Source: Candidatus Ratteibacteria bacterium (lineage in GTDB: Bacteria; CAZDME01; JAYEMH01). From it: a DNA stretch of 52,660 nucleotides. The position numbers were made by a program, and so were the translations under genes. Positions within the stretch are counted from its first letter, which is position 1, and the number at the start of each line of letters is the position of its first letter. The notes beneath the pieces were generated by a model. The model saw nothing but the letters and a program-made list of their open reading frames with translations. It was not told the origin of the DNA and did not search any database. Where the stretch lies: contig JAYEMH010000005.1 of the NCBI GenBank assembly GCA_034717985.1, positions 1 through 52,660 of the forward strand, given 5' to 3'. Below, in pieces: positions 1 to 52,660 of this stretch.

Positions 1-107
1 TTAGGAATTGGAAATATTGCCTCATCCTAAGCGGCTTAAAATTTCTTCGAAATTTTTACGCCAGAATGAGGCATGGATTTCCCTGCCATAATGACAGGGA
101 AATCTTA

Positions 108-127
108 TGGCGGAGAGGGAGGGATTC
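108..127. repeat. attL-type direct repeat: TGGCGGAGAGGGAGGGATTC, identical to the 3' end of tRNA-Ser(CGA) at 7725-7744
   Basis: Exact 20/20 match read at both positions. Flanking bases differ on both sides, so the repeat is sharply bounded. Confidence 0.8.
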
Positions 128-291
128 TGTTAGAATGATTTCCCCATTTCTCCGTCGACAAATATGCTAAAAAGTAGTCCCTTTCTGAGCTTATTAAGGG
201 GTCAGGTAAATCTGGATATTTCCCGATTCTTCCCTTTCTTTCTCTATGTTTTTGACTTAAATAGGCACCGTTTGGGCAACAAAAAAACTTA

Positions 292-320
292 TTGACAAGA
301 GAGGTTTTGTAGTGTATATT
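292..320 (+). promoter_or_regulatory. Sigma70-like promoter: TTGACA, 17-nt spacer, TATATT
   Basis: TTGACA at 292-297, exactly 17 nt of spacer, then TATATT at 315-320. It points into the 3' end of the minus-strand NYN gene. Confidence 0.45.
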
Positions 321-326
321 TATTAT

Positions 327-392
327 GTAAATGACTAAAGCCCCGAAACTTCGGGGCGAATGGGAACTGCTACGGCAGTTCCTTCTTTTTTT
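327..392 (+). ncRNA. Candidate ~65-nt small RNA, antisense to the 3' end and stop codon of the NYN gene
   Basis: It starts about 7 nt after the promoter at 292-320. It contains the hairpin GCCCCGAAACTTCGGGGC (342-359). It ends in an 8-bp stem GGAACTGC/GCAGTTCC with a UACG loop (363-382) followed by TTCTTTTTTT. Confidence 0.3.
362..392 (+). terminator. Intrinsic terminator (8-bp GC-rich stem, UACG tetraloop, U-tract)
   Basis: GGAACTGC-TACG-GCAGTTCC followed by TTCTTTTTTT, read directly from the sequence. Confidence 0.55.
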
Positions 393-945
393 CTACCAGA
401 GCTCTAATATCTTGAAAAAATACCTTCCGATTAGCTGTAATCGCAAGATTACTATTCAATCTATCCTTATGTGCGACAATAGTCACTTTTTTATGCTTAC
501 CCTTAATATACTTTGCCAACTTAATGAAGTCTCCATCACCACTGCATAAAACCAACTCTTCATATTCTTGTAACCTATCTATAGCAGAAATAGTTATCTC
601 AACATCAAAATTACATTTTCTTTTATAATCTCCTTCTGTGCTGTCATATACACTTGTCACTGGTTTAGTTCTTACTTTATATCCAATGTTTTTTAACTTC
701 CTTAAAAATGATTTTCTGTCCTTTTGGGCTTTAACAAATCCACTAATAGTATGGGCAGGGTGTCTATCAAAAAAAGTCTTTTTTGAAATTATTCCCCCAA
801 AGAAAAAAATGTCAATCGGGTTAAATTCTTTCTTAAGCCAGAGGTAAAACTTCTCGTAATCTAATTTCCTTTCCTGAAATTTAAACCCATAGTAAAGATT
901 ACTGTCATCTATGAGCACTAAGGCTTTTTTGTGTTCTTTCTCCAT
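370..945 (-). CDS. NYN (LabA-like/DUF88) PIN-type nuclease domain protein
   Basis: 191 aa. ALVLIDDSNLYYG at the N-terminus and LCSGDGDFIKLAKYIKGKHKKVTIVA near the C-terminus fit the NYN pattern (hhhD..N ... SGDsDF ... G..V). Confidence 0.75.
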   Translation of the reverse strand: MEKEHKKALVLIDDSNLYYGFKFQERKLDYEKFYLWLKKEFNPIDIFFFGGIISKKTFFDRHPAHTISGFVKAQKDRKSFLRKLKNIGYKVRTKPVTSVYDSTEGDYKRKCNFDVEITISAIDRLQEYEELVLCSGDGDFIKLAKYIKGKHKKVTIVAHKDRLNSNLAITANRKVFFQDIRALVEKKKELP

Positions 946-1032
946 AATTGCTTTCCGGTAATTTTGAAATCTTTTTGGATATGGTTTAGAGGCAGTCTAA
1001 CACTAAAAGAAGAAAAGCTCAAGAATTATTTG

Positions 1033-1230
1033 CTAAATAGGCATTTTATAGGTAGGTCTTCCCTTTTTTCTTCGCATTTTCAACCATTTTTCAATTTCTG
1101 ACGCTTTAAACCGCACCCCTTTAGGAAGCTTAAAATGAGGTATAAAGCCGGTATGAGTCCATTGATAAAGTGTCTTAGGGCTTACCTGGATTAAGTCGCT
1201 TAATTGGTCAACTGTCAGTAGTTTTTCCAC
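1033..1230 (-). CDS. Excisionase/AlpA-family helix-turn-helix DNA-binding protein
   Basis: 65 aa. LLTVDQLSDLIQVSPKTLYQWTHTGFIPHFKLPKGVRFKASEIEKWL is the typical MerR-like excisionase-family HTH layout. Confidence 0.7.
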   Translation of the reverse strand: MEKLLTVDQLSDLIQVSPKTLYQWTHTGFIPHFKLPKGVRFKASEIEKWLKMRRKKGRPTYKMPI

Positions 1231-1338
1231 TGGTTTAGAATACTTTACTCTCCGCCCCTGTAGCTTAATCTATCTTAAAATAGACTATTTTAGGCTTTAG
1301 AATGGGCATCTGGTGCCCAAAAATTGCCCAAAATCTGC

Positions 1339-1602
1339 TTATTTCTCTTTTTCAGGGCTATGTTTAATCACCTTATAACCGGATTCTTTTAGTATCTTCT
1401 GTCCTTCTTCAGAAGAACCCTCTATGCTTCTGTGGGTGGTCGTTTCAGTAATAATAATATCTTTGTGTCTTGTTCCATCCTTTTCAAATTCTACGCCCCG
1501 CAGGTTTGGTGTATAGCGAGTTATAAATATATATTCCAGCTCTCCGGGAACACATTTTCCCTCAATTTTCTTCAACCTTGTTTCAATGCTCATCTTTTTC
1601 AA
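1339..1602 (-). CDS. Hypothetical small protein, paralog of 1599-1886
   Basis: It shares MSI..RL+KIE.KC ... SEEGQ.ILKE.GYKVI+ with the neighbouring ORF. An alternative ATG at 1593 gives an N-terminus parallel to the paralog. Confidence 0.5.
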   Translation of the reverse strand: MKKMSIETRLKKIEGKCVPGELEYIFITRYTPNLRGVEFEKDGTRHKDIIITETTTHRSIEGSSEEGQKILKESGYKVIKHSPEKEK

Positions 1603-1886
1603 CCTTCCCTTTCCTCATTATTTTTGTTTGCCTGAATTTTTCTAATTACCTTATAACCGAACTCTTTTAGTATTCGTTGCCCTTCTTCAGAAAAAACATC
1701 TACATCCACCCATTTATTTCCTGTCCGCCAAAGTAAAATATCCGCATATCTCTTTCCACCTTTTTCGCATATTACCTCTTTGGGTTGATAGTTTTTAATA
1801 GGAATTCCGGATAAAAGGAACATATATCCTTCATTATCCACCCCGCATTTTTCTTCAATTTTCCTTAATCTTCTTTTAATGCTCAC
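1599..1886 (-). CDS. Hypothetical small protein, paralog of 1339-1602
   Basis: 95 aa. It has 4-nt start/stop overlaps with both neighbours, consistent with translational coupling. No family recognised. Confidence 0.5.
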   Translation of the reverse strand: MSIKRRLRKIEEKCGVDNEGYMFLLSGIPIKNYQPKEVICEKGGKRYADILLWRTGNKWVDVDVFSEEGQRILKEFGYKVIRKIQANKNNEEREG

Positions 1887-2266
1887 CTGTAAGATTTCCT
1901 TTCAAAAACTATCTTTTCCACCTTATCTAACCTTTCCTCTATATGCTCAACTTCAATACTCTTTAAAGTATGATTGATAATATCATTACAAGCCAAACGT
2001 CTAACTTCTTCTCTTTCAGCCCCCATTAGCTTAATCAATTCTTCAACTGCTGTAGTTATAGAAGATTTAAGCCTCTCTAAAGCAATCCTGATAACCTCAT
2101 CCCTTTGCCTCTTTAGCTCCATCCGAAAATCTTCATCTTTAAGCCAAAGATAGATTGTATTTCTGCTAACCCTTGCCTTTTGGGAAGCTTTTTCAATGGA
2201 AGGAGAACCAATTAAATGCGATATTGCTAATAACTGCCGGTTAGATAGTTTATTGTCTTTATCCAT
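1883..2266 (-). CDS. Putative HTH DNA-binding protein of the element
   Basis: 127 aa. The N-terminal SNRQLLAISHLIGSPSIEKASQKARVSRNTIYLWLKDEDF looks like a small HTH, followed by a charged helical tail. Confidence 0.5.
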   Translation of the reverse strand: MDKDNKLSNRQLLAISHLIGSPSIEKASQKARVSRNTIYLWLKDEDFRMELKRQRDEVIRIALERLKSSITTAVEELIKLMGAEREEVRRLACNDIINHTLKSIEVEHIEERLDKVEKIVFERKSYR

Positions 2267-2348
2267 TTTTACCCCTTAAATTTGTCCTAAATTGCTAAAT
2301 TTCGTCATTTTTTCTCTGCTTCTGATATTTACCCTACCGTTTAACTCA

Positions 2349-3632
2349 CTATATTTCCTCTTGAGAAATAGTGAGTGGGGTGGTAGGGGAGATAAGTATT
2401 TTCCTTTTGTCAGTAGGATCGGCTTCCTGAATTATTAACCCTGCTGTCTCAAGCATAGGAATAATCTGCTGTCTCAACACCCAATCAGCTACCGGTCTAT
2501 TGTAAATCCTAAAATACCCCTGCATTATCGCCTTTCTGCTTAATCCTGTCTCTTTTTCCTGATAAAGAGGTAAAATTACTTCTTTAAACATCCTGTAGAT
2601 ATATGGCGGAAGATTTAATTCCTGACTAAATGATATTTCTTCCCAGATTCTAAAACCCGCCTCTATATCCTCATCAGAGGTCAATATAATATCTAATCCC
2701 TCTGCTTCTCTATGCCAGAGATTAAGAAGGGTAAAACTTTTAATAATAGAAACCAACCTTTTTATATCTCTCTGATGACGGGGTTTTAGAGCTTTATGCT
2801 TTTCAAAAAACCATTCTCTTATTTTATCCGGATTATGGATTTTTATTGCTGTAATATTTTCTTCTTTTATGCCTTTAATTCTATTTATTAAAAGCTGTCT
2901 TTGAGGATTATTGTTTAGCTTTGCAAGATAAGCTTCTAAATCTGCCTCTTTGTTCAAAGCTTCATCAATCCCTTGTTTAATTTTTCCCTGGTTGGTTTCC
3001 GGAGAAAGAAGCAGAAATCTTGTAGCTTCCTGCTCATCAATTTTTAACCCGGCGCTACAAAATATAACTGAAAGAAATCCCTTAATAACTATGTTCTTGG
3101 TCTTTAAACCATATTTCTGGCTTTTATCGGTAATCTTTATATTGATTTCCTTTTCATCGTGGGAAAGAAGGGGTCTCAGGTGCTGTAAAAGCAAAGTATG
3201 GGGCTGGTCAAGGAAAATCAGAATCTTCCGCTCTAAATCCACGAAATAGCCCTCTTGTTCTTTAACAAACTTTCCCTTATCATGAAAGAAAGCCGTTGGT
3301 GAACAATAGCCCACTTTTATAACATCTTCTTTAGGAAACAAGGAAGCTATCTCTATCGGAATATAAGACTTGCCGGTAGAAGAAGGGGCGTTGAAACTTA
3401 TATTAAACTGGGAGCTTTCTGTATAAGCGGATAGACAGCAAAGAAAGGTTATAAGCTTATTTACTTTATCCTCTTTAATCGTTAATCCCAATATCTCTAA
3501 TAGCCCACTGATAGATAAAGGTAAAAAAATCTCCTTCCTGTTTTGCCGATTTTGAAGTCTTTCTTCTTTTTGCTCAATCTCAACCTCAACCTCTTGAACT
3601 GTTCTTTCTACAACATCTCCATCTCCCTTCAT
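2349..3632 (-). CDS. P-loop NTPase, putative replicative helicase of the element
   Basis: 427 aa. It has a Walker A-like NAPSSTGKSY and a Walker B-like KILIFLDQ. It lies 5 nt downstream of the primase-type zinc-finger gene. Confidence 0.55.
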   Translation of the reverse strand: MKGDGDVVERTVQEVEVEIEQKEERLQNRQNRKEIFLPLSISGLLEILGLTIKEDKVNKLITFLCCLSAYTESSQFNISFNAPSSTGKSYIPIEIASLFPKEDVIKVGYCSPTAFFHDKGKFVKEQEGYFVDLERKILIFLDQPHTLLLQHLRPLLSHDEKEINIKITDKSQKYGLKTKNIVIKGFLSVIFCSAGLKIDEQEATRFLLLSPETNQGKIKQGIDEALNKEADLEAYLAKLNNNPQRQLLINRIKGIKEENITAIKIHNPDKIREWFFEKHKALKPRHQRDIKRLVSIIKSFTLLNLWHREAEGLDIILTSDEDIEAGFRIWEEISFSQELNLPPYIYRMFKEVILPLYQEKETGLSRKAIMQGYFRIYNRPVADWVLRQQIIPMLETAGLIIQEADPTDKRKILISPTTPLTISQEEI

Positions 3633-3637
3633 TGTCT

Positions 3638-4228
3638 TTACCTCCTCGTTAAATATTCAACCGCTTTTTTAAAACTATATTCAAAATACAGCTCTACAAA
3701 CTTAATTACATCACCACCTTTAGCGCATCCAAAACAGTAAAAACTATTGCTGTCCGGATAGATAAAGAAACTTGGGTGTTTTTCTTGATGAAAAGGACAG
3801 AGGGCTGTATGGTTCTTTCCTTGCTTTCTTAATTTCAAAAAAGACTGGGCTATTTCTAAAATGGGGGATAATCTTGCCTGTTCAATTTTCTCCTGAGTAA
3901 GCATTTTGGGGCTTGGAAGTTTGCCTTTAGAGAAAAGAAATAGTCTCTTTAACCTCTGTGTTTGCCTATTATTCTCCAATACTTCATCGGCTATTTCCAT
4001 TTTCACCACCTCTCGCCAGAACCAGCGGGAAAACTCATCTTTTACCCTATTTCTCACTATCTTTAAGTTATGCCTAATGACTCCCTTAATTTCTTTTTCT
4101 GTTTCTTCCCGCTCTTTTAGCTTTTCCGGGATGACAGCTTTTGCTTCAGGAAATATATTAAGAAGTTCTCTTTCAGTAAGCCGGGGAGCTTGGGATGGGG
4201 AGTATAGATTAGTGGATATTTTCGTCAT
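3638..4228 (-). CDS. CHC2 (DnaG/primase-type) zinc-finger protein
   Basis: 196 aa. The C-terminal CPFHQEKHPSFFIYPDSNSFYCFGCAKGGDVIKFV is the CHC2 zinc-finger signature. I could not recognise a TOPRIM domain. Confidence 0.7.
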   Translation of the reverse strand: MTKISTNLYSPSQAPRLTERELLNIFPEAKAVIPEKLKEREETEKEIKGVIRHNLKIVRNRVKDEFSRWFWREVVKMEIADEVLENNRQTQRLKRLFLFSKGKLPSPKMLTQEKIEQARLSPILEIAQSFLKLRKQGKNHTALCPFHQEKHPSFFIYPDSNSFYCFGCAKGGDVIKFVELYFEYSFKKAVEYLTRR

Positions 4229-4532
4229 TTAAAAAGTCCTCCTTTATCCGTTCTTTTTCTGCCCTTTCCATCAATTCTTCAAACTTCCCTATCACTGCCT
4301 TTTCAATCGTCTTTGATACCTCTTTAGTAATCGGATGAAAGCAATTTACCTTTGCCCCATTTGCTAAAACTTTTATAGGATAAACAAGTCTGTAACCTTC
4401 TTGATTTAACCGGGAATAAAGCGCTATATCGCCAACATAAAAAGAATCATTTAAGACAAAAGTAACAAAGGCAAGTAGTCCGTTGCGTGGCTTACAAGGA
4501 ATTATCTGTATTTCGGAAAGGTCTATTTTCAT
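4209..4532 (-). CDS. SpoVG-like protein
   Basis: From MKIDLSEIQIIPCKPRNGLLAFVTFVLNDSFYVGDIALYS...GYRLVYPIK...FHPITKEVSKTIEKAV, the spacing matches recalled SpoVG (..GxhxAhhohxhxxxFhVxDIxh...P.....HPI......I..AV). An AAGGAGAAAG RBS precedes the ATG at 4532; the ORF track starts it at 4562. Confidence 0.55.
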   Translation of the reverse strand: MKIDLSEIQIIPCKPRNGLLAFVTFVLNDSFYVGDIALYSRLNQEGYRLVYPIKVLANGAKVNCFHPITKEVSKTIEKAVIGKFEELMERAEKERIKEDFLNDENIH

Positions 4533-4576
4533 ATTCTTGCTTTCTCCTTTCTCTATCATCACATTCTTAACCTAAA

Positions 4577-4608
4577 TAAAAAAACCTGTAAGTATTTCTA
4601 CCTACAGG
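4577..4608 (-). terminator. Hairpin plus U-tract downstream of the 4648-5550 gene
   Basis: On the minus strand, CCTGTA...TACAGG is followed by TTTTTTTA. Confidence 0.45.
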
Positions 4609-4647
4609 CTAACATATTTCCTAAATTTGCGATATTACAGCAAGTCG

Positions 4648-5550
4648 CTATTTGCTACTATACTTCTTTACATACTTTTTTTGCCTCCATTTATAAAGAT
4701 TCTTTCTATCATAGTCTAAATCTCTAAGTTCTTCAATTTTCACATCATTTATGGGATTAGCATTTGCATCAAAAAACGATTTGTCAGTATCAACAAATTC
4801 CATTGCATAGAAATTTTTACATCTAAATAACTGCCCCCCCTTAATTTTGTACTTTTCGATAAGTTTACCAATATCAATTTTTTCAACATGCTTTCTTTCA
4901 GTATCAGCATATACTTCAATCCATATTACTTTAACCCCTTCCGGGCTACAAATTTTTATCTTATAATAGCTCTTCTCTTTACACATAGGATAGTTTTTGA
5001 CTTTATATTCTTTCCTAACCTTTCTAACGGTCTTCCATGAATCTCTTATATGCTTTTTTTTGGTGTCCCCATATATTTCAATAAATATTCTTTTTTTACC
5101 CTTGTCCTCAAAAACTTTAATCAAACATGGGTAATCATTTGCAGAATATAAAAGCCAGCGGTTATATATTACAAATGTAGTCAAAGGCATACGGAACCTT
5201 TCAGGCAAGTTAGAATAATGCAAAAGGTCTGTAATTTTCTCTTGAAATGCGGCCTTTCTGCTTTTTCCTATTTGGTAACCACGCTTTCTTAAATCGTAAT
5301 CATAATAAGAAATACGTTCTAAGTTTTTGAACTTTTCCATATTACGCTTTTCTTTATCTTTATTGATTTCCGTTACACGCATAAATCTTTTTACCCCAAG
5401 AGCAGGAATACCAAACTTATCTCTAATCTGCCAAATTTGATTAACAAATTCTGAATCCCCAAGCAAATACTTGAGTTGTTTAATATATTTTCCGGATCGC
5501 TTTTCAAGTTCCTCTATAGTACCAGGTATCCATGTTGCAATCTCTCTCAC
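4648..5550 (-). CDS. Hypothetical protein with an internal duplication
   Basis: 300 aa, lysine/tyrosine-rich. The segments KRIFIEIYGDTKKKHIRDSW and VKVIWIEVYADTERKHVEKI are internal repeats. Its start overlaps the upstream stop by 4 nt. Confidence 0.55.
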   Translation of the reverse strand: MREIATWIPGTIEELEKRSGKYIKQLKYLLGDSEFVNQIWQIRDKFGIPALGVKRFMRVTEINKDKEKRNMEKFKNLERISYYDYDLRKRGYQIGKSRKAAFQEKITDLLHYSNLPERFRMPLTTFVIYNRWLLYSANDYPCLIKVFEDKGKKRIFIEIYGDTKKKHIRDSWKTVRKVRKEYKVKNYPMCKEKSYYKIKICSPEGVKVIWIEVYADTERKHVEKIDIGKLIEKYKIKGGQLFRCKNFYAMEFVDTDKSFFDANANPINDVKIEELRDLDYDRKNLYKWRQKKYVKKYSSK

Positions 5551-6422
5551 TTCTTCCTCATTTCAAATGCAGGGACAGTCCCACTGGGTCTTGCGGTAGA
5601 AGGCTTTCTACCTAACCCCCCGCTAAGTTCCAATACTCCATCCGCAGTTCTTCGTCCGGTAATAGGTGTTTCGGTTCTACTATATCCCCTTGGTGTAGGA
5701 ATGGGAGCAACCCATTCAGGCATAACTCCAGCTTGGCGCACTTCCTCCGGAGTATAACCACAAGCAGATATATAAAGTTCTATCTCTGATGATGGTGCTC
5801 CCATCCTCGCCATTTTCTGAACATTTCTTTTAACCCGCAATAAATCAGCAGTCGTTATATCTCTGGGTTGTTTGGATCTTTTTGCTCGTGCTGAATTTTC
5901 TGATTTCCTAAACTCTATTTTACTATCCTCATCTGCGGATTCAGCATCATTGGCTGACGACTCGGCATTCTCAGCTGCGGATTTAGCATCATTGGCTGAC
6001 GACTCGGCATTCTCAGCTGCGGATTTAGCATTATTGGCTGACGACTCGGCATCCTCAGCTGCGGATTTAGCATTATTGGCTAACGACTCGGCATCCTCAG
6101 CATCAGACATTGCTTTTTTAGCGTAATATTGAGCTTCTTCAAGGGTATCAGCCATATATGCTTTTCTTGCATAAGTATAGGCATCACTTGCATAACTTGC
6201 AGCGTCATTTGTATAATTTGCGGCACTGCTTGCATAAGTTGCAGCATCCTTTGCATAATTTGCGGCACTGCTTGCATAAGTTGCAGCATCCTTTGCATAA
6301 CTTGCGGCACTGCCTGCATAAATTGCAGCATCATTTATATCTCCATAAGCAAATACAAATCTTCTGCTACACAAAATTAGAATACAAAATCCAAGTAAAA
6401 TAATAAGTGATTTTTTTCTCAT
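5547..6422 (-). CDS. Secreted tandem-repeat protein (two arrays of 16-aa repeats)
   Basis: 291 aa. The N-terminal MRKKSLIILLGFCILILCS looks like a signal peptide. It contains AASYAKDAATYASSAANY-type and AEDAESSANNAKSAAENAESSANDAKSA-type repeats, encoded by 48-bp DNA tandem repeats at ~5930-6100 and ~6180-6330. Confidence 0.6.
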   Translation of the reverse strand: MRKKSLIILLGFCILILCSRRFVFAYGDINDAAIYAGSAASYAKDAATYASSAANYAKDAATYASSAANYTNDAASYASDAYTYARKAYMADTLEEAQYYAKKAMSDAEDAESLANNAKSAAEDAESSANNAKSAAENAESSANDAKSAAENAESSANDAESADEDSKIEFRKSENSARAKRSKQPRDITTADLLRVKRNVQKMARMGAPSSEIELYISACGYTPEEVRQAGVMPEWVAPIPTPRGYSRTETPITGRRTADGVLELSGGLGRKPSTARPSGTVPAFEMRKK

Positions 6423-6498
6423 TTATGAACCTCCTTAAACACAATTAGAATTGACTTATTTTTTGTCCATTTTCTACCAGTCCATATTGGGAGCTTTC

Positions 6499-6527
6499 AT
6501 TTTACTGCTTATATAGCCCGGTGTCAA
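6499..6527 (-). promoter_or_regulatory. Sigma70-like promoter: TTGACA, 17-nt spacer, TAAAAT (minus strand)
   Basis: Reverse complements are tgtcaa at 6522-6527 and atttta at 6499-6504, with a 17-nt spacer. It lies upstream of the 5547-6422 gene. Confidence 0.5.
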
Positions 6528-6561
6528 TCCTGAATGCATATCTTTATTAAACCGATATATT

Positions 6562-7590
6562 CTAAAACTCCAATTTTTCTACGGCCTTATCTATATGCTC
6601 ATCGGCAAGATGTGAATATATCATCGTTGTCTCTATATCTGCATGCCCCATCAGCTTCTTTACCGTAGGTAAATCCACCCCTTTCATAACCAGATGACTG
6701 GCAAAGGTATGGCGAAGGGTATGTAGCTTTGTAACATCCGGGAAACCAGAACGTTTAGTCAATCGCATAAGCCTTTTTCTTAATCGGTTATTCTCGATGG
6801 GATTCCCTTTGCCATCGTGAAATACTAAATTGCCTTTTTTGTTTTTCTCCTTCTGCTTTTTGAGAAGGTTAAATAATCCGTTGTTTAAAGGTATTTGTCT
6901 TTCATCCGTTTTAGGACTCCAGCCCTTCTTAACGGCTATTTTGATTTTTCTTCTATTTAAGTCTATATCTGTCCACTCAAGGTTTTGCAATTCACTTTTT
7001 CTCATCCCGGTATTTAAGAAAGTATAAAATATTGGATATTCCCATTCATTACAATTCTCTAATAAGATTTTACATTCTTCCTCTGAAAGAAATCTTGGGG
7101 CAATATGGTTTGTAATCTTTAACATTTTGACACTTTCGGTGGGATTTTCTTTCGTATAGCCCCAGGTTTTGGCCAGATTAAACACTGCCCGCAAGGTCTG
7201 CAACTCCATATTTATAGTTTTGTTTTGTGCCCTCTGGTCAAAACGAAATTTTTTATAATCTTCAAATGTTTTAGGGTTAAGATGGGATATCTTGGCAATA
7301 AAAGGGTGATGGGCTAAAAATCTCTTAAAATTATCTACAATAGCCCGGTATCTTTTTTGCGTGGAGGGGGTATGATTAGTTTGTGAATAAGAGAAGAAAT
7401 CGCTGAATAACTTATTTAGATTTTCGTCTTTTTTTTCAAAACCTGCTTCACCTTTGGCAATTTTAACTTCTACATCTTTTAATGCCAATTCAGCGATTTT
7501 TTTTGAAGCGCCTATTATTTTTCTGATTCGCCTACCGTTTATCCGGAAGTCAATAAAATACTTCCCATTCTTTTTCCGAAGAGTTGCCAC
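6562..7590 (-). CDS. int: Tyrosine-type site-specific recombinase/integrase
   Basis: 342 aa with a GTG start. It has an N-terminal SAM-like core-binding region. The C-terminal TGMRKSEL, HTLRHTFASHLV and GHADIETTMIYSH give the R...HxxR...Y catalytic layout. It is adjacent to the target tRNA. Confidence 0.9.
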   Translation of the reverse strand: MATLRKKNGKYFIDFRINGRRIRKIIGASKKIAELALKDVEVKIAKGEAGFEKKDENLNKLFSDFFSYSQTNHTPSTQKRYRAIVDNFKRFLAHHPFIAKISHLNPKTFEDYKKFRFDQRAQNKTINMELQTLRAVFNLAKTWGYTKENPTESVKMLKITNHIAPRFLSEEECKILLENCNEWEYPIFYTFLNTGMRKSELQNLEWTDIDLNRRKIKIAVKKGWSPKTDERQIPLNNGLFNLLKKQKEKNKKGNLVFHDGKGNPIENNRLRKRLMRLTKRSGFPDVTKLHTLRHTFASHLVMKGVDLPTVKKLMGHADIETTMIYSHLADEHIDKAVEKLEF

Positions 7591-7665
7591 ATTTTCCTCA
7601 CTTCTTCAACTGCCCCTAAGCCCTTTAAATTATGGGCACCACTTGGGCATTAAGCCTTTGAGAAA

Positions 7666-7694
7666 AATATAGCATATCCATAACTCCTTGTCAA
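7666..7694 (-). promoter_or_regulatory. Sigma70-like promoter for int: TTGACA, 17-nt spacer, TATATT (minus strand)
   Basis: Reverse complements are tgtcaa at 7689-7694 and aatata at 7666-7671, with a 17-nt spacer. Confidence 0.5.
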
Positions 7695-7724
7695 TCAAAA
7701 AGTTATGATACTGTATTATTGCAT

Positions 7725-7813
7725 TGGCGGAGAGGGAGGGATTCGAACCCCCGTGACTTTTCAGTCAAGACGATTTCGAGTCGTCCCCGTTATGACCACT
7801 TCGGTACCTCTCC
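7725..7813 (-). tRNA. tRNA-Ser (anticodon CGA), CCA encoded
   Basis: Reverse complement: GGAGAGG acceptor stem, anticodon stem GACGA/TCGTC with loop CTCGAAA, long variable arm, GGTTCGAATCC T-loop, terminal GCCA. Confidence 0.9.
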
Positions 7814-7851
7814 ATATCGTCTGCTTACTATATCACAAATCTATCGGGAAA

Positions 7852-8370
7852 TCAAAGGAAGTCGGTTTCTAATCCTTTGGCCATAAGATATCCTCTTGCT
7901 CTTTCAGCCAATCTGTATCGAGACACAATCTTCCAGAAAGCTCTGCTATGATTGGGTTCGATTATATGCGCCATCTCATGGAAAACAACATAATCCCTTA
8001 CCCAGGGCGGCATCTCGAGAAGACGATGTGATATCCGAATAGTCCTTGCCTCATAATTACAACAGCCAAACTTTTTATGCTGGTCGGTGACATACTCTAT
8101 TCCTTTAATCTTTAACCTGCCGCCAAAGTATCTTTCGTTTAACCTTTCCGCTATATCTCTCAGGTCTTCCTTGGCATTGAGCTCCTTCTTGAGTGTTCTC
8201 CTTTCAAATCGTTTCTTAAAATTATTAATAACCTTCTCAAGTCTAACCTCTGATATATCGGCTGGGGCATTGATATACATTGTATCCTCAACAAAACGCG
8301 CGCCAATTGTTTTCCGCCGCTTACTACTTCGGCTAATTTTTACTTCCATTATTCTCTCGCATCTATTCAT
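7852..8370 (-). CDS. YgjP-like (DUF45) M48-family metal-dependent hydrolase
   Basis: It carries HEMAH followed by NHSRAFW, the DUF45 signature. The track ORF (to 8499) overlaps pcm, so a start at M44 (8370) or M51 (8349) is more likely. Confidence 0.7.
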   Translation of the reverse strand: MNRCERIMEVKISRSSKRRKTIGARFVEDTMYINAPADISEVRLEKVINNFKKRFERRTLKKELNAKEDLRDIAERLNERYFGGRLKIKGIEYVTDQHKKFGCCNYEARTIRISHRLLEMPPWVRDYVVFHEMAHIIEPNHSRAFWKIVSRYRLAERARGYLMAKGLETDFL

Positions 8371-8390
8371 CACTCCGGACAAAAGCGGCT

Positions 8391-9143
8391 TTAGTAATCG
8401 GAGACCCCTTGACCGGTCATCGGCACAAACCTGACCGGAATAATACTTTTGGTTTTTATCCGGCCATTTAGCTTTTCTACCAACTTTAATTCCTGCCAAT
8501 GAACACCCAGCGGAACAACCATCCTCCCCCCTTCGGCCAATTGTTCAATAAGGGGTTGAGGTATATCCGGCGGGGCGCAGGTGATAATAATTGCCTCAAA
8601 AGGTGCATATTCCTCCCAACCGAGATATCCATCGCCACACTTGACCTTAATATTTTCATAACCCAATTCCTTAAGGAGTTTTTCTGCTCGCTTGGCTAAT
8701 GGCTCTACTATTTCAATGCTGTATACCTCTTTTGTCAGTTCAGCTAATATAGCCGCTTGATAGCCGGAGCCGGTCCCGATTTCTAAAACCCTCTCATCGC
8801 CTTTCAATCTCAACAGGTCAGTCATCAAGGCGACAATATAGGGTTGGGAGATTGTTTGACTTTCGCCGATAGGCAAAGGTTTATCCATATAAGCAAGGTG
8901 GCGATATTGGGGTGGCACAAATAGATGCCTCTTTACCCTGCGCATTGCCTTTAACAAGGCTCTATTTTTAATGCCCCTTGCTTCGATTTGCGAACTGACC
9001 ATTTCTTCGCGCCGGTTATTGAAATCCAAATCCGACCGGGTAGAGACTTCAGCAAAACCAATTTTGCCAATCAAAATCAATAAAAATAAAATTAGTCCCC
9101 AGAATAAATTCTTATTTCTTAAACTCCAGCTTTTGCTTAGCAT
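8391..9143 (-). CDS. pcm: Protein-L-isoaspartate O-methyltransferase with an N-terminal signal/anchor
   Basis: It contains ISQPYIVALMTDLL and VLEIGTGSGYQAAILAEL (SAM motif I). The N-terminus has the hydrophobic stretch LFWGLILFLLILIG. Confidence 0.9.
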   Translation of the reverse strand: MLSKSWSLRNKNLFWGLILFLLILIGKIGFAEVSTRSDLDFNNRREEMVSSQIEARGIKNRALLKAMRRVKRHLFVPPQYRHLAYMDKPLPIGESQTISQPYIVALMTDLLRLKGDERVLEIGTGSGYQAAILAELTKEVYSIEIVEPLAKRAEKLLKELGYENIKVKCGDGYLGWEEYAPFEAIIITCAPPDIPQPLIEQLAEGGRMVVPLGVHWQELKLVEKLNGRIKTKSIIPVRFVPMTGQGVSDY

Positions 9144-9625
9144 AATTGACTATATTTAATTTTTATCTGCTCTTTCACTAAATTTTGCTTATCAACCTTT
9201 GATTCCTGAATAGAAAATTTAAAAACTCTCTTTGCTCCCCTGTCTTTTACTTCTTTTTCCATTATGTCTAAACAACGTCTTACCCCCACCCCGCTCCCAT
9301 AAGTAACAAATAAAATAACATCTTTACCCTCTATGCCTTTACATTCATTTAAATATCTATTCATCGCCGGAACCGGTGCAAAAGCCCAAACCGGCGTTCC
9401 CAGACAAATAAGAGCGTATTCCGAAAGGTCTGTCTTGGCCGCTTTGAGTTTCGCTTTTGCTCTTCTAAATGCCCGCACCGCTTGAGTAAAAAAGGCATTT
9501 GGTTCATCAATGGCCTCTAATTTAATTACCTCAACAAAGCCGTCTTCTTTAATATGTTCACTTAATATTTCGGCAACCCTGGCCGTATTCCCTGTATGAG
9601 AGTAATAAATAATAATTGATTTCAT
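9137..9625 (-). CDS. Flavodoxin-family protein
   Basis: MKSIIIYYSHTGNTARVAEIL is the flavodoxin FMN-binding loop pattern (S/T-x-T-G-x-T). Confidence 0.7.
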   Translation of the reverse strand: MKSIIIYYSHTGNTARVAEILSEHIKEDGFVEVIKLEAIDEPNAFFTQAVRAFRRAKAKLKAAKTDLSEYALICLGTPVWAFAPVPAMNRYLNECKGIEGKDVILFVTYGSGVGVRRCLDIMEKEVKDRGAKRVFKFSIQESKVDKQNLVKEQIKIKYSQLC

Positions 9626-9702
9626 TCCATCCTCCAATTTTTGTTTATTAAATCCTGTGAATTACACCTGCCGGGCGGTGGTATTACAATGTTAACGCGG
9701 AG

Positions 9703-11127
9703 TTAGCGTAATCGTTGAATATCTCTTTCTACAACTAAATTATCTGTCATTCTTAACCATTCGATTACAAGCTTTTTATATGACATATTGTGTAGTATCT
9801 TATTGAAACGATTATTGTCAAAAACATTCACTGCATCAATATAATCGTTGAGCGTTATTTTCCCAAATGAATAATTCTCCGTTTCATCTTTCAAAACTGA
9901 TTTTGCGAGGGCGATTTTTTCTTTGGCAATACTCAAAAGCTCTTTTTCGCTCTCCATCCCAATAGATAAATTTTTAATATCTGTGTATAGTTTAAAATGC
10001 GTGCCGACGGCAGATAGTTTTGTCTTCTCCAAGGCGATCTTCGCGGTTTCGTATTCAGCCTTCTCTACCTGTCCAGGAAACGGCCACTCTATTGATAAGC
10101 CCGCATAAGCCGTATTATCTTCATTTTTTATGCCCCAATCTTTTCCTTTAACCTTGCAGCCTAAAAGCAAATCTATCGACGGCAAAAGAGCATTGGCATC
10201 TTCATTAACCTTTAATGAGCTTTTTTCTTCCAACAGATTAAGCATCTTATAGGTTCGGCTTTCTTTCTCGAAAACTCCGTAATCCTCGTTAAATGAAATT
10301 GTAATCTCATCATAGAGATAAGGTTCTTTTGGTATTATTTCCTCGTTCCCTTCCAAGCGAATCGCTTTCTTAACAAAGTTAAGGGCCTTGTCGTATTCTT
10401 TTTTAAGTTCAATAAGCTTTTCCCTTTTAGCCAAAACCTGCAAACTGATTTTATTGACATCGATAGGAAGCGCTATACTAGCCTTCCGGCGTTCTCTAAT
10501 ATTACCTAATAATTTCGTGTTTTCCTGATAAGAGGACTCACCTATCTTTAAATTTTCATATGCTTGGTACCAATCGTAGTAACCCGCGATGAGAACGGCT
10601 AAATAGTCTTCATAAGCCTCAACGATTTGATGCCTGGCAACGTCAATTTCAATACCGATAATTTTATCTTGCAGTTTAGTAGCCTTACCAAAGGCGTTTT
10701 TCGCTATTGGCTGGGACACCTCAAATGTAAATTCGGACGTGCTTTCTGTTGATGTATAGGACGGTGTTACATCATACCCGGCCGTGAGGGTCGTGTCCAC
10801 GGAAGGGAATAATTTGCTAAGTGAGACACCGGCCTCTGTCTCTTCTCTATCCTGGCTTAGAATAAAATCATATTGGCCCTTAACCGAAAACACTATATCC
10901 CGGGCTGGAAGCCCTAAGTCTTTTTCATACTGCAATGAAAGCTCATTAATTAGAATTTTTTCGAATTCAGTATCTTTCCTTGTGGACAGATCGATGAACT
11001 CCCTGATTGAAAGCACAGTATTATTGTTTTGCTTTTGTATTTTAGGACCTTCTTCTGCAGCTAATTTTATTGAAACAAAAACAATCATTAAAACGACAAT
11101 TAATATTAGAACCTTTCTTTTTTGCAT
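9703..11127 (-). CDS. TolC-family outer-membrane efflux protein
   Basis: 474 aa with a signal peptide and a two-fold repeat of long helical segments. It starts 3 nt after the RND pump stop. Confidence 0.65.
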   Translation of the reverse strand: MQKRKVLILIVVLMIVFVSIKLAAEEGPKIQKQNNNTVLSIREFIDLSTRKDTEFEKILINELSLQYEKDLGLPARDIVFSVKGQYDFILSQDREETEAGVSLSKLFPSVDTTLTAGYDVTPSYTSTESTSEFTFEVSQPIAKNAFGKATKLQDKIIGIEIDVARHQIVEAYEDYLAVLIAGYYDWYQAYENLKIGESSYQENTKLLGNIRERRKASIALPIDVNKISLQVLAKREKLIELKKEYDKALNFVKKAIRLEGNEEIIPKEPYLYDEITISFNEDYGVFEKESRTYKMLNLLEEKSSLKVNEDANALLPSIDLLLGCKVKGKDWGIKNEDNTAYAGLSIEWPFPGQVEKAEYETAKIALEKTKLSAVGTHFKLYTDIKNLSIGMESEKELLSIAKEKIALAKSVLKDETENYSFGKITLNDYIDAVNVFDNNRFNKILHNMSYKKLVIEWLRMTDNLVVERDIQRLR

Positions 11128-11130
11128 ATT

Positions 11131-14100
11131 TTAAATCCTTATAAGATTGGACAATTTATGTTCCAAGTCTTTTGAAAAAGAGTAAGCGCACGGAATAAGT
11201 ATTAAGGTAATAAGTGTTCCAAAAAGAAGCCCCCATGTCAATGCCAGCATCATCTCTGCAAGCATGGCGTCGTATCCGGTAAATCCATATGTGGTTGGCA
11301 GAAGACCCGCGACCGTCGTAAGCGTGGTGAGTATAACTGCCTTTAACCTGGTCTTTGCTATGGAAGAAATTTGTTCATCTGAGCCTTCTTTTCCCCGGGT
11401 CTTATCGAATTTCTTTTCTAATTTTACAAGCATGATAATAGAATCATTAACAACAACGCCTGCCAATCCTATCGCTCCAATAGCCGCAAAAAAGCCAAAC
11501 AAGACTTTACCGTGCAGCCAGAAGGCAAGCACTATCCCCACAACACCGAATGGAATTGCCAGCATGATAATAATAGGCTTGGTCAATGAGTTTAATAACA
11601 GAACCAGAACTATATATATAAATAAAACTGCCATAATTACAGCATTGGTAAAATCCCCTTTGGATTCACGCGTATCTTTCACTTCTCCTTCGAAATTAAG
11701 AAGGGTCGTAGGGTATTTAGATAAAATTTCGGGAAATTCCTTGTTTTCAAAATCTTCAGCTATTTCAACAGGGGTTAAATCCGCCCCGGCCTTTATATCG
11801 GAAAAGACTGTTGTAATCCTTTTGGCGTCTTTCCTTTCAATAGAATTAGGGGTGGAGGTTTTCTTAACATCAACTATATCCCTTAAAGGAACCAGATAAT
11901 TCCTGGTATTCTCTATCGGGATATCAAGAATTTTCTCGATATCGACTTTTGCCTGCTCAACAATAGTAAAACGAACGTCTATTTCTTCATCACCTTGCAG
12001 CAACTCGTAAATAACCGTTCCTTCAAGGGCGGCTCTTAAAGTAGAGGCAACATCACCCGAATTTATAGACAAGCTTTTAATCTTTTCGCGGTCGAGGCTG
12101 ATTTTATATTCCGAGTTTTGCAAAGGGCGGTCTATTTCAACATTTTCAAGTGCGGGATGCTGTTTCATTGACAGGGCAAGCTGTTCAGCTATCCCCTCTC
12201 TTATTTCATTATCATTTTCCTGGATAATTAGCTCTATCGGGCTTCCGCTGGCATGACCCCATCTGCTTTTGACGGCTTTTACCTCTTTAAGATCTTTAAT
12301 ATCTGTAAATTGCTTTTCCCACTCTTTAATAAGCCAGTCTGCTGACTTCCTGCGTTTTTCCTTGGGCAGAATTTCAATTCTCATCCGGAATTTATTCTCT
12401 TCAATCGCTCTGCCCCATCTGTTTCTAGCAATCCGTGTTCTAAAACCTATTACTTCTTTTCCGAGATACGGGGCAATGATATCCTCAACCTGCTTTGTCA
12501 GTTCGGCAGTTTCATGTCTGTCTGCCTGGGGAGATGCCTCGCCGGTTAAACGAATTTCCCTTGTTTCTTCACGCGGAAACATAACATACTTCATCTTTGT
12601 TTTGACGATATATCCGGAAAAAATAAAGAGTACGATAAAAGCTGTAAATATAAACAATTTGAAAGGCAGAATCTTCTTTAGAATCTTCCCGTAAGAATCT
12701 TCAACTTTATTAAACCAGTGTGCTTTCTCTTTCTTAGGCATTGTCTTCCTGTGTTTACCTGAAAGTTTACTGAATATCGGGAAATCCAGGTGCATATGTC
12801 CGGGAAGTATCAACAGTGATTCAAAAAGGCTCGCCCCGAGCATACAAAATATAACCGGTGGAATATATACAAGCATCTTGCCAAACCGGGCGCGAAAGAA
12901 GAATAGAGGGACAAAAGCAATGCATGTAGTGAGAATACTTGCGACTATGGGAGTAAAAACAAATGCTGTCCCTTTAACGGTAGCTTGTTCGGATGACAGG
13001 CCTTCCGAACGCAATCGAGTTATATTTTCCGACACCACAATAGCATCATCAACGATCATGCCTAAAACTATAATAACGGCGGCGAGGGTTATATTGTTTA
13101 TCGTGTAGCCTATCATTACCATGCAAATCATCGAAAAGCAAAGCGTAAAAGGTATACCCACTGCCACCCAGACAGCGGATCTGAAATTCAGGAAAACAAA
13201 GAGCATAATGAGTATCAATATGAATCCTATAGAACCGTTCGTTACAACAAGAGATAACCTGTTTTTTAAATCCACAGATTCATCATCAAGGGTAGTAAGC
13301 TCAATCCCCGTATCCTTGAGACTGTTCTTTTGGAAGTCCTTAATTTGCTTTTTTACAGCTTCAAGCGCCTCGAGTATCCCGTAAGAAGTATTTTTAACTA
13401 CTCTTAGCATTATTCCTTCGTGGCCGTTAACCTTGATTATCGCCTTATTCTTCTTAAAGCCGCGATTAATATCAGCTACTTCTTTGAGTCTTACAACCTG
13501 ACCCTCAAAACCTCCCTGTATTATAAGGTCTTCCAATTTATCAACTGTATCAAGCTCGGAGAGTAGTGTTACTTTCGGTTCGCTTTTTGTTTCTATATTT
13601 CCGGCAGGCTGACGAACATGGTTGTTTTTAACTTCCTCCATTACAGTATTAAAAGGTATATTGAATTTCCTCAATTTCTCCGGCCTAACCATTATCCGTA
13701 TCTCTTCCTGCAGATAACCGGATTTTTCAATGCTGTTTATTTCGGGCAGATTCAGAAACTGCTGCTCCAGAGTATATGCATACTGCTGCAGCCGTTTGCG
13801 TGATTTAGTATCAAGAAGATGTCTTTGTGTATCGATTAAAGCTACATCTATAATAGCCATTTTTGTAGTCTTCCATACATGTACCTCTGGATCATCGATG
13901 ACATCATCAGGAAGATTTACATCCAGCGCCGCACTTCTTAGTTCCATCAAGGCTTCATCAAGATTAGAATAGTCCTGTTCAAACTCTACAGTTATATTAG
14001 CACCTCCGTCGGTGGAAGTGCTTGTAATCCTGTAAATACCATCAATACCTCTTACCTGTTCTTCGAAGGGTTTGGTAACAAAATGTTCGACTTCTTCGGC

Positions 14101-14271
14101 AGTTGCGCCAGGATAACTTGCTGTTATGTTCGCATGGTCAAAGTCAATATCCGGCATTTCCTCCTTGCCTGTGTTGTTCCAGGCAAATATACCACCAATC
14201 AAAACAGCGATTAGGATAAGATTGGTAAGAAGATGTCTTCCGGCAAAATAAGCTATTATTTTCTCTATCAT
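11131..14271 (-). CDS. RND-family efflux transporter permease (AcrB/CzcA-like)
   Basis: 1046 aa. It has two large periplasmic loops and 12 predicted TM segments, including the typical GIVVDDAIVVSENI-type motif (MIVDDAIVVSENI). Confidence 0.9.
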   Translation of the reverse strand: MIEKIIAYFAGRHLLTNLILIAVLIGGIFAWNNTGKEEMPDIDFDHANITASYPGATAEEVEHFVTKPFEEQVRGIDGIYRITSTSTDGGANITVEFEQDYSNLDEALMELRSAALDVNLPDDVIDDPEVHVWKTTKMAIIDVALIDTQRHLLDTKSRKRLQQYAYTLEQQFLNLPEINSIEKSGYLQEEIRIMVRPEKLRKFNIPFNTVMEEVKNNHVRQPAGNIETKSEPKVTLLSELDTVDKLEDLIIQGGFEGQVVRLKEVADINRGFKKNKAIIKVNGHEGIMLRVVKNTSYGILEALEAVKKQIKDFQKNSLKDTGIELTTLDDESVDLKNRLSLVVTNGSIGFILILIMLFVFLNFRSAVWVAVGIPFTLCFSMICMVMIGYTINNITLAAVIIVLGMIVDDAIVVSENITRLRSEGLSSEQATVKGTAFVFTPIVASILTTCIAFVPLFFFRARFGKMLVYIPPVIFCMLGASLFESLLILPGHMHLDFPIFSKLSGKHRKTMPKKEKAHWFNKVEDSYGKILKKILPFKLFIFTAFIVLFIFSGYIVKTKMKYVMFPREETREIRLTGEASPQADRHETAELTKQVEDIIAPYLGKEVIGFRTRIARNRWGRAIEENKFRMRIEILPKEKRRKSADWLIKEWEKQFTDIKDLKEVKAVKSRWGHASGSPIELIIQENDNEIREGIAEQLALSMKQHPALENVEIDRPLQNSEYKISLDREKIKSLSINSGDVASTLRAALEGTVIYELLQGDEEIDVRFTIVEQAKVDIEKILDIPIENTRNYLVPLRDIVDVKKTSTPNSIERKDAKRITTVFSDIKAGADLTPVEIAEDFENKEFPEILSKYPTTLLNFEGEVKDTRESKGDFTNAVIMAVLFIYIVLVLLLNSLTKPIIIMLAIPFGVVGIVLAFWLHGKVLFGFFAAIGAIGLAGVVVNDSIIMLVKLEKKFDKTRGKEGSDEQISSIAKTRLKAVILTTLTTVAGLLPTTYGFTGYDAMLAEMMLALTWGLLFGTLITLILIPCAYSFSKDLEHKLSNLIRI

Positions 14272-14442
14272 AACTATTAGTATATGGTTTTATGCCTGTA
14301 ATTGAAGGGAAGGAAGCGCCGGTTTCGTAGCGAGTATGTCCCTATATTCTTATTGGAAGTATACCCCCTCGCCTAAACATTCAAAAAATCTCTACGATAT
14401 TTTTTAAATAGGCTTCGGGATAGTTTTCCTTCGCAAAACTTA

Positions 14443-14532
14443 TGGCGGAGGAGAGAGGATTCGAACCCCTGAGAGTCTTTCGACTCTAACGGTTTTCAAG
14501 ACCGCCGCCTTCAACCGCTCAGCCACTCCTCC
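14443..14532 (-). tRNA. tRNA-Ser (anticodon TGA), CCA encoded
   Basis: Reverse complement: GGAGGAG acceptor stem, anticodon stem GCGGT/ACCGT with loop CTTGAAA, long variable arm, GGTTCGAATCC, terminal GCCA. Confidence 0.9.
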
Positions 14533-14572
14533 GTACTTCCCGTTTGCCAGTTTGCCTGTTCTCCTGTTAACC

Positions 14573-14628
14573 GGTTAACTGGTTAACTGGTTAACTGGTT
14601 AACTGGCCAGCCGGACAACTGGTTAACT
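14573..14628. repeat. Tandem 8-mer GGTTAACT (4 contiguous copies plus one more overlapping the serS stop)
   Basis: ccGGTTAACTGGTTAACTGGTTAACTGGTTAACTggccagccggacaactGGTTAACT. Each unit contains the palindrome GTTAAC. Confidence 0.85.
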
Positions 14629-15916
14629 ATTTATTCTTCTCTATCTTCTCCATCCCATCCATATACGGGCAGAGGACTTCGGGAATGGTAATTGAGCCGT
14701 CTTTATTCTGATAATTCTCAAGCAGGGCAATGACGGTGCGCGCCAGGGCGACACCCGAACCATTTAAGGTATGAACATATTCCGTATTCCGTATTCCGTA
14801 TTCCGTATCTCGTCTGTATTTAATATTCGCCCGGCGGGCCTGGAAATCTTCAAAATTACTGCAGGAAGAAATCTCTAAATACCTTTCCAGTCCGGGCGCC
14901 CAGGTTTCGATATCATAACATTTGGTCCCGGCAAAACTCAAATCGCCGGTTGACAACAAAGATATCCGATAGGGCAGGCCTAAAAGCTGGACTATTTCCT
15001 CGGCGTCCACCAGCAGTTTTTCCAGCTCCTCATACGAACTTTCCGGCTTGACCAACTTGACCAATTCAACTTTATTAAACTGATGCACCCGGGTTAAGCC
15101 CACGGTATTCTTTCCGTAAGAACCGGCTTCCCTGCGAAAGCAGGCCGTATAAGCGGCATAAGAACGAGGTAAGTCCTTCTCCTCAAGAATTTCGCCGGCA
15201 TTGATATTAGTCAGGGGCACCTCGCCGGTGGGAATGAGAAAATAATCATCCCGGCGGAGGCGATACATATCATCTTCTAATTTCGGCAGCTGTCCGGTAT
15301 TTATCATACTCGCTCGATTGACGAGATAGGGAGGAAAAACCTCGATATAGCCGTGTTTCCCGGTGTGTAAATCCAGCATAAAATTTATCAGGGCGCGTTC
15401 CAGCCTGGCCCCCTGGCCGATATAAAGAGGAAAAGCCCGTCCGGTAATTTTTGCCCCCCGGGCAAAATCAATAATCCCCAGGGAATCAGCTAAATCCATA
15501 TGGGTTAAAGGTTTAAAATCAAACCGTCGGGGTTCACCCCGGCTTTTGACCACTTTATTAGAATCGGAACCAGCTCCGACGGGGACTGATTCATGGGGAA
15601 TATTAGGAACAGTCAAAAGAAGCGTATCTAATCTTTCGGCAATTTTTAGCAGTTTATTATCTAAAGATTTAATCTCGTCAGTCAGTTTTTTCGTCTCGTC
15701 AATTTTCTTTTCTGCTTTTTTCTTTTGTCTCAGCAAATCTCCGATTTCACGGGATACAACATTTTTTTCGCTTTTTAATTTTTCTACCCGGCTGATTACC
15801 TTTCGGCGTATCTCATCCAATTTTAGAATCTCATCCAGATCAACTTTTTCTTTTTTATCTTTAATCGCCTGTTTAACCTTTTCTGCGTTTTCACGAATAA
15901 ATTTTAAATCTAACAT
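14627..15916 (-). CDS. serS: Seryl-tRNA synthetase
   Basis: 429 aa. It has an N-terminal coiled-coil arm and class II motifs (FRREAGS..., [23 protein letters not shown]). Confidence 0.95.
14781..14808. repeat. Tandem 7-mer TCCGTAT x4 inside the serS coding sequence
   Basis: tccgtattccgtattccgtattccgtat read directly. It encodes part of [11 protein letters not shown], just before the conserved VHTLNGSG. Confidence 0.85.
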
Positions 15917-16011
15917 TTTTTAATTCCTTTTATCACGGGCTGGGCATACCCAGCCCCTACACATATATTAGAATTCTTTTTACCTATCACCTACTACCTA
16001 TTACCTACAAC

Positions 16012-17469
16012 CTAACCTTTAACTACTCCCATAGGCTTCATCTTAGCCACTTTCCTGGAAATTCCCGCTTGCTGGACGATATTAACCACATCATTAATGT
16101 TTTTATAAGCATCCGGGGCTTCCTCAGATAAAGTGCCGCGGGATTTCGCCCGCACCATTATATTTCGCCTGGCAAGCTCTCTATTTAACTCAGCCACCGG
16201 AAACCTGCGGATGGCTTCTTTTCGGCTCATCAGCCGGCCGGCACCATGACAGGTAGACCCAAACGTTTCCTTCATCGCTCCCTCCGTGCCTACTAATAGA
16301 TAAGATGCCCGGCCCATATCACCGGGGATAATCACCGGCTGGCCAATTTTCCGGTATTTCTCGGGTATCAGGGGATGATTTGGTCCAAAGGAGCGGGTAG
16401 CTCCCTTGCGGTGAACACAGAGTTTTACTTTTCTGCCTTCAAGAACGTGCTCTTCAATTTTAGCAATGTTATGGCAAACATCATAGATTAATTCCATGCC
16501 CAACCCGCCGCCGGAACGTTTAAATATCTTTTTAAATACCCCGCGGGTCCAATGCATAATACATTGCCGGTTAGCCCAGGCATAATTGGCGGCACAGGCC
16601 ATCGCCGAGAGGTAATCCTGCCCTTCGGGGGACATTAGAGGGGCGCAGGATAATTGCCGGTCGGGAAGCTTGATGTCATATTTATTTACCGCCCCCATCA
16701 TCCGGTGAAGATAATCATCACAGACCTGGTGACCAAGCCCGCGAGAACCGCAGTGAATCATAAAAGTAATCTGGCCTTTTTGCAAACCAAAAGCCGAAGC
16801 CAATTCTTTATCAAAGATTTCTTCCACATACTGAATTTCTAAAAAATGATTGCCTGAACCCAAAGTTCCCAACTGATTTGCGCCTCTTTGACGCGCCCGC
16901 TGGCTGATTTTATCCGGATTCGCCCCCTTAATACAGCCTCCATCTTCTGTTACCGCCAGGTCCTCTTGCCAGCCAAAACCGCGGGAGACCGCCCAGGCCG
17001 CCCCTTTAAGGAATACCTCATCTTCTTCCCGGGGAGAAAGCTTTATCGTTCCTTTGGAACCAACGCCGGCGGGAATTTGATAAAAGAGGCCTTCAATAAG
17101 ACTTTTTAATTTATCTTTAAGGTCATCCCGGAATAAATTAGTTTTTCCCATTCTGATCCCGCAATTTATGTCGTACCCAACTCCACCGGGTGAGATAATA
17201 CCGTCTTCCAGGCGAAAAGCGGCCACACCGCCGATAGGAAAGCCGTACCCCCAGTGCATATCAGGCATCGCCATCGAGGCCTTAACAATGCCGGGAAGGG
17301 CGGCTACATTAGCCACCTGGTCAGGGCTTTTGTCCTGAAGAATTTTACTGAGCAGTTTTTCGTCAGCATAAATAATGCCGGGAACGCGCATCCCCGGCTT
17401 ATAATCTCTGGGAATTCTCCAGCGATAATCATCTATCTTCTCTAAATGCCCGACCCATTTCTCAGACAT
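16012..17469 (-). CDS. rtcB: RNA 3'-phosphate ligase RtcB
   Basis: 485 aa. It contains GYDINCGIRM, GSGNHFLEIQ, HCGSRGLGHQV and HGAGR motifs. Confidence 0.95.
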   Translation of the reverse strand: MSEKWVGHLEKIDDYRWRIPRDYKPGMRVPGIIYADEKLLSKILQDKSPDQVANVAALPGIVKASMAMPDMHWGYGFPIGGVAAFRLEDGIISPGGVGYDINCGIRMGKTNLFRDDLKDKLKSLIEGLFYQIPAGVGSKGTIKLSPREEDEVFLKGAAWAVSRGFGWQEDLAVTEDGGCIKGANPDKISQRARQRGANQLGTLGSGNHFLEIQYVEEIFDKELASAFGLQKGQITFMIHCGSRGLGHQVCDDYLHRMMGAVNKYDIKLPDRQLSCAPLMSPEGQDYLSAMACAANYAWANRQCIMHWTRGVFKKIFKRSGGGLGMELIYDVCHNIAKIEEHVLEGRKVKLCVHRKGATRSFGPNHPLIPEKYRKIGQPVIIPGDMGRASYLLVGTEGAMKETFGSTCHGAGRLMSRKEAIRRFPVAELNRELARRNIMVRAKSRGTLSEEAPDAYKNINDVVNIVQQAGISRKVAKMKPMGVVKG

Positions 17470-17531
17470 CTCTCATCCTTTTTTAAAGGAGGTTTAGCCT
17501 CCTTCAACCCTGCACCCAACGTGGTGCGGGG

Positions 17532-18938
17532 CTACCATCTGCTTCTTACCGTATAGGTAACAACCGTTTCCCGGTCTTTTACGACATCAACCGTAAATTC
17601 AATCGTATAGGCATCTTTGTTAATGTAGTCATGCGTCGTCCGGGTAATCCGCCATTCTCTGCCGCCGGGGATATGCTCCACCACCAGAATTTCCACATCA
17701 CTATCTTTATGATTACGCAGTTTAATTTCATAGGTATCATCCTGTATCCGCTTGCTGATGCGCTCGGTTTTAACGCGCTTTCTTTCTCCGACCAGATCAA
17801 AGGCATCGCCCACATAGAGGCGGAACTTTTCATCCTTGGGGGTATGTTCAATTAAATCCTCCCCGACAAATTGGAGGCTGCCTTCCTGGTCAGCTTTATA
17901 AACTCTGACCTTCCCTTTGGGTAAAGCCATACCCAGGCCAAGTTCCCGGCGATTTTCCAGCTCCAGTTTTACGTTAATTTTTTTCTTTCGCCGGGCAATT
18001 ATCCAGCCATATGGACCGGACATATCAAAAACATAAAGTTTTTTGACCGCAACACCCGGCGCCGATAACAGGGTGATTTGCTTAATCTGGTTATCCTTAA
18101 GAGTAACCAGGCGCGGCAGGCTATACAGATGATATTCAAAAAAGGGCATCTCTTTAAAACCTTCTTTCCCCATTCTTGCCGTTTTAAGTTCTCCCCCGAA
18201 TACCAGAGAAGGCTTTTTCCCGGCCAAATGTATCTCGCCGGCTACCAATTTAAGTTTGGCGTTTTGATAAGCGGCACCGCTTCGGTTATCAATGCTCACC
18301 CAGCCGGATAAATCCAGTTTGGTGTCATCGTTGTTTACCACCGCCACATAATCTGCTTGCCAGTTAATCCCTTCGGTAAGATAAGAAACCTCGATGGTTT
18401 GCCCGCCGGCCTTCTGAGCCATTACCTCCCATGCCAGGGTGGGTTTGGTGATTAAACCTTCGGGCAAAACCGGAAAAAGGATAGTTTGGATATTATCGTT
18501 ACGATGAATAAGATTAATTGTGCCGCTTTCCCTGCCGGAGCCCAGAATGATTTGTCCCTGGTCAAAGCTTAAAAGAAACCCTTCATAGGTTTTGCCGTCT
18601 TTGGTTTGCACCCGAATCTTTCGGTCAACATATTTCTGGAGGAGTTTACCGCCGCTTAGCAGGTCATACTCATAATTTTGTTCCCGAATAGAGCAGGCCT
18701 CCGGGTCACTGATAGATTTGAAATGGACGCTGGTCGGGTCAATAAGAGAGGCGACTTCCTTTAAAGAGACGCGATTTAATCCCTTTTTAAAAGGCATTAA
18801 GCGTCTGTCCTTGACCAAGGCCAGATTCTGGTTATAGACGGTTAGCTCCAGCCTCGGCGACTTTTCTTGGGCCCAAATTTCAAAAGTTAGCATTAAACCA
18901 ATGGTGATAATTCCAAAAATAAAAAATAATTTTTTCAT
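17532..18938 (-). CDS. Secreted DUF4139-like protein
   Basis: The start is reassigned to the ATG at 18938 (AAGGAGAGGA RBS; MKKLFFIFGIITIGLMLTFEIWA signal peptide). LELTVYNQNLALVKDRR... resembles my recollection of the DUF4139/DUF4140 family. The first 34 codons of the track ORF lie in an intergenic repeat. Confidence 0.55.
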   Translation of the reverse strand: MKKLFFIFGIITIGLMLTFEIWAQEKSPRLELTVYNQNLALVKDRRLMPFKKGLNRVSLKEVASLIDPTSVHFKSISDPEACSIREQNYEYDLLSGGKLLQKYVDRKIRVQTKDGKTYEGFLLSFDQGQIILGSGRESGTINLIHRNDNIQTILFPVLPEGLITKPTLAWEVMAQKAGGQTIEVSYLTEGINWQADYVAVVNNDDTKLDLSGWVSIDNRSGAAYQNAKLKLVAGEIHLAGKKPSLVFGGELKTARMGKEGFKEMPFFEYHLYSLPRLVTLKDNQIKQITLLSAPGVAVKKLYVFDMSGPYGWIIARRKKKINVKLELENRRELGLGMALPKGKVRVYKADQEGSLQFVGEDLIEHTPKDEKFRLYVGDAFDLVGERKRVKTERISKRIQDDTYEIKLRNHKDSDVEILVVEHIPGGREWRITRTTHDYINKDAYTIEFTVDVVKDRETVVTYTVRSRW

Positions 18939-19162
18939 CTTCCTCTCCTTTGTCATACAATCGGTGCTGCCAAAAATATCTATTAAATCACCGACACCCA
19001 AGATACAAGATACAAACAAATTCCAATCACCAATAATCAATCACCAAACCTATCAGTTTATTACTAATTTTTTTATATCTTTTGGTTATTGGAATCTGGG
19101 TATTGGGTATTATTTGGTTATTGTCTCTTGGTTATTGTATCTTGGGCATTCTATCTTGGTTA
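18939..19162 (-). repeat. Composite intergenic repeat, copy D (minus orientation)
   Basis: The reverse complement of 18963-18992 is GGTGATTTAATAGATATTTTTGGCAGCACC, the conserved gene-proximal core also found at 38687-38716, 45739-45770 and 49906-49935. It is flanked by GGTGATT/GGTTATT word-rich arms. Confidence 0.75.
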
Positions 19163-19603
19163 TCATACATCAAAAATAATCTCTACCGAACAAATCCCGC
19201 CGTTGTTTTTTTTTATGGTTAAGTTATGGTAGGTAACGGCCTTAATCTCGCGTTTAAGAGGGGTCTTATTATACTCGATTTTCTGCCCTTTTACTGCGGC
19301 CGTCAAAAAAAATTTATTTTCTCTTTCGCCGAGGGAAGAAATGTCAAACTCTATCCCCAGCCAGCGCTCCTCCGTCAGCTTATACAGCAATTCACCCAGC
19401 CAGCTGACTAACAACTCCTCGACGCTTAAACCGGAAACCTTAATCCTCGTTTCTTCCCGGGGAGTGAAATCATTTAGGTCATCCAGCACCAGGCTCAACA
19501 TCCCCCTGGCCGCAGTAGAAAAAAGCTCTTTTAAATCCCGGCCAAAAACGCGTAAGCCAATATCAGCCGTATGGGGAATTATTTCATACCTTGCCATTGG
19601 CAT
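19163..19603 (-). CDS. Archease
   Basis: [28 protein letters not shown]... and the C-terminal AVTYHNL.. fit the archease pattern (..HTAD...). The start at 19603 or 19597 overlaps the gyrA 3' end by 14-20 nt. Confidence 0.8.
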
Positions 19604-22049
19604 CTTGTTCGTAACTGAACACCGGGGCAATCGCCCTGACTTGATCGCCGGATTTCAGGGTGATTAAACGCACCCCCTGGGTGCTGCGGCCCATCACCCG
19701 AATGGGCTTGATGGGAATACGAATTATCATTCCGTGGGCGGTGATAATCATTACCTCATCTTCGTCTTTAACCGATTCAATCCCCACCACGCTGCCTTTG
19801 CGCTCCCCCACTTTAATATTAATCACCCCGCTGCCCCCGCGGCTCTGAGAGCGATAGGCCTTAAATTGCGTTCGTTTCCCGTATCCCTGATTGGTAACGG
19901 TCAGAAGAGCCATCTCTTTCTGGACAATTTTCATGCCGACCACTTTATCTTCTTTGGTCAGCCTGATTCCTTTAACCCCTCTGGCGGCCCGGGCTATCGG
20001 CCGAACATCTTTCTCAGAGAAGCGGATACATTTGCCCTGGCGGGTTGCCAGGAGGATTTCTTCCTTACCGCTGGTCAGGATAACGTTAACAAGTTTATCT
20101 TCCTCATCTATCTTTATCGCCGCAATTCCCCCTTTGCGCGGGCGGCTATAAGCCTCTAAATTAGTTTTTTTAACCACGCCCTTTTCGGTGGCCATCAACA
20201 AAAAGTGCCGGCTGTCAAACTTTCTAACCGGGATAGTGGCCGAAATGCTTTCCTGGCTGTTCAGCCGGAGCAGATTAACGATGGCTTTTCCTTTGGAAAG
20301 ACGCCCGGCTTGAGGAATTTCGTAAACCTTAACCCAATAAACCCGGCCCCCATCGGTGAAAACCAGAATATAGTCGTGGGTGGAGGCAATGAAAAAATGT
20401 TCGATAAAATCTTCCTCTTTAGTTCCGGCGCCGGTGACGCCCTTGCCCCCCCTTGCCTGTCTTCGGTAGGTGCTGACCGGGAGCCGCTTGATATATCCGG
20501 TGTGGGATATGGTAATAATCATATCTTCCTCGGCGATTAAATCCTCTATGGCTAACTCTTCTTCCTCTTCGACAATCTCTGTCCTCCGGGGATCGCTATA
20601 TTTATCCTTGATTACTAATAATTCCTCTTTAATTACCTCCCAGACCTTTTTCTCGCTGCCTAAAATAGCCTGAAGCCGTTCGATATTCTTAATTAGCTCC
20701 AAATATTCAGCGTCGATTTTATCTCTCTCCAGGCGGGTGAGACGCTGTAAGCGCATATCAAGAATAGCCTGGGCCTGTTCCCGGCTCAACTTAAAATTAA
20801 TCATCAATTTCTCGCGGGCTGCCTCCGGGCTTGAGGCACTGCGAATTGTTTTAATGACCGCATCGAGATTTTTTAAAGCAACCTTTAATCCTTCCAGAAT
20901 ATGGGCCCGTTTTTCGGCTCCCCGGAGCTCAAATTGACTCCGCCTGACCACCACCACCCGGCGATGGTCCAGATAGTGATGGAGCATCTGTGAAAGATTG
21001 AGAACCCTGGGCTGGCCGTGAACCAGGGCCAGTAGAATTATCCCGAAAGTGCTTTGAAGCTGGGTGTGCTTATTCAGTTGATTAAGGACCGTCCGGGGTT
21101 CAGCGTCCCGTTTCAACTCAACAATAATGCGTATCCCATCTTTATCTGATTCATCCCTGAGGTCGCTCGCTCCTTCAACCCGCCCGCTTCGGATGAGTCC
21201 GGCAATAGATTCAAGCAAAGAAGATTTGTTGACCTGGAAAGGAATTTCGCTGATGACAATATTTGCCTTGCCGCTTTTTATTTCTTCGATATTCGTCCGC
21301 GCCCTCATTTTTATAATCCCCCGCCCGGTCCGATAGGCGGTTTTAATCGCCTTGTTTCCCAAAACAAAGGCTCCGGTAGGAAAATCCGGCCCGGGAATAT
21401 GCTCCATTAGTTCCTCAACCCCGGCCTCTGGATTATCAATCAGGTAAAGCAGGCCGCCAATAACCTCACCCAAATTGTGCGGCGGGATGTTACAGGCCAT
21501 ACCCACGGCAATCCCTGAAGAGCCGTTAACCAAAAGGCTGGGTATGCCCGCCGGTAAAACACGCGGCTCCTGAAGGGATTCATCAAAATTGAGGGAGAAA
21601 TCAACTGTTTCTTTTTCAATATCATGAAGCATCTCTTCGCTTATCGGCGCCAGCCGCGCCTCGGTATATCTCATCGCCGCCGCCGCATCTCCGTCAATCG
21701 AACCCCAGTTTCCCTGGCCGTCAATGAAGGGATAGCGCGAGGCAAACTCCTGAACTAAACGGACCATGGTGTCATAAACAGCCATATCGCCATGCGGGTG
21801 ATATTTCCCTAATGTCTCTCCCACGATGCGGGCGGATTTCTTATAAGGTTTATTGGCCGTCATCCCCATATCATACATCGCATAGAGAATCCGTCGGTGG
21901 ACGGGCTTTAATCCGTCACGCACGTCAGGAAGGGCCCGGCCCACAATTACGCTCATTGCATAATCAAGATAAGACTTCTGCATCTCATCTTCAATATTTA
22001 CGGGAATAATCTTTTCTCTCCGTTCAGCTTTTTCTTTTTGTTCAACCAT
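19584..22049 (-). CDS. gyrA: DNA gyrase subunit A
   Basis: 821 aa. It contains [12 protein letters not shown] and AAAMRYTE (the active-site Tyr region), followed by C-terminal beta-pinwheel repeats. Confidence 0.97.
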
Positions 22050-22087
22050 TTAAAACTCCTTTTAAGTCTCCGTCTTTTTTCTAAATT

Positions 22088-22109
22088 CTATGGAAGCCCG
22101 ACTTCGATA
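22088..22109. repeat. Short hairpin repeat CTATGGAAGCCCGACTTCGATA in the gyrA leader
   Basis: The same 22-23-nt hairpin recurs at 28517-28539 and 47991-48013. Confidence 0.7.
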
Positions 22110-22137
22110 ATCATTTTTCCCAAAACCAATCTGTTTT

Positions 22138-22166
22138 AGTATCCCATAAAAAAAAAGAGAAGTCAA
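22138..22166 (-). promoter_or_regulatory. Candidate gyrA promoter: TTGACT, 17-nt spacer, GATACT (minus strand)
   Basis: Reverse complements are agtcaa at 22161-22166 and agtatc at 22138-22143, with a 17-nt spacer. Confidence 0.4.
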
Positions 22167-22199
22167 TAAAAAAACCCCGTCGTAAAACGGGGTTTTTTT
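22165..22199 (-). terminator. Bidirectional intrinsic terminator
   Basis: AAAAAAACCCCGTcgtaaaACGGGGTTTTTTT lies directly downstream of the 22234-22947 gene. Confidence 0.75.
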
Positions 22200-22233
22200 C
22201 TCCATTCCATCATTTAGCAGGGAGAGTTCTGGT

Positions 22234-22947
22234 TCAGCGCTTTAATCCTGTAAACCTCGTTAGAGAATCCCTTTTGCCTCTGTCACTTCTTTCCAGATAC
22301 TTTTGCGCATCATTGTTTCCCTTAACATCCTTCTCTGACGGGGTAAATCCTGTCCGAAATTCTTTTTTTGGTCTAAACCTTTCGCGGCCCGGGTCAAATA
22401 GATTCTTTTTCGCCCTCAGGCGAAGTTTTGGTGCTGTCCCTTCCCGAGTAGGCGGTGCTTTTACGAACTCCCGGCCATTTTTGGCAAATTCTTTTACTTT
22501 AGCAAATAATAATTCTTTGAGTTCTCTTCTCTTTTCGGCCGTTTTGATTTTTTGAGTTATCTTTTTCACTATTTTTATACTGGCAGATACGGTCTTTTTT
22601 CCAATTTTGCTTTCGGCCCATCCCCTTAGCTTCTCCATATCCGCCTTAAACGCCGATAAATCAAAATCAGGTTTAGGAAAATTGTTGAAAAGGCGGGTTC
22701 CCCGGGCCGGGGGGGTAACCGGGCCCGAGGGTTTGGGGATAAAGGGGTTAAATTGGGCTTTAGCGTTGGGGATATGGGCGCGGGCAAAAACTTTCTCGTT
22801 TATCTCTCTAAAATAGATTCTTTGGTCAAGGGTTTGCTTTATGTTTTTAAATGAATTGGGTATGTTTATACCCCAGGCAGCATTGGATTGAAACAAAACT
22901 CCAATTATAATAATAGATATGAATAACTTTTTCTTACTTCTTTTCAT
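22234..22947 (-). CDS. Secreted basic protein, no recognisable family
   Basis: ATG at 22947 gives MKRSKKKLFISIIIIGVLFQSNAAWG (signal peptide). The rest is lysine/arginine/proline-rich. Confidence 0.55.
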   Translation of the reverse strand: MKRSKKKLFISIIIIGVLFQSNAAWGINIPNSFKNIKQTLDQRIYFREINEKVFARAHIPNAKAQFNPFIPKPSGPVTPPARGTRLFNNFPKPDFDLSAFKADMEKLRGWAESKIGKKTVSASIKIVKKITQKIKTAEKRRELKELLFAKVKEFAKNGREFVKAPPTREGTAPKLRLRAKKNLFDPGRERFRPKKEFRTGFTPSEKDVKGNNDAQKYLERSDRGKRDSLTRFTGLKR

Positions 22948-23170
22948 TCCCAACACCACTTTGTTTAATTACCAACCCCGGCTTGACAATGTGGGCAATA
23001 GATGTATGCTTTCCGGCCTTTTTCAAAACAAGAAACTCAGTAAAGGGTGGAGCGGAACTAACAAACATCAAGCAGAGGAAAAAAGCGCTTCCTTTGAGCA
23101 ATGCCTGGTTGATACACCTGTCAGCCGAACGACACAGGGTAATTACCGCTTTCTGCCTCTCGCTCAACAT
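22934..23170 (-). CDS. Possible 78-aa small protein between the second riboswitch-like leader and the 22947 gene
   Basis: A GGAGAGG RBS lies 3 nt before the ATG at 23170, and there is one hydrophobic segment (AFFLCLMFVSSAPPF). There is no homology support, and it overlaps the next start. Confidence 0.2.
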   Translation of the reverse strand: MLSERQKAVITLCRSADRCINQALLKGSAFFLCLMFVSSAPPFTEFLVLKKAGKHTSIAHIVKPGLVIKQSGVGNEKK

Positions 23171-23214
23171 TTTCCTCTCCTTCTTGGTTTTCAAAATCCC
23201 TGTCTATCCGTGTT

Positions 23215-23360
23215 AACAAAAAAGCCGAACTCCCAAAGTTTCTTTATCCTCCGGCAGCCCGGCTATCCTTCGATAAACTCAGGATCCGTGGCTTTGCTTG
23301 CCCTGAACCCTACGTTGGTTCAGGGCGTCCCTGCCTTACGGCAGGTTTGCCTTTTTCGGG
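23215..23360 (-). promoter_or_regulatory. GEMM-I (c-di-GMP-I)-like riboswitch, copy 2, with an extra inserted hairpin
   Basis: Minus-strand RNA: AAAAAGGCAAACCUGCCGUAAGGCAGGGACGC[CCUGAACCAACGUAGGGUUCAGG]GCAAGCAAAGCCACGGAUCCUGAGUUUAUCGAAGGAUAGCCGGGCUGCCGGAGG. This is followed by a weaker hairpin and UUUUUU. About 47 nt are nearly identical to copy 1. Confidence 0.6.
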
Positions 23361-23385
23361 ATTTTCTCACCCTCGAAAAACCCTG

Positions 23386-25716
23386 CTAACGAGACTTTAT
23401 CGGGTTGAAAATGCTGCGTTGAGACTCTTTCGGCTTATATCCTCCAGAATAACCACCATTCCTGGAAGATTTCTTAACTGCGACAGGGATGCTGCTTCGT
23501 ATAGTTGTGCTTGGCAGCTTAATTTTATTACCTCCGCGCCTTCTCACAGCTTTCTTCTTTATAGCAAAGGCATCTGCCGGAATGGGTCCAAGCCTCTCCA
23601 TCCGTATTCCCCTCGCCGCTTCTTTCTGAGCACGTCTCTTTTTATACTCTTTTTTTCTTGCTTCTTTCTTGGCCGCGTTCTCCGCTTGTTCCTTTGCTCG
23701 TCTTTTTTCTATCTTTTCCATCCGTGCTTTTCTTGCCGCTTCTCTCTTGGCCAGCAATTCAGCGCGTCTCTTTTCTCGCTCTTCTCTTTTCGCTTTCATC
23801 TCCGCTTCTTTCTTGGCCGCGTTCTCCGCTTGTTCCTTTGCTCGTCTTTTTTCTATCTTTTCCATCCGCGCTTTTCTTGCCGCTTCTACCTTGGCCTTTC
23901 TCTCAGCCCGCAATTCAGCGCGTCTCTTTTCTCGCTCTTCTCTTTTCGCTTCCATCTCCGCCCGATAAGCAGCAAGTTTTTCCTTATGTTTTTCTATCCT
24001 GGCTCTAAAAGCCGCTCTTCTTGCTTCTTTCCTGCCCTTTCTCTCCTCCTGAGCAGCAGCAATTTTCTCTTTACGCTCTTTCCTTCTCGCTTCCATTTCC
24101 GCCCGATGAGCGGCAATCTCGGCCTGATAAAGAGTGTTCTTCTCTTTGTGCTCTCCTCTTTCGACCTCTCTTTCAGCCCGATCTACCGTATGTTTCTCCT
24201 TAAGCTCCGCAATTTTCGCTTCCATCTCCGCCCGATAAGCAGCAAGTTTTTCCTTATGTTTTTCTATCCTGGCTTTAAAAGCCGCTCTTCTTGCCTCTTT
24301 CCTGGCCTTTCTCTCAGCTCGCATTGATGTATATTTCTCTTTAAGCTCTTCTTTTTTCGTTTTTATTACCTCTTTCGCAGTTTCCTTAGTGTCCCAGATG
24401 GACCCCTGCTTTTCCTCGATGGTGTCGAGGTCGTTTGCGATCGTGCTGGTGTCAACCGTTGCTGGCGTTGTAGTGTTACCAATGACAATCTCTTCTCTTG
24501 CCTCGCCTCCAATGACAATCTCTTCCCTTGGATTACCACCTATTTCCACTGCTTCCTTATCTGTTACGATGGTTTCAGGTTGAGTGTTTATATTAACCAG
24601 ATAATTCTTTGCTATCTGCAGCTTCTCTATGTTAGAAGGATCCGATTCTCTTTCCATCTGCCTTTCTATGGTGCCAATCATTCCTTGTATGCTTTTTAGA
24701 TAGTCATCCTCTGCCTCGGGAGTGATAACTGTTGTCCCTGCTGGATTCAGGACAGTAATTTCTCCGGTTACAAGGTCTAAGGTGCTTATTCCAAATCCTC
24801 CCGAAGCTCCACTTTCTTCTGTCTGAAGTTTATCGTCCGTGGCTATAGTTGCTCTTTTAGCTACTGCAACTCCACTAGGGAGTTCATCTAAAGTAACTAT
24901 ATCCATTTCCGGTAGTACTGTTCCCGGCTCTTCTGGAGCTGGCTCGTCCGCCCCACCAATGACAATCTCTTCTCTTGCCTTACCACCAATGACAATCTCG
25001 TCCCTTGGCTCGCCACCAATGACAATCTCTTCTCTTGGTTCACCACCAATGACGATTTCTTCCTCCCTCGGTGTAAGGAGTTCATCCTCGGGGTCGGTAA
25101 CCGTGGCATCAGTGTCCCAGCTGGACCCCTGCTTTTCCTCGATGGTGTCGAGGTTGTTTGCGATCGTGCTGGTGTCAACCGTTGCTGGCGTTGTAGTGTT
25201 ACCAATGACAATCTCTTCTCTTGGCTCGCCTCCAATGACATACGCTTCCGCTGGCACTGTAGCCGCATCTTCAGATGTATATTTCTCTTTAAGCTCTTCT
25301 TTTTTCGTTTTCCTCTCCGCCCGAGCTGCAACCTTCTCTACATGTCTTCCTTTTGTCTCTTTGAAATCGGCTCGAGTATCCAATGGTTGCTCTTTTGCCA
25401 AATCGTCATTTTCTTTCCATGTGTAATAAAGCTCTATCTCTTTCTCTGTCAACGGTGTAATCACCTGGGCGTAGAACATACCCGGCTCATGAATGCCCCG
25501 TCCGGCATCCCGCCAACATAATTGTCCATTTTCAACAATTACTCGAGACCAATCAGGCTTCAGGGTATCATCGGCAAATGCCTTATCAACTCCCAGAATT
25601 AAAAACATCCCTGCTACCACTAATACTATTAATCCTGCTTTACTTATTCTAATCATTTTATTTCCCTTCCTTTTTTTCCGCTTTGGTTGTTTTGCCTCTT
25701 TGTTTATCATTTCCAT
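23386..25716 (-). CDS. Large secreted repeat protein with GGEPREEIVIG repeats and a long Lys/Arg/Glu/Ala coiled-coil region
   Basis: The start is at ATG 25716 or 25710, after the leader terminator. MIRISKAGLIVLVVAGMFLILG is a signal/anchor. It has 11-aa (I)VIGGEPREE repeats, a duplicated NTTTPATVDTSTIAN.LDTIEEKQGS.WDT module, and C-terminal AERKARKEARRAAFKARIEKHKEKLAAYRAEMEAK-type repeats. Confidence 0.75.
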   Translation of the reverse strand: MEMINKEAKQPKRKKRKGNKMIRISKAGLIVLVVAGMFLILGVDKAFADDTLKPDWSRVIVENGQLCWRDAGRGIHEPGMFYAQVITPLTEKEIELYYTWKENDDLAKEQPLDTRADFKETKGRHVEKVAARAERKTKKEELKEKYTSEDAATVPAEAYVIGGEPREEIVIGNTTTPATVDTSTIANNLDTIEEKQGSSWDTDATVTDPEDELLTPREEEIVIGGEPREEIVIGGEPRDEIVIGGKAREEIVIGGADEPAPEEPGTVLPEMDIVTLDELPSGVAVAKRATIATDDKLQTEESGASGGFGISTLDLVTGEITVLNPAGTTVITPEAEDDYLKSIQGMIGTIERQMERESDPSNIEKLQIAKNYLVNINTQPETIVTDKEAVEIGGNPREEIVIGGEAREEIVIGNTTTPATVDTSTIANDLDTIEEKQGSIWDTKETAKEVIKTKKEELKEKYTSMRAERKARKEARRAAFKARIEKHKEKLAAYRAEMEAKIAELKEKHTVDRAEREVERGEHKEKNTLYQAEIAAHRAEMEARRKERKEKIAAAQEERKGRKEARRAAFRARIEKHKEKLAAYRAEMEAKREEREKRRAELRAERKAKVEAARKARMEKIEKRRAKEQAENAAKKEAEMKAKREEREKRRAELLAKREAARKARMEKIEKRRAKEQAENAAKKEARKKEYKKRRAQKEAARGIRMERLGPIPADAFAIKKKAVRRRGGNKIKLPSTTIRSSIPVAVKKSSRNGGYSGGYKPKESQRSIFNPIKSR

Positions 25717-25736
25717 TTCACCTACATCCTCACTAA

Positions 25737-25854
25737 TAAAAAATCCGGATTGCCTTCCCTTCGGCAACCCGGCTTTCCTTCGATAAACTCAGGATCCGTG
25801 GCTTTGCGACTCCACCTTGCGATGAATTAGCCTTTTTCGGTCTTTTTCGATTTC
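25737..25854 (-). promoter_or_regulatory. GEMM-I (c-di-GMP-I)-like riboswitch, copy 1, with an overlapping intrinsic terminator
   Basis: Minus-strand RNA: AAAAAGGCUAAUUCAUCGCAAGGUGGAGUCGCAAAGCCACGGAUCCUGAGUUUAUCGAAGGAAAGCCGGGUUGCCGAAGG. It is followed by the stem CCGGGUUGCC/GGCAAUCCGG (10 bp) and UUUUUU. The blocks match recalled Vc2/GEMM-I conserved segments (GGCAAAC, GNRA hairpin, ACGCAAAGCC, GGGGUUACCGAUGG). Confidence 0.75.
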
Positions 25855-25860
25855 ATTGTA

Positions 25861-25889
25861 AGTATAGCATAAAATCTGCCCTTTGTCAA
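25861..25889 (-). promoter_or_regulatory. Sigma70-like promoter of the riboswitch leader: TTGACA, 17-nt spacer, TATACT (minus strand)
   Basis: Reverse complements are tgtcaa at 25884-25889 and agtata at 25861-25866, with a 17-nt spacer. Confidence 0.6.
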
Positions 25890-25943
25890 ATTTTTTTTGT
25901 TTTTTTTGGGATTCCCCTTCCAACCAGCACGGATGGACTGGGA

Positions 25944-28436
<2,493 letters not shown>

Positions 28437-28516
28437 TTACGGGAAACGGTAAACGTAAGAAGGGAAAAGGCCATCTCCCTTCTCTCGTCTCCCGTCTACC
28501 ATTTACCACAATAGAA

Positions 28517-28539
28517 CTATGGAAGCCCGACTTCGATAG
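28517..28539. repeat. Short hairpin repeat CTATGGAAGCCCGACTTCGATAG upstream of gyrB
   Basis: This is the same element as at 22088-22109 and 47991-48013. Confidence 0.7.
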
Positions 28540-28551
28540 TATTGTTTTTCG

Positions 28552-28857
28552 CTATTCTCTGCCAAGCTTGCCTAACTTAAAATGGATATCGCGAATAAGC
28601 GGCTCTTCGGCTTCCTGATTGAGCTTATCCAAAATATCTATTTTGTGATGGAGTGTCAATTGATAAACCCAATTGGAGTTATCCACTTGAACAAAAAGCT
28701 TTTTCCTTTTTATGCCCAACGGCTGGGCGTGCCTGGCAATCTGTTCGCCCACCAGCTTGTCCCATGCCCCCAAAACCCGGCCTTCTTTAAGCCTTTTTTC
28801 CATCCCCAGATTCTCAAAGGCTCTCTTTAAGACTTTATCAATTTTTTCTACACTCAT
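28552..28857 (-). CDS. DUF721 (DciA-like) protein
   Basis: 101 aa. ...VLGAWDKLVGEQIARHAQPLGIKRKKLFVQVDNSNWVYQLTLHHKIDILDKLN fits the DUF721 pattern. It occupies the dnaN-gyrB slot where recF usually sits. Confidence 0.7.
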   Translation of the reverse strand: MSVEKIDKVLKRAFENLGMEKRLKEGRVLGAWDKLVGEQIARHAQPLGIKRKKLFVQVDNSNWVYQLTLHHKIDILDKLNQEAEEPLIRDIHFKLGKLGRE

Positions 28858-28975
28858 TTTTTTATCTCGTATATAGTATCTGGTGTCTGGTATCTCGTAT
28901 TTAGTATTTCGTATCTCGTCCGAATTCTGATTCGTTTTTTGCGATTCACGAGATACGAACGACGAGATACGGCCT

Positions 28976-30100
28976 TTAGTTGAGCCGCATGGGCATAATT
29001 ACACAGATATAGTTTTCGTTCTTATCTGCGGGCTGAATCACCCCCGGGCTTAAAGAATTGCTTAAACCTATATTAATTTCTTCGCTTTCTATATTCTTTA
29101 AAACATCAATTAAAAAATGCGGGTTAAAAGCGATGTTTAACTCTTCTCCTTTATATACCGTATCCATTTCCTCTTTAGACTCCCCCACCTCAGGAGTGTT
29201 AGCGGAAATGATTAATTTTCCCTGTGGGGTAAAACTAAATTTGACTGAATTGGCTTTTTCGCTGGTAAGAATAGCCGCTCTTCGAGTAGCGGTCAGGAAT
29301 TCCTCCCGCTTAATTTTTATCCTTTTCTCTATTTCCTTGGGGATAACTTGTTCATAATTTGGGTATGTCCCTTCAATTAAGCGGCTGGTTAGGTTAATCT
29401 CGCCTAACCCAAGCGAAGATGGTATTTTACAAGAAACCTGATTCTCTCCAACCTTTAAAACCACTTCACTTTTTTCATCCTGTAGAATCTGTGATAACTC
29501 CTGAATGGCTTTGATAGGGATAATAAAACTAAAGGATACACCTTTAGTCTCTTTAAGCTTTACCGAAACACAAGATAGTCTTCTTCCATCGGTTCCTACC
29601 ACATTTAAAATTCCTTTATCAATTTTAAAATAAAGACCGTTTAAAACATAGCGGGTTTCGTTATAAGAAACAGAAAAATTGGTTTTTTTTATAATTGTTT
29701 TAAGAGTGTTCTGGGATAAAGAAATTTCTTTATCTTCTTTAAAAATAGGAATTTTAGGAAATTCTTCCTTGGGTAAACCGAATATTTTAAAAAAGCTTTT
29801 ACTACACTTGATTTCAATTTGATTTTTGATAACTTCTAACGAAATTTCCTTATCAGGTAATTCCTTTATGATATCCCCTGTCTTTTTTACCGGAATGGAT
29901 ATACTGCCCGGCCTTATGACCTCAGCGGAAATAGTTGTGTTTATCCCTAATTCAAGGTCTGTGCAGAATAAATTAAGGCGGTTTTTTTGTGTATCAAGTA
30001 AAAGATTGGATAGAATTGGTAAGGTGCTTTTGGGAGATACGGCATTTTGGACAGTTTGGATTCCTTTTAAAATACTTTCTTTTTCCACTTTAACTTTCAT
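28976..30100 (-). CDS. dnaN: DNA polymerase III beta sliding clamp
   Basis: 374 aa with a three-domain clamp layout. It lies immediately downstream of dnaA and ends in MPMRL. Confidence 0.95.
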   Translation of the reverse strand: MKVKVEKESILKGIQTVQNAVSPKSTLPILSNLLLDTQKNRLNLFCTDLELGINTTISAEVIRPGSISIPVKKTGDIIKELPDKEISLEVIKNQIEIKCSKSFFKIFGLPKEEFPKIPIFKEDKEISLSQNTLKTIIKKTNFSVSYNETRYVLNGLYFKIDKGILNVVGTDGRRLSCVSVKLKETKGVSFSFIIPIKAIQELSQILQDEKSEVVLKVGENQVSCKIPSSLGLGEINLTSRLIEGTYPNYEQVIPKEIEKRIKIKREEFLTATRRAAILTSEKANSVKFSFTPQGKLIISANTPEVGESKEEMDTVYKGEELNIAFNPHFLIDVLKNIESEEINIGLSNSLSPGVIQPADKNENYICVIMPMRLN

Positions 30101-30161
30101 TATTTTCTCCTTTTATTTTTACTAATTATATAGTTATTTAAGTAGTAGTATTATTAAGGGT

Positions 30162-30259
30162 TGTGGATTTGTGTATAATTTAAAATCAATCTTAAAACTC
30201 CTAAAAACAAGAAGCACAACCTGTGTATAACTCATTAATAAATATCCACAAAATCCACA
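30162..30259. promoter_or_regulatory. DnaA-box-like motifs in the AT-rich dnaA-dnaN spacer
   Basis: TGTGGATTT (30162-30170), TGTGTATAA (30222-30230, the reverse complement of TTATACACA), ATATCCACA (30242-30250) and AAATCCACA (30251-30259). All are within 0-2 mismatches of TTATNCACA. Confidence 0.45.
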
Positions 30260-30310
30260 ACCAACCTTTCCTGCTTTTTATCCTATCAAGAAGTCAATAA
30301 AAAAACAACC

Positions 30311-31654
30311 TTATTCTTTTTCGCTTATCTTCCCTTTTAGCTGGTCAAGCAGTTTTTGCAGGTTAATATCGGTTTTACGATGATTCTCAACAACGTTTAT
30401 GGCGTGAAGCACGGTAGTGTGGTCCCGGCCGCCAAAAAACTCCCCTATTTCAGGCAAAGAACACTCGGTTAGTTCACGAGCCAGAAACATAGCTACCTGG
30501 CGGGGAAAAACAACAGTTTTTGTCCTTTTTTTTATTTTCATATCAGAAACACTTAAATCGAAATACTCACAAACTTTCCTTTGAATCAAATCTACCGAGA
30601 CATGCCCGACGGCCTGGTTGTGGGCAAATAGATCTTTAAGGGAGTCTTCGGCCAGAGCAATAGTTATCGGCGGCCCGACAAGGCTGGCATAAGCCACCAA
30701 GCGGATTAAAGCTCCCTCCAGTTCCCGGATATTACAGCGGATTTTTGACGCCAGAAAATCAATGACTTCTGCCGGAATGGGGATTGCCTCTTTTTCTGCT
30801 TTCTTTCTTAAAATTGCAATGCGGGTTTCTAAATCCGGGGGCTGAATGTCAGTTACCAGGCCCCATTCAAACCGCGATATCAACCGTTCCTCTAAACCAG
30901 GAATCTCCTTAGGGGGAGAATCAGAGGAAACTACTATCTGTTTATGGGCGTCATAAAGGGTGTTAAAGGTATGAAAAAATTCTTCCTGAGTGCTTTCTTT
31001 TCCGGCCAGAAACTGAATATCATCTAAAAGGAGGATATCAACCTTGCGATATTTATTTCGAAACCTCAGGGTGGTCTGGTTCTGAATAGCATCTATCAGT
31101 TGATTGGTAAATCTTTCACAGGACCCATAAAAAACATTTAAGGATGGAGCGGCCTTTTTGGCCAGGTGTCCGATGGCCTGCAAAAGATGAGTTTTTCCCA
31201 ATCCTACTCCGCCATAGATAAAAAGGGGATTGTACGCCTTGGCCGGCGATTGGGCCACGGCTAAAGAGGCGGCGTGAGCAAAGCGGTTGCCGGGACCGAC
31301 CACATAGTGTTCAAATTGATATTTCGGATTAAGATAGGTGTCTTCCGGGGATAGAATGTTATTTCTAAAGGCATAGACCGGTTCGGCGGCCAGCTTTACT
31401 TCCTGAGCAGACTTTCTTATTGCCACCGAAGTCTCAGGAGTTGCCAGCATGGTTACTACGGCTAATAGCTGCTCCAAATAATGCTCCCTGACCCAATCTT
31501 CAATAAAAGCATTGGGGGCCTCCAGAAGAAGCCGGGAGTTTTCCAGACTCAAAGCCCGCAAAGGCTTCAACCATGTTTCAAAACTTTGCCCGGGAACAGC
31601 TTTTTGGAGCTCTGCCAGGGCTTGCTGCCAGAGAATGGCGGCCGAATCAGACAA
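30311..31654 (-). CDS. dnaA: Chromosomal replication initiator DnaA (TTG start)
   Basis: 447 aa. It contains Walker [12 protein letters not shown], Walker [10 protein letters not shown], and a domain IV HTH ([11 protein letters not shown]). Confidence 0.97.
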
Positions 31655-31716
31655 AATCGTCTCCCCAAAGGCTTAAAAACAACCGGTTAGACAAAAAAGA
31701 ACGGTTTTCCAAAGAC

Positions 31717-31735
31717 AATCCACAAATTATCCACA
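31717..31735. promoter_or_regulatory. DnaA boxes upstream of dnaA (AATCCACA plus a perfect TTATCCACA)
   Basis: caATCCACAaaTTATCCACAg read directly. The perfect 9-mer is at 31727-31735. Confidence 0.6.
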
Positions 31736-31990
31736 GCCAACTTAATAGACTGAACCTGTTAGACTTGTAAAGAAAACCGGCGACAGTTCTTCGCTGTTTG
31801 ACTTGATTAAGAAAATTCATTTTTGGCGAGAATGTTTAAAAATATGTATAAGTCCAACAAAATCAGAGAGTTGTGAAAAACTAAACTGCGCGTTCGGCGA
31901 CAAGACCGCCTCTGTTTACCCAAAACAGCAGGCCGCTCTGCGCCGCCCTCGAAACGACTTTCCTCAAGTTGCCCAGAAAATATTAACAAC

Positions 31991-31999
31991 TTATCCACA
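31991..31999. promoter_or_regulatory. Perfect DnaA box TTATCCACA
   Basis: Read directly in the dnaA-rpmH spacer. Confidence 0.55.
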
Positions 32000-32061
32000 A
32001 GAACAAAACTTTTCGCAAAGGGGAGGATACTTTACCATATTTCCGGCAGGATAGCAAAGAA

Positions 32062-32089
32062 ATTTTACCAAAAATTCTTTTTTTGTCAA
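32062..32089 (-). promoter_or_regulatory. Candidate dnaA promoter: TTGACA, 16-nt spacer, TAAAAT (minus strand)
   Basis: Reverse complements are tgtcaa at 32084-32089 and atttta at 32062-32067. It lies ~410 nt upstream of the dnaA start. Confidence 0.3.
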
Positions 32090-32150
32090 ATTTTTCAAGA
32101 AGAGGTCTCTGAAAAAACTCAGAGCCCTCTGATTACACAGATTTCTAAAA

Positions 32151-32170
32151 CCTGCCTGCCGGCAGGCAGG
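32151..32170. repeat. Perfect 20-bp palindrome CCTGCCTGCCGGCAGGCAGG flanked by a 12-bp direct repeat GATTACACAGAT
   Basis: The direct repeats are at 32131-32142 and 32171-32182. The palindrome is related to the CCTGCCTCGCCGGCAAGGCGGG hairpin of the composite repeats. Confidence 0.8.
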
Positions 32171-32246
32171 GATTACACAGATACTCTTCCGACGAGAACT
32201 TAATCTGGTGGTCAAAATCAACGATGGCGGATAATCTTTAGCCGGC

Positions 32247-32268
32247 AATTGTTTCACGTGAAACAATT
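32247..32268. repeat. Perfect 22-bp palindrome AATTGTTTCACGTGAAACAATT (copy 1)
   Basis: It is identical at 33225-33246 and 33927-33948. A right half-site also occurs at 34061-34070. Confidence 0.9.
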
Positions 32269-32358
32269 TAAAAGGGACAAATACCCCGTTATGCCTAACC
32301 ATGCACACGCGATAATTATTATTCAAAATATTGTAGGGGTCGACCCCCGTGTCGACCC
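32260..32358 (+). repeat. ~99-bp dispersed repeat containing an HUH-transposase-like remnant and a TGTAGGGG hairpin (copy 1)
   Basis: It is ~90% identical to 34061-34159. In one frame it reads ..YPVMPNHAHAIIIIQNIVGVDPRVDP, resembling the MPNH.H..I HUH motif region of IS200/RayT-type Y1 transposases. Confidence 0.6.
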
Positions 32359-32466
32359 GAGTCTCTTTTTCGTCTTTCGCCTTTGGGTTTTTGTTTTTTG
32401 TCTTCTGCCTTTTGTCTATGGTCTATGGTCTGTGGTCTGTGGTCTCTATGATTTCGAGGAAAGCTC

Positions 32467-32495
32467 TTGACAAGCCACGGTAATTAAATTATAAT
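32467..32495 (+). promoter_or_regulatory. Consensus sigma70 promoter for rpmH: TTGACA, 17-nt spacer, TATAAT
   Basis: TTGACA at 32467-32472 and TATAAT at 32490-32495, with a spacer of exactly 17 nt. Confidence 0.7.
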
Positions 32496-32560
32496 CTCTT
32501 AACACTTATCAGAGCAGGCATAATCCATTTTATACCAGAAGATAATACCCGGAGAAAAAA

Positions 32561-32695
32561 TTGAAAAGAACCTATCAGCCCTCTAAAAGGAGCCGCAAGA
32601 CAACGCACGGATTTCGCCGCCGCCGCCTGACCAAAGGCGGCCGGAAATGTTTAAATCGTCGACGGAAAAAGGGCCGAAAGCGGTTGGCAGCTTAA
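32561..32695 (+). CDS. rpmH: 50S ribosomal protein L34 (TTG start; absent from the ORF track)
   Basis: Manual translation gives [44 protein letters not shown]. An RBS GGAGAAAAAA precedes it, and rnpA follows as usual. Confidence 0.9.
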
Positions 32696-32696
32696 G

Positions 32697-32764
32697 CCCC
32701 GTTAGAGATAGGTTGCCCGGGGCAACCGACGACAGACACCTTCGGTGTCTTACCTCTAACGGGG
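32697..32764. repeat. TIR element T1: CCCCGTTAGAG...CTCTAACGGGG (68 bp) with two inner hairpins
   Basis: An 11-bp terminal inverted repeat encloses GGTTGCCcggGGCAACC and AGACACCttcGGTGTCT. It is nearly identical to 41245-41311. It starts 1 nt after the rpmH stop. Confidence 0.85.
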
Positions 32765-32850
32765 TAAGCCCCGATAGAGATTAGGAAGCAAGAAAATAGC
32801 GGTAAAAAGCCGGCTATTAAGGGGTAGTGTCAAACAAAGCATGAAAGAAC

Positions 32851-33315
32851 ATGATTAACGGGGTAAACCCAAGCTTAAAACATGCCTTCCCAAAAGAAGA
32901 AAGGCTCCGCAAGAAAAAAGAGTTTACGGCGCTTTTTAAAGAAGGCCGGGTTTATACGGGCAGAGATTTACAGCTTTTCGTTCTCCCCCGCCCTGACGGG
33001 CTGCGGAAAGCGGGTTTTGTTTTCAGCCGGCGGATAAAATCCAGTGTTCAGCGAAATCGGCTCCGCCGGCTCCTCCGCCAGGCTTATAGACAGAATAAAG
33101 AGAGGTTTTTCGAAGGATACAGCCTTCTCGTAAGGGTAAACCGCCCTCTGAAAAGGGTCAGTTTTTCCCTGGTTGAAGCGGAATTTTTGGATTTAACCAG
33201 GCAGGCGGAGATACTGCGGCGCCAAATTGTTTCACGTGAAACAATTTACCCTGGGACAGACGAAAGACGAGAGACGATTGACGAGAGACGAGAGACGATT
33301 GACGAGAAACAATAG
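32851..33315 (+). CDS. rnpA: RNase P protein component (with a repeat-derived C-terminal tail)
   Basis: FPKEERLRKKKEFTALFKEG... and SSVQRNRLRRLLRQAYR form the RnpA RNR motif region. The last ~30 codons run through the 22-bp palindrome and GACGAGAGACGATT repeats. Confidence 0.85.
   Translation: MINGVNPSLKHAFPKEERLRKKKEFTALFKEGRVYTGRDLQLFVLPRPDGLRKAGFVFSRRIKSSVQRNRLRRLLRQAYRQNKERFFEGYSLLVRVNRPLKRVSFSLVEAEFLDLTRQAEILRRQIVSRETIYPGTDERRETIDERRETIDEKQ
33225..33246. repeat. Perfect 22-bp palindrome AATTGTTTCACGTGAAACAATT (copy 2, inside the rnpA ORF tail)
   Basis: Exact match to copy 1. Confidence 0.9.
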
Positions 33316-33625
33316 GCAAAAACAAAAGGCATAAGACTATAGACGAAGGATAAAGACTAGAGACTATAGACAAAGTCTAATGTCTAAAAGCTGAAGTCTG
33401 AAATCTAATGTCTGGAGACTGATGTCTGAAGTCTCAACAAAAGATAGACAATAGATAATAGACTATAGACAAAGCCTGATGTCTAAAGTTTAAAATCTGA
33501 AGGTTAATGTCTATAGTCTGCTTTTTTGGAGGTTCTATAGGGATTTTACCTCCAAGTGTCTCTGTGTTCTCTATGGATAAACATATCGTTATGCCTAAAC
33601 AGACACAAGTGCCCGCCCCTACGAC

Positions 33626-33838
33626 ATGATAAAAAAAACGGTTTTACGGCTAATTTCTCTCTATCGGCGCTTTATATCGCCAATTTTGCCTCATAGCTGC
33701 CGCTTTTACCCGTCCTGTTCAGAGTACGCCCGCCAGGCCATAGAGAAACACGGGCTCATTCGAGGCGCCGGGCTTGGATTGAGCCGGCTTCTCCACTGCG
33801 GGCCATGGAGTCCGGGTGGATATGACCCGGTAAAGTAG
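33626..33838 (+). CDS. yidD: Membrane protein insertion efficiency factor YidD
   Basis: LISLYRRFISPILPHSCRFYPSCSEYARQAIEKHG..GGYDPV is the YidD signature. Confidence 0.9.
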   Translation: MIKKTVLRLISLYRRFISPILPHSCRFYPSCSEYARQAIEKHGLIRGAGLGLSRLLHCGPWSPGGYDPVK

Positions 33839-33926
33839 CTCATTGTTTATAGCGCATAGCTGTTAGCGTATGGCTGATGGTTCATAGGTAAAAACCTATG
33901 AGCTAAAAGTTAAGAGCTGTGAGTTG

Positions 33927-33948
33927 AATTGTTTCACGTGAAACAATT
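33927..33948. repeat. Perfect 22-bp palindrome AATTGTTTCACGTGAAACAATT (copy 3)
   Basis: Exact match to copies 1 and 2. Confidence 0.9.
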
Positions 33949-34060
33949 TTAGGTAGTGGCAAAAATTAAATAAAAGAAAATGAAAAGAACCACAAAGGGC
34001 ACAGAGAAAAAATAACCACAGAAAAAGAGATTAAACCACAGAAAAACACAGGTGAACACA

Positions 34061-34159
34061 GAAACAATTTCAAAAGGACAAATGCCCCGTTATGCCTAAC
34101 CAGGCACAGGCGATAATTATTATTCAAAATATTGTAGGGGTCGACCTCCGTGTCGCCCC
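34061..34159 (+). repeat. ~99-bp dispersed repeat with an HUH-like remnant and a TGTAGGGG hairpin (copy 2)
   Basis: It aligns base by base with 32260-32358 with about ten substitutions. An inverted REP-like partner hairpin follows at 34190-34218. Confidence 0.6.
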
Positions 34160-34277
34160 GGGACTAAATAATAATAAGATATCGGTTAACGGGCGGACAC
34201 AGGGGTCCGCCCCTACAAAATTATCGTTATCGTCTATCATAAAACGCGTTAAACCATAACACCAGAAAAGGATAATT

Positions 34278-35882
34278 ATGGACAAAAAGTTGTTAATGGC
34301 TTTTGTTTTATCGGTTGTGGTTTTATTGACCTTTAATTACTATAACGCCAGGATAGCCCCCCAGCCCGGGCCGGTTCAGGAGGAAGAGCTAATAACCCAG
34401 GCATCTCCTCAGCCAGCCGCCTTATTGCCCGCTCAAGAGGCGCGGCCGGAAATAGTTTTAACCGCCGGGGAGTCCCGGGTGGAAACCGCTCTCTTTGAGG
34501 CGGATGTCAATCTCAACGGCGGGGGATTAGCCTCCTTTACGCTTAAGGAATACACGGATAAGGATGGGAGCTTGATTAATCTGGTTCGCCCCGAGAGGCA
34601 AGCTTCAAGCCTCCCTTTAAATAGCTATTGGCCGGAGGCGCCTGTTTTAATCTTCCATGGAGACAAAGACCTGAGCTTATCTGAGGGACGGTCCCAGGGG
34701 GAACTCCTTCTCCGGGCCAGGGGAGAAGACTGGGATGTAAGCAGAAGGTTGTCGTTTGACAACCAGCAATACCTGCTCTGGCTTGAGCTCAACTGGGAAA
34801 ATCTTTCCTCGCAAAGACGGCGCCTGCCTGACTATTACCTGGTTTGTACCCCCGGTTTTGGTTCCCGGGATAAGGAAAACCGGCAATACGCCGAGGTGAG
34901 AGCCGGTATCTTCCAGGGCGATCGGGTTAAAACCAACCGCTGGAAAATTAATTCACTGGTCAGACAGCTCATAAAGAGGTCCCGGGAGACGAATATTGTT
35001 TCCCGGCTGGATAAGGAAATACCGGGGGAGGTTAAATGGATAGCTTACAGGAATAAGTATTTTGCGGTGATTGTTAAGCCTGAGGGCGAAACCAAAGGGG
35101 TGCTTTTTTCAGGTCTGGGAGAGGATGAGGTTCTTTGCCGGCTTAAAATGCCCGGAGGGGAGCTTGAGCCGGGAGAAAAACTCAGCCAGCGCTTTGCCGT
35201 TTATCTCGGGCCGGTAGATTACCACCAGCTCCAGGGCTTAAATCTGGGTTTTGAGACAATTTTTGACAGCGGGGGACTGGCACCTTTAAGAAGGCTGGTA
35301 ATGGTCGTTCTGAGGTTCTTCTATCGGCTGGTAGGGAACTGGGGTGTGGCCATCATTCTTTTAACCATTGTGGCCAAAATCATTCTTCTTCCGCTTACCC
35401 AGAAAAGCTTCCGTTCAATGAGGGAGATGCAAAAATTACAGCCGCAGATAACCAGCCTCCGTCAGGTTTATAAAGAGAGCCCCCAGAAGCTGCAAAAGGA
35501 GATTATGGATCTCTACCGCCGGCATAAGGTGAATCCCATGGGGGGCTGTTTCCCCATGCTCCTTCAAATGCCGATATTTATCGCCTTGTTTACCGCTCTG
35601 AGAAGTGCCATCGAACTGCGGCAGGCGCCATTTATTTTCTGGATTCATGACCTGTCAGCCAAAGACCCCTTTTATGTTCTGCCTATTCTTATGGGCGGGA
35701 CGATGTTCTTACAGCAAAAAATGACGCCTCAAGCGGACCCGCAGCAGGCCCGCCTGGGGATGATTATGCCCATATTCTTCACCTTTATATTTATGAATTT
35801 TCCCAGCGGCCTGGTTCTCTACTGGCTGCTTAACAGCGTTCTTTCTTTAGGTGAGCAGTGGCGGATAAAAAAGGGAAAATAG
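34278..35882 (+). CDS. yidC: Membrane protein insertase YidC
   Basis: 534 aa. It has an N-terminal TM, a large periplasmic domain and a C-terminal 60-kDa IMP core (GNWGVAIILLTIVAKIILLPLT, CFPMLLQMPIFIALF). Confidence 0.95.
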   Translation: MDKKLLMAFVLSVVVLLTFNYYNARIAPQPGPVQEEELITQASPQPAALLPAQEARPEIVLTAGESRVETALFEADVNLNGGGLASFTLKEYTDKDGSLINLVRPERQASSLPLNSYWPEAPVLIFHGDKDLSLSEGRSQGELLLRARGEDWDVSRRLSFDNQQYLLWLELNWENLSSQRRRLPDYYLVCTPGFGSRDKENRQYAEVRAGIFQGDRVKTNRWKINSLVRQLIKRSRETNIVSRLDKEIPGEVKWIAYRNKYFAVIVKPEGETKGVLFSGLGEDEVLCRLKMPGGELEPGEKLSQRFAVYLGPVDYHQLQGLNLGFETIFDSGGLAPLRRLVMVVLRFFYRLVGNWGVAIILLTIVAKIILLPLTQKSFRSMREMQKLQPQITSLRQVYKESPQKLQKEIMDLYRRHKVNPMGGCFPMLLQMPIFIALFTALRSAIELRQAPFIFWIHDLSAKDPFYVLPILMGGTMFLQQKMTPQADPQQARLGMIMPIFFTFIFMNFPSGLVLYWLLNSVLSLGEQWRIKKGK

Positions 35883-37297
35883 GCAAACCCGCCGGAAGAA
35901 AGAAGCGCCCGGCTCGAAATGGCCGCGATACCATAGCGGCTATTGCCACCTCCGAAGGTGTTGGGGGAATCGGAATTGTTCGCTTAAGCGGTCCGCGGGC
36001 GATCTCCATTGCGGCCGGGATTTTTCGTTTGAACCCGAAGCGGAATATTACGAAACTTCCCAGCCATACCCTCCATTATGGTCTGGCAGTCTCCGGAAAA
36101 AAGACCGTTGATGAAGGCCTCCTGGCCGTTATGCGGGCCCCACATTCCTATACCCGGGAAAATGTGGTGGAAATACAAGCCCACGGCGGGATGTTTCCCC
36201 TGCAGAAGATTCTGGGGGCGGCCGTTAAAAAGGGAGCCCGGCTGGCGGAGCCGGGAGAATTTACCCGGCGGGCATTTATTAATGGGCGGCTGGATTTAGC
36301 TCAGGCCGAGGCGGTGGTGGATTTAATCCGGGCCAGGACCGAGACGGCTTATGAAACCGCCCTAGGACAGCTCTCCGGAGGCTTATCCGAGCGGGTGAAG
36401 GACTTACGCCGGAGGCTCAGAAAGAGCTTAACCGGGCTGGAGGCGCAAATTGACTTTCCAGGGGAAAGCGGGGTGGTTCCGGGTAAATCTTTTTCACGCT
36501 CGCTTAAAGCCATCCTGGAAGAGATAAGAGAGTTGGAGGGTAGCGCTGATAAGGGCCGAATTATCCGGGAAGGCATTAAGGCGGTTATAATCGGCCGGCC
36601 TAATGTCGGCAAGTCCAGCTTGATGAATGCCCTTCTCCAGGAAAAAAGGGTAATTGTCACCCATCTTCCCGGCACTACCCGGGATGTAATTGAAGAAACG
36701 GTTAATATCCGGGGCATCCCGGTAAGAATTGCCGATACCGCCGGCTTCGGCCGAAGCCGCAATCTTATTGAAATCCAGGGGGCAGCCCGGGCGCGGGTTT
36801 ATTTGGAAATGGCCGATTTAGTCATTCTGGTGCTGGACGGTAGTCAGGGGATAAAAAAAGAAGATCGGGAGATTATAAAGCTGGCGGGGGAAAGCCAAAA
36901 AAAGGTGCTGGCAGCCATTAATAAAAGCGATTTGCCTGCCATGTGGAAACCTGAGGCGGTCAAAAGATTTTTCCCTGCCCGCCAAATAGTTCGAATTTCG
37001 GCCAAGACCCTTTTGGGGATTCCGGCCCTCCGGCGGAAATTAGCCGTTCTCCTGGGGATTAAGCAAGCTGAGACTAAAGAGGGTGTTTTGGTCAGCCGAT
37101 TAAGGCACCGGCTGGCCCTGCAAAGAGCGGCGGAGAATTTAAATAACGCTCTGGCGGCGCGGCAAAAGGGTTTCTCGGGTGAGTTTGTTGCTTTTGATCT
37201 CTGGCAGGCGGTTGAATCCCTGGGGACAATTTTAGGATTGAATTATAAAGAAGATGTGCTGGAGGAGATTTTCAGTGAATTCTGTATCGGGAAATAG
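35858..37297 (+). CDS. mnmE: tRNA modification GTPase MnmE
   Basis: It contains DTIAAIATSEGVGGIGIVRLSG, G-domain motifs GRPNVGKSS, DTAG and NKSD, and the C-terminal FCIGK. Confidence 0.95.
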   Translation: MADKKGKIGKPAGRKKRPARNGRDTIAAIATSEGVGGIGIVRLSGPRAISIAAGIFRLNPKRNITKLPSHTLHYGLAVSGKKTVDEGLLAVMRAPHSYTRENVVEIQAHGGMFPLQKILGAAVKKGARLAEPGEFTRRAFINGRLDLAQAEAVVDLIRARTETAYETALGQLSGGLSERVKDLRRRLRKSLTGLEAQIDFPGESGVVPGKSFSRSLKAILEEIRELEGSADKGRIIREGIKAVIIGRPNVGKSSLMNALLQEKRVIVTHLPGTTRDVIEETVNIRGIPVRIADTAGFGRSRNLIEIQGAARARVYLEMADLVILVLDGSQGIKKEDREIIKLAGESQKKVLAAINKSDLPAMWKPEAVKRFFPARQIVRISAKTLLGIPALRRKLAVLLGIKQAETKEGVLVSRLRHRLALQRAAENLNNALAARQKGFSGEFVAFDLWQAVESLGTILGLNYKEDVLEEIFSEFCIGK

Positions 37298-37298
37298 A

Positions 37299-37409
37299 CC
37301 CCGTTAGAGAACTTTGTTCTCTAACCCTAATCCTAAAGGATAGCCCTTTCTGTTCCTCTTTGAGGAAGGAGCTAACGTCTTGCGCTGACAGTGGCTTTCT
37401 CTAACGGGG
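37299..37409. repeat. TIR element T3: CCCCGTTAGAG...CTCTAACGGGG (111 bp)
   Basis: It has the same 11-bp termini as T1, T2 and T5. It shares the left 27 bp and right 17 bp with T5. It begins 1 nt after the mnmE stop. Confidence 0.8.
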
Positions 37410-37486
37410 TAGAACAAATTTACACATATTTATACACATTTAGACATAGTTGCACAGAGTTTTTTTGAGGAGAATCCAGTCAACCC

Positions 37487-37605
37487 TGTGGATAAGACCC
37501 TTCCTTTAAGAGGAATAGGAAGGTCTATCTTTGTGGATAAGATCCCTCCTTCAAGGGAATTAGGAGGATCTATCCCTGTGGATAAGATGATGTTTCTGTG
37601 GATAA
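37487..37605. promoter_or_regulatory. Array of four perfect DnaA boxes (TGTGGATAA) in one orientation
   Basis: The boxes are at 37487-37495, 37532-37540, 37577-37585 and 37597-37605. The first three lie on a 45-bp tandem unit that also contains a small hairpin. An oppositely oriented TTATACACA lies at 37430-37438, with AT-rich TTNCACA-word flanks. Confidence 0.6.
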
Positions 37606-37703
37606 CCTAAGACAGTTATGGACAAGTTTGGGCGGGGAAAGATAATTATAAACAAATTTACACAGTTTTGCACACTTCTGCACAAGAATCGGGGATTTTG
37701 TAA

Positions 37704-38468
37704 ATGTCAAGAATTTTTGCGGTGGCCAACCAAAAAGGCGGTGTGGGTAAGACAACTACCGCCGTTAACCTGGCGACCTGTTTTGCCTTAGCCGGGCAAA
37801 AGGTGCTGGTGGTCGATTTTGATCCCCAGGGACAGGCTACTTCCGGGCTGGGGCTGGAAAAAAAGAATCTGCCGCGGACAATTTATTCCAGTCTTTTCAA
37901 TCTAAACTCCCCGGTGGAACTGATTCAGGAAACGGGTATCCAAAACCTCCGGATTATTCCGGCCAATATTGAGTTGGCCGGGGCGGAAGTTGAATTAGTT
38001 GAGGTTTCCCAGCGGGAAAGCCGCCTGCGGCGTATTCTGGAAAATGTCCGCAAACGCTTTGATTTTATCTTGATTGACTGCCCTCCTTCGCTGGGCATAT
38101 TGACCGTTAATGCCCTGACGGCCGCCGACAGCATTATTATTCCGGTCCAGTGTGAATACTATGCCCTGGAAGGATTGAGCCAACTGGTGACATCCGTCAA
38201 TTTAGTCCAGGCCGGGCTTAATCCTCATCTCTCCATTGAGGGGGTGGTCTTGACTATGAACGATATTCGCACCAATCTTTCCCAGCAGGTGGTAAATGAG
38301 GTGAGGAACTTTTTTCAGGACAAGGTTTTCCGGACGGTTATTCCCCGCAATATTCGTTTAGCGGAGGCGCCCAGCTTTGGTCAGTCAATCATTCAATATG
38401 ATATTCGCTCAACCGGCGCCGAGGCTTATACCCGATTAGCCAGGGAAATCTTAAAAAGATATGAATAA
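37704..38468 (+). CDS. parA: Chromosome partitioning ATPase ParA/Soj
   Basis: It has the deviant Walker A NQKGGVGKTT. Length and motifs are typical for Soj. Confidence 0.95.
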   Translation: MSRIFAVANQKGGVGKTTTAVNLATCFALAGQKVLVVDFDPQGQATSGLGLEKKNLPRTIYSSLFNLNSPVELIQETGIQNLRIIPANIELAGAEVELVEVSQRESRLRRILENVRKRFDFILIDCPPSLGILTVNALTAADSIIIPVQCEYYALEGLSQLVTSVNLVQAGLNPHLSIEGVVLTMNDIRTNLSQQVVNEVRNFFQDKVFRTVIPRNIRLAEAPSFGQSIIQYDIRSTGAEAYTRLAREILKRYE

Positions 38469-38725
38469 CCAAGATACAAAAGACAAAATACCCAAGAAAC
38501 AAGATACCTGCCTCGCCGGCAAGGCGGGCAATAACCAAACAATGACCAATAACCAAATTCAAATAACCAAACAAAAACAATGAGAGAAAATCGCAAGACA
38601 AGAAGAGAAGGGAAAGAAAGTCTTCAATGTTTGGTGATTGGTTATTGAATATTGGTAATTGTTTGTATCTTGTAACTTGGTGATTGGTGATTTAATCGAT
38701 ATTTTTGGCAGTACAGGAGAAAAAA
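38469..38725 (+). repeat. Composite intergenic repeat, copy A (fills the whole parA-parB spacer)
   Basis: The left module is AACCAAGATACAA...CCTGCCTCGCCGGCAAGGCGGGCAATAACCAAA... The right module is ATTGAATATTGGTAATTGTTTGTATCTTGTAACTTGGTGATTGGTGATTTAATCGATATTTTTGGCAGTAC, ending ~10 nt before the parB ATG. Confidence 0.85.
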
Positions 38726-39568
38726 ATGGCTAAACAGGTTTTGGGCCGGGGTTTAAGCGCGCTTATCTCTCGCGAAGGGACAGAACGAAAAGAATCGGTC
38801 CGCGAATTAAACGTTAAGGATATCATGGCTAGCAAGTTTCAGCCGCGGAGAGATTTTGATTTAAAACAGCTTAAAGAGCTTATGGCTTCCATCAGAGAAA
38901 AAGGTGTGGTGCAGCCGATTTTGGTGCGTCCCAGCGGAGATAAATATGAACTGGTGGCCGGAGAGCGGCGCTGGCGGGCGGCCAAAGAGCTGGGCTGGAA
39001 AAAGATTCCGGCCATGCTCCGGGATGCCTCTGATACCGAGGCTTTAGAGTTGGCCTTGATTGAAAACCTGCAAAGACAGGATTTGAATCCTATGGAAGAA
39101 GCTTATGCTTACCAGCAGTTAATCCAGGAATTCAAACTTACCCAGGAGAAGCTTTCCCGACAAATCGGCAAGGAGCGCTCTTCGGTGGCTAATACTTTGC
39201 GGCTGCTTAAATTGCCCGCCTCGGTTAAAGAAGAAATCTCGCGGGGAAATCTTTCGGCCGGACAGGCCCGACCTCTGCTGGCCCTAAAGAATCAACGCAA
39301 ACAAGAAGAACTGGGCAAAAAAATTGTAAAGACCGGTTTGTCAGCGCGCGAAGTCGAAAACCTCGTTCAGAAAATTCTTTCTCCGGTTCGTTTTCAGCCG
39401 AGACACTTTAAAAAGAATGTCCAGCTCCTTGAAATTGAAGAAAAACTTCGACATATCTTTGGCACCCAGGTGCGGATTAAGCAAAAAGGAAACAAGGGCC
39501 GGATAGAAATTGAATTCTATTCTGCCGAAGACTTAGACCGCATTCTTGAAGTCGTCAAGACGAAATAA
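38726..39568 (+). CDS. parB: Chromosome partitioning protein ParB/Spo0J
   Basis: It contains MAKQVLGRGLSALI, the ParB box GERRWRAA and an HTH region. The start is reassigned to ATG 38726. Confidence 0.95.
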   Translation: MAKQVLGRGLSALISREGTERKESVRELNVKDIMASKFQPRRDFDLKQLKELMASIREKGVVQPILVRPSGDKYELVAGERRWRAAKELGWKKIPAMLRDASDTEALELALIENLQRQDLNPMEEAYAYQQLIQEFKLTQEKLSRQIGKERSSVANTLRLLKLPASVKEEISRGNLSAGQARPLLALKNQRKQEELGKKIVKTGLSAREVENLVQKILSPVRFQPRHFKKNVQLLEIEEKLRHIFGTQVRIKQKGNKGRIEIEFYSAEDLDRILEVVKTK

Positions 39569-39634
39569 GAAATTTCTGAAACACTCAATTTTGCACAGAT
39601 GTGATAAAGAAAATTTTTCAGGAACCCCGATAAA

Positions 39635-40654
39635 ATGCCTATTCCAAACCGGCTCTTGACCAAAATTGGCACCAAACGGCATTTAGGTAAAATTCCCCGG
39701 ATTCTAAAAGAGCTTAAACTTCACACGGTTTGTCAGGAAGCCCGTTGTCCTAATATTGGCGAATGCTTCGAGCGGGGGACGGCCACCTTCTTGATTTTGG
39801 GAAACCTTTGCACCCGAGACTGCCGGTTCTGCGGGATAAAAAAGGCGGCCGGGTCTCTTTTAAATTTGGACCGGAAGGAACCGGAACGGGTGGCCAGAAC
39901 GGTCAAACAGCTTGGCCTTAGACATGTGGTGGTTACCTCAGTGACCCGGGATGACCTGCCCGAAGGAGGGGCGGAACATTTTGCCCAAACCATCAGGGAG
40001 ATAAGAAAACTTACCCCCGAAGTTTCCATAGAAGTTTTAATACCCGATTTTTCGGGTAATCCGGAGGCTTTAAAGCTCGTCATTAAAGAAAAGCCCGAGG
40101 TTATTAATCACAATATAGAGGTGGTAGAGCGTCTTTATCCGGATTTCCGCCCTCAGGCAGATTATCGGCGTTCGCTTTCGGTTATAAGGAAAATAAAGGA
40201 GTTGGCTCCGGGGATTTTTAGCAAGTCGGGATTAATGCTGGGAGTAGGGGAAGAAGAAAAGGAAGTTTTAGCCGCCCTTAAAGATTTACGGAAGGCAGGC
40301 GGTGAGATTTTAACCTTGGGTCAGTACTTCCAGCCGACCGGCCGTCAGCTGGCGGTGAGGAAATATCTTACCCCGGAGGCATTCGCTTCTTTTCAAAGAG
40401 AGGCGGAAAGTTTAGGCTTTCTTTTTGTCGCCGCGGGGAGTTTCGTTCGCAGTTCTTATCGGGCCCGGGAGGCATATCAAAAGGCCGTATCTCGCTGCTC
40501 GCATCTGGCGAAGCGGGGAAAAGAAATAAAAATAACCACGAAGAGCACGAAGAAAAAAATAAAAAGACAAAAAGAGGCAACCACAGGTGAACACAGGAAA
40601 AGAAACAAAATCAACCCGAAATTTTGTAGGGGACGGGCATGCCCGTCCCTCTAA
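39635..40654 (+). CDS. lipA: Lipoyl synthase (with a ~55-aa repeat-derived C-terminal extension)
   Basis: It has the CQEARCPNIGEC and CTRDCRFCGI cluster motifs. The conserved core ends near ...SSYRAREAYQKA. The remaining codons run through the intergenic word-repeat and a TGTAGGGG hairpin. Confidence 0.93.
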   Translation: MPIPNRLLTKIGTKRHLGKIPRILKELKLHTVCQEARCPNIGECFERGTATFLILGNLCTRDCRFCGIKKAAGSLLNLDRKEPERVARTVKQLGLRHVVVTSVTRDDLPEGGAEHFAQTIREIRKLTPEVSIEVLIPDFSGNPEALKLVIKEKPEVINHNIEVVERLYPDFRPQADYRRSLSVIRKIKELAPGIFSKSGLMLGVGEEEKEVLAALKDLRKAGGEILTLGQYFQPTGRQLAVRKYLTPEAFASFQREAESLGFLFVAAGSFVRSSYRAREAYQKAVSRCSHLAKRGKEIKITTKSTKKKIKRQKEATTGEHRKRNKINPKFCRGRACPSL

Positions 40655-40742
40655 TATAGAGTAAATAGACCAATATACAACAGTGTTTACCCGTGTTTAT
40701 CTGTGGTTTTTGCACCACCAATTGTAAAAAAAGGAAAAGACA

Positions 40743-41243
40743 GTGGCAAAATTGCCGATTTGTAAATATGGGGCGCCGGTATTGCGGCGGAGGTGTCCGG
40801 AAGTAAAGGAAATTACCGGAGATATCCGGAAAATTCTGGAGGATATGCGACAGACGATGTATGAGGAAGACGGGGTGGGATTGGCCGCTTCGCAGGTTGG
40901 AGAGGCGAAACGTTTAATTGTCTTGGACGGGGGAGGGGGGCTCTGGCAGTTGATTAATCCCCGAATTATTTCTCGGCGGGATGAAGGTGCTTCATTAGAG
41001 GGATGTTTGAGTCTGCCGGGCGTTACGGTGAAGATTAATCGTTCCCAAGAGGTTACCGTGGAAGCTTTGAATAAAAAAGGAGAGAAGATAATTGTGGAAG
41101 GGAAAGGCTTGTTGTCTTATATTCTCCAACATGAGATTGACCATCTTAACGGCATTCTGATTATTGATTATCTGGATAAAAAAAAGAAAAAGAAAACAGA
41201 GGAAAAGCTGAAGAAATGGATAAAAGAAACCCCAAAGATGTAA
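40743..41243 (+). CDS. def: Peptide deformylase (GTG start)
   Basis: It has the GVGLAASQVG, EGCLSLPG and QHEIDHLNG motifs. Confidence 0.95.
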   Translation: MAKLPICKYGAPVLRRRCPEVKEITGDIRKILEDMRQTMYEEDGVGLAASQVGEAKRLIVLDGGGGLWQLINPRIISRRDEGASLEGCLSLPGVTVKINRSQEVTVEALNKKGEKIIVEGKGLLSYILQHEIDHLNGILIIDYLDKKKKKKTEEKLKKWIKETPKM

Positions 41244-41244
41244 G

Positions 41245-41311
41245 CCCCGTTAGAGATAGGTTGCCAGAGGCAACCGACGACAGACATCTTCGGTGCTTAC
41301 CTCTAACGGGG
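41245..41311. repeat. TIR element T2: CCCCGTTAGAG...CTCTAACGGGG (67 bp)
   Basis: It is a near-identical copy of T1 with a few substitutions in the inner hairpins. It starts 1 nt after the def stop. Confidence 0.85.
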
Positions 41312-41348
41312 TAAATCTGTAAGTTCTCGGAAACGACGGTTAAAACTG

Positions 41349-41879
41349 ATGATAAAAGGCAAGGGAGTTTTTGTATTATTTATTTTATCGATTTTTCTTT
41401 TATGTATCTTCGGCCGCGCCCAGGCGATGGAGAGGATGCGGCCCGGAAGATGCCATGGGCAGGTCGGGGAAACAGTCCCCCGGATTATACTCCCCCGGCT
41501 TGACGGGAAATTCTTCGCCTCCTCTGAGCTTCAAGGCAAGGTGGTAATCTTTGATTTCTGGGCGACCTGGCATCCGCCCTGCCGGTCGGCTATCCCGGCT
41601 TTTATCGAACTTTATAATAAATACGGGGAGGAAAAATTTGAAATTATCGGTATTTGTCTGGATAAAGATATGCCGGCCTTAAAACAATTTGCTCACGAGA
41701 TACAAATTAACTATCCGATTGCCATTGGCAGTAAAAGCATTGAGCGGAGCTTCGGCGGCATAAAAGCTTTACCCACCACTCTTTTAGTGGATAAAAGGGG
41801 GAGAATCCGCTTCCGCTTCACCGGCTATACACCCAAAGAAGTTTTTGAGGAGAAAATTAAATTTCTTCTTCGGGAGTGA
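41349..41879 (+). CDS. TlpA/ResA-like thioredoxin-fold protein with an altered active site (WHPPC)
   Basis: It has a signal peptide. FDFWATWHPPCRSAIP aligns with the usual FWATWCxPCR motif but carries His in place of the first Cys. Confidence 0.7.
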   Translation: MIKGKGVFVLFILSIFLLCIFGRAQAMERMRPGRCHGQVGETVPRIILPRLDGKFFASSELQGKVVIFDFWATWHPPCRSAIPAFIELYNKYGEEKFEIIGICLDKDMPALKQFAHEIQINYPIAIGSKSIERSFGGIKALPTTLLVDKRGRIRFRFTGYTPKEVFEEKIKFLLRE

Positions 41880-41967
41880 GGGAGAATAAAAAATAAAGAG
41901 CCGCCGTCCCTATTTAATTGCCGCTTTTATCCTGACCGGGTTCACCGCGACGGTAACCCAGGTCCTG

Positions 41968-44181
41968 TTGGTTCGCGAATTAATCGTCGTTTTTTGGGGC
42001 AATGAATTATCGCTGGGAATTATCTTTTCAAGCTGGCTTTTTTGGATTGCCTGCGGCAGTTTGTTCCTGGGCCGGTTTGTTGACCGGCTTAAGGATAAGT
42101 TAAAGGCTTATATTAGCTGTCAGATTTTATTCTCCCTGTTTTTACTCCCGACCGTCTTAGGGATAAAAGCCATCAGGGCGCTCTGGAATATTCCGCCCGG
42201 AGAATTAATCGGCCCCTTCCCTTTTTTAATCTCTGTTTTTTTACTACTGGCCCCGGGTTGTCTTATTCTTGGTTTCCAATTTGCCCTGGCCTGTGGTCTT
42301 TATGCCGGGGAGAAAGCCCGCCCGGACTTCCGGGATACACCCATGGCCGCCGGAAGGGTTTATCGCCTTGATGCCCTGGGAGATATGCTGGGGGGAATAG
42401 CCTTTGCCTGCCTTTTGGTCAACATTTTCTATTCTTTCAAAACTCTTTTCACCCTGGCTATTTTAAACCTTTCTTTAGCCTTAATGACGGCCCTGTTATT
42501 TTTGAAGAAAAGGACTATCGCCTTTTTTTGTTTTTGCCTTCTTATAATTTTTGCCGCTGTTTTAAATACCTCTTTAGTTGACAAATTGAATAGTTATGCC
42601 GGCCGGCTCGAATGGAAAGGCATGCCTCTTCAGGCGGCTGCTTTCTCTAAATATGCCGATTATGCGGTGATTAAGGGTGCGGGAAGTTTCTATATTTACG
42701 GCAACGGGCAGCTGCTTTTTAGCCTGCCGGATGAGGCTTTGGCCGAGGAGATAATTCATCTGAGTTTTTCTCAAATCAGAAAACCGGAACGCATTCTTTT
42801 AATCGGCGGGGTTTTAAGCGGCGCGGTTACGCAGGCATTAAAATATTCCGGTTTAAAAGAAATTATTATTCTTGAGAAGGACCCCGGGCTTATCCGCCTG
42901 GGGCAAAGGTATATAAGTTCCCGGGAGAGAAGGTCTTTAGCCGCCTCCGGCAGCCGCATCGTTATTGGCGACGGCCGGTGGTTTGTAAAAAATTACCAGG
43001 GGGAAAATTTTGACGGCATTATTTTAAACGTTATCAATCCTTTAACCGCCGAACGCAACCGCTTTTATACCCTGGAATTTTTTAAAGAGGCCAAGAAAAT
43101 CCTAAAGCCGGAGGGAATATTTTTTTTGGGGATTGACTCGCACGAAAACTATCTCTCACCGGAGATGAGAAAATTTAACGGCTGTATTTACCGGACGCTA
43201 AAGGAAGTTTTTCCCCGAATTGTTCTTTTCCCCGGGAGTACCCTTTATCTGGCGGCCTCTTCTCAGAGCGGCTTTTTAACCGACAACCCCGCGATTTTAT
43301 CCCGGCGGCTGGCCGGGCGCCGGATTTTTGCCCGGTACATAAACGAATATACTTTGCCCCATCGCTTGAGTCAGGAAAGAATCTCTTATATCCGGGGAAT
43401 TTTATCCTCCGAGGAGAAAGAGAGCCGGAGATTAAACCGCGATTTTCATCCGATTAGCTATTATTACAACATAATTCTCCGGGGAAGCAAAATTTTCCCC
43501 CAAAAGGCGGCTCAGGTTTTCTGGCGGCTTTCCCGGATGAAAATCAGATCCGTAGCCGGCGGTCTTATCCTTGTCAGCCTGGTATTAATTGCCTGGCGGC
43601 GAAGATTAAGAAAAGGCTTTGTTCCTCTGGCGGTTTCTATCGGGGGGATGGCCGGAATTTCTCTGGAATTAATTTTGATTATCGGGTTTCAAATTATTTA
43701 CGGCAACCTTTATTTTATGATTGGCGTCATTGTGGCTTCGTTTATGATGGGACTGGTTATTGGGGCAGGCCTTATTACCCGCTCCATGGGAAAATTTAGA
43801 AACGAGCGTTTAGCCCTCGGCCGGATTGAACTGGCCCTGGGGATTTATGCTTTATTTGTCGCCTTCATTCTTTTAATCCTGGCCCGCTGGCGGGGGGTGC
43901 CTTTTTTAATAAGCACCCGGGTTTTATTCCCTTTTTTAACCATCCTGGCCGGCTTATGGGTGGGAATGATTTTCCCTTTAGCCAACAATATATGTTCGGC
44001 CGGGAGAGACAGAATAGGGGAAACAGCCGGCAGGCTTTATGCTTTTGATTTGTTGGGCGCCTGTTTCGGGGCACTGGTGACGACGGTATTTCTTATCCCT
44101 CTCTTCGGCCTTATCCAGACCTGTCTTTTAATCGGCTTGGTCTGCGGTTTAGGGTTCGCGGTTTTATCAGTCCCAAATTAA
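41968..44181 (+). CDS. Polytopic membrane protein fused to a spermidine-synthase-like methyltransferase-fold domain
   Basis: Many TM helices flank the soluble domain RILLIGGVLSGAVTQ...IILEKDPGLIRLGQRY...IVIGDGRWFV...FDGIILNV...FYTLEFFKEAKKILKPEGIF. The true start is probably upstream of 41968 (see findings). Confidence 0.7.
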   Translation: MVRELIVVFWGNELSLGIIFSSWLFWIACGSLFLGRFVDRLKDKLKAYISCQILFSLFLLPTVLGIKAIRALWNIPPGELIGPFPFLISVFLLLAPGCLILGFQFALACGLYAGEKARPDFRDTPMAAGRVYRLDALGDMLGGIAFACLLVNIFYSFKTLFTLAILNLSLALMTALLFLKKRTIAFFCFCLLIIFAAVLNTSLVDKLNSYAGRLEWKGMPLQAAAFSKYADYAVIKGAGSFYIYGNGQLLFSLPDEALAEEIIHLSFSQIRKPERILLIGGVLSGAVTQALKYSGLKEIIILEKDPGLIRLGQRYISSRERRSLAASGSRIVIGDGRWFVKNYQGENFDGIILNVINPLTAERNRFYTLEFFKEAKKILKPEGIFFLGIDSHENYLSPEMRKFNGCIYRTLKEVFPRIVLFPGSTLYLAASSQSGFLTDNPAILSRRLAGRRIFARYINEYTLPHRLSQERISYIRGILSSEEKESRRLNRDFHPISYYYNIILRGSKIFPQKAAQVFWRLSRMKIRSVAGGLILVSLVLIAWRRRLRKGFVPLAVSIGGMAGISLELILIIGFQIIYGNLYFMIGVIVASFMMGLVIGAGLITRSMGKFRNERLALGRIELALGIYALFVAFILLILARWRGVPFLISTRVLFPFLTILAGLWVGMIFPLANNICSAGRDRIGETAGRLYAFDLLGACFGALVTTVFLIPLFGLIQTCLLIGLVCGLGFAVLSVPN

Positions 44182-44522
44182 TCCTGTCAGGAGATAGCAA
44201 TAATGTTGTTCAGGTAGGTACGGCTTTTGATACCGCTTTGGAGGCTTTTTTAGCTAAGGATGGAAAAGGCATTTTTGAAATCACCGAATTACAGGAAGTG
44301 GCTGAAGAACATAAATCCTACATTAAAAATGTGCGTGACATCACCGGCGCCAATTAGTGATAAATTGAATCCCTCCGTTACAAAAAGCAGCCATTAAAAG
44401 TGTCAAGGTGTCAGGGTGTCAGAGGAAAGAAAGTTATGGAAAAGAGGACATTGCGAATGTATGAAATGATAAAGGGAAAAAGCATAAAGGAAAACCAATT
44501 TAAAAACCAATTTAAAAAACAT

Positions 44523-44551
44523 TTGCCAAATTACAGTTCATAGTGTATAAT
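44523..44551 (+). promoter_or_regulatory. Sigma70 promoter: TTGCCA, 17-nt spacer, TATAAT (TG immediately upstream)
   Basis: TTGCCA at 44523-44528 and TATAAT at 44546-44551, with a 17-nt spacer. It lies ~25 nt upstream of the M23 peptidase ORF. Confidence 0.65.
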
Positions 44552-44576
44552 GTGAAACATCTAGGGTTATCTCTAC

Positions 44577-45533
44577 ATGAAAGGGAATTGTTGTATGCGT
44601 TTGCCCAGGCGATTTTCAATCTATCTTATCCTGCTGGTCGGAGTTTTAGCCCTTCAGATTGGCGGTTTCTTTAAATCCGAGACAGATAATTCTATCGCCA
44701 ATCCTTTAGCCGCTGAAGAACAAGTCCGGTCCGAAGAAGTTTTACCGGAAAGTTTCGCCGGTAAAGGCGGACCAAAAGAGCCGCCTCTTCAATTAAGCCT
44801 TTTTCCCTATGAAGTGCAGCCCGGAGATAATCTCTGGGAGATAGCCAGGAGAGAAAATCTTGATTTAGATACCTTGATCAGCGCCAACTGTCTTCAGCGG
44901 GCAAATTTAATTAATATCGGCGACATTCTTCATATCCCCAATCAAAAAGGAGTATTTCATAAAGTCAGAAAAGGCCAGACTATCTCGGAAATTGCTAAAG
45001 CCTATAAAACAGCCGTAGAAGAGATTCTGGCGATAAATGACATAGCGCGGCCCGACACCATAAGTGTCAATAAACAATTATTCATTCCCGGGGCTAAGCT
45101 TCTTTCTGAAGAAAAAGAATACATTTTAGGCTGGGGATTTATTAAGCCCTGCCGAGGTTGGGTTTCTTCCCGTTACGGCTGGCGGCGGGACCCTTTTACC
45201 AGACGGCGGCGTTTTCATCGCGGGATAGATTTTGCCGCCCCCAGGGGGACACCGATTTATGCGGCGCGGGACGGCAAGGTAATCTTGTCGGGCTGGTCGG
45301 GAGGATATGGAAGATTAATTGTTATTAAACATACCCGGGGTTATTCTACCCGCTATGGTCATAATTCAGTTAATCTGGTCAAAAGAGGGCAAAAGGTGAG
45401 ACAGGGCCAACTCATTGCCCGGGTTGGCAATACCGGGCGTTCTACCGGTTCCCACCTCCATTTTGAAATTCGCCGCTGGGGGCGTTCACTTAATCCAGCC
45501 CCTTTAATCAGGCGTTATGCCCGCCGGAAGTAA
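44577..45533 (+). CDS. LysM-domain M23 family metallopeptidase
   Basis: It has two LysM repeats (YEVQPGDNLWEIARRENL..., HKVRKGQTISEIAKAYK...) and the M23 motifs HRGIDFAAPRGTPIYAA and HLHFEI. Confidence 0.9.
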   Translation: MKGNCCMRLPRRFSIYLILLVGVLALQIGGFFKSETDNSIANPLAAEEQVRSEEVLPESFAGKGGPKEPPLQLSLFPYEVQPGDNLWEIARRENLDLDTLISANCLQRANLINIGDILHIPNQKGVFHKVRKGQTISEIAKAYKTAVEEILAINDIARPDTISVNKQLFIPGAKLLSEEKEYILGWGFIKPCRGWVSSRYGWRRDPFTRRRRFHRGIDFAAPRGTPIYAARDGKVILSGWSGGYGRLIVIKHTRGYSTRYGHNSVNLVKRGQKVRQGQLIARVGNTGRSTGSHLHFEIRRWGRSLNPAPLIRRYARRK

Positions 45534-45794
45534 TAAAATAACCAAGATACAAGAAACCTGCCTCGCCGGCAAGGCGGGCAATAACCAAATAATGACCAAT
45601 AACCAAATTCAAATAATCAAACAAAAATAACGAGAGGTTTTGATTTAGAAAAAAGAACTACCAATATTGATAAATCACAATAATGTCTGGTAATTGGGTA
45701 TTGAATATTGGTAATTGTTTGTATCTTGTAACTTGGTTATTGGTGATTTAATAGATATTTTTGACAGCACCCTAAATTGAGAAAGGAGGAGCAA
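45534..45794 (+). repeat. Composite intergenic repeat, copy B (fills the M23-pal spacer)
   Basis: A ~61-bp run (45533-45594) is identical to copy C (49566-49626). The right module is ~95% identical to copy A over ~72 bp and ends ~25 nt before the pal ATG. Confidence 0.85.
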
Positions 45795-46325
45795 ATGCGT
45801 AAGAATTTTTGGTGGGGAGCAGCGGCAATTCTAATTTTGGCTATGTTAGCCGGCGGTTGTGCCGGCAAGCGGCCGTTCTGGAAAAAGAAAGCAGGCGAAG
45901 GAAGGTTAGGCGCCGGATTAGCCGAGATATCCGAAGAGGCCATCCCGACGGAACTTTCGGCGCGAGGCAAGGAGTTTGTGGATACCGAATCTCTTGGTGA
46001 TGTCTATTTTGACTATGATAGATATAACATCCGGGCCGATGCCAGGAAAGAGCTGGCGAAAAATGCCAGGTGGCTTACGCGCTATGGCGGGGTAGAAATT
46101 CAGGTTGAAGGTCATTGCGATGAACGAGGCACCAGCGAATACAATATGGCTTTGGGGCAGCGCCGGGCAGCCAGCGTCCGAAATTATCTTGTTTCGCTGG
46201 GGGTTAAGCCGGAGCAGATTTACACCATTAGCTACGGCGAAGAAAAACCCTTTGCCATGGGCCGCAGCGAAGATGCCTGGGCTCAGAACCGCCGCGGGCA
46301 TTTCTTGATTAGAAGGAAAAAATAG
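45795..46325 (+). CDS. pal: Peptidoglycan-associated lipoprotein Pal (OmpA-like domain)
   Basis: It has the lipobox LAGGC and VYFDYDRYNIRADAR...GHCDERGTSEYNMALGQRRA..V..YL. The start is reassigned to ATG 45795 after a GGAGGAG RBS. Confidence 0.9.
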   Translation: MRKNFWWGAAAILILAMLAGGCAGKRPFWKKKAGEGRLGAGLAEISEEAIPTELSARGKEFVDTESLGDVYFDYDRYNIRADARKELAKNARWLTRYGGVEIQVEGHCDERGTSEYNMALGQRRAASVRNYLVSLGVKPEQIYTISYGEEKPFAMGRSEDAWAQNRRGHFLIRRKK

Positions 46326-46584
46326 ATTGTAGGGACAGCCCTTGTGGCTGTCCGAAGGTATTCCACGGAAAATCAAAAATCCGCACGTCGCATTGGATGA
46401 ATTCGCCGTTACGCCAATCATATACATGGAATATTGATTATCGATAACAATAAACGGGAGGGGGCAAGCCCCTCCCCTACAGTATCAAATATCATCGGTT
46501 CATTTAAATCAAAATGTTCCGCCGCATATTTAAATTACATAAAACAGAGCAATTTAAATACGTCTCTTATTAAACAACATAGAA

Positions 46585-47286
46585 ATGTTTAACAACGCGT
46601 TGCTAAAATACTCTTTACTGATATGTTCGGTTTTTTTATCGGGCTGCATGGCCACCTTAGGAAGTGAAGAGCTGGCCCGTCTGCAGTATGGTTTGGCTCG
46701 AGTGAACAAGCAAAATAAAGCGGCCGTGGAAAAACTTGAGAAAAAAGAAGTGGCGCTGGAGAAGAAAATAGCAGTTTTGGAGGAAGAAGTCCAGGATTTA
46801 AAGAAGGAAACCGCGGCTAACCGGGAGGCTATCGGCAAAATTGAGCCGGGAGCGCTTGCCGGAAAAGACTGGATTTTACCCCGGGAAAAGGACGGCCAGT
46901 TATTCCAGTCCGCCCATAACGATTATCTCAAAGGGCAGTATTCTTTAGCCATTATGGGTTTTCAAGAGTATCTCCGTCTTTATCCTGAAGGTTTGCGGGC
47001 GGCTGAAGCGCAGTACTGGCTGGCTGAATCCTGTTTCAGCCAGAAGGATTTCAAATCTGCCGTCGAGGAATTTGATAAATTGCTCAAGACTTATCCAAAA
47101 AGCCGCTGGTTTTCTCCGGCTCTATACAAAAAAGCGCTGTCTCTGGCCCGGGAAGAACGGCCGGCTGAAGCCCTGGTAATTACCGAGGAAATCATAGAGA
47201 GGTTTCCGGAAAGCAAAGAAAACAAATTAGCCCGGGAATTGAAGAAGGAATTAGAAAACCAGATTTCTAAAGACCCGCCCCGTTAG
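46585..47286 (+). CDS. cpoB: Tol-Pal system protein YbgF/CpoB (coiled coil plus TPR)
   Basis: It has a lipoprotein-type signal (FLSGC), an N-terminal coiled coil and C-terminal TPR-like YLKGQYSLAIMGFQEYLRLYPEGLRAAEAQYWLAESCF. The last codons and the stop lie in a solo CCCCGTTAGAG half-site. Confidence 0.8.
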   Translation: MFNNALLKYSLLICSVFLSGCMATLGSEELARLQYGLARVNKQNKAAVEKLEKKEVALEKKIAVLEEEVQDLKKETAANREAIGKIEPGALAGKDWILPREKDGQLFQSAHNDYLKGQYSLAIMGFQEYLRLYPEGLRAAEAQYWLAESCFSQKDFKSAVEEFDKLLKTYPKSRWFSPALYKKALSLAREERPAEALVITEEIIERFPESKENKLARELKKELENQISKDPPR

Positions 47287-47288
47287 AG
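47278..47288. repeat. Solo CCCCGTTAGAG half-site (T4) providing the cpoB stop codon
   Basis: It is an exact 11-mer. No matching CTCTAACGGGG is seen nearby. Confidence 0.6.
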
Positions 47289-47337
47289 AGAAAAAGGGGT
47301 GGGACTTTTGTTAGCCGGAAAAACCACCTCTAAAACG

Positions 47338-47979
47338 ATGGGTCTTTTTACTGAAGCAGTTTATTTAAAAAAAGCCTTGCTGGCTTCTTTGGCGGTTCAT
47401 CTTTTTTTTATCTGGGCGGCTTCGAGCCTCCCTTTTTTTCAGCGGCGGATTACCTACACCGTTCCCCTGTTCGTTGATATAGTAAAAATACCCCCTCCCC
47501 CCTCCAAAAAGGCGAAGAAGAAAAGCATTGTCTATAAGAAACCTAAAAAGAAAAAGCCTAAAAAAAAGACCACAAAAAAGGTTAAGAAGAAACCCAGGGA
47601 AATAACCAAGAAGGCGCCCGATAAAAAAACAAGGCCTCCGGAGAAGACGGCTAAGCCGGTTGTTCAGGGCAAGATATCGGTTGAGGGGACTAAATTTCCT
47701 TTTACCTATTACCTCACCATTATTCAGAGTAAAGTTACCGGGGGCTGGGAACCCGGAGGCGGGAAAACAGGAAAAAAAGAAGTCGTAGTTTATTTCCGCA
47801 TTTTAAAAAGCGGAGAAATAACTTATACCCGGATAGAAAAAAGTTCCGGCAGCAGACCGCTTGACCTGTCGGCTTTAAGGGCGGTTGCCCTGGCCAGTCC
47901 TTTACCGCCGCTGCCGGATGAATTTGAAGAGAGCTTTCTGGGAGTGCATTTTGGGTTCAGGCTTGAGGTGCAAGGATAA
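47338..47979 (+). CDS. TolA/TonB-family energy-transducer protein
   Basis: It has an N-terminal TM (LLASLAVHLFFIWAASSL), a Pro/Lys-rich linker (PPPPSKKAKKK...KKPKKKKPKKK) and a TonB_C-like C-terminal domain (SGEITYTRIEKSSGSRPLDLSALRAV). It sits between cpoB and tolB. Confidence 0.65.
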   Translation: MGLFTEAVYLKKALLASLAVHLFFIWAASSLPFFQRRITYTVPLFVDIVKIPPPPSKKAKKKSIVYKKPKKKKPKKKTTKKVKKKPREITKKAPDKKTRPPEKTAKPVVQGKISVEGTKFPFTYYLTIIQSKVTGGWEPGGGKTGKKEVVVYFRILKSGEITYTRIEKSSGSRPLDLSALRAVALASPLPPLPDEFEESFLGVHFGFRLEVQG

Positions 47980-47990
47980 AAAAGCAACAA

Positions 47991-48013
47991 CTATCGAAGC
48001 CCGACTTCGATAG
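47991..48013. repeat. Short hairpin repeat CTATCGAAGCCCGACTTCGATAG (perfect 9-bp stem) upstream of tolB
   Basis: This is the same element as in the gyrA and gyrB leaders. Confidence 0.7.
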
Positions 48014-48063
48014 TCTATAGTTTTGGATAGTTTTCAAAATAATTTTTGAATTGGGGGAACAGA

Positions 48064-49497
48064 ATGAAAAAGTTAGTTTTTTTATCATATAGGAAAGGAT
48101 ATCATCCCCCCTTGATTTCTCAGCCTTCTCCACAAATTTGTTTACACAAATTTAATCGTGGAGACGGGTCGGCTTCGAAATCAAAGCAGGGGGGACGGCG
48201 AAAATCGCCAAAAGGTTATCGCGAAGCGATTTTCTTGGGTTTAATTTTGGCAATACTTGCCTTTTCCATCAATCTCTGGGCGGTGGATGTCTATCTTAAT
48301 ATCGTTAAGGGCCAGGGGAGAAAAGTAAGAATCGCCGTTCCTGCCTTTATCGGGCAGAAAGGGGATTTTTCACAAATACTTTCTCAAATTGTCCAGGATG
48401 ATTTGCGCCAATCCGGATATTTTCGTTTGGTTGAGGCGTTAGAGATAATGCCGGGGAAGATGAGCCTTGGAGAAAAGTTTCAAGAATTAAAGAGCGCCGG
48501 GGCGGAAGTGATGGCGGACGGACAATTCTCTCTTAAGGGAGAAAAAATGGTTCTTAACGGCCGCCTCTATGATTTAACTAATAATCGGCAGATTACGGGG
48601 AGGGCTTATCGGGGGAAGAAAAATGATTTCCGCCAGATTGCCCACCGCTTTTCCGATGAAATTGTTTATCGCTTTACCGGGATAAAAGGCATCGCCCACA
48701 CCAAGATTGCCTTTGTTCATCAGGAAGGAAAGAACAAGGAGCTTTATCTGGTGGATTATGACGGGCATAATTTGGAGAAACTTACCTTTGATTATTCCCT
48801 GGGGCTTTTCCCGGCCTGGTCCCCGGACGGTAAAACGCTCCTCTATACCACTTTTAAAAAAGGAAACCCGGATTTGTATCTCATTGATTTTGTCAGTCGG
48901 GAGGCGCGCGGGCTTCTGACCTTTCAGGGATTAAATATGGGGGCAAAATTTTCTCCCAACGGCAAAGAAATAGTTTTGGTAATGAGTAAAGACGGCAATC
49001 CGGAACTTTATCTTTATTCGTTAAGGAAGAAAAAATTGAAGCGGTTAACCTATTATCGGGGTATTGATTCCGATCCAACCTGGTCTCCCAACGGCCGGGA
49101 AATCGCCTTTTCTTCCGATCGTTCAGGCACGCCCCAGATTTATATAATGGATAAGGAAGGCGGTAATCTTCGGCGGTTAACCTTTAAAGGAGGGTATAAT
49201 ACCTCGCCTGATTGGTCTCCCCGGGGTGATAAGATTGTTTATGCCGGAATGAAAGGCGGCAGTTTCGACATTTATACGGTTGGCGTCCACAGCCGAAAGA
49301 TAGAAAGATTGACCGATAGTTTATTCGAAGGCGGAGGCAGTGAAGACCCCTGCTGGTCGCCCGACGGCAGATATCTCGTTTACACCGTTACCCGGGGGGG
49401 GGAAAAAGAGATTTTTATTATGAGGGACGGCGGAACAAACAACAGAAAATTAGTCAGCCTCCAGGGAAACTGTTTCAGTCCGGCCTGGTCACCCTGA
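48064..49497 (+). CDS. tolB: Tol-Pal system beta-propeller protein TolB
   Basis: It has repeated ..SP.WSPDG+.I.F.S.+.G.P.IY.. blades (FPAWSPDGKTLLYT, DPTWSPNGREIAFSSDRSGTPQIYIMD, SPDWSPRGDKIVYAG, DPCWSPDGRYLVYT). The exact start is uncertain. Confidence 0.9.
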   Translation: MKKLVFLSYRKGYHPPLISQPSPQICLHKFNRGDGSASKSKQGGRRKSPKGYREAIFLGLILAILAFSINLWAVDVYLNIVKGQGRKVRIAVPAFIGQKGDFSQILSQIVQDDLRQSGYFRLVEALEIMPGKMSLGEKFQELKSAGAEVMADGQFSLKGEKMVLNGRLYDLTNNRQITGRAYRGKKNDFRQIAHRFSDEIVYRFTGIKGIAHTKIAFVHQEGKNKELYLVDYDGHNLEKLTFDYSLGLFPAWSPDGKTLLYTTFKKGNPDLYLIDFVSREARGLLTFQGLNMGAKFSPNGKEIVLVMSKDGNPELYLYSLRKKKLKRLTYYRGIDSDPTWSPNGREIAFSSDRSGTPQIYIMDKEGGNLRRLTFKGGYNTSPDWSPRGDKIVYAGMKGGSFDIYTVGVHSRKIERLTDSLFEGGGSEDPCWSPDGRYLVYTVTRGGEKEIFIMRDGGTNNRKLVSLQGNCFSPAWSP

Positions 49498-49518
49498 GAC
49501 ACCGTGTTCAAAAAATTC

Positions 49519-49547
49519 TTGCAATAGCCTATAGCTTATGTTAATAT
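49519..49547 (+). promoter_or_regulatory. Sigma70-like promoter: TTGCAA, 17-nt spacer, TAATAT
   Basis: TTGCAA at 49519-49524 and TAATAT at 49542-49547. It lies upstream of repeat copy C, so the repeat would be transcribed as the tolQ leader. Confidence 0.5.
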
Positions 49548-49565
49548 CCTATGGGTGGAGAGAAG

Positions 49566-49957
49566 ATAAAATAACCAAGATACAAGAAACCTGCCTCGCC
49601 GGCAAGGCGGGCAATAACCAAATAATAATCAATGACCCAATCACCAATGACTGAAACAATACTACATCCGTTTGATTATTGACCATTGGTGATTGCCCTC
49701 TGCAATTCGTAGAATTGCGAGGATTTAGTCCCGGAAATTCTTTGAATTTCTCGGGAGAATTTATTTGCCCTCTGGAATTTTCCCAAAAGGAAAATTCCGA
49801 GGATTTAGTCCCCGCAATCTTTCAGATTGCAGGGGATATCTTGTATCTTGATTATTGGTAATTATTTGTAACTTGTATCTTGGTGATTGGTGATTTAGGT
49901 AATTGGTGATTTAATAGATATTTTGAACAGTACCCAGTATATAAGGGGGAGGAATAA
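49566..49957 (+). repeat. Composite intergenic repeat, copy C (with a ~140-bp nested insertion of small hairpins)
   Basis: The left module is identical to copy B over ~61 bp. The right module ends GGTGATTTAATAGATATTTTGAACAGTAC, ~20 nt before the tolQ ATG. The centre (49695-49835) carries two GCCCTCTG-hairpin-GAGGATTTAGTCCC units. Confidence 0.85.
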
Positions 49958-50587
49958 ATGATTCATAACATTGCCGGCACATTTGGGTTTATCGCCAAGG
50001 GCGGAATATTAATGATTCCCATCATTCTCTGTTCGGTGCTTGCCCTGGCCATTATTATTGAACGGTTTTATTCTCTTCATCGCGCCCAGATTAATACCCA
50101 GGCGTTTATGGCCCGGATCAGAGAGGTTCTGAAGCGAAATAAGATTATGGAGGCGATTCAGGTTTGTGAAGATACTCCCGGTCCGATTGCCCAGATTCTT
50201 AAGGCCGGCATCCTTAAGTACGACCGGGGCAAAGAAGAAATTAAAGAGGCTATTGACGACGCCGGGCGGCACGAAGTTCCCCTCTTAGAAAAATATTTTA
50301 ATGTTCTTGCCACCATTATCGCCGTAGCTCCCCTCTTGGGTTTTCTGGGAACGGTTTCGGGTATGATTCGCGCTTTTATGAATATACAGGAAAAAGGCGG
50401 GGCGGTCAATCCGGGGGATTTAGCCAGCGGTATCTGGGAGGCTTTATTAACTACCGCCGCTGGTTTAAGCGTGGCCATTCCCATCCTGGTGGTTTATAAT
50501 TATCTGGTCAGCCGGGTGGACGGGTTTGTTTTAGATATGGAGAAAAGTTCGACAGATTTGGTGGAGATACTTTCGGAAGAAAAATAA
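49958..50587 (+). CDS. tolQ: MotA/TolQ/ExbB proton-channel protein
   Basis: 209 aa with three TM segments. It contains the typical ...APLLGFLGTVSGMIRAF and ALLTTAAGLSVAIPILVVYNYL. Confidence 0.85.
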   Translation: MIHNIAGTFGFIAKGGILMIPIILCSVLALAIIIERFYSLHRAQINTQAFMARIREVLKRNKIMEAIQVCEDTPGPIAQILKAGILKYDRGKEEIKEAIDDAGRHEVPLLEKYFNVLATIIAVAPLLGFLGTVSGMIRAFMNIQEKGGAVNPGDLASGIWEALLTTAAGLSVAIPILVVYNYLVSRVDGFVLDMEKSSTDLVEILSEEK

Positions 50588-50598
50588 CGGGATAAGCG

Positions 50599-51003
50599 AT
50601 GAGATTCAAACGGCGCACCAAAGTTTTAAGAGGAATAGCAACGACTACGCCGCTGGTGGACGTAGTCTTTAATCTTTTGATTTTTTTCATGCTTTCCTCC
50701 TCATTTATTGTCCATCCGGGAATAAAAATTAAATTGCCGCAGGCTTCTATAAAAGAAACCGAACGGGAGGCGAAATTAAACGTAACCATTACCCGGGACA
50801 AGCGTATTTTCCTAAACGATAAGAGAGTGCGTCTCAAAAATCTTCCCCGGGAGATGAAAGATTTTGTAAGCACAGAAAGGGAAGAAGTTCTTTTTATCAA
50901 AGCAGATTCTGACGTTCGCCATGGATTGGTAGTAGAGGTTATGGATATTGCCAAAAGAGCGGGGGTTGAACGCCTGGCCATTGCGACGCAGCCGAAAAAA
51001 TAA
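50599..51003 (+). CDS. tolR: ExbD/TolR biopolymer transport protein
   Basis: 134 aa. It has TPLVDVVFNLLIFFM (TM with the conserved Asp) followed by a periplasmic domain. Confidence 0.85.
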   Translation: MRFKRRTKVLRGIATTTPLVDVVFNLLIFFMLSSSFIVHPGIKIKLPQASIKETEREAKLNVTITRDKRIFLNDKRVRLKNLPREMKDFVSTEREEVLFIKADSDVRHGLVVEVMDIAKRAGVERLAIATQPKK

Positions 51004-51015
51004 AGGAGAAAGGCA

Positions 51016-51780
51016 TTGTTTAAAAAGCGGCTATCTTTAAAAGAGGCTATAGCGATTGCCTTTGGCATCCACGCTCTGGTTTTTGTCTTTTTTTCCATAG
51101 CTGCCGTTAAAGAATTTTATCCTGAATCCAGGTACCTTAGGGTCTCCCTTGTTTCTCCGTCGGCTATTAAATATACCGGAAGAGATTTTCCTCTGCCCAT
51201 AGAAAAGGCAGGTTTTCAATCAAACGCTCATATCCCGGCGAACTTTTTCTGCCGGGTCAGGAGGGCTTCTTTAGAGATTTCCTTAACTCATCCCCGGGGA
51301 ACAACAGGGCAAGTGAACCCCGTTAGAGAACTTCGTTCTCTAACGACCTACGCTGACGGGGGCTTTAAACTACCGTCAGCTTCAAGCGATGATGACCACC
51401 GATTAGACCCTTCCTTAACAGCAGGTATAGGAAGGTTTATCCCTGTGGGATTAAAATCGGGGGCTTTCTCTAACGGGGTGAAGTTACCCCGAAAGGGATG
51501 GCTTCGCTTACCCGGTCTGCCAGAGAGTTCTTCCGGGTTGGTTTTGCCTGTTGACGATAAAGACCTGAGGAAGGTTTTACATATTGCCACCCCCGAATAT
51601 CAGTATTGGATGCGGAAAATTGCCGTTGAGAAAGAAATCAAACTAAAGGTTCATCTTACTCCTGATGGGCGGGTAAGCTGGATAGAATTAAATACTTCTT
51701 CCGGTGATCCAGCGCTGGATGCGTTAATAAAAACAGCGGTCTCCCGGTGGCAATTTGGGACATCGTATCAGAATGATTAA
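51016..51780 (+). CDS. TonB/TolA-like protein whose linker is encoded by a TIR repeat element (TTG start)
   Basis: It has an N-terminal TM (AIAIAFGIHALVFVFFSIAAV) and a C-terminal TonB_C-like domain (VHLTPDGRVSWIELNTSSGDPALDALIKTAVSRWQF). Residues ~102-154 are translated from element T5. Confidence 0.6.
   Translation: MFKKRLSLKEAIAIAFGIHALVFVFFSIAAVKEFYPESRYLRVSLVSPSAIKYTGRDFPLPIEKAGFQSNAHIPANFFCRVRRASLEISLTHPRGTTGQVNPVRELRSLTTYADGGFKLPSASSDDDHRLDPSLTAGIGRFIPVGLKSGAFSNGVKLPRKGWLRLPGLPESSSGLVLPVDDKDLRKVLHIATPEYQYWMRKIAVEKEIKLKVHLTPDGRVSWIELNTSSGDPALDALIKTAVSRWQFGTSYQND
51318..51478. repeat. TIR element T5: CCCCGTTAGAG...CTCTAACGGGG (161 bp), inside the ORF
   Basis: It has exact 11-bp termini. 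Its left 27 bp and right 17 bp are shared with T3. Its interior contains a degenerate copy of the 45-bp DnaA-box unit seen at 37495-37540. Confidence 0.8.
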
Positions 51781-52045
51781 ACTTCCGTTTTCAGCTGCCG
51801 TTGCCCTGTATATTCTGCTTATCCTGGGGATAATATTTGCCTGCTGGATATATTCGGAGATAAAAAGAAGGCGGCGGGTTTCGTCCGACAAGAAAATCTT
51901 ATGGGAATGTCCCATCTGTGCCAGGGTTTATTGGCTGGATTCGGACAGGCAAATTTCACAATGCCCTCATTGTCAGAGTTTTAACAAAAAAGGCGATAAA
52001 GCGGGTATCAACAACAGACAACAGACCACAGACCAGAGACCATAG
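51773..52045 (+). CDS. Membrane-anchored zinc-ribbon protein
   Basis: MIKLPFSAAVALYILLILGIIFACWIY is a TM segment, followed by CPIC...17 aa...CPHC. The ATG overlaps the upstream stop (ATGATTAA). Confidence 0.5.
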   Translation: MIKLPFSAAVALYILLILGIIFACWIYSEIKRRRRVSSDKKILWECPICARVYWLDSDRQISQCPHCQSFNKKGDKAGINNRQQTTDQRP

Positions 52046-52179
52046 ACAAAGCCTGACGTCTAAAGTCTGAAGTCCAGTGTTTGAATCAGAGATTCTATAA
52101 GTGTTTTATTTTTAAGCATCTCTGCGGTCTCTGTGGTTAAGTATTTGACAAAACCGTAATTATACCAGGGAGAATAAAA

Positions 52180-52660
52180 ATGAATATCGGGTTATTGACC
52201 GGCGGCGGTGATTGTCCGGGATTAAACGCAGTTATTCGCGCCGCTATTAGAAAGGGACTTCAATTCGACTTCAAAGCAATCGGGTTTTGTCGGGGTTGGG
52301 CCGGTTTGATTGACGGAGATTCTATACCTTTGGGGCTGAATGACTCCTCCGGCATTTTAGCCCGCGGGGGAACTATTCTGGGGACTTCGCGCACCAATCC
52401 TTTTAAGGTCGAAGGCGGCCCGGAGAAGATTTTAGCCAATATTAAAAAGTTTGACATTGGGGCTTTAATTGCTATCGGCGGCGACGATACCCTGGGCGTG
52501 GCCCAAAAATTATATCAGGAAAGGGGAGTCAAGCTCATCGGGGTGCCTAAGACTATTGACAACGACCTATCGGCCACCGATTACACCTTTGGTTTTGATA
52601 CGGCGGTAACGATTGCTGCCGAGGCAATTGACCGGCTGCATAGCACTGCTGAGTCGCACC
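52180..52660 (+). CDS. pfk: 6-phosphofructokinase, 5' partial at the window end; signature residues suggest the PPi-dependent type
   Basis: Manual translation gives MNIGLLTGGGDCPGLNAVIRAAIRKG...IAIGGDDTLG...GVPKTIDNDL. As I recall, GGDD (not GGDG) and PKTIDND (not PGTIDND) are the residues associated with PPi use. The ORF runs off the window. Confidence 0.85.
   Translation, partial: MNIGLLTGGGDCPGLNAVIRAAIRKGLQFDFKAIGFCRGWAGLIDGDSIPLGLNDSSGILARGGTILGTSRTNPFKVEGGPEKILANIKKFDIGALIAIGGDDTLGVAQKLYQERGVKLIGVPKTIDNDLSATDYTFGFDTAVTIAAEAIDRLHSTAESH

Follow-up and report, generated by a model that had tools for sequence, protein, structure and literature searches.

The window analysed here, a 52,660-nt stretch of the genome of a Candidatus Omnitrophota bacterium (contig JAYEMH010000005.1), holds a predicted riboswitch operon of three genes on its minus strand, situated between gyrB and gyrA. 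Gene 1 (positions 23386-25656) encodes a hypervariable secreted repeat protein of 756 aa from a conserved MIRISK start at 25656; an in-frame ATG upstream at 25716 would make it 776 aa, and the 793 aa given in the initial annotation belong to a mechanical open reading frame that starts within a terminator. Its sequence comprises a signal peptide, a repeat region of acidic character, a coiled-coil-like region rich in K/R/E/A and, at the C-terminus, a conserved basic tail; conservation with counterparts of 229-398 aa in relatives (L001-L003 and L088) is limited to the signal peptide and this tail of about 60 aa. Gene 2 (22934-23170; RBS AAGGAGAGG) encodes a protein of 78 aa with a pI of about 10 and three conserved Cys residues; no other gene of the operon is as well conserved (identities of 67-96% across 10 relatives). 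Gene 2 lies directly after the second riboswitch copy and had been overlooked, the initial annotation having placed that copy between the repeat protein and the next secreted basic protein. The latter is the product of gene 3 (22234-22947), which overlaps gene 2 by 14 nt and encodes 237 aa with a pI of 10.8 and an N-terminal signal-peptide-like segment. The operon is closed by a terminator at 22168-22192 (CCCCGU-loop-ACGGGG flanked by A7/U7), and a promoter-like site for gyrA is found just beyond it on the same strand (22166-22138).

Pfam and NCBIfam searches found no family for the proteins of genes 1 and 3, which is in keeping with their earlier description as orphans, although homologues in close relatives mean that they are not orphans in the strict sense. 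The AF2 model of the gene 2 protein (pLDDT 70) comprises one helix and five strands, and a fold search with this protein gave no structural match; the AF2 model of the gene 3 protein is of low confidence. The products may act at the cell surface, but with nothing returned by the Pfam, NCBIfam and fold searches a matrix or adhesin function is speculation.

Two leaders with the c-di-GMP-I (GEMM-I) fold precede genes 1 and 2. Aptamer 1 (25758-25841) has a GCAA tetraloop on P2, and aptamer 2 (23248-23361), which begins 25 nt past the stop codon of gene 1, has a GUAA tetraloop and an inserted hairpin. Their 3' halves are identical at 47 of 50 positions, matching the stretch of about 47 nt that the initial annotation had seen as common to both copies, and a custom covariance model scores them at 81.1 and 129.6 bits, respectively. 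Aligned to the Rfam consensus, both copies carry the pocket triplet G20/A47/C92 (Vc2 numbering), nucleotides with documented roles in ligand contact (PMC4744006). The triplet and the interhelical C/G are kept in 19 of the 20 related aptamers, collected from contigs of 12 relatives. The interhelical C (in a GAC-type triplet on the 3' side of P2) and G (in an AG bulge of P3) are themselves invariant in all 20, so that their pairing receives no covariation signal. The short P3 shows no recognisable canonical 11-nt receptor for the GNRA loops.

Rfam clan matches above the gathering score are obtained for both copies, and on their sequences both are c-di-GMP-I clan aptamers, as the initial annotation had held. 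RF01051 (c-di-GMP-I; gathering score 35), the model put forward there for this comparison, matches copy 2 at 23250-23361 with 43.1 bits despite an insertion of 39 nt. Copy 1 matches RF03167 (c-di-GMP-I-GGC) at 25759-25841 with 59.6 bits (E 1.3e-11 to 6e-14), barely over the gathering score of 59. The clan rule displays only RF03167 at copy 1 and hides one further clan match that scores lower but still reaches the cut-off of its own family; because the RF03167 score of copy 2 (50.6 bits) is below the family cut-off of 59 and exceeds the 43.1 bits listed, the hidden match can only overlap copy 1.

Among the Rfam models, copy 1 and every related aptamer score highest with RF03167, and this model resembles the present RNAs in its similar compact P3 and in including the P1 stem. 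These RNAs might then belong to the GGC variant class, in which a changed binding site implies a different ligand and no sensing of c-di-GMP. In the work of Weinberg et al. from 2017, the letters GGC reportedly stand for the three nucleotides of the pocket, G having replaced A47. Indeed, the RF03167 consensus has G right after ACGC (GGGACGCGAAgCc; ACGC-G-AA) where RF01051 has A, but all 20 aptamers considered here have A at this defining position (CGC-A-AAGCC). Moreover, copy 2 and all aptamers of relatives (33.7-58.2 bits) fall below the RF03167 cut-off, and the higher score with this model probably stems from its P1 columns and short P3. Membership in the variant class is thus very improbable, and we regard the c-di-GMP-I-GGC label of copy 1 as a model artefact, the parent pocket being present in both copies. 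The case illustrates that a best-scoring Rfam variant family can mislabel an RNA if the defining nucleotide is left unchecked.

Single changes in the pocket can also retune the GEMM-I scaffold (PMC7266159, PMC9481103), and one relative, L003, has U at the C92 position of its aptamer 2, as might be expected if some of these aptamers sensed another dinucleotide such as 3'3'-cGAMP or c-di-AMP, in the manner of the GEMM-Ib variants. Both copies in the window nonetheless combine a G at position 20 with a C at position 92, the signature for c-di-GMP, which makes such a ligand highly unlikely. Membership in the c-AMP-GMP (GEMM-Ib) group itself, which shares the scaffold, is rejected, since it needs A at position 20 and all 20 aptamers have G.

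Covariation among 17 distinct sequences of the related set lends further support to the fold. The alignment was fitted to the custom model and is hence biased towards the modelled structure; pairing extends to 94.8% of its cells, with double changes at 12 pairs. None of 500 shuffled controls reached the observed pairing, and sliding of the partner strand reduced pairing to 24-47%. Compensatory changes are seen in five of the six pairs of P2 and double changes in five pairs of P3, while P1 is short, nearly invariant and of little covariation information. The initial annotation had considered that P1, P2 and P3 might prove unable to form; covariation backs P2 and P3, and P1 says little either way.

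Both aptamers share their 3' strand with an intrinsic terminator. Terminator 1 (25738-25772) has a 10-bp stem (CCGGGUUGCC/GGCAAUCCGG at 25772-25745) followed by A-U6 (U-tract 25743-25738), and its 5' arm is made up of the P3 3' strand of aptamer 1, C92 and the start of the 3' strand of P1; compensatory changes are present in orthologues. Terminator 2 (23218-23263) is longer and interrupted (GCCGGGCU-G-CCGGAG / CUUUGG-G-AGUUCGGC at 23263-23224, then U6 at 23223-23218), with the P3/P1 3' strand of aptamer 2 as its 5' arm, and the orthologous long terminators covary. In each of the 18 aptamers examined across the clade, the 3' strand also takes part in a hairpin, and compensatory changes are seen there. 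A run of at least four U follows 16 of these hairpins, with only a broken U-rich tail in L087 (4703-4785) and L089 (924-1006). Minimum free energy folds of both full leaders give the terminator, and those of the aptamers taken separately give P2 and P3. The double use of the aptamer 3' strand as the 5' arm of a terminator, noted in the initial annotation for the 10-bp stem of copy 1, is found in both copies and throughout the aptamers examined in the clade. This overlap has the geometry of anti-termination, from which that annotation had predicted an ON switch, and the ON direction is likewise what we infer.

Transcription likely starts from a sigma-70-type promoter at 25861-25889 (TTGACA-17-TGnTATACT) with an A-rich tract upstream, which had already been recognised as near-consensus; it matches at 11 of 12 positions, carries a TG extension and ranks first among the promoter-like sites within 21900-26100. 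L001, L002, L004 and L006 share this conserved promoter ahead of aptamer 1. A scan for sigma-70 consensus promoters found no promoter-like site on the minus strand within 23200-25860, in line with the earlier view that copy 2 has no promoter of its own.

Taken together, we consider it probable (roughly 80%) that the locus is a c-di-GMP-activated operon of three genes governed by two class-I riboswitches, both of them transcriptional ON switches. Without ligand, the P3 3' strand together with C92 and the first part of the P1 3' strand would pair with the downstream arm and form the terminator; with c-di-GMP bound, that 3' strand would stay in the aptamer and RNA polymerase would read through. 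Gene 1 would need one such read-through and the 78-aa and 237-aa genes two, so that the distal genes should respond more steeply or at a higher level of c-di-GMP. c-di-GMP metabolism of the organism is an assumption, and a scan of 33 open reading frames of the window turned up no GGDEF, EAL or PilZ gene.

The arrangement in relatives bears on how the two switches came to be combined. Direct tandem doublets, with just about 30 nt between the two units, are observed in L006, L087, L089/L090 and L091 ahead of the same genes for the 78-aa protein and a basic protein of about 205 aa. A coding gene of 0.7-2.3 kb lies between the units in L001, L003 and the window (2.3 kb in the latter). L004 has a decayed aptamer 2, and L002 and L088 have none. 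The two predicted switches of the window are thus the halves of a conserved tandem doublet, here separated by a variable gene. Copy 2 could instead head its own transcript from an unrecognised promoter in the 3' end of gene 1, giving two independent transcription units; terminator 1 and the length of gene 1 could let few transcripts reach copy 2, and the promoter scan covers only the sigma-70 consensus. The lack of any promoter-like site found on the minus strand within 23200-25860 speaks against this, as does the narrow spacing in relatives, which implies that copy 2 evolved as the downstream unit of one leader, and we judge two separate units to be improbable.

Under the single-operon reading, the window has two complete aptamer and terminator units on one predicted transcript, as in known tandem doublets and triplets, where each unit has its own terminator and both sense the same ligand (predicted here). 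Such doublets of c-di-GMP-I riboswitches are frequent and make the response steeper (PMC9481103; PMC4759541); Sherlock et al. 2022 count 347 of them (PMC9481103), and Bc3-5 of Bacillus thuringiensis is another tandem case (PMC4759541). Those of L006, L087, L089 and L091 are classical doublets. With the intervening gene of the window, L001 and L003, the first unit would gate all genes and the second only the distal ones, and the arrangement in the window thereby goes beyond the classical definition. A series of seven riboswitches within 7 kb is documented in Desulfobacca acetoxidans (PMC9481103), where c-di-GMP-I-type aptamers likewise recur along a cluster with open reading frames between them and a terminator each; by comparison, both inputs here are predicted to be c-di-GMP.

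The extra hairpin that the initial annotation had noticed in copy 2, hairpin B (23326-23300), is real. It has a 10-bp stem and a 7-nt loop (GCCCUGAACC-AACGUAG-GGUUCAGGGC, then AA), sits between the interhelical C ('C44') and the GC closing P2, beside the A47 equivalent, and is conserved in five aptamers with one compensatory and two wobble changes. A near-identical copy (24/24 identical) occurs outside any aptamer at 17508-17531 of the window, because of which hairpin B can be viewed as a separable module, and it looks like a portable repeat. Lying next to A47, the ligand-intercalating nucleotide, hairpin B might alter ligand binding by copy 2 or prevent it altogether. Copy 2 may then be decaying or repurposed as a constitutive or protein-controlled attenuator, in which only the terminator or a factor binding hairpin B matters, and the decay or absence of aptamer 2 in L004, L002 and L088 would fit such a course. 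Yet none of the five aptamers with hairpin B has lost a conserved nucleotide of the pocket or of the tertiary contacts, covariation persists in their P2 and P3, and copy 2 passes the RF01051 cut-off even with its insertion. In L002 and L004, moreover, the aptamer with hairpin B is the sole intact one of the leader and must function if regulation is retained. We therefore hold loss of ligand control at copy 2 to be unlikely. We also put forward, as a speculative and rather improbable idea, that hairpin B is no neutral insertion but a portable RNA module which, grafted onto the P2 base, creates a four-helix c-di-GMP-I subclass with altered affinity or kinetics, or with co-control by a trans-acting factor. 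Such a module might bring a second input, protein- or RNA-borne, to a surface-protein cassette of variable presence in an ultrasmall, possibly host-attached Omnitrophota cell.

The regulator itself is well known, and the locus is a new example of it in which copy 2 has an unusual extra hairpin. Both copies share with Vc2/Vc1 (RF01051) the three-helix aptamer, the GNRA loop of P2, G20/A47/C92, the interhelical C-G pair and the AAA linker, and the predicted ON switching resembles that of Vibrio cholerae Vc1, which lies ahead of a secreted adhesin gene (PMC4744006). They differ in the short P3, which has no obvious 11-nt tetraloop receptor, in the 10-bp hairpin branching from the P2 base of copy 2, in the host phylum and in targets that lack a known family. 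A narrow literature search found no paper describing c-di-GMP riboswitches in Candidatus Omnitrophota, an uncultured phylum to which well-supported examples, with c-di-GMP as the predicted ligand, are now added. Three family-less proteins, namely the hypervariable secreted protein, the conserved 78-aa protein and the basic protein of about 205-237 aa, are marked as putative c-di-GMP-regulated outputs, which offers a starting point for their function. Finally, the related loci show the doublet in adjacent, gene-split, single-unit and second-unit-decayed states, a series useful for understanding the origin of multi-gate riboswitch logic.

The operon lies on the minus strand of the window, in the spacer between gyrB (25944-28433) and gyrA (19584-22049). 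Read on that strand, an A-rich tract and the promoter TTGACA-17-TGCTATACT (25889-25861), which agrees with the consensus at 11 of 12 positions and outranks every other site in the 4.2 kb scanned, are followed by aptamer 1 (25841-25758), by terminator 1, a 10-bp stem with A-U6 (25772-25738), and by a long ORF, gene 1, which ends at 23386. Aptamer 2 (23361-23248) starts 25 nt past the gene 1 stop codon and leads to terminator 2, a longer, interrupted hairpin with U6 (23263-23218). Then come a 78-aa ORF with a strong RBS (gene 2; 23170-22934) and a 237-aa ORF (gene 3; 22947-22234), which overlap by 14 nt, an operon-end terminator flanked by A7/U7 (~22192-22168) and a promoter-like site for gyrA (22166-22138).

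The initial annotation had read this region as two c-di-GMP-I riboswitches in series, a reading that would fall if neither copy matched RF01051 (c-di-GMP-I), and our analysis confirms both the observation and its main interpretation. When the whole window was scanned with cmscan, four matches passed the gathering thresholds, namely two tRNAs, assigned as tRNA-Ser, and the two aptamers. Copy 2 matches RF01051 with 43.1 bits (cut-off 35), and copy 1 is assigned to RF03167 (c-di-GMP-I-GGC) with 59.6 bits (cut-off 59, E-value 1.3e-11). In a local search, copy 2 scores 50.6 bits against RF03167, under the cut-off of that family. Clan competition in the whole-window scan hid one more match to a clan family, which reached the cut-off of that family and must overlap copy 1, since the other clan score of copy 2 is under its family cut-off yet above the score listed. 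The GGC variant was reportedly defined by Weinberg et al. in 2017, and the meaning given here to "GGC" follows the two Rfam consensus lines. In these lines the base after ACGC, which is the A47 position (Vc2 numbering), is A in RF01051 and G in RF03167. Three nucleotides, G20, A47 and C92, contact the ligand in the c-di-GMP-I aptamer (PMC4744006). An A occupies the A47 position in both window copies and in all 20 related aptamers, G is present at position 20 in every aptamer including the window copies, and C is present at position 92 in all except that of one relative. Thus, by their pocket nucleotides, both window copies and their relatives are classed as parent-type c-di-GMP-I aptamers. We regard the RF03167 label of copy 1 as a scoring artefact, given the A, not G, at the A47 position; this family probably scores higher owing to the P1 and short P3 included in its model. 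An identity as c-AMP-GMP riboswitches is likewise unlikely, as these carry A at position 20, whereas the aptamers here carry G. The second aptamer of one relative (L003, 2246-2353) carries U in place of C92 in the pocket and a long, branched P2 without a GNRA loop, and may be a specificity variant.

The aptamer fold is supported by covariation among 17 distinct sequences, in which, on an alignment fitted to our own covariance model, standard pairs fill 94.8% of cells and both sides change in 12 of 32 pairs. On each of the five measures the alignment scores above all 500 column shuffles, and pairing drops to 24-47% when the 3' partners are slid as a control. Compensatory changes are seen in five of the six pairs of P2 and in five pairs of P3; P1 and the two basal GC pairs of P2 are invariant and hence uninformative either way. 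The same pairs, with few mismatches, emerge when six sequences are aligned independently with MAFFT.

Each of the 18 aptamers examined re-uses the strand CCGG(G/A)(U/C)UGCC, which comprises the 3' side of P3, the unpaired G, C92 and the first base of the P1 3' strand, to form the 5' arm of a hairpin further downstream. At least four U residues in a run follow this hairpin in 16 of the 18, and the other two, one in L087 (4703-4785) and one in L089 (924-1006), have only a broken U-rich tail. The arms of the terminators covary (for example, GGCAAUCCGG versus GGUAACCCGG, and a G-C to A-U change in L091). In minimum free energy folds, the full leaders of both copies form the terminator, and the sequences of the aptamers alone form P2 and P3. 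Because such an overlap of strands is standard for a ligand-dependent anti-terminator, the prediction that both switches are ON switches, which the initial annotation had made for copy 1 from its overlap, is well supported.

Relatives that carry related genes differ in the arrangement of the units. In L006, L087, L089/L090 and L091, a promoter is followed by two aptamer-terminator units ~30 nt apart, with the 78-aa gene directly after them. A gene is present between the two units in the window, L001 and L003; in L002, and apparently also in L088, the intervening gene is present and the second unit absent. L092 has one unit only, and L004, whose 78-aa protein is 96% identical to that of the window, lacks the variable gene. 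We thus interpret the two riboswitches of the window as a split tandem. In L004 (1790-1895), unit 1 is intact and only the 5' half of aptamer 2 is left, joined at a GGGA microhomology to sequence normally found 3' of terminator 2. The aptamer 3' halves of the two window copies are identical at 47 of 50 positions and the tops of P3 differ between the two copies of L001, which suggests a recent gene conversion in the genome of the window. Tandem c-di-GMP-I doublets are common, with 347 counted (PMC9481103), and make the response steeper, as shown in PMC4759541. Desulfobacca provides a described case of riboswitch units with ORFs between them (PMC9481103). In the window, transcription would pass one gate to reach gene 1 and two to reach genes 2 and 3. 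Three features are less ordinary: the phylum, the splitting of the doublet by a variable gene, and the insertion beside the binding pocket of a hairpin that looks portable.

This hairpin (hairpin B), already noted in the initial annotation, accounts for ~29 extra nucleotides in copy 2 relative to copy 1 (GCCCUGAACC-AACGUAG-GGUUCAGGGC-AA). It is located between the interhelical C and the P2-closing GC, immediately before the A47 equivalent, its exact boundary being ambiguous because GC, of invariant bases, is present on both flanks. Hairpin B is found in five aptamers and at both positions of the doublet (unit 2 of the window and L001; unit 1 of L002, L003 and L004), with one compensatory and two wobble changes among the five and with every other conserved nucleotide intact. 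It belongs to the sole intact aptamer in L002 and L004, which argues that an aptamer so modified works. Metagenome contigs scanned with a strict pattern yielded no further aptamer of this type; the only match (L086) is a chance one, inside a high-GC coding region and unmatched by our covariance model. A scan of viral contigs for the hairpin found none. A copy outside any aptamer is present in the window at 17508-17531 on the minus strand (CCCCGCACCACGTTGGGTGCAGGG, written as the hairpin CCCCGCACC-ACGUUG-GGUGCAGGG), identical at 24 of 24 positions to hairpin B of L004, so that the hairpin appears to be a separable, repeated module. It sits between a DUF4139/LSM-like gene, whose stop codon it immediately follows, and rtcB, with another hairpin (fold z-score -3.1) after it. 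It resembles either a palindromic repeat of the dispersed kind or an RNA hairpin with a regulatory role. Intergenic spacers of this clade also contain a recurrent short motif, ACACGGAT, often as two to four copies ~10 nt apart (window 23206-23213; L001 9735; L002 9772-9814; L003 1107-1124 and 2419; L007 4851-4868), past terminator 2, past gyrB and, in L002, past the DUF4139 gene; the window has three copies against 0.65 expected.

The host is placed in Candidatus Omnitrophota by a GyrB scan with one genome per species, in which its best match is 79% identical, the others being ~60%. Our covariance model, built from six aptamers, finds 20 aptamers, all from close relatives bar one in L016, where a single aptamer occurs 1 kb past gyrA in a different context. 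Among the 80 other loci of the scan (L006-L085, mostly Omnitrophota MAGs), none has an aptamer between gyrB and gyrA according to the model; in L006 the doublet is ~4 kb past gyrB, and the contig stops before any gyrA. On the contigs of relatives, the operon genes are always downstream of gyrB, and upstream of gyrA wherever the contig extends there. The spacer is at most 300 nt in 57 of 76 other loci of the scan and ~3.9 kb in the window, which marks the operon as a clade-specific insertion. Between gyrB and the tandem riboswitches of L006, the closest of the sequenced relatives, the opposite strand (3689-7370, minus strand) carries genes whose products have prepilin-type N-termini (GVTLIES..., GLTLIEIV...) and one for a large secreted protein. 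The gyrA of L087 (6043-9804) encodes 1253 aa with an intein that contains a LAGLIDADG endonuclease domain.

The intervening genes encode 229-756 aa and share only a signal peptide (MIRI[SN]KAGLIVL...) and a basic tail of ~60 aa, their middles being unrelated or shuffled repeats. Alignment of these proteins places the likely start of gene 1 at 25656. The 793-aa length initially annotated for the repeat protein, with a start within terminator 1, is an ORF-listing artefact. Use of an ATG further upstream in the same frame, which has a good RBS (AGGUGA), would lengthen gene 1 by a K/R-rich stretch of 20 aa (25656-25716); the matching short ORF of L002 does not share the frame of the main gene, and hence this stretch may be non-coding or encode a leader peptide of its own. 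The gene 1 protein is 40% charged, with an acidic repeat half containing six EEIVIG motifs, a K/R/E/A-rich half and the basic tail. Used whole as the query of a word-indexed homologue search, the 776-aa protein retrieved only itself, its candidates being swamped by low-complexity words; an exhaustive search with the N-terminal 432 aa gave short partial domain matches only, and an exact-sequence look-up of the 774-aa protein gave no record. Searches of Pfam and NCBIfam, taken as far as E ≤ 1, found no family for the products of genes 1, 2 and 3. The 78-aa protein, the most conserved of the operon (67-96% identity; ten homologues by profile), is modelled by AF2 as a helix and a five-stranded sheet (pLDDT 70), with no significant match in the PDB (best Foldseek E-value 0.49). 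The 237-aa protein (pI 10.8) has five homologues with 49-86% identity, and its AF2 model (pLDDT 49) is too poor for a structure search. The signal peptides are candidates from our own reading of the sequences, and for predicted c-di-GMP targets such as these a surface or matrix role would be plausible.

The window spans the neighborhood of the chromosomal origin (28976-39568), with dnaA, dnaN and gyrB on one strand and rnpA, yidC, mnmE, parA and parB on the other, and the c-di-GMP operon is thus situated among the most conserved gene neighborhoods of bacteria. Elsewhere in the window, a tyrosine integrase gene (6562-7590) adjoins tRNA-Ser(CGA) (7725-7813). Beyond the integrase lie an NYN-domain gene, a DnaG-type zinc-ribbon gene and several ORFs without a family, and the region (370-7813) is probably an integrated mobile element.
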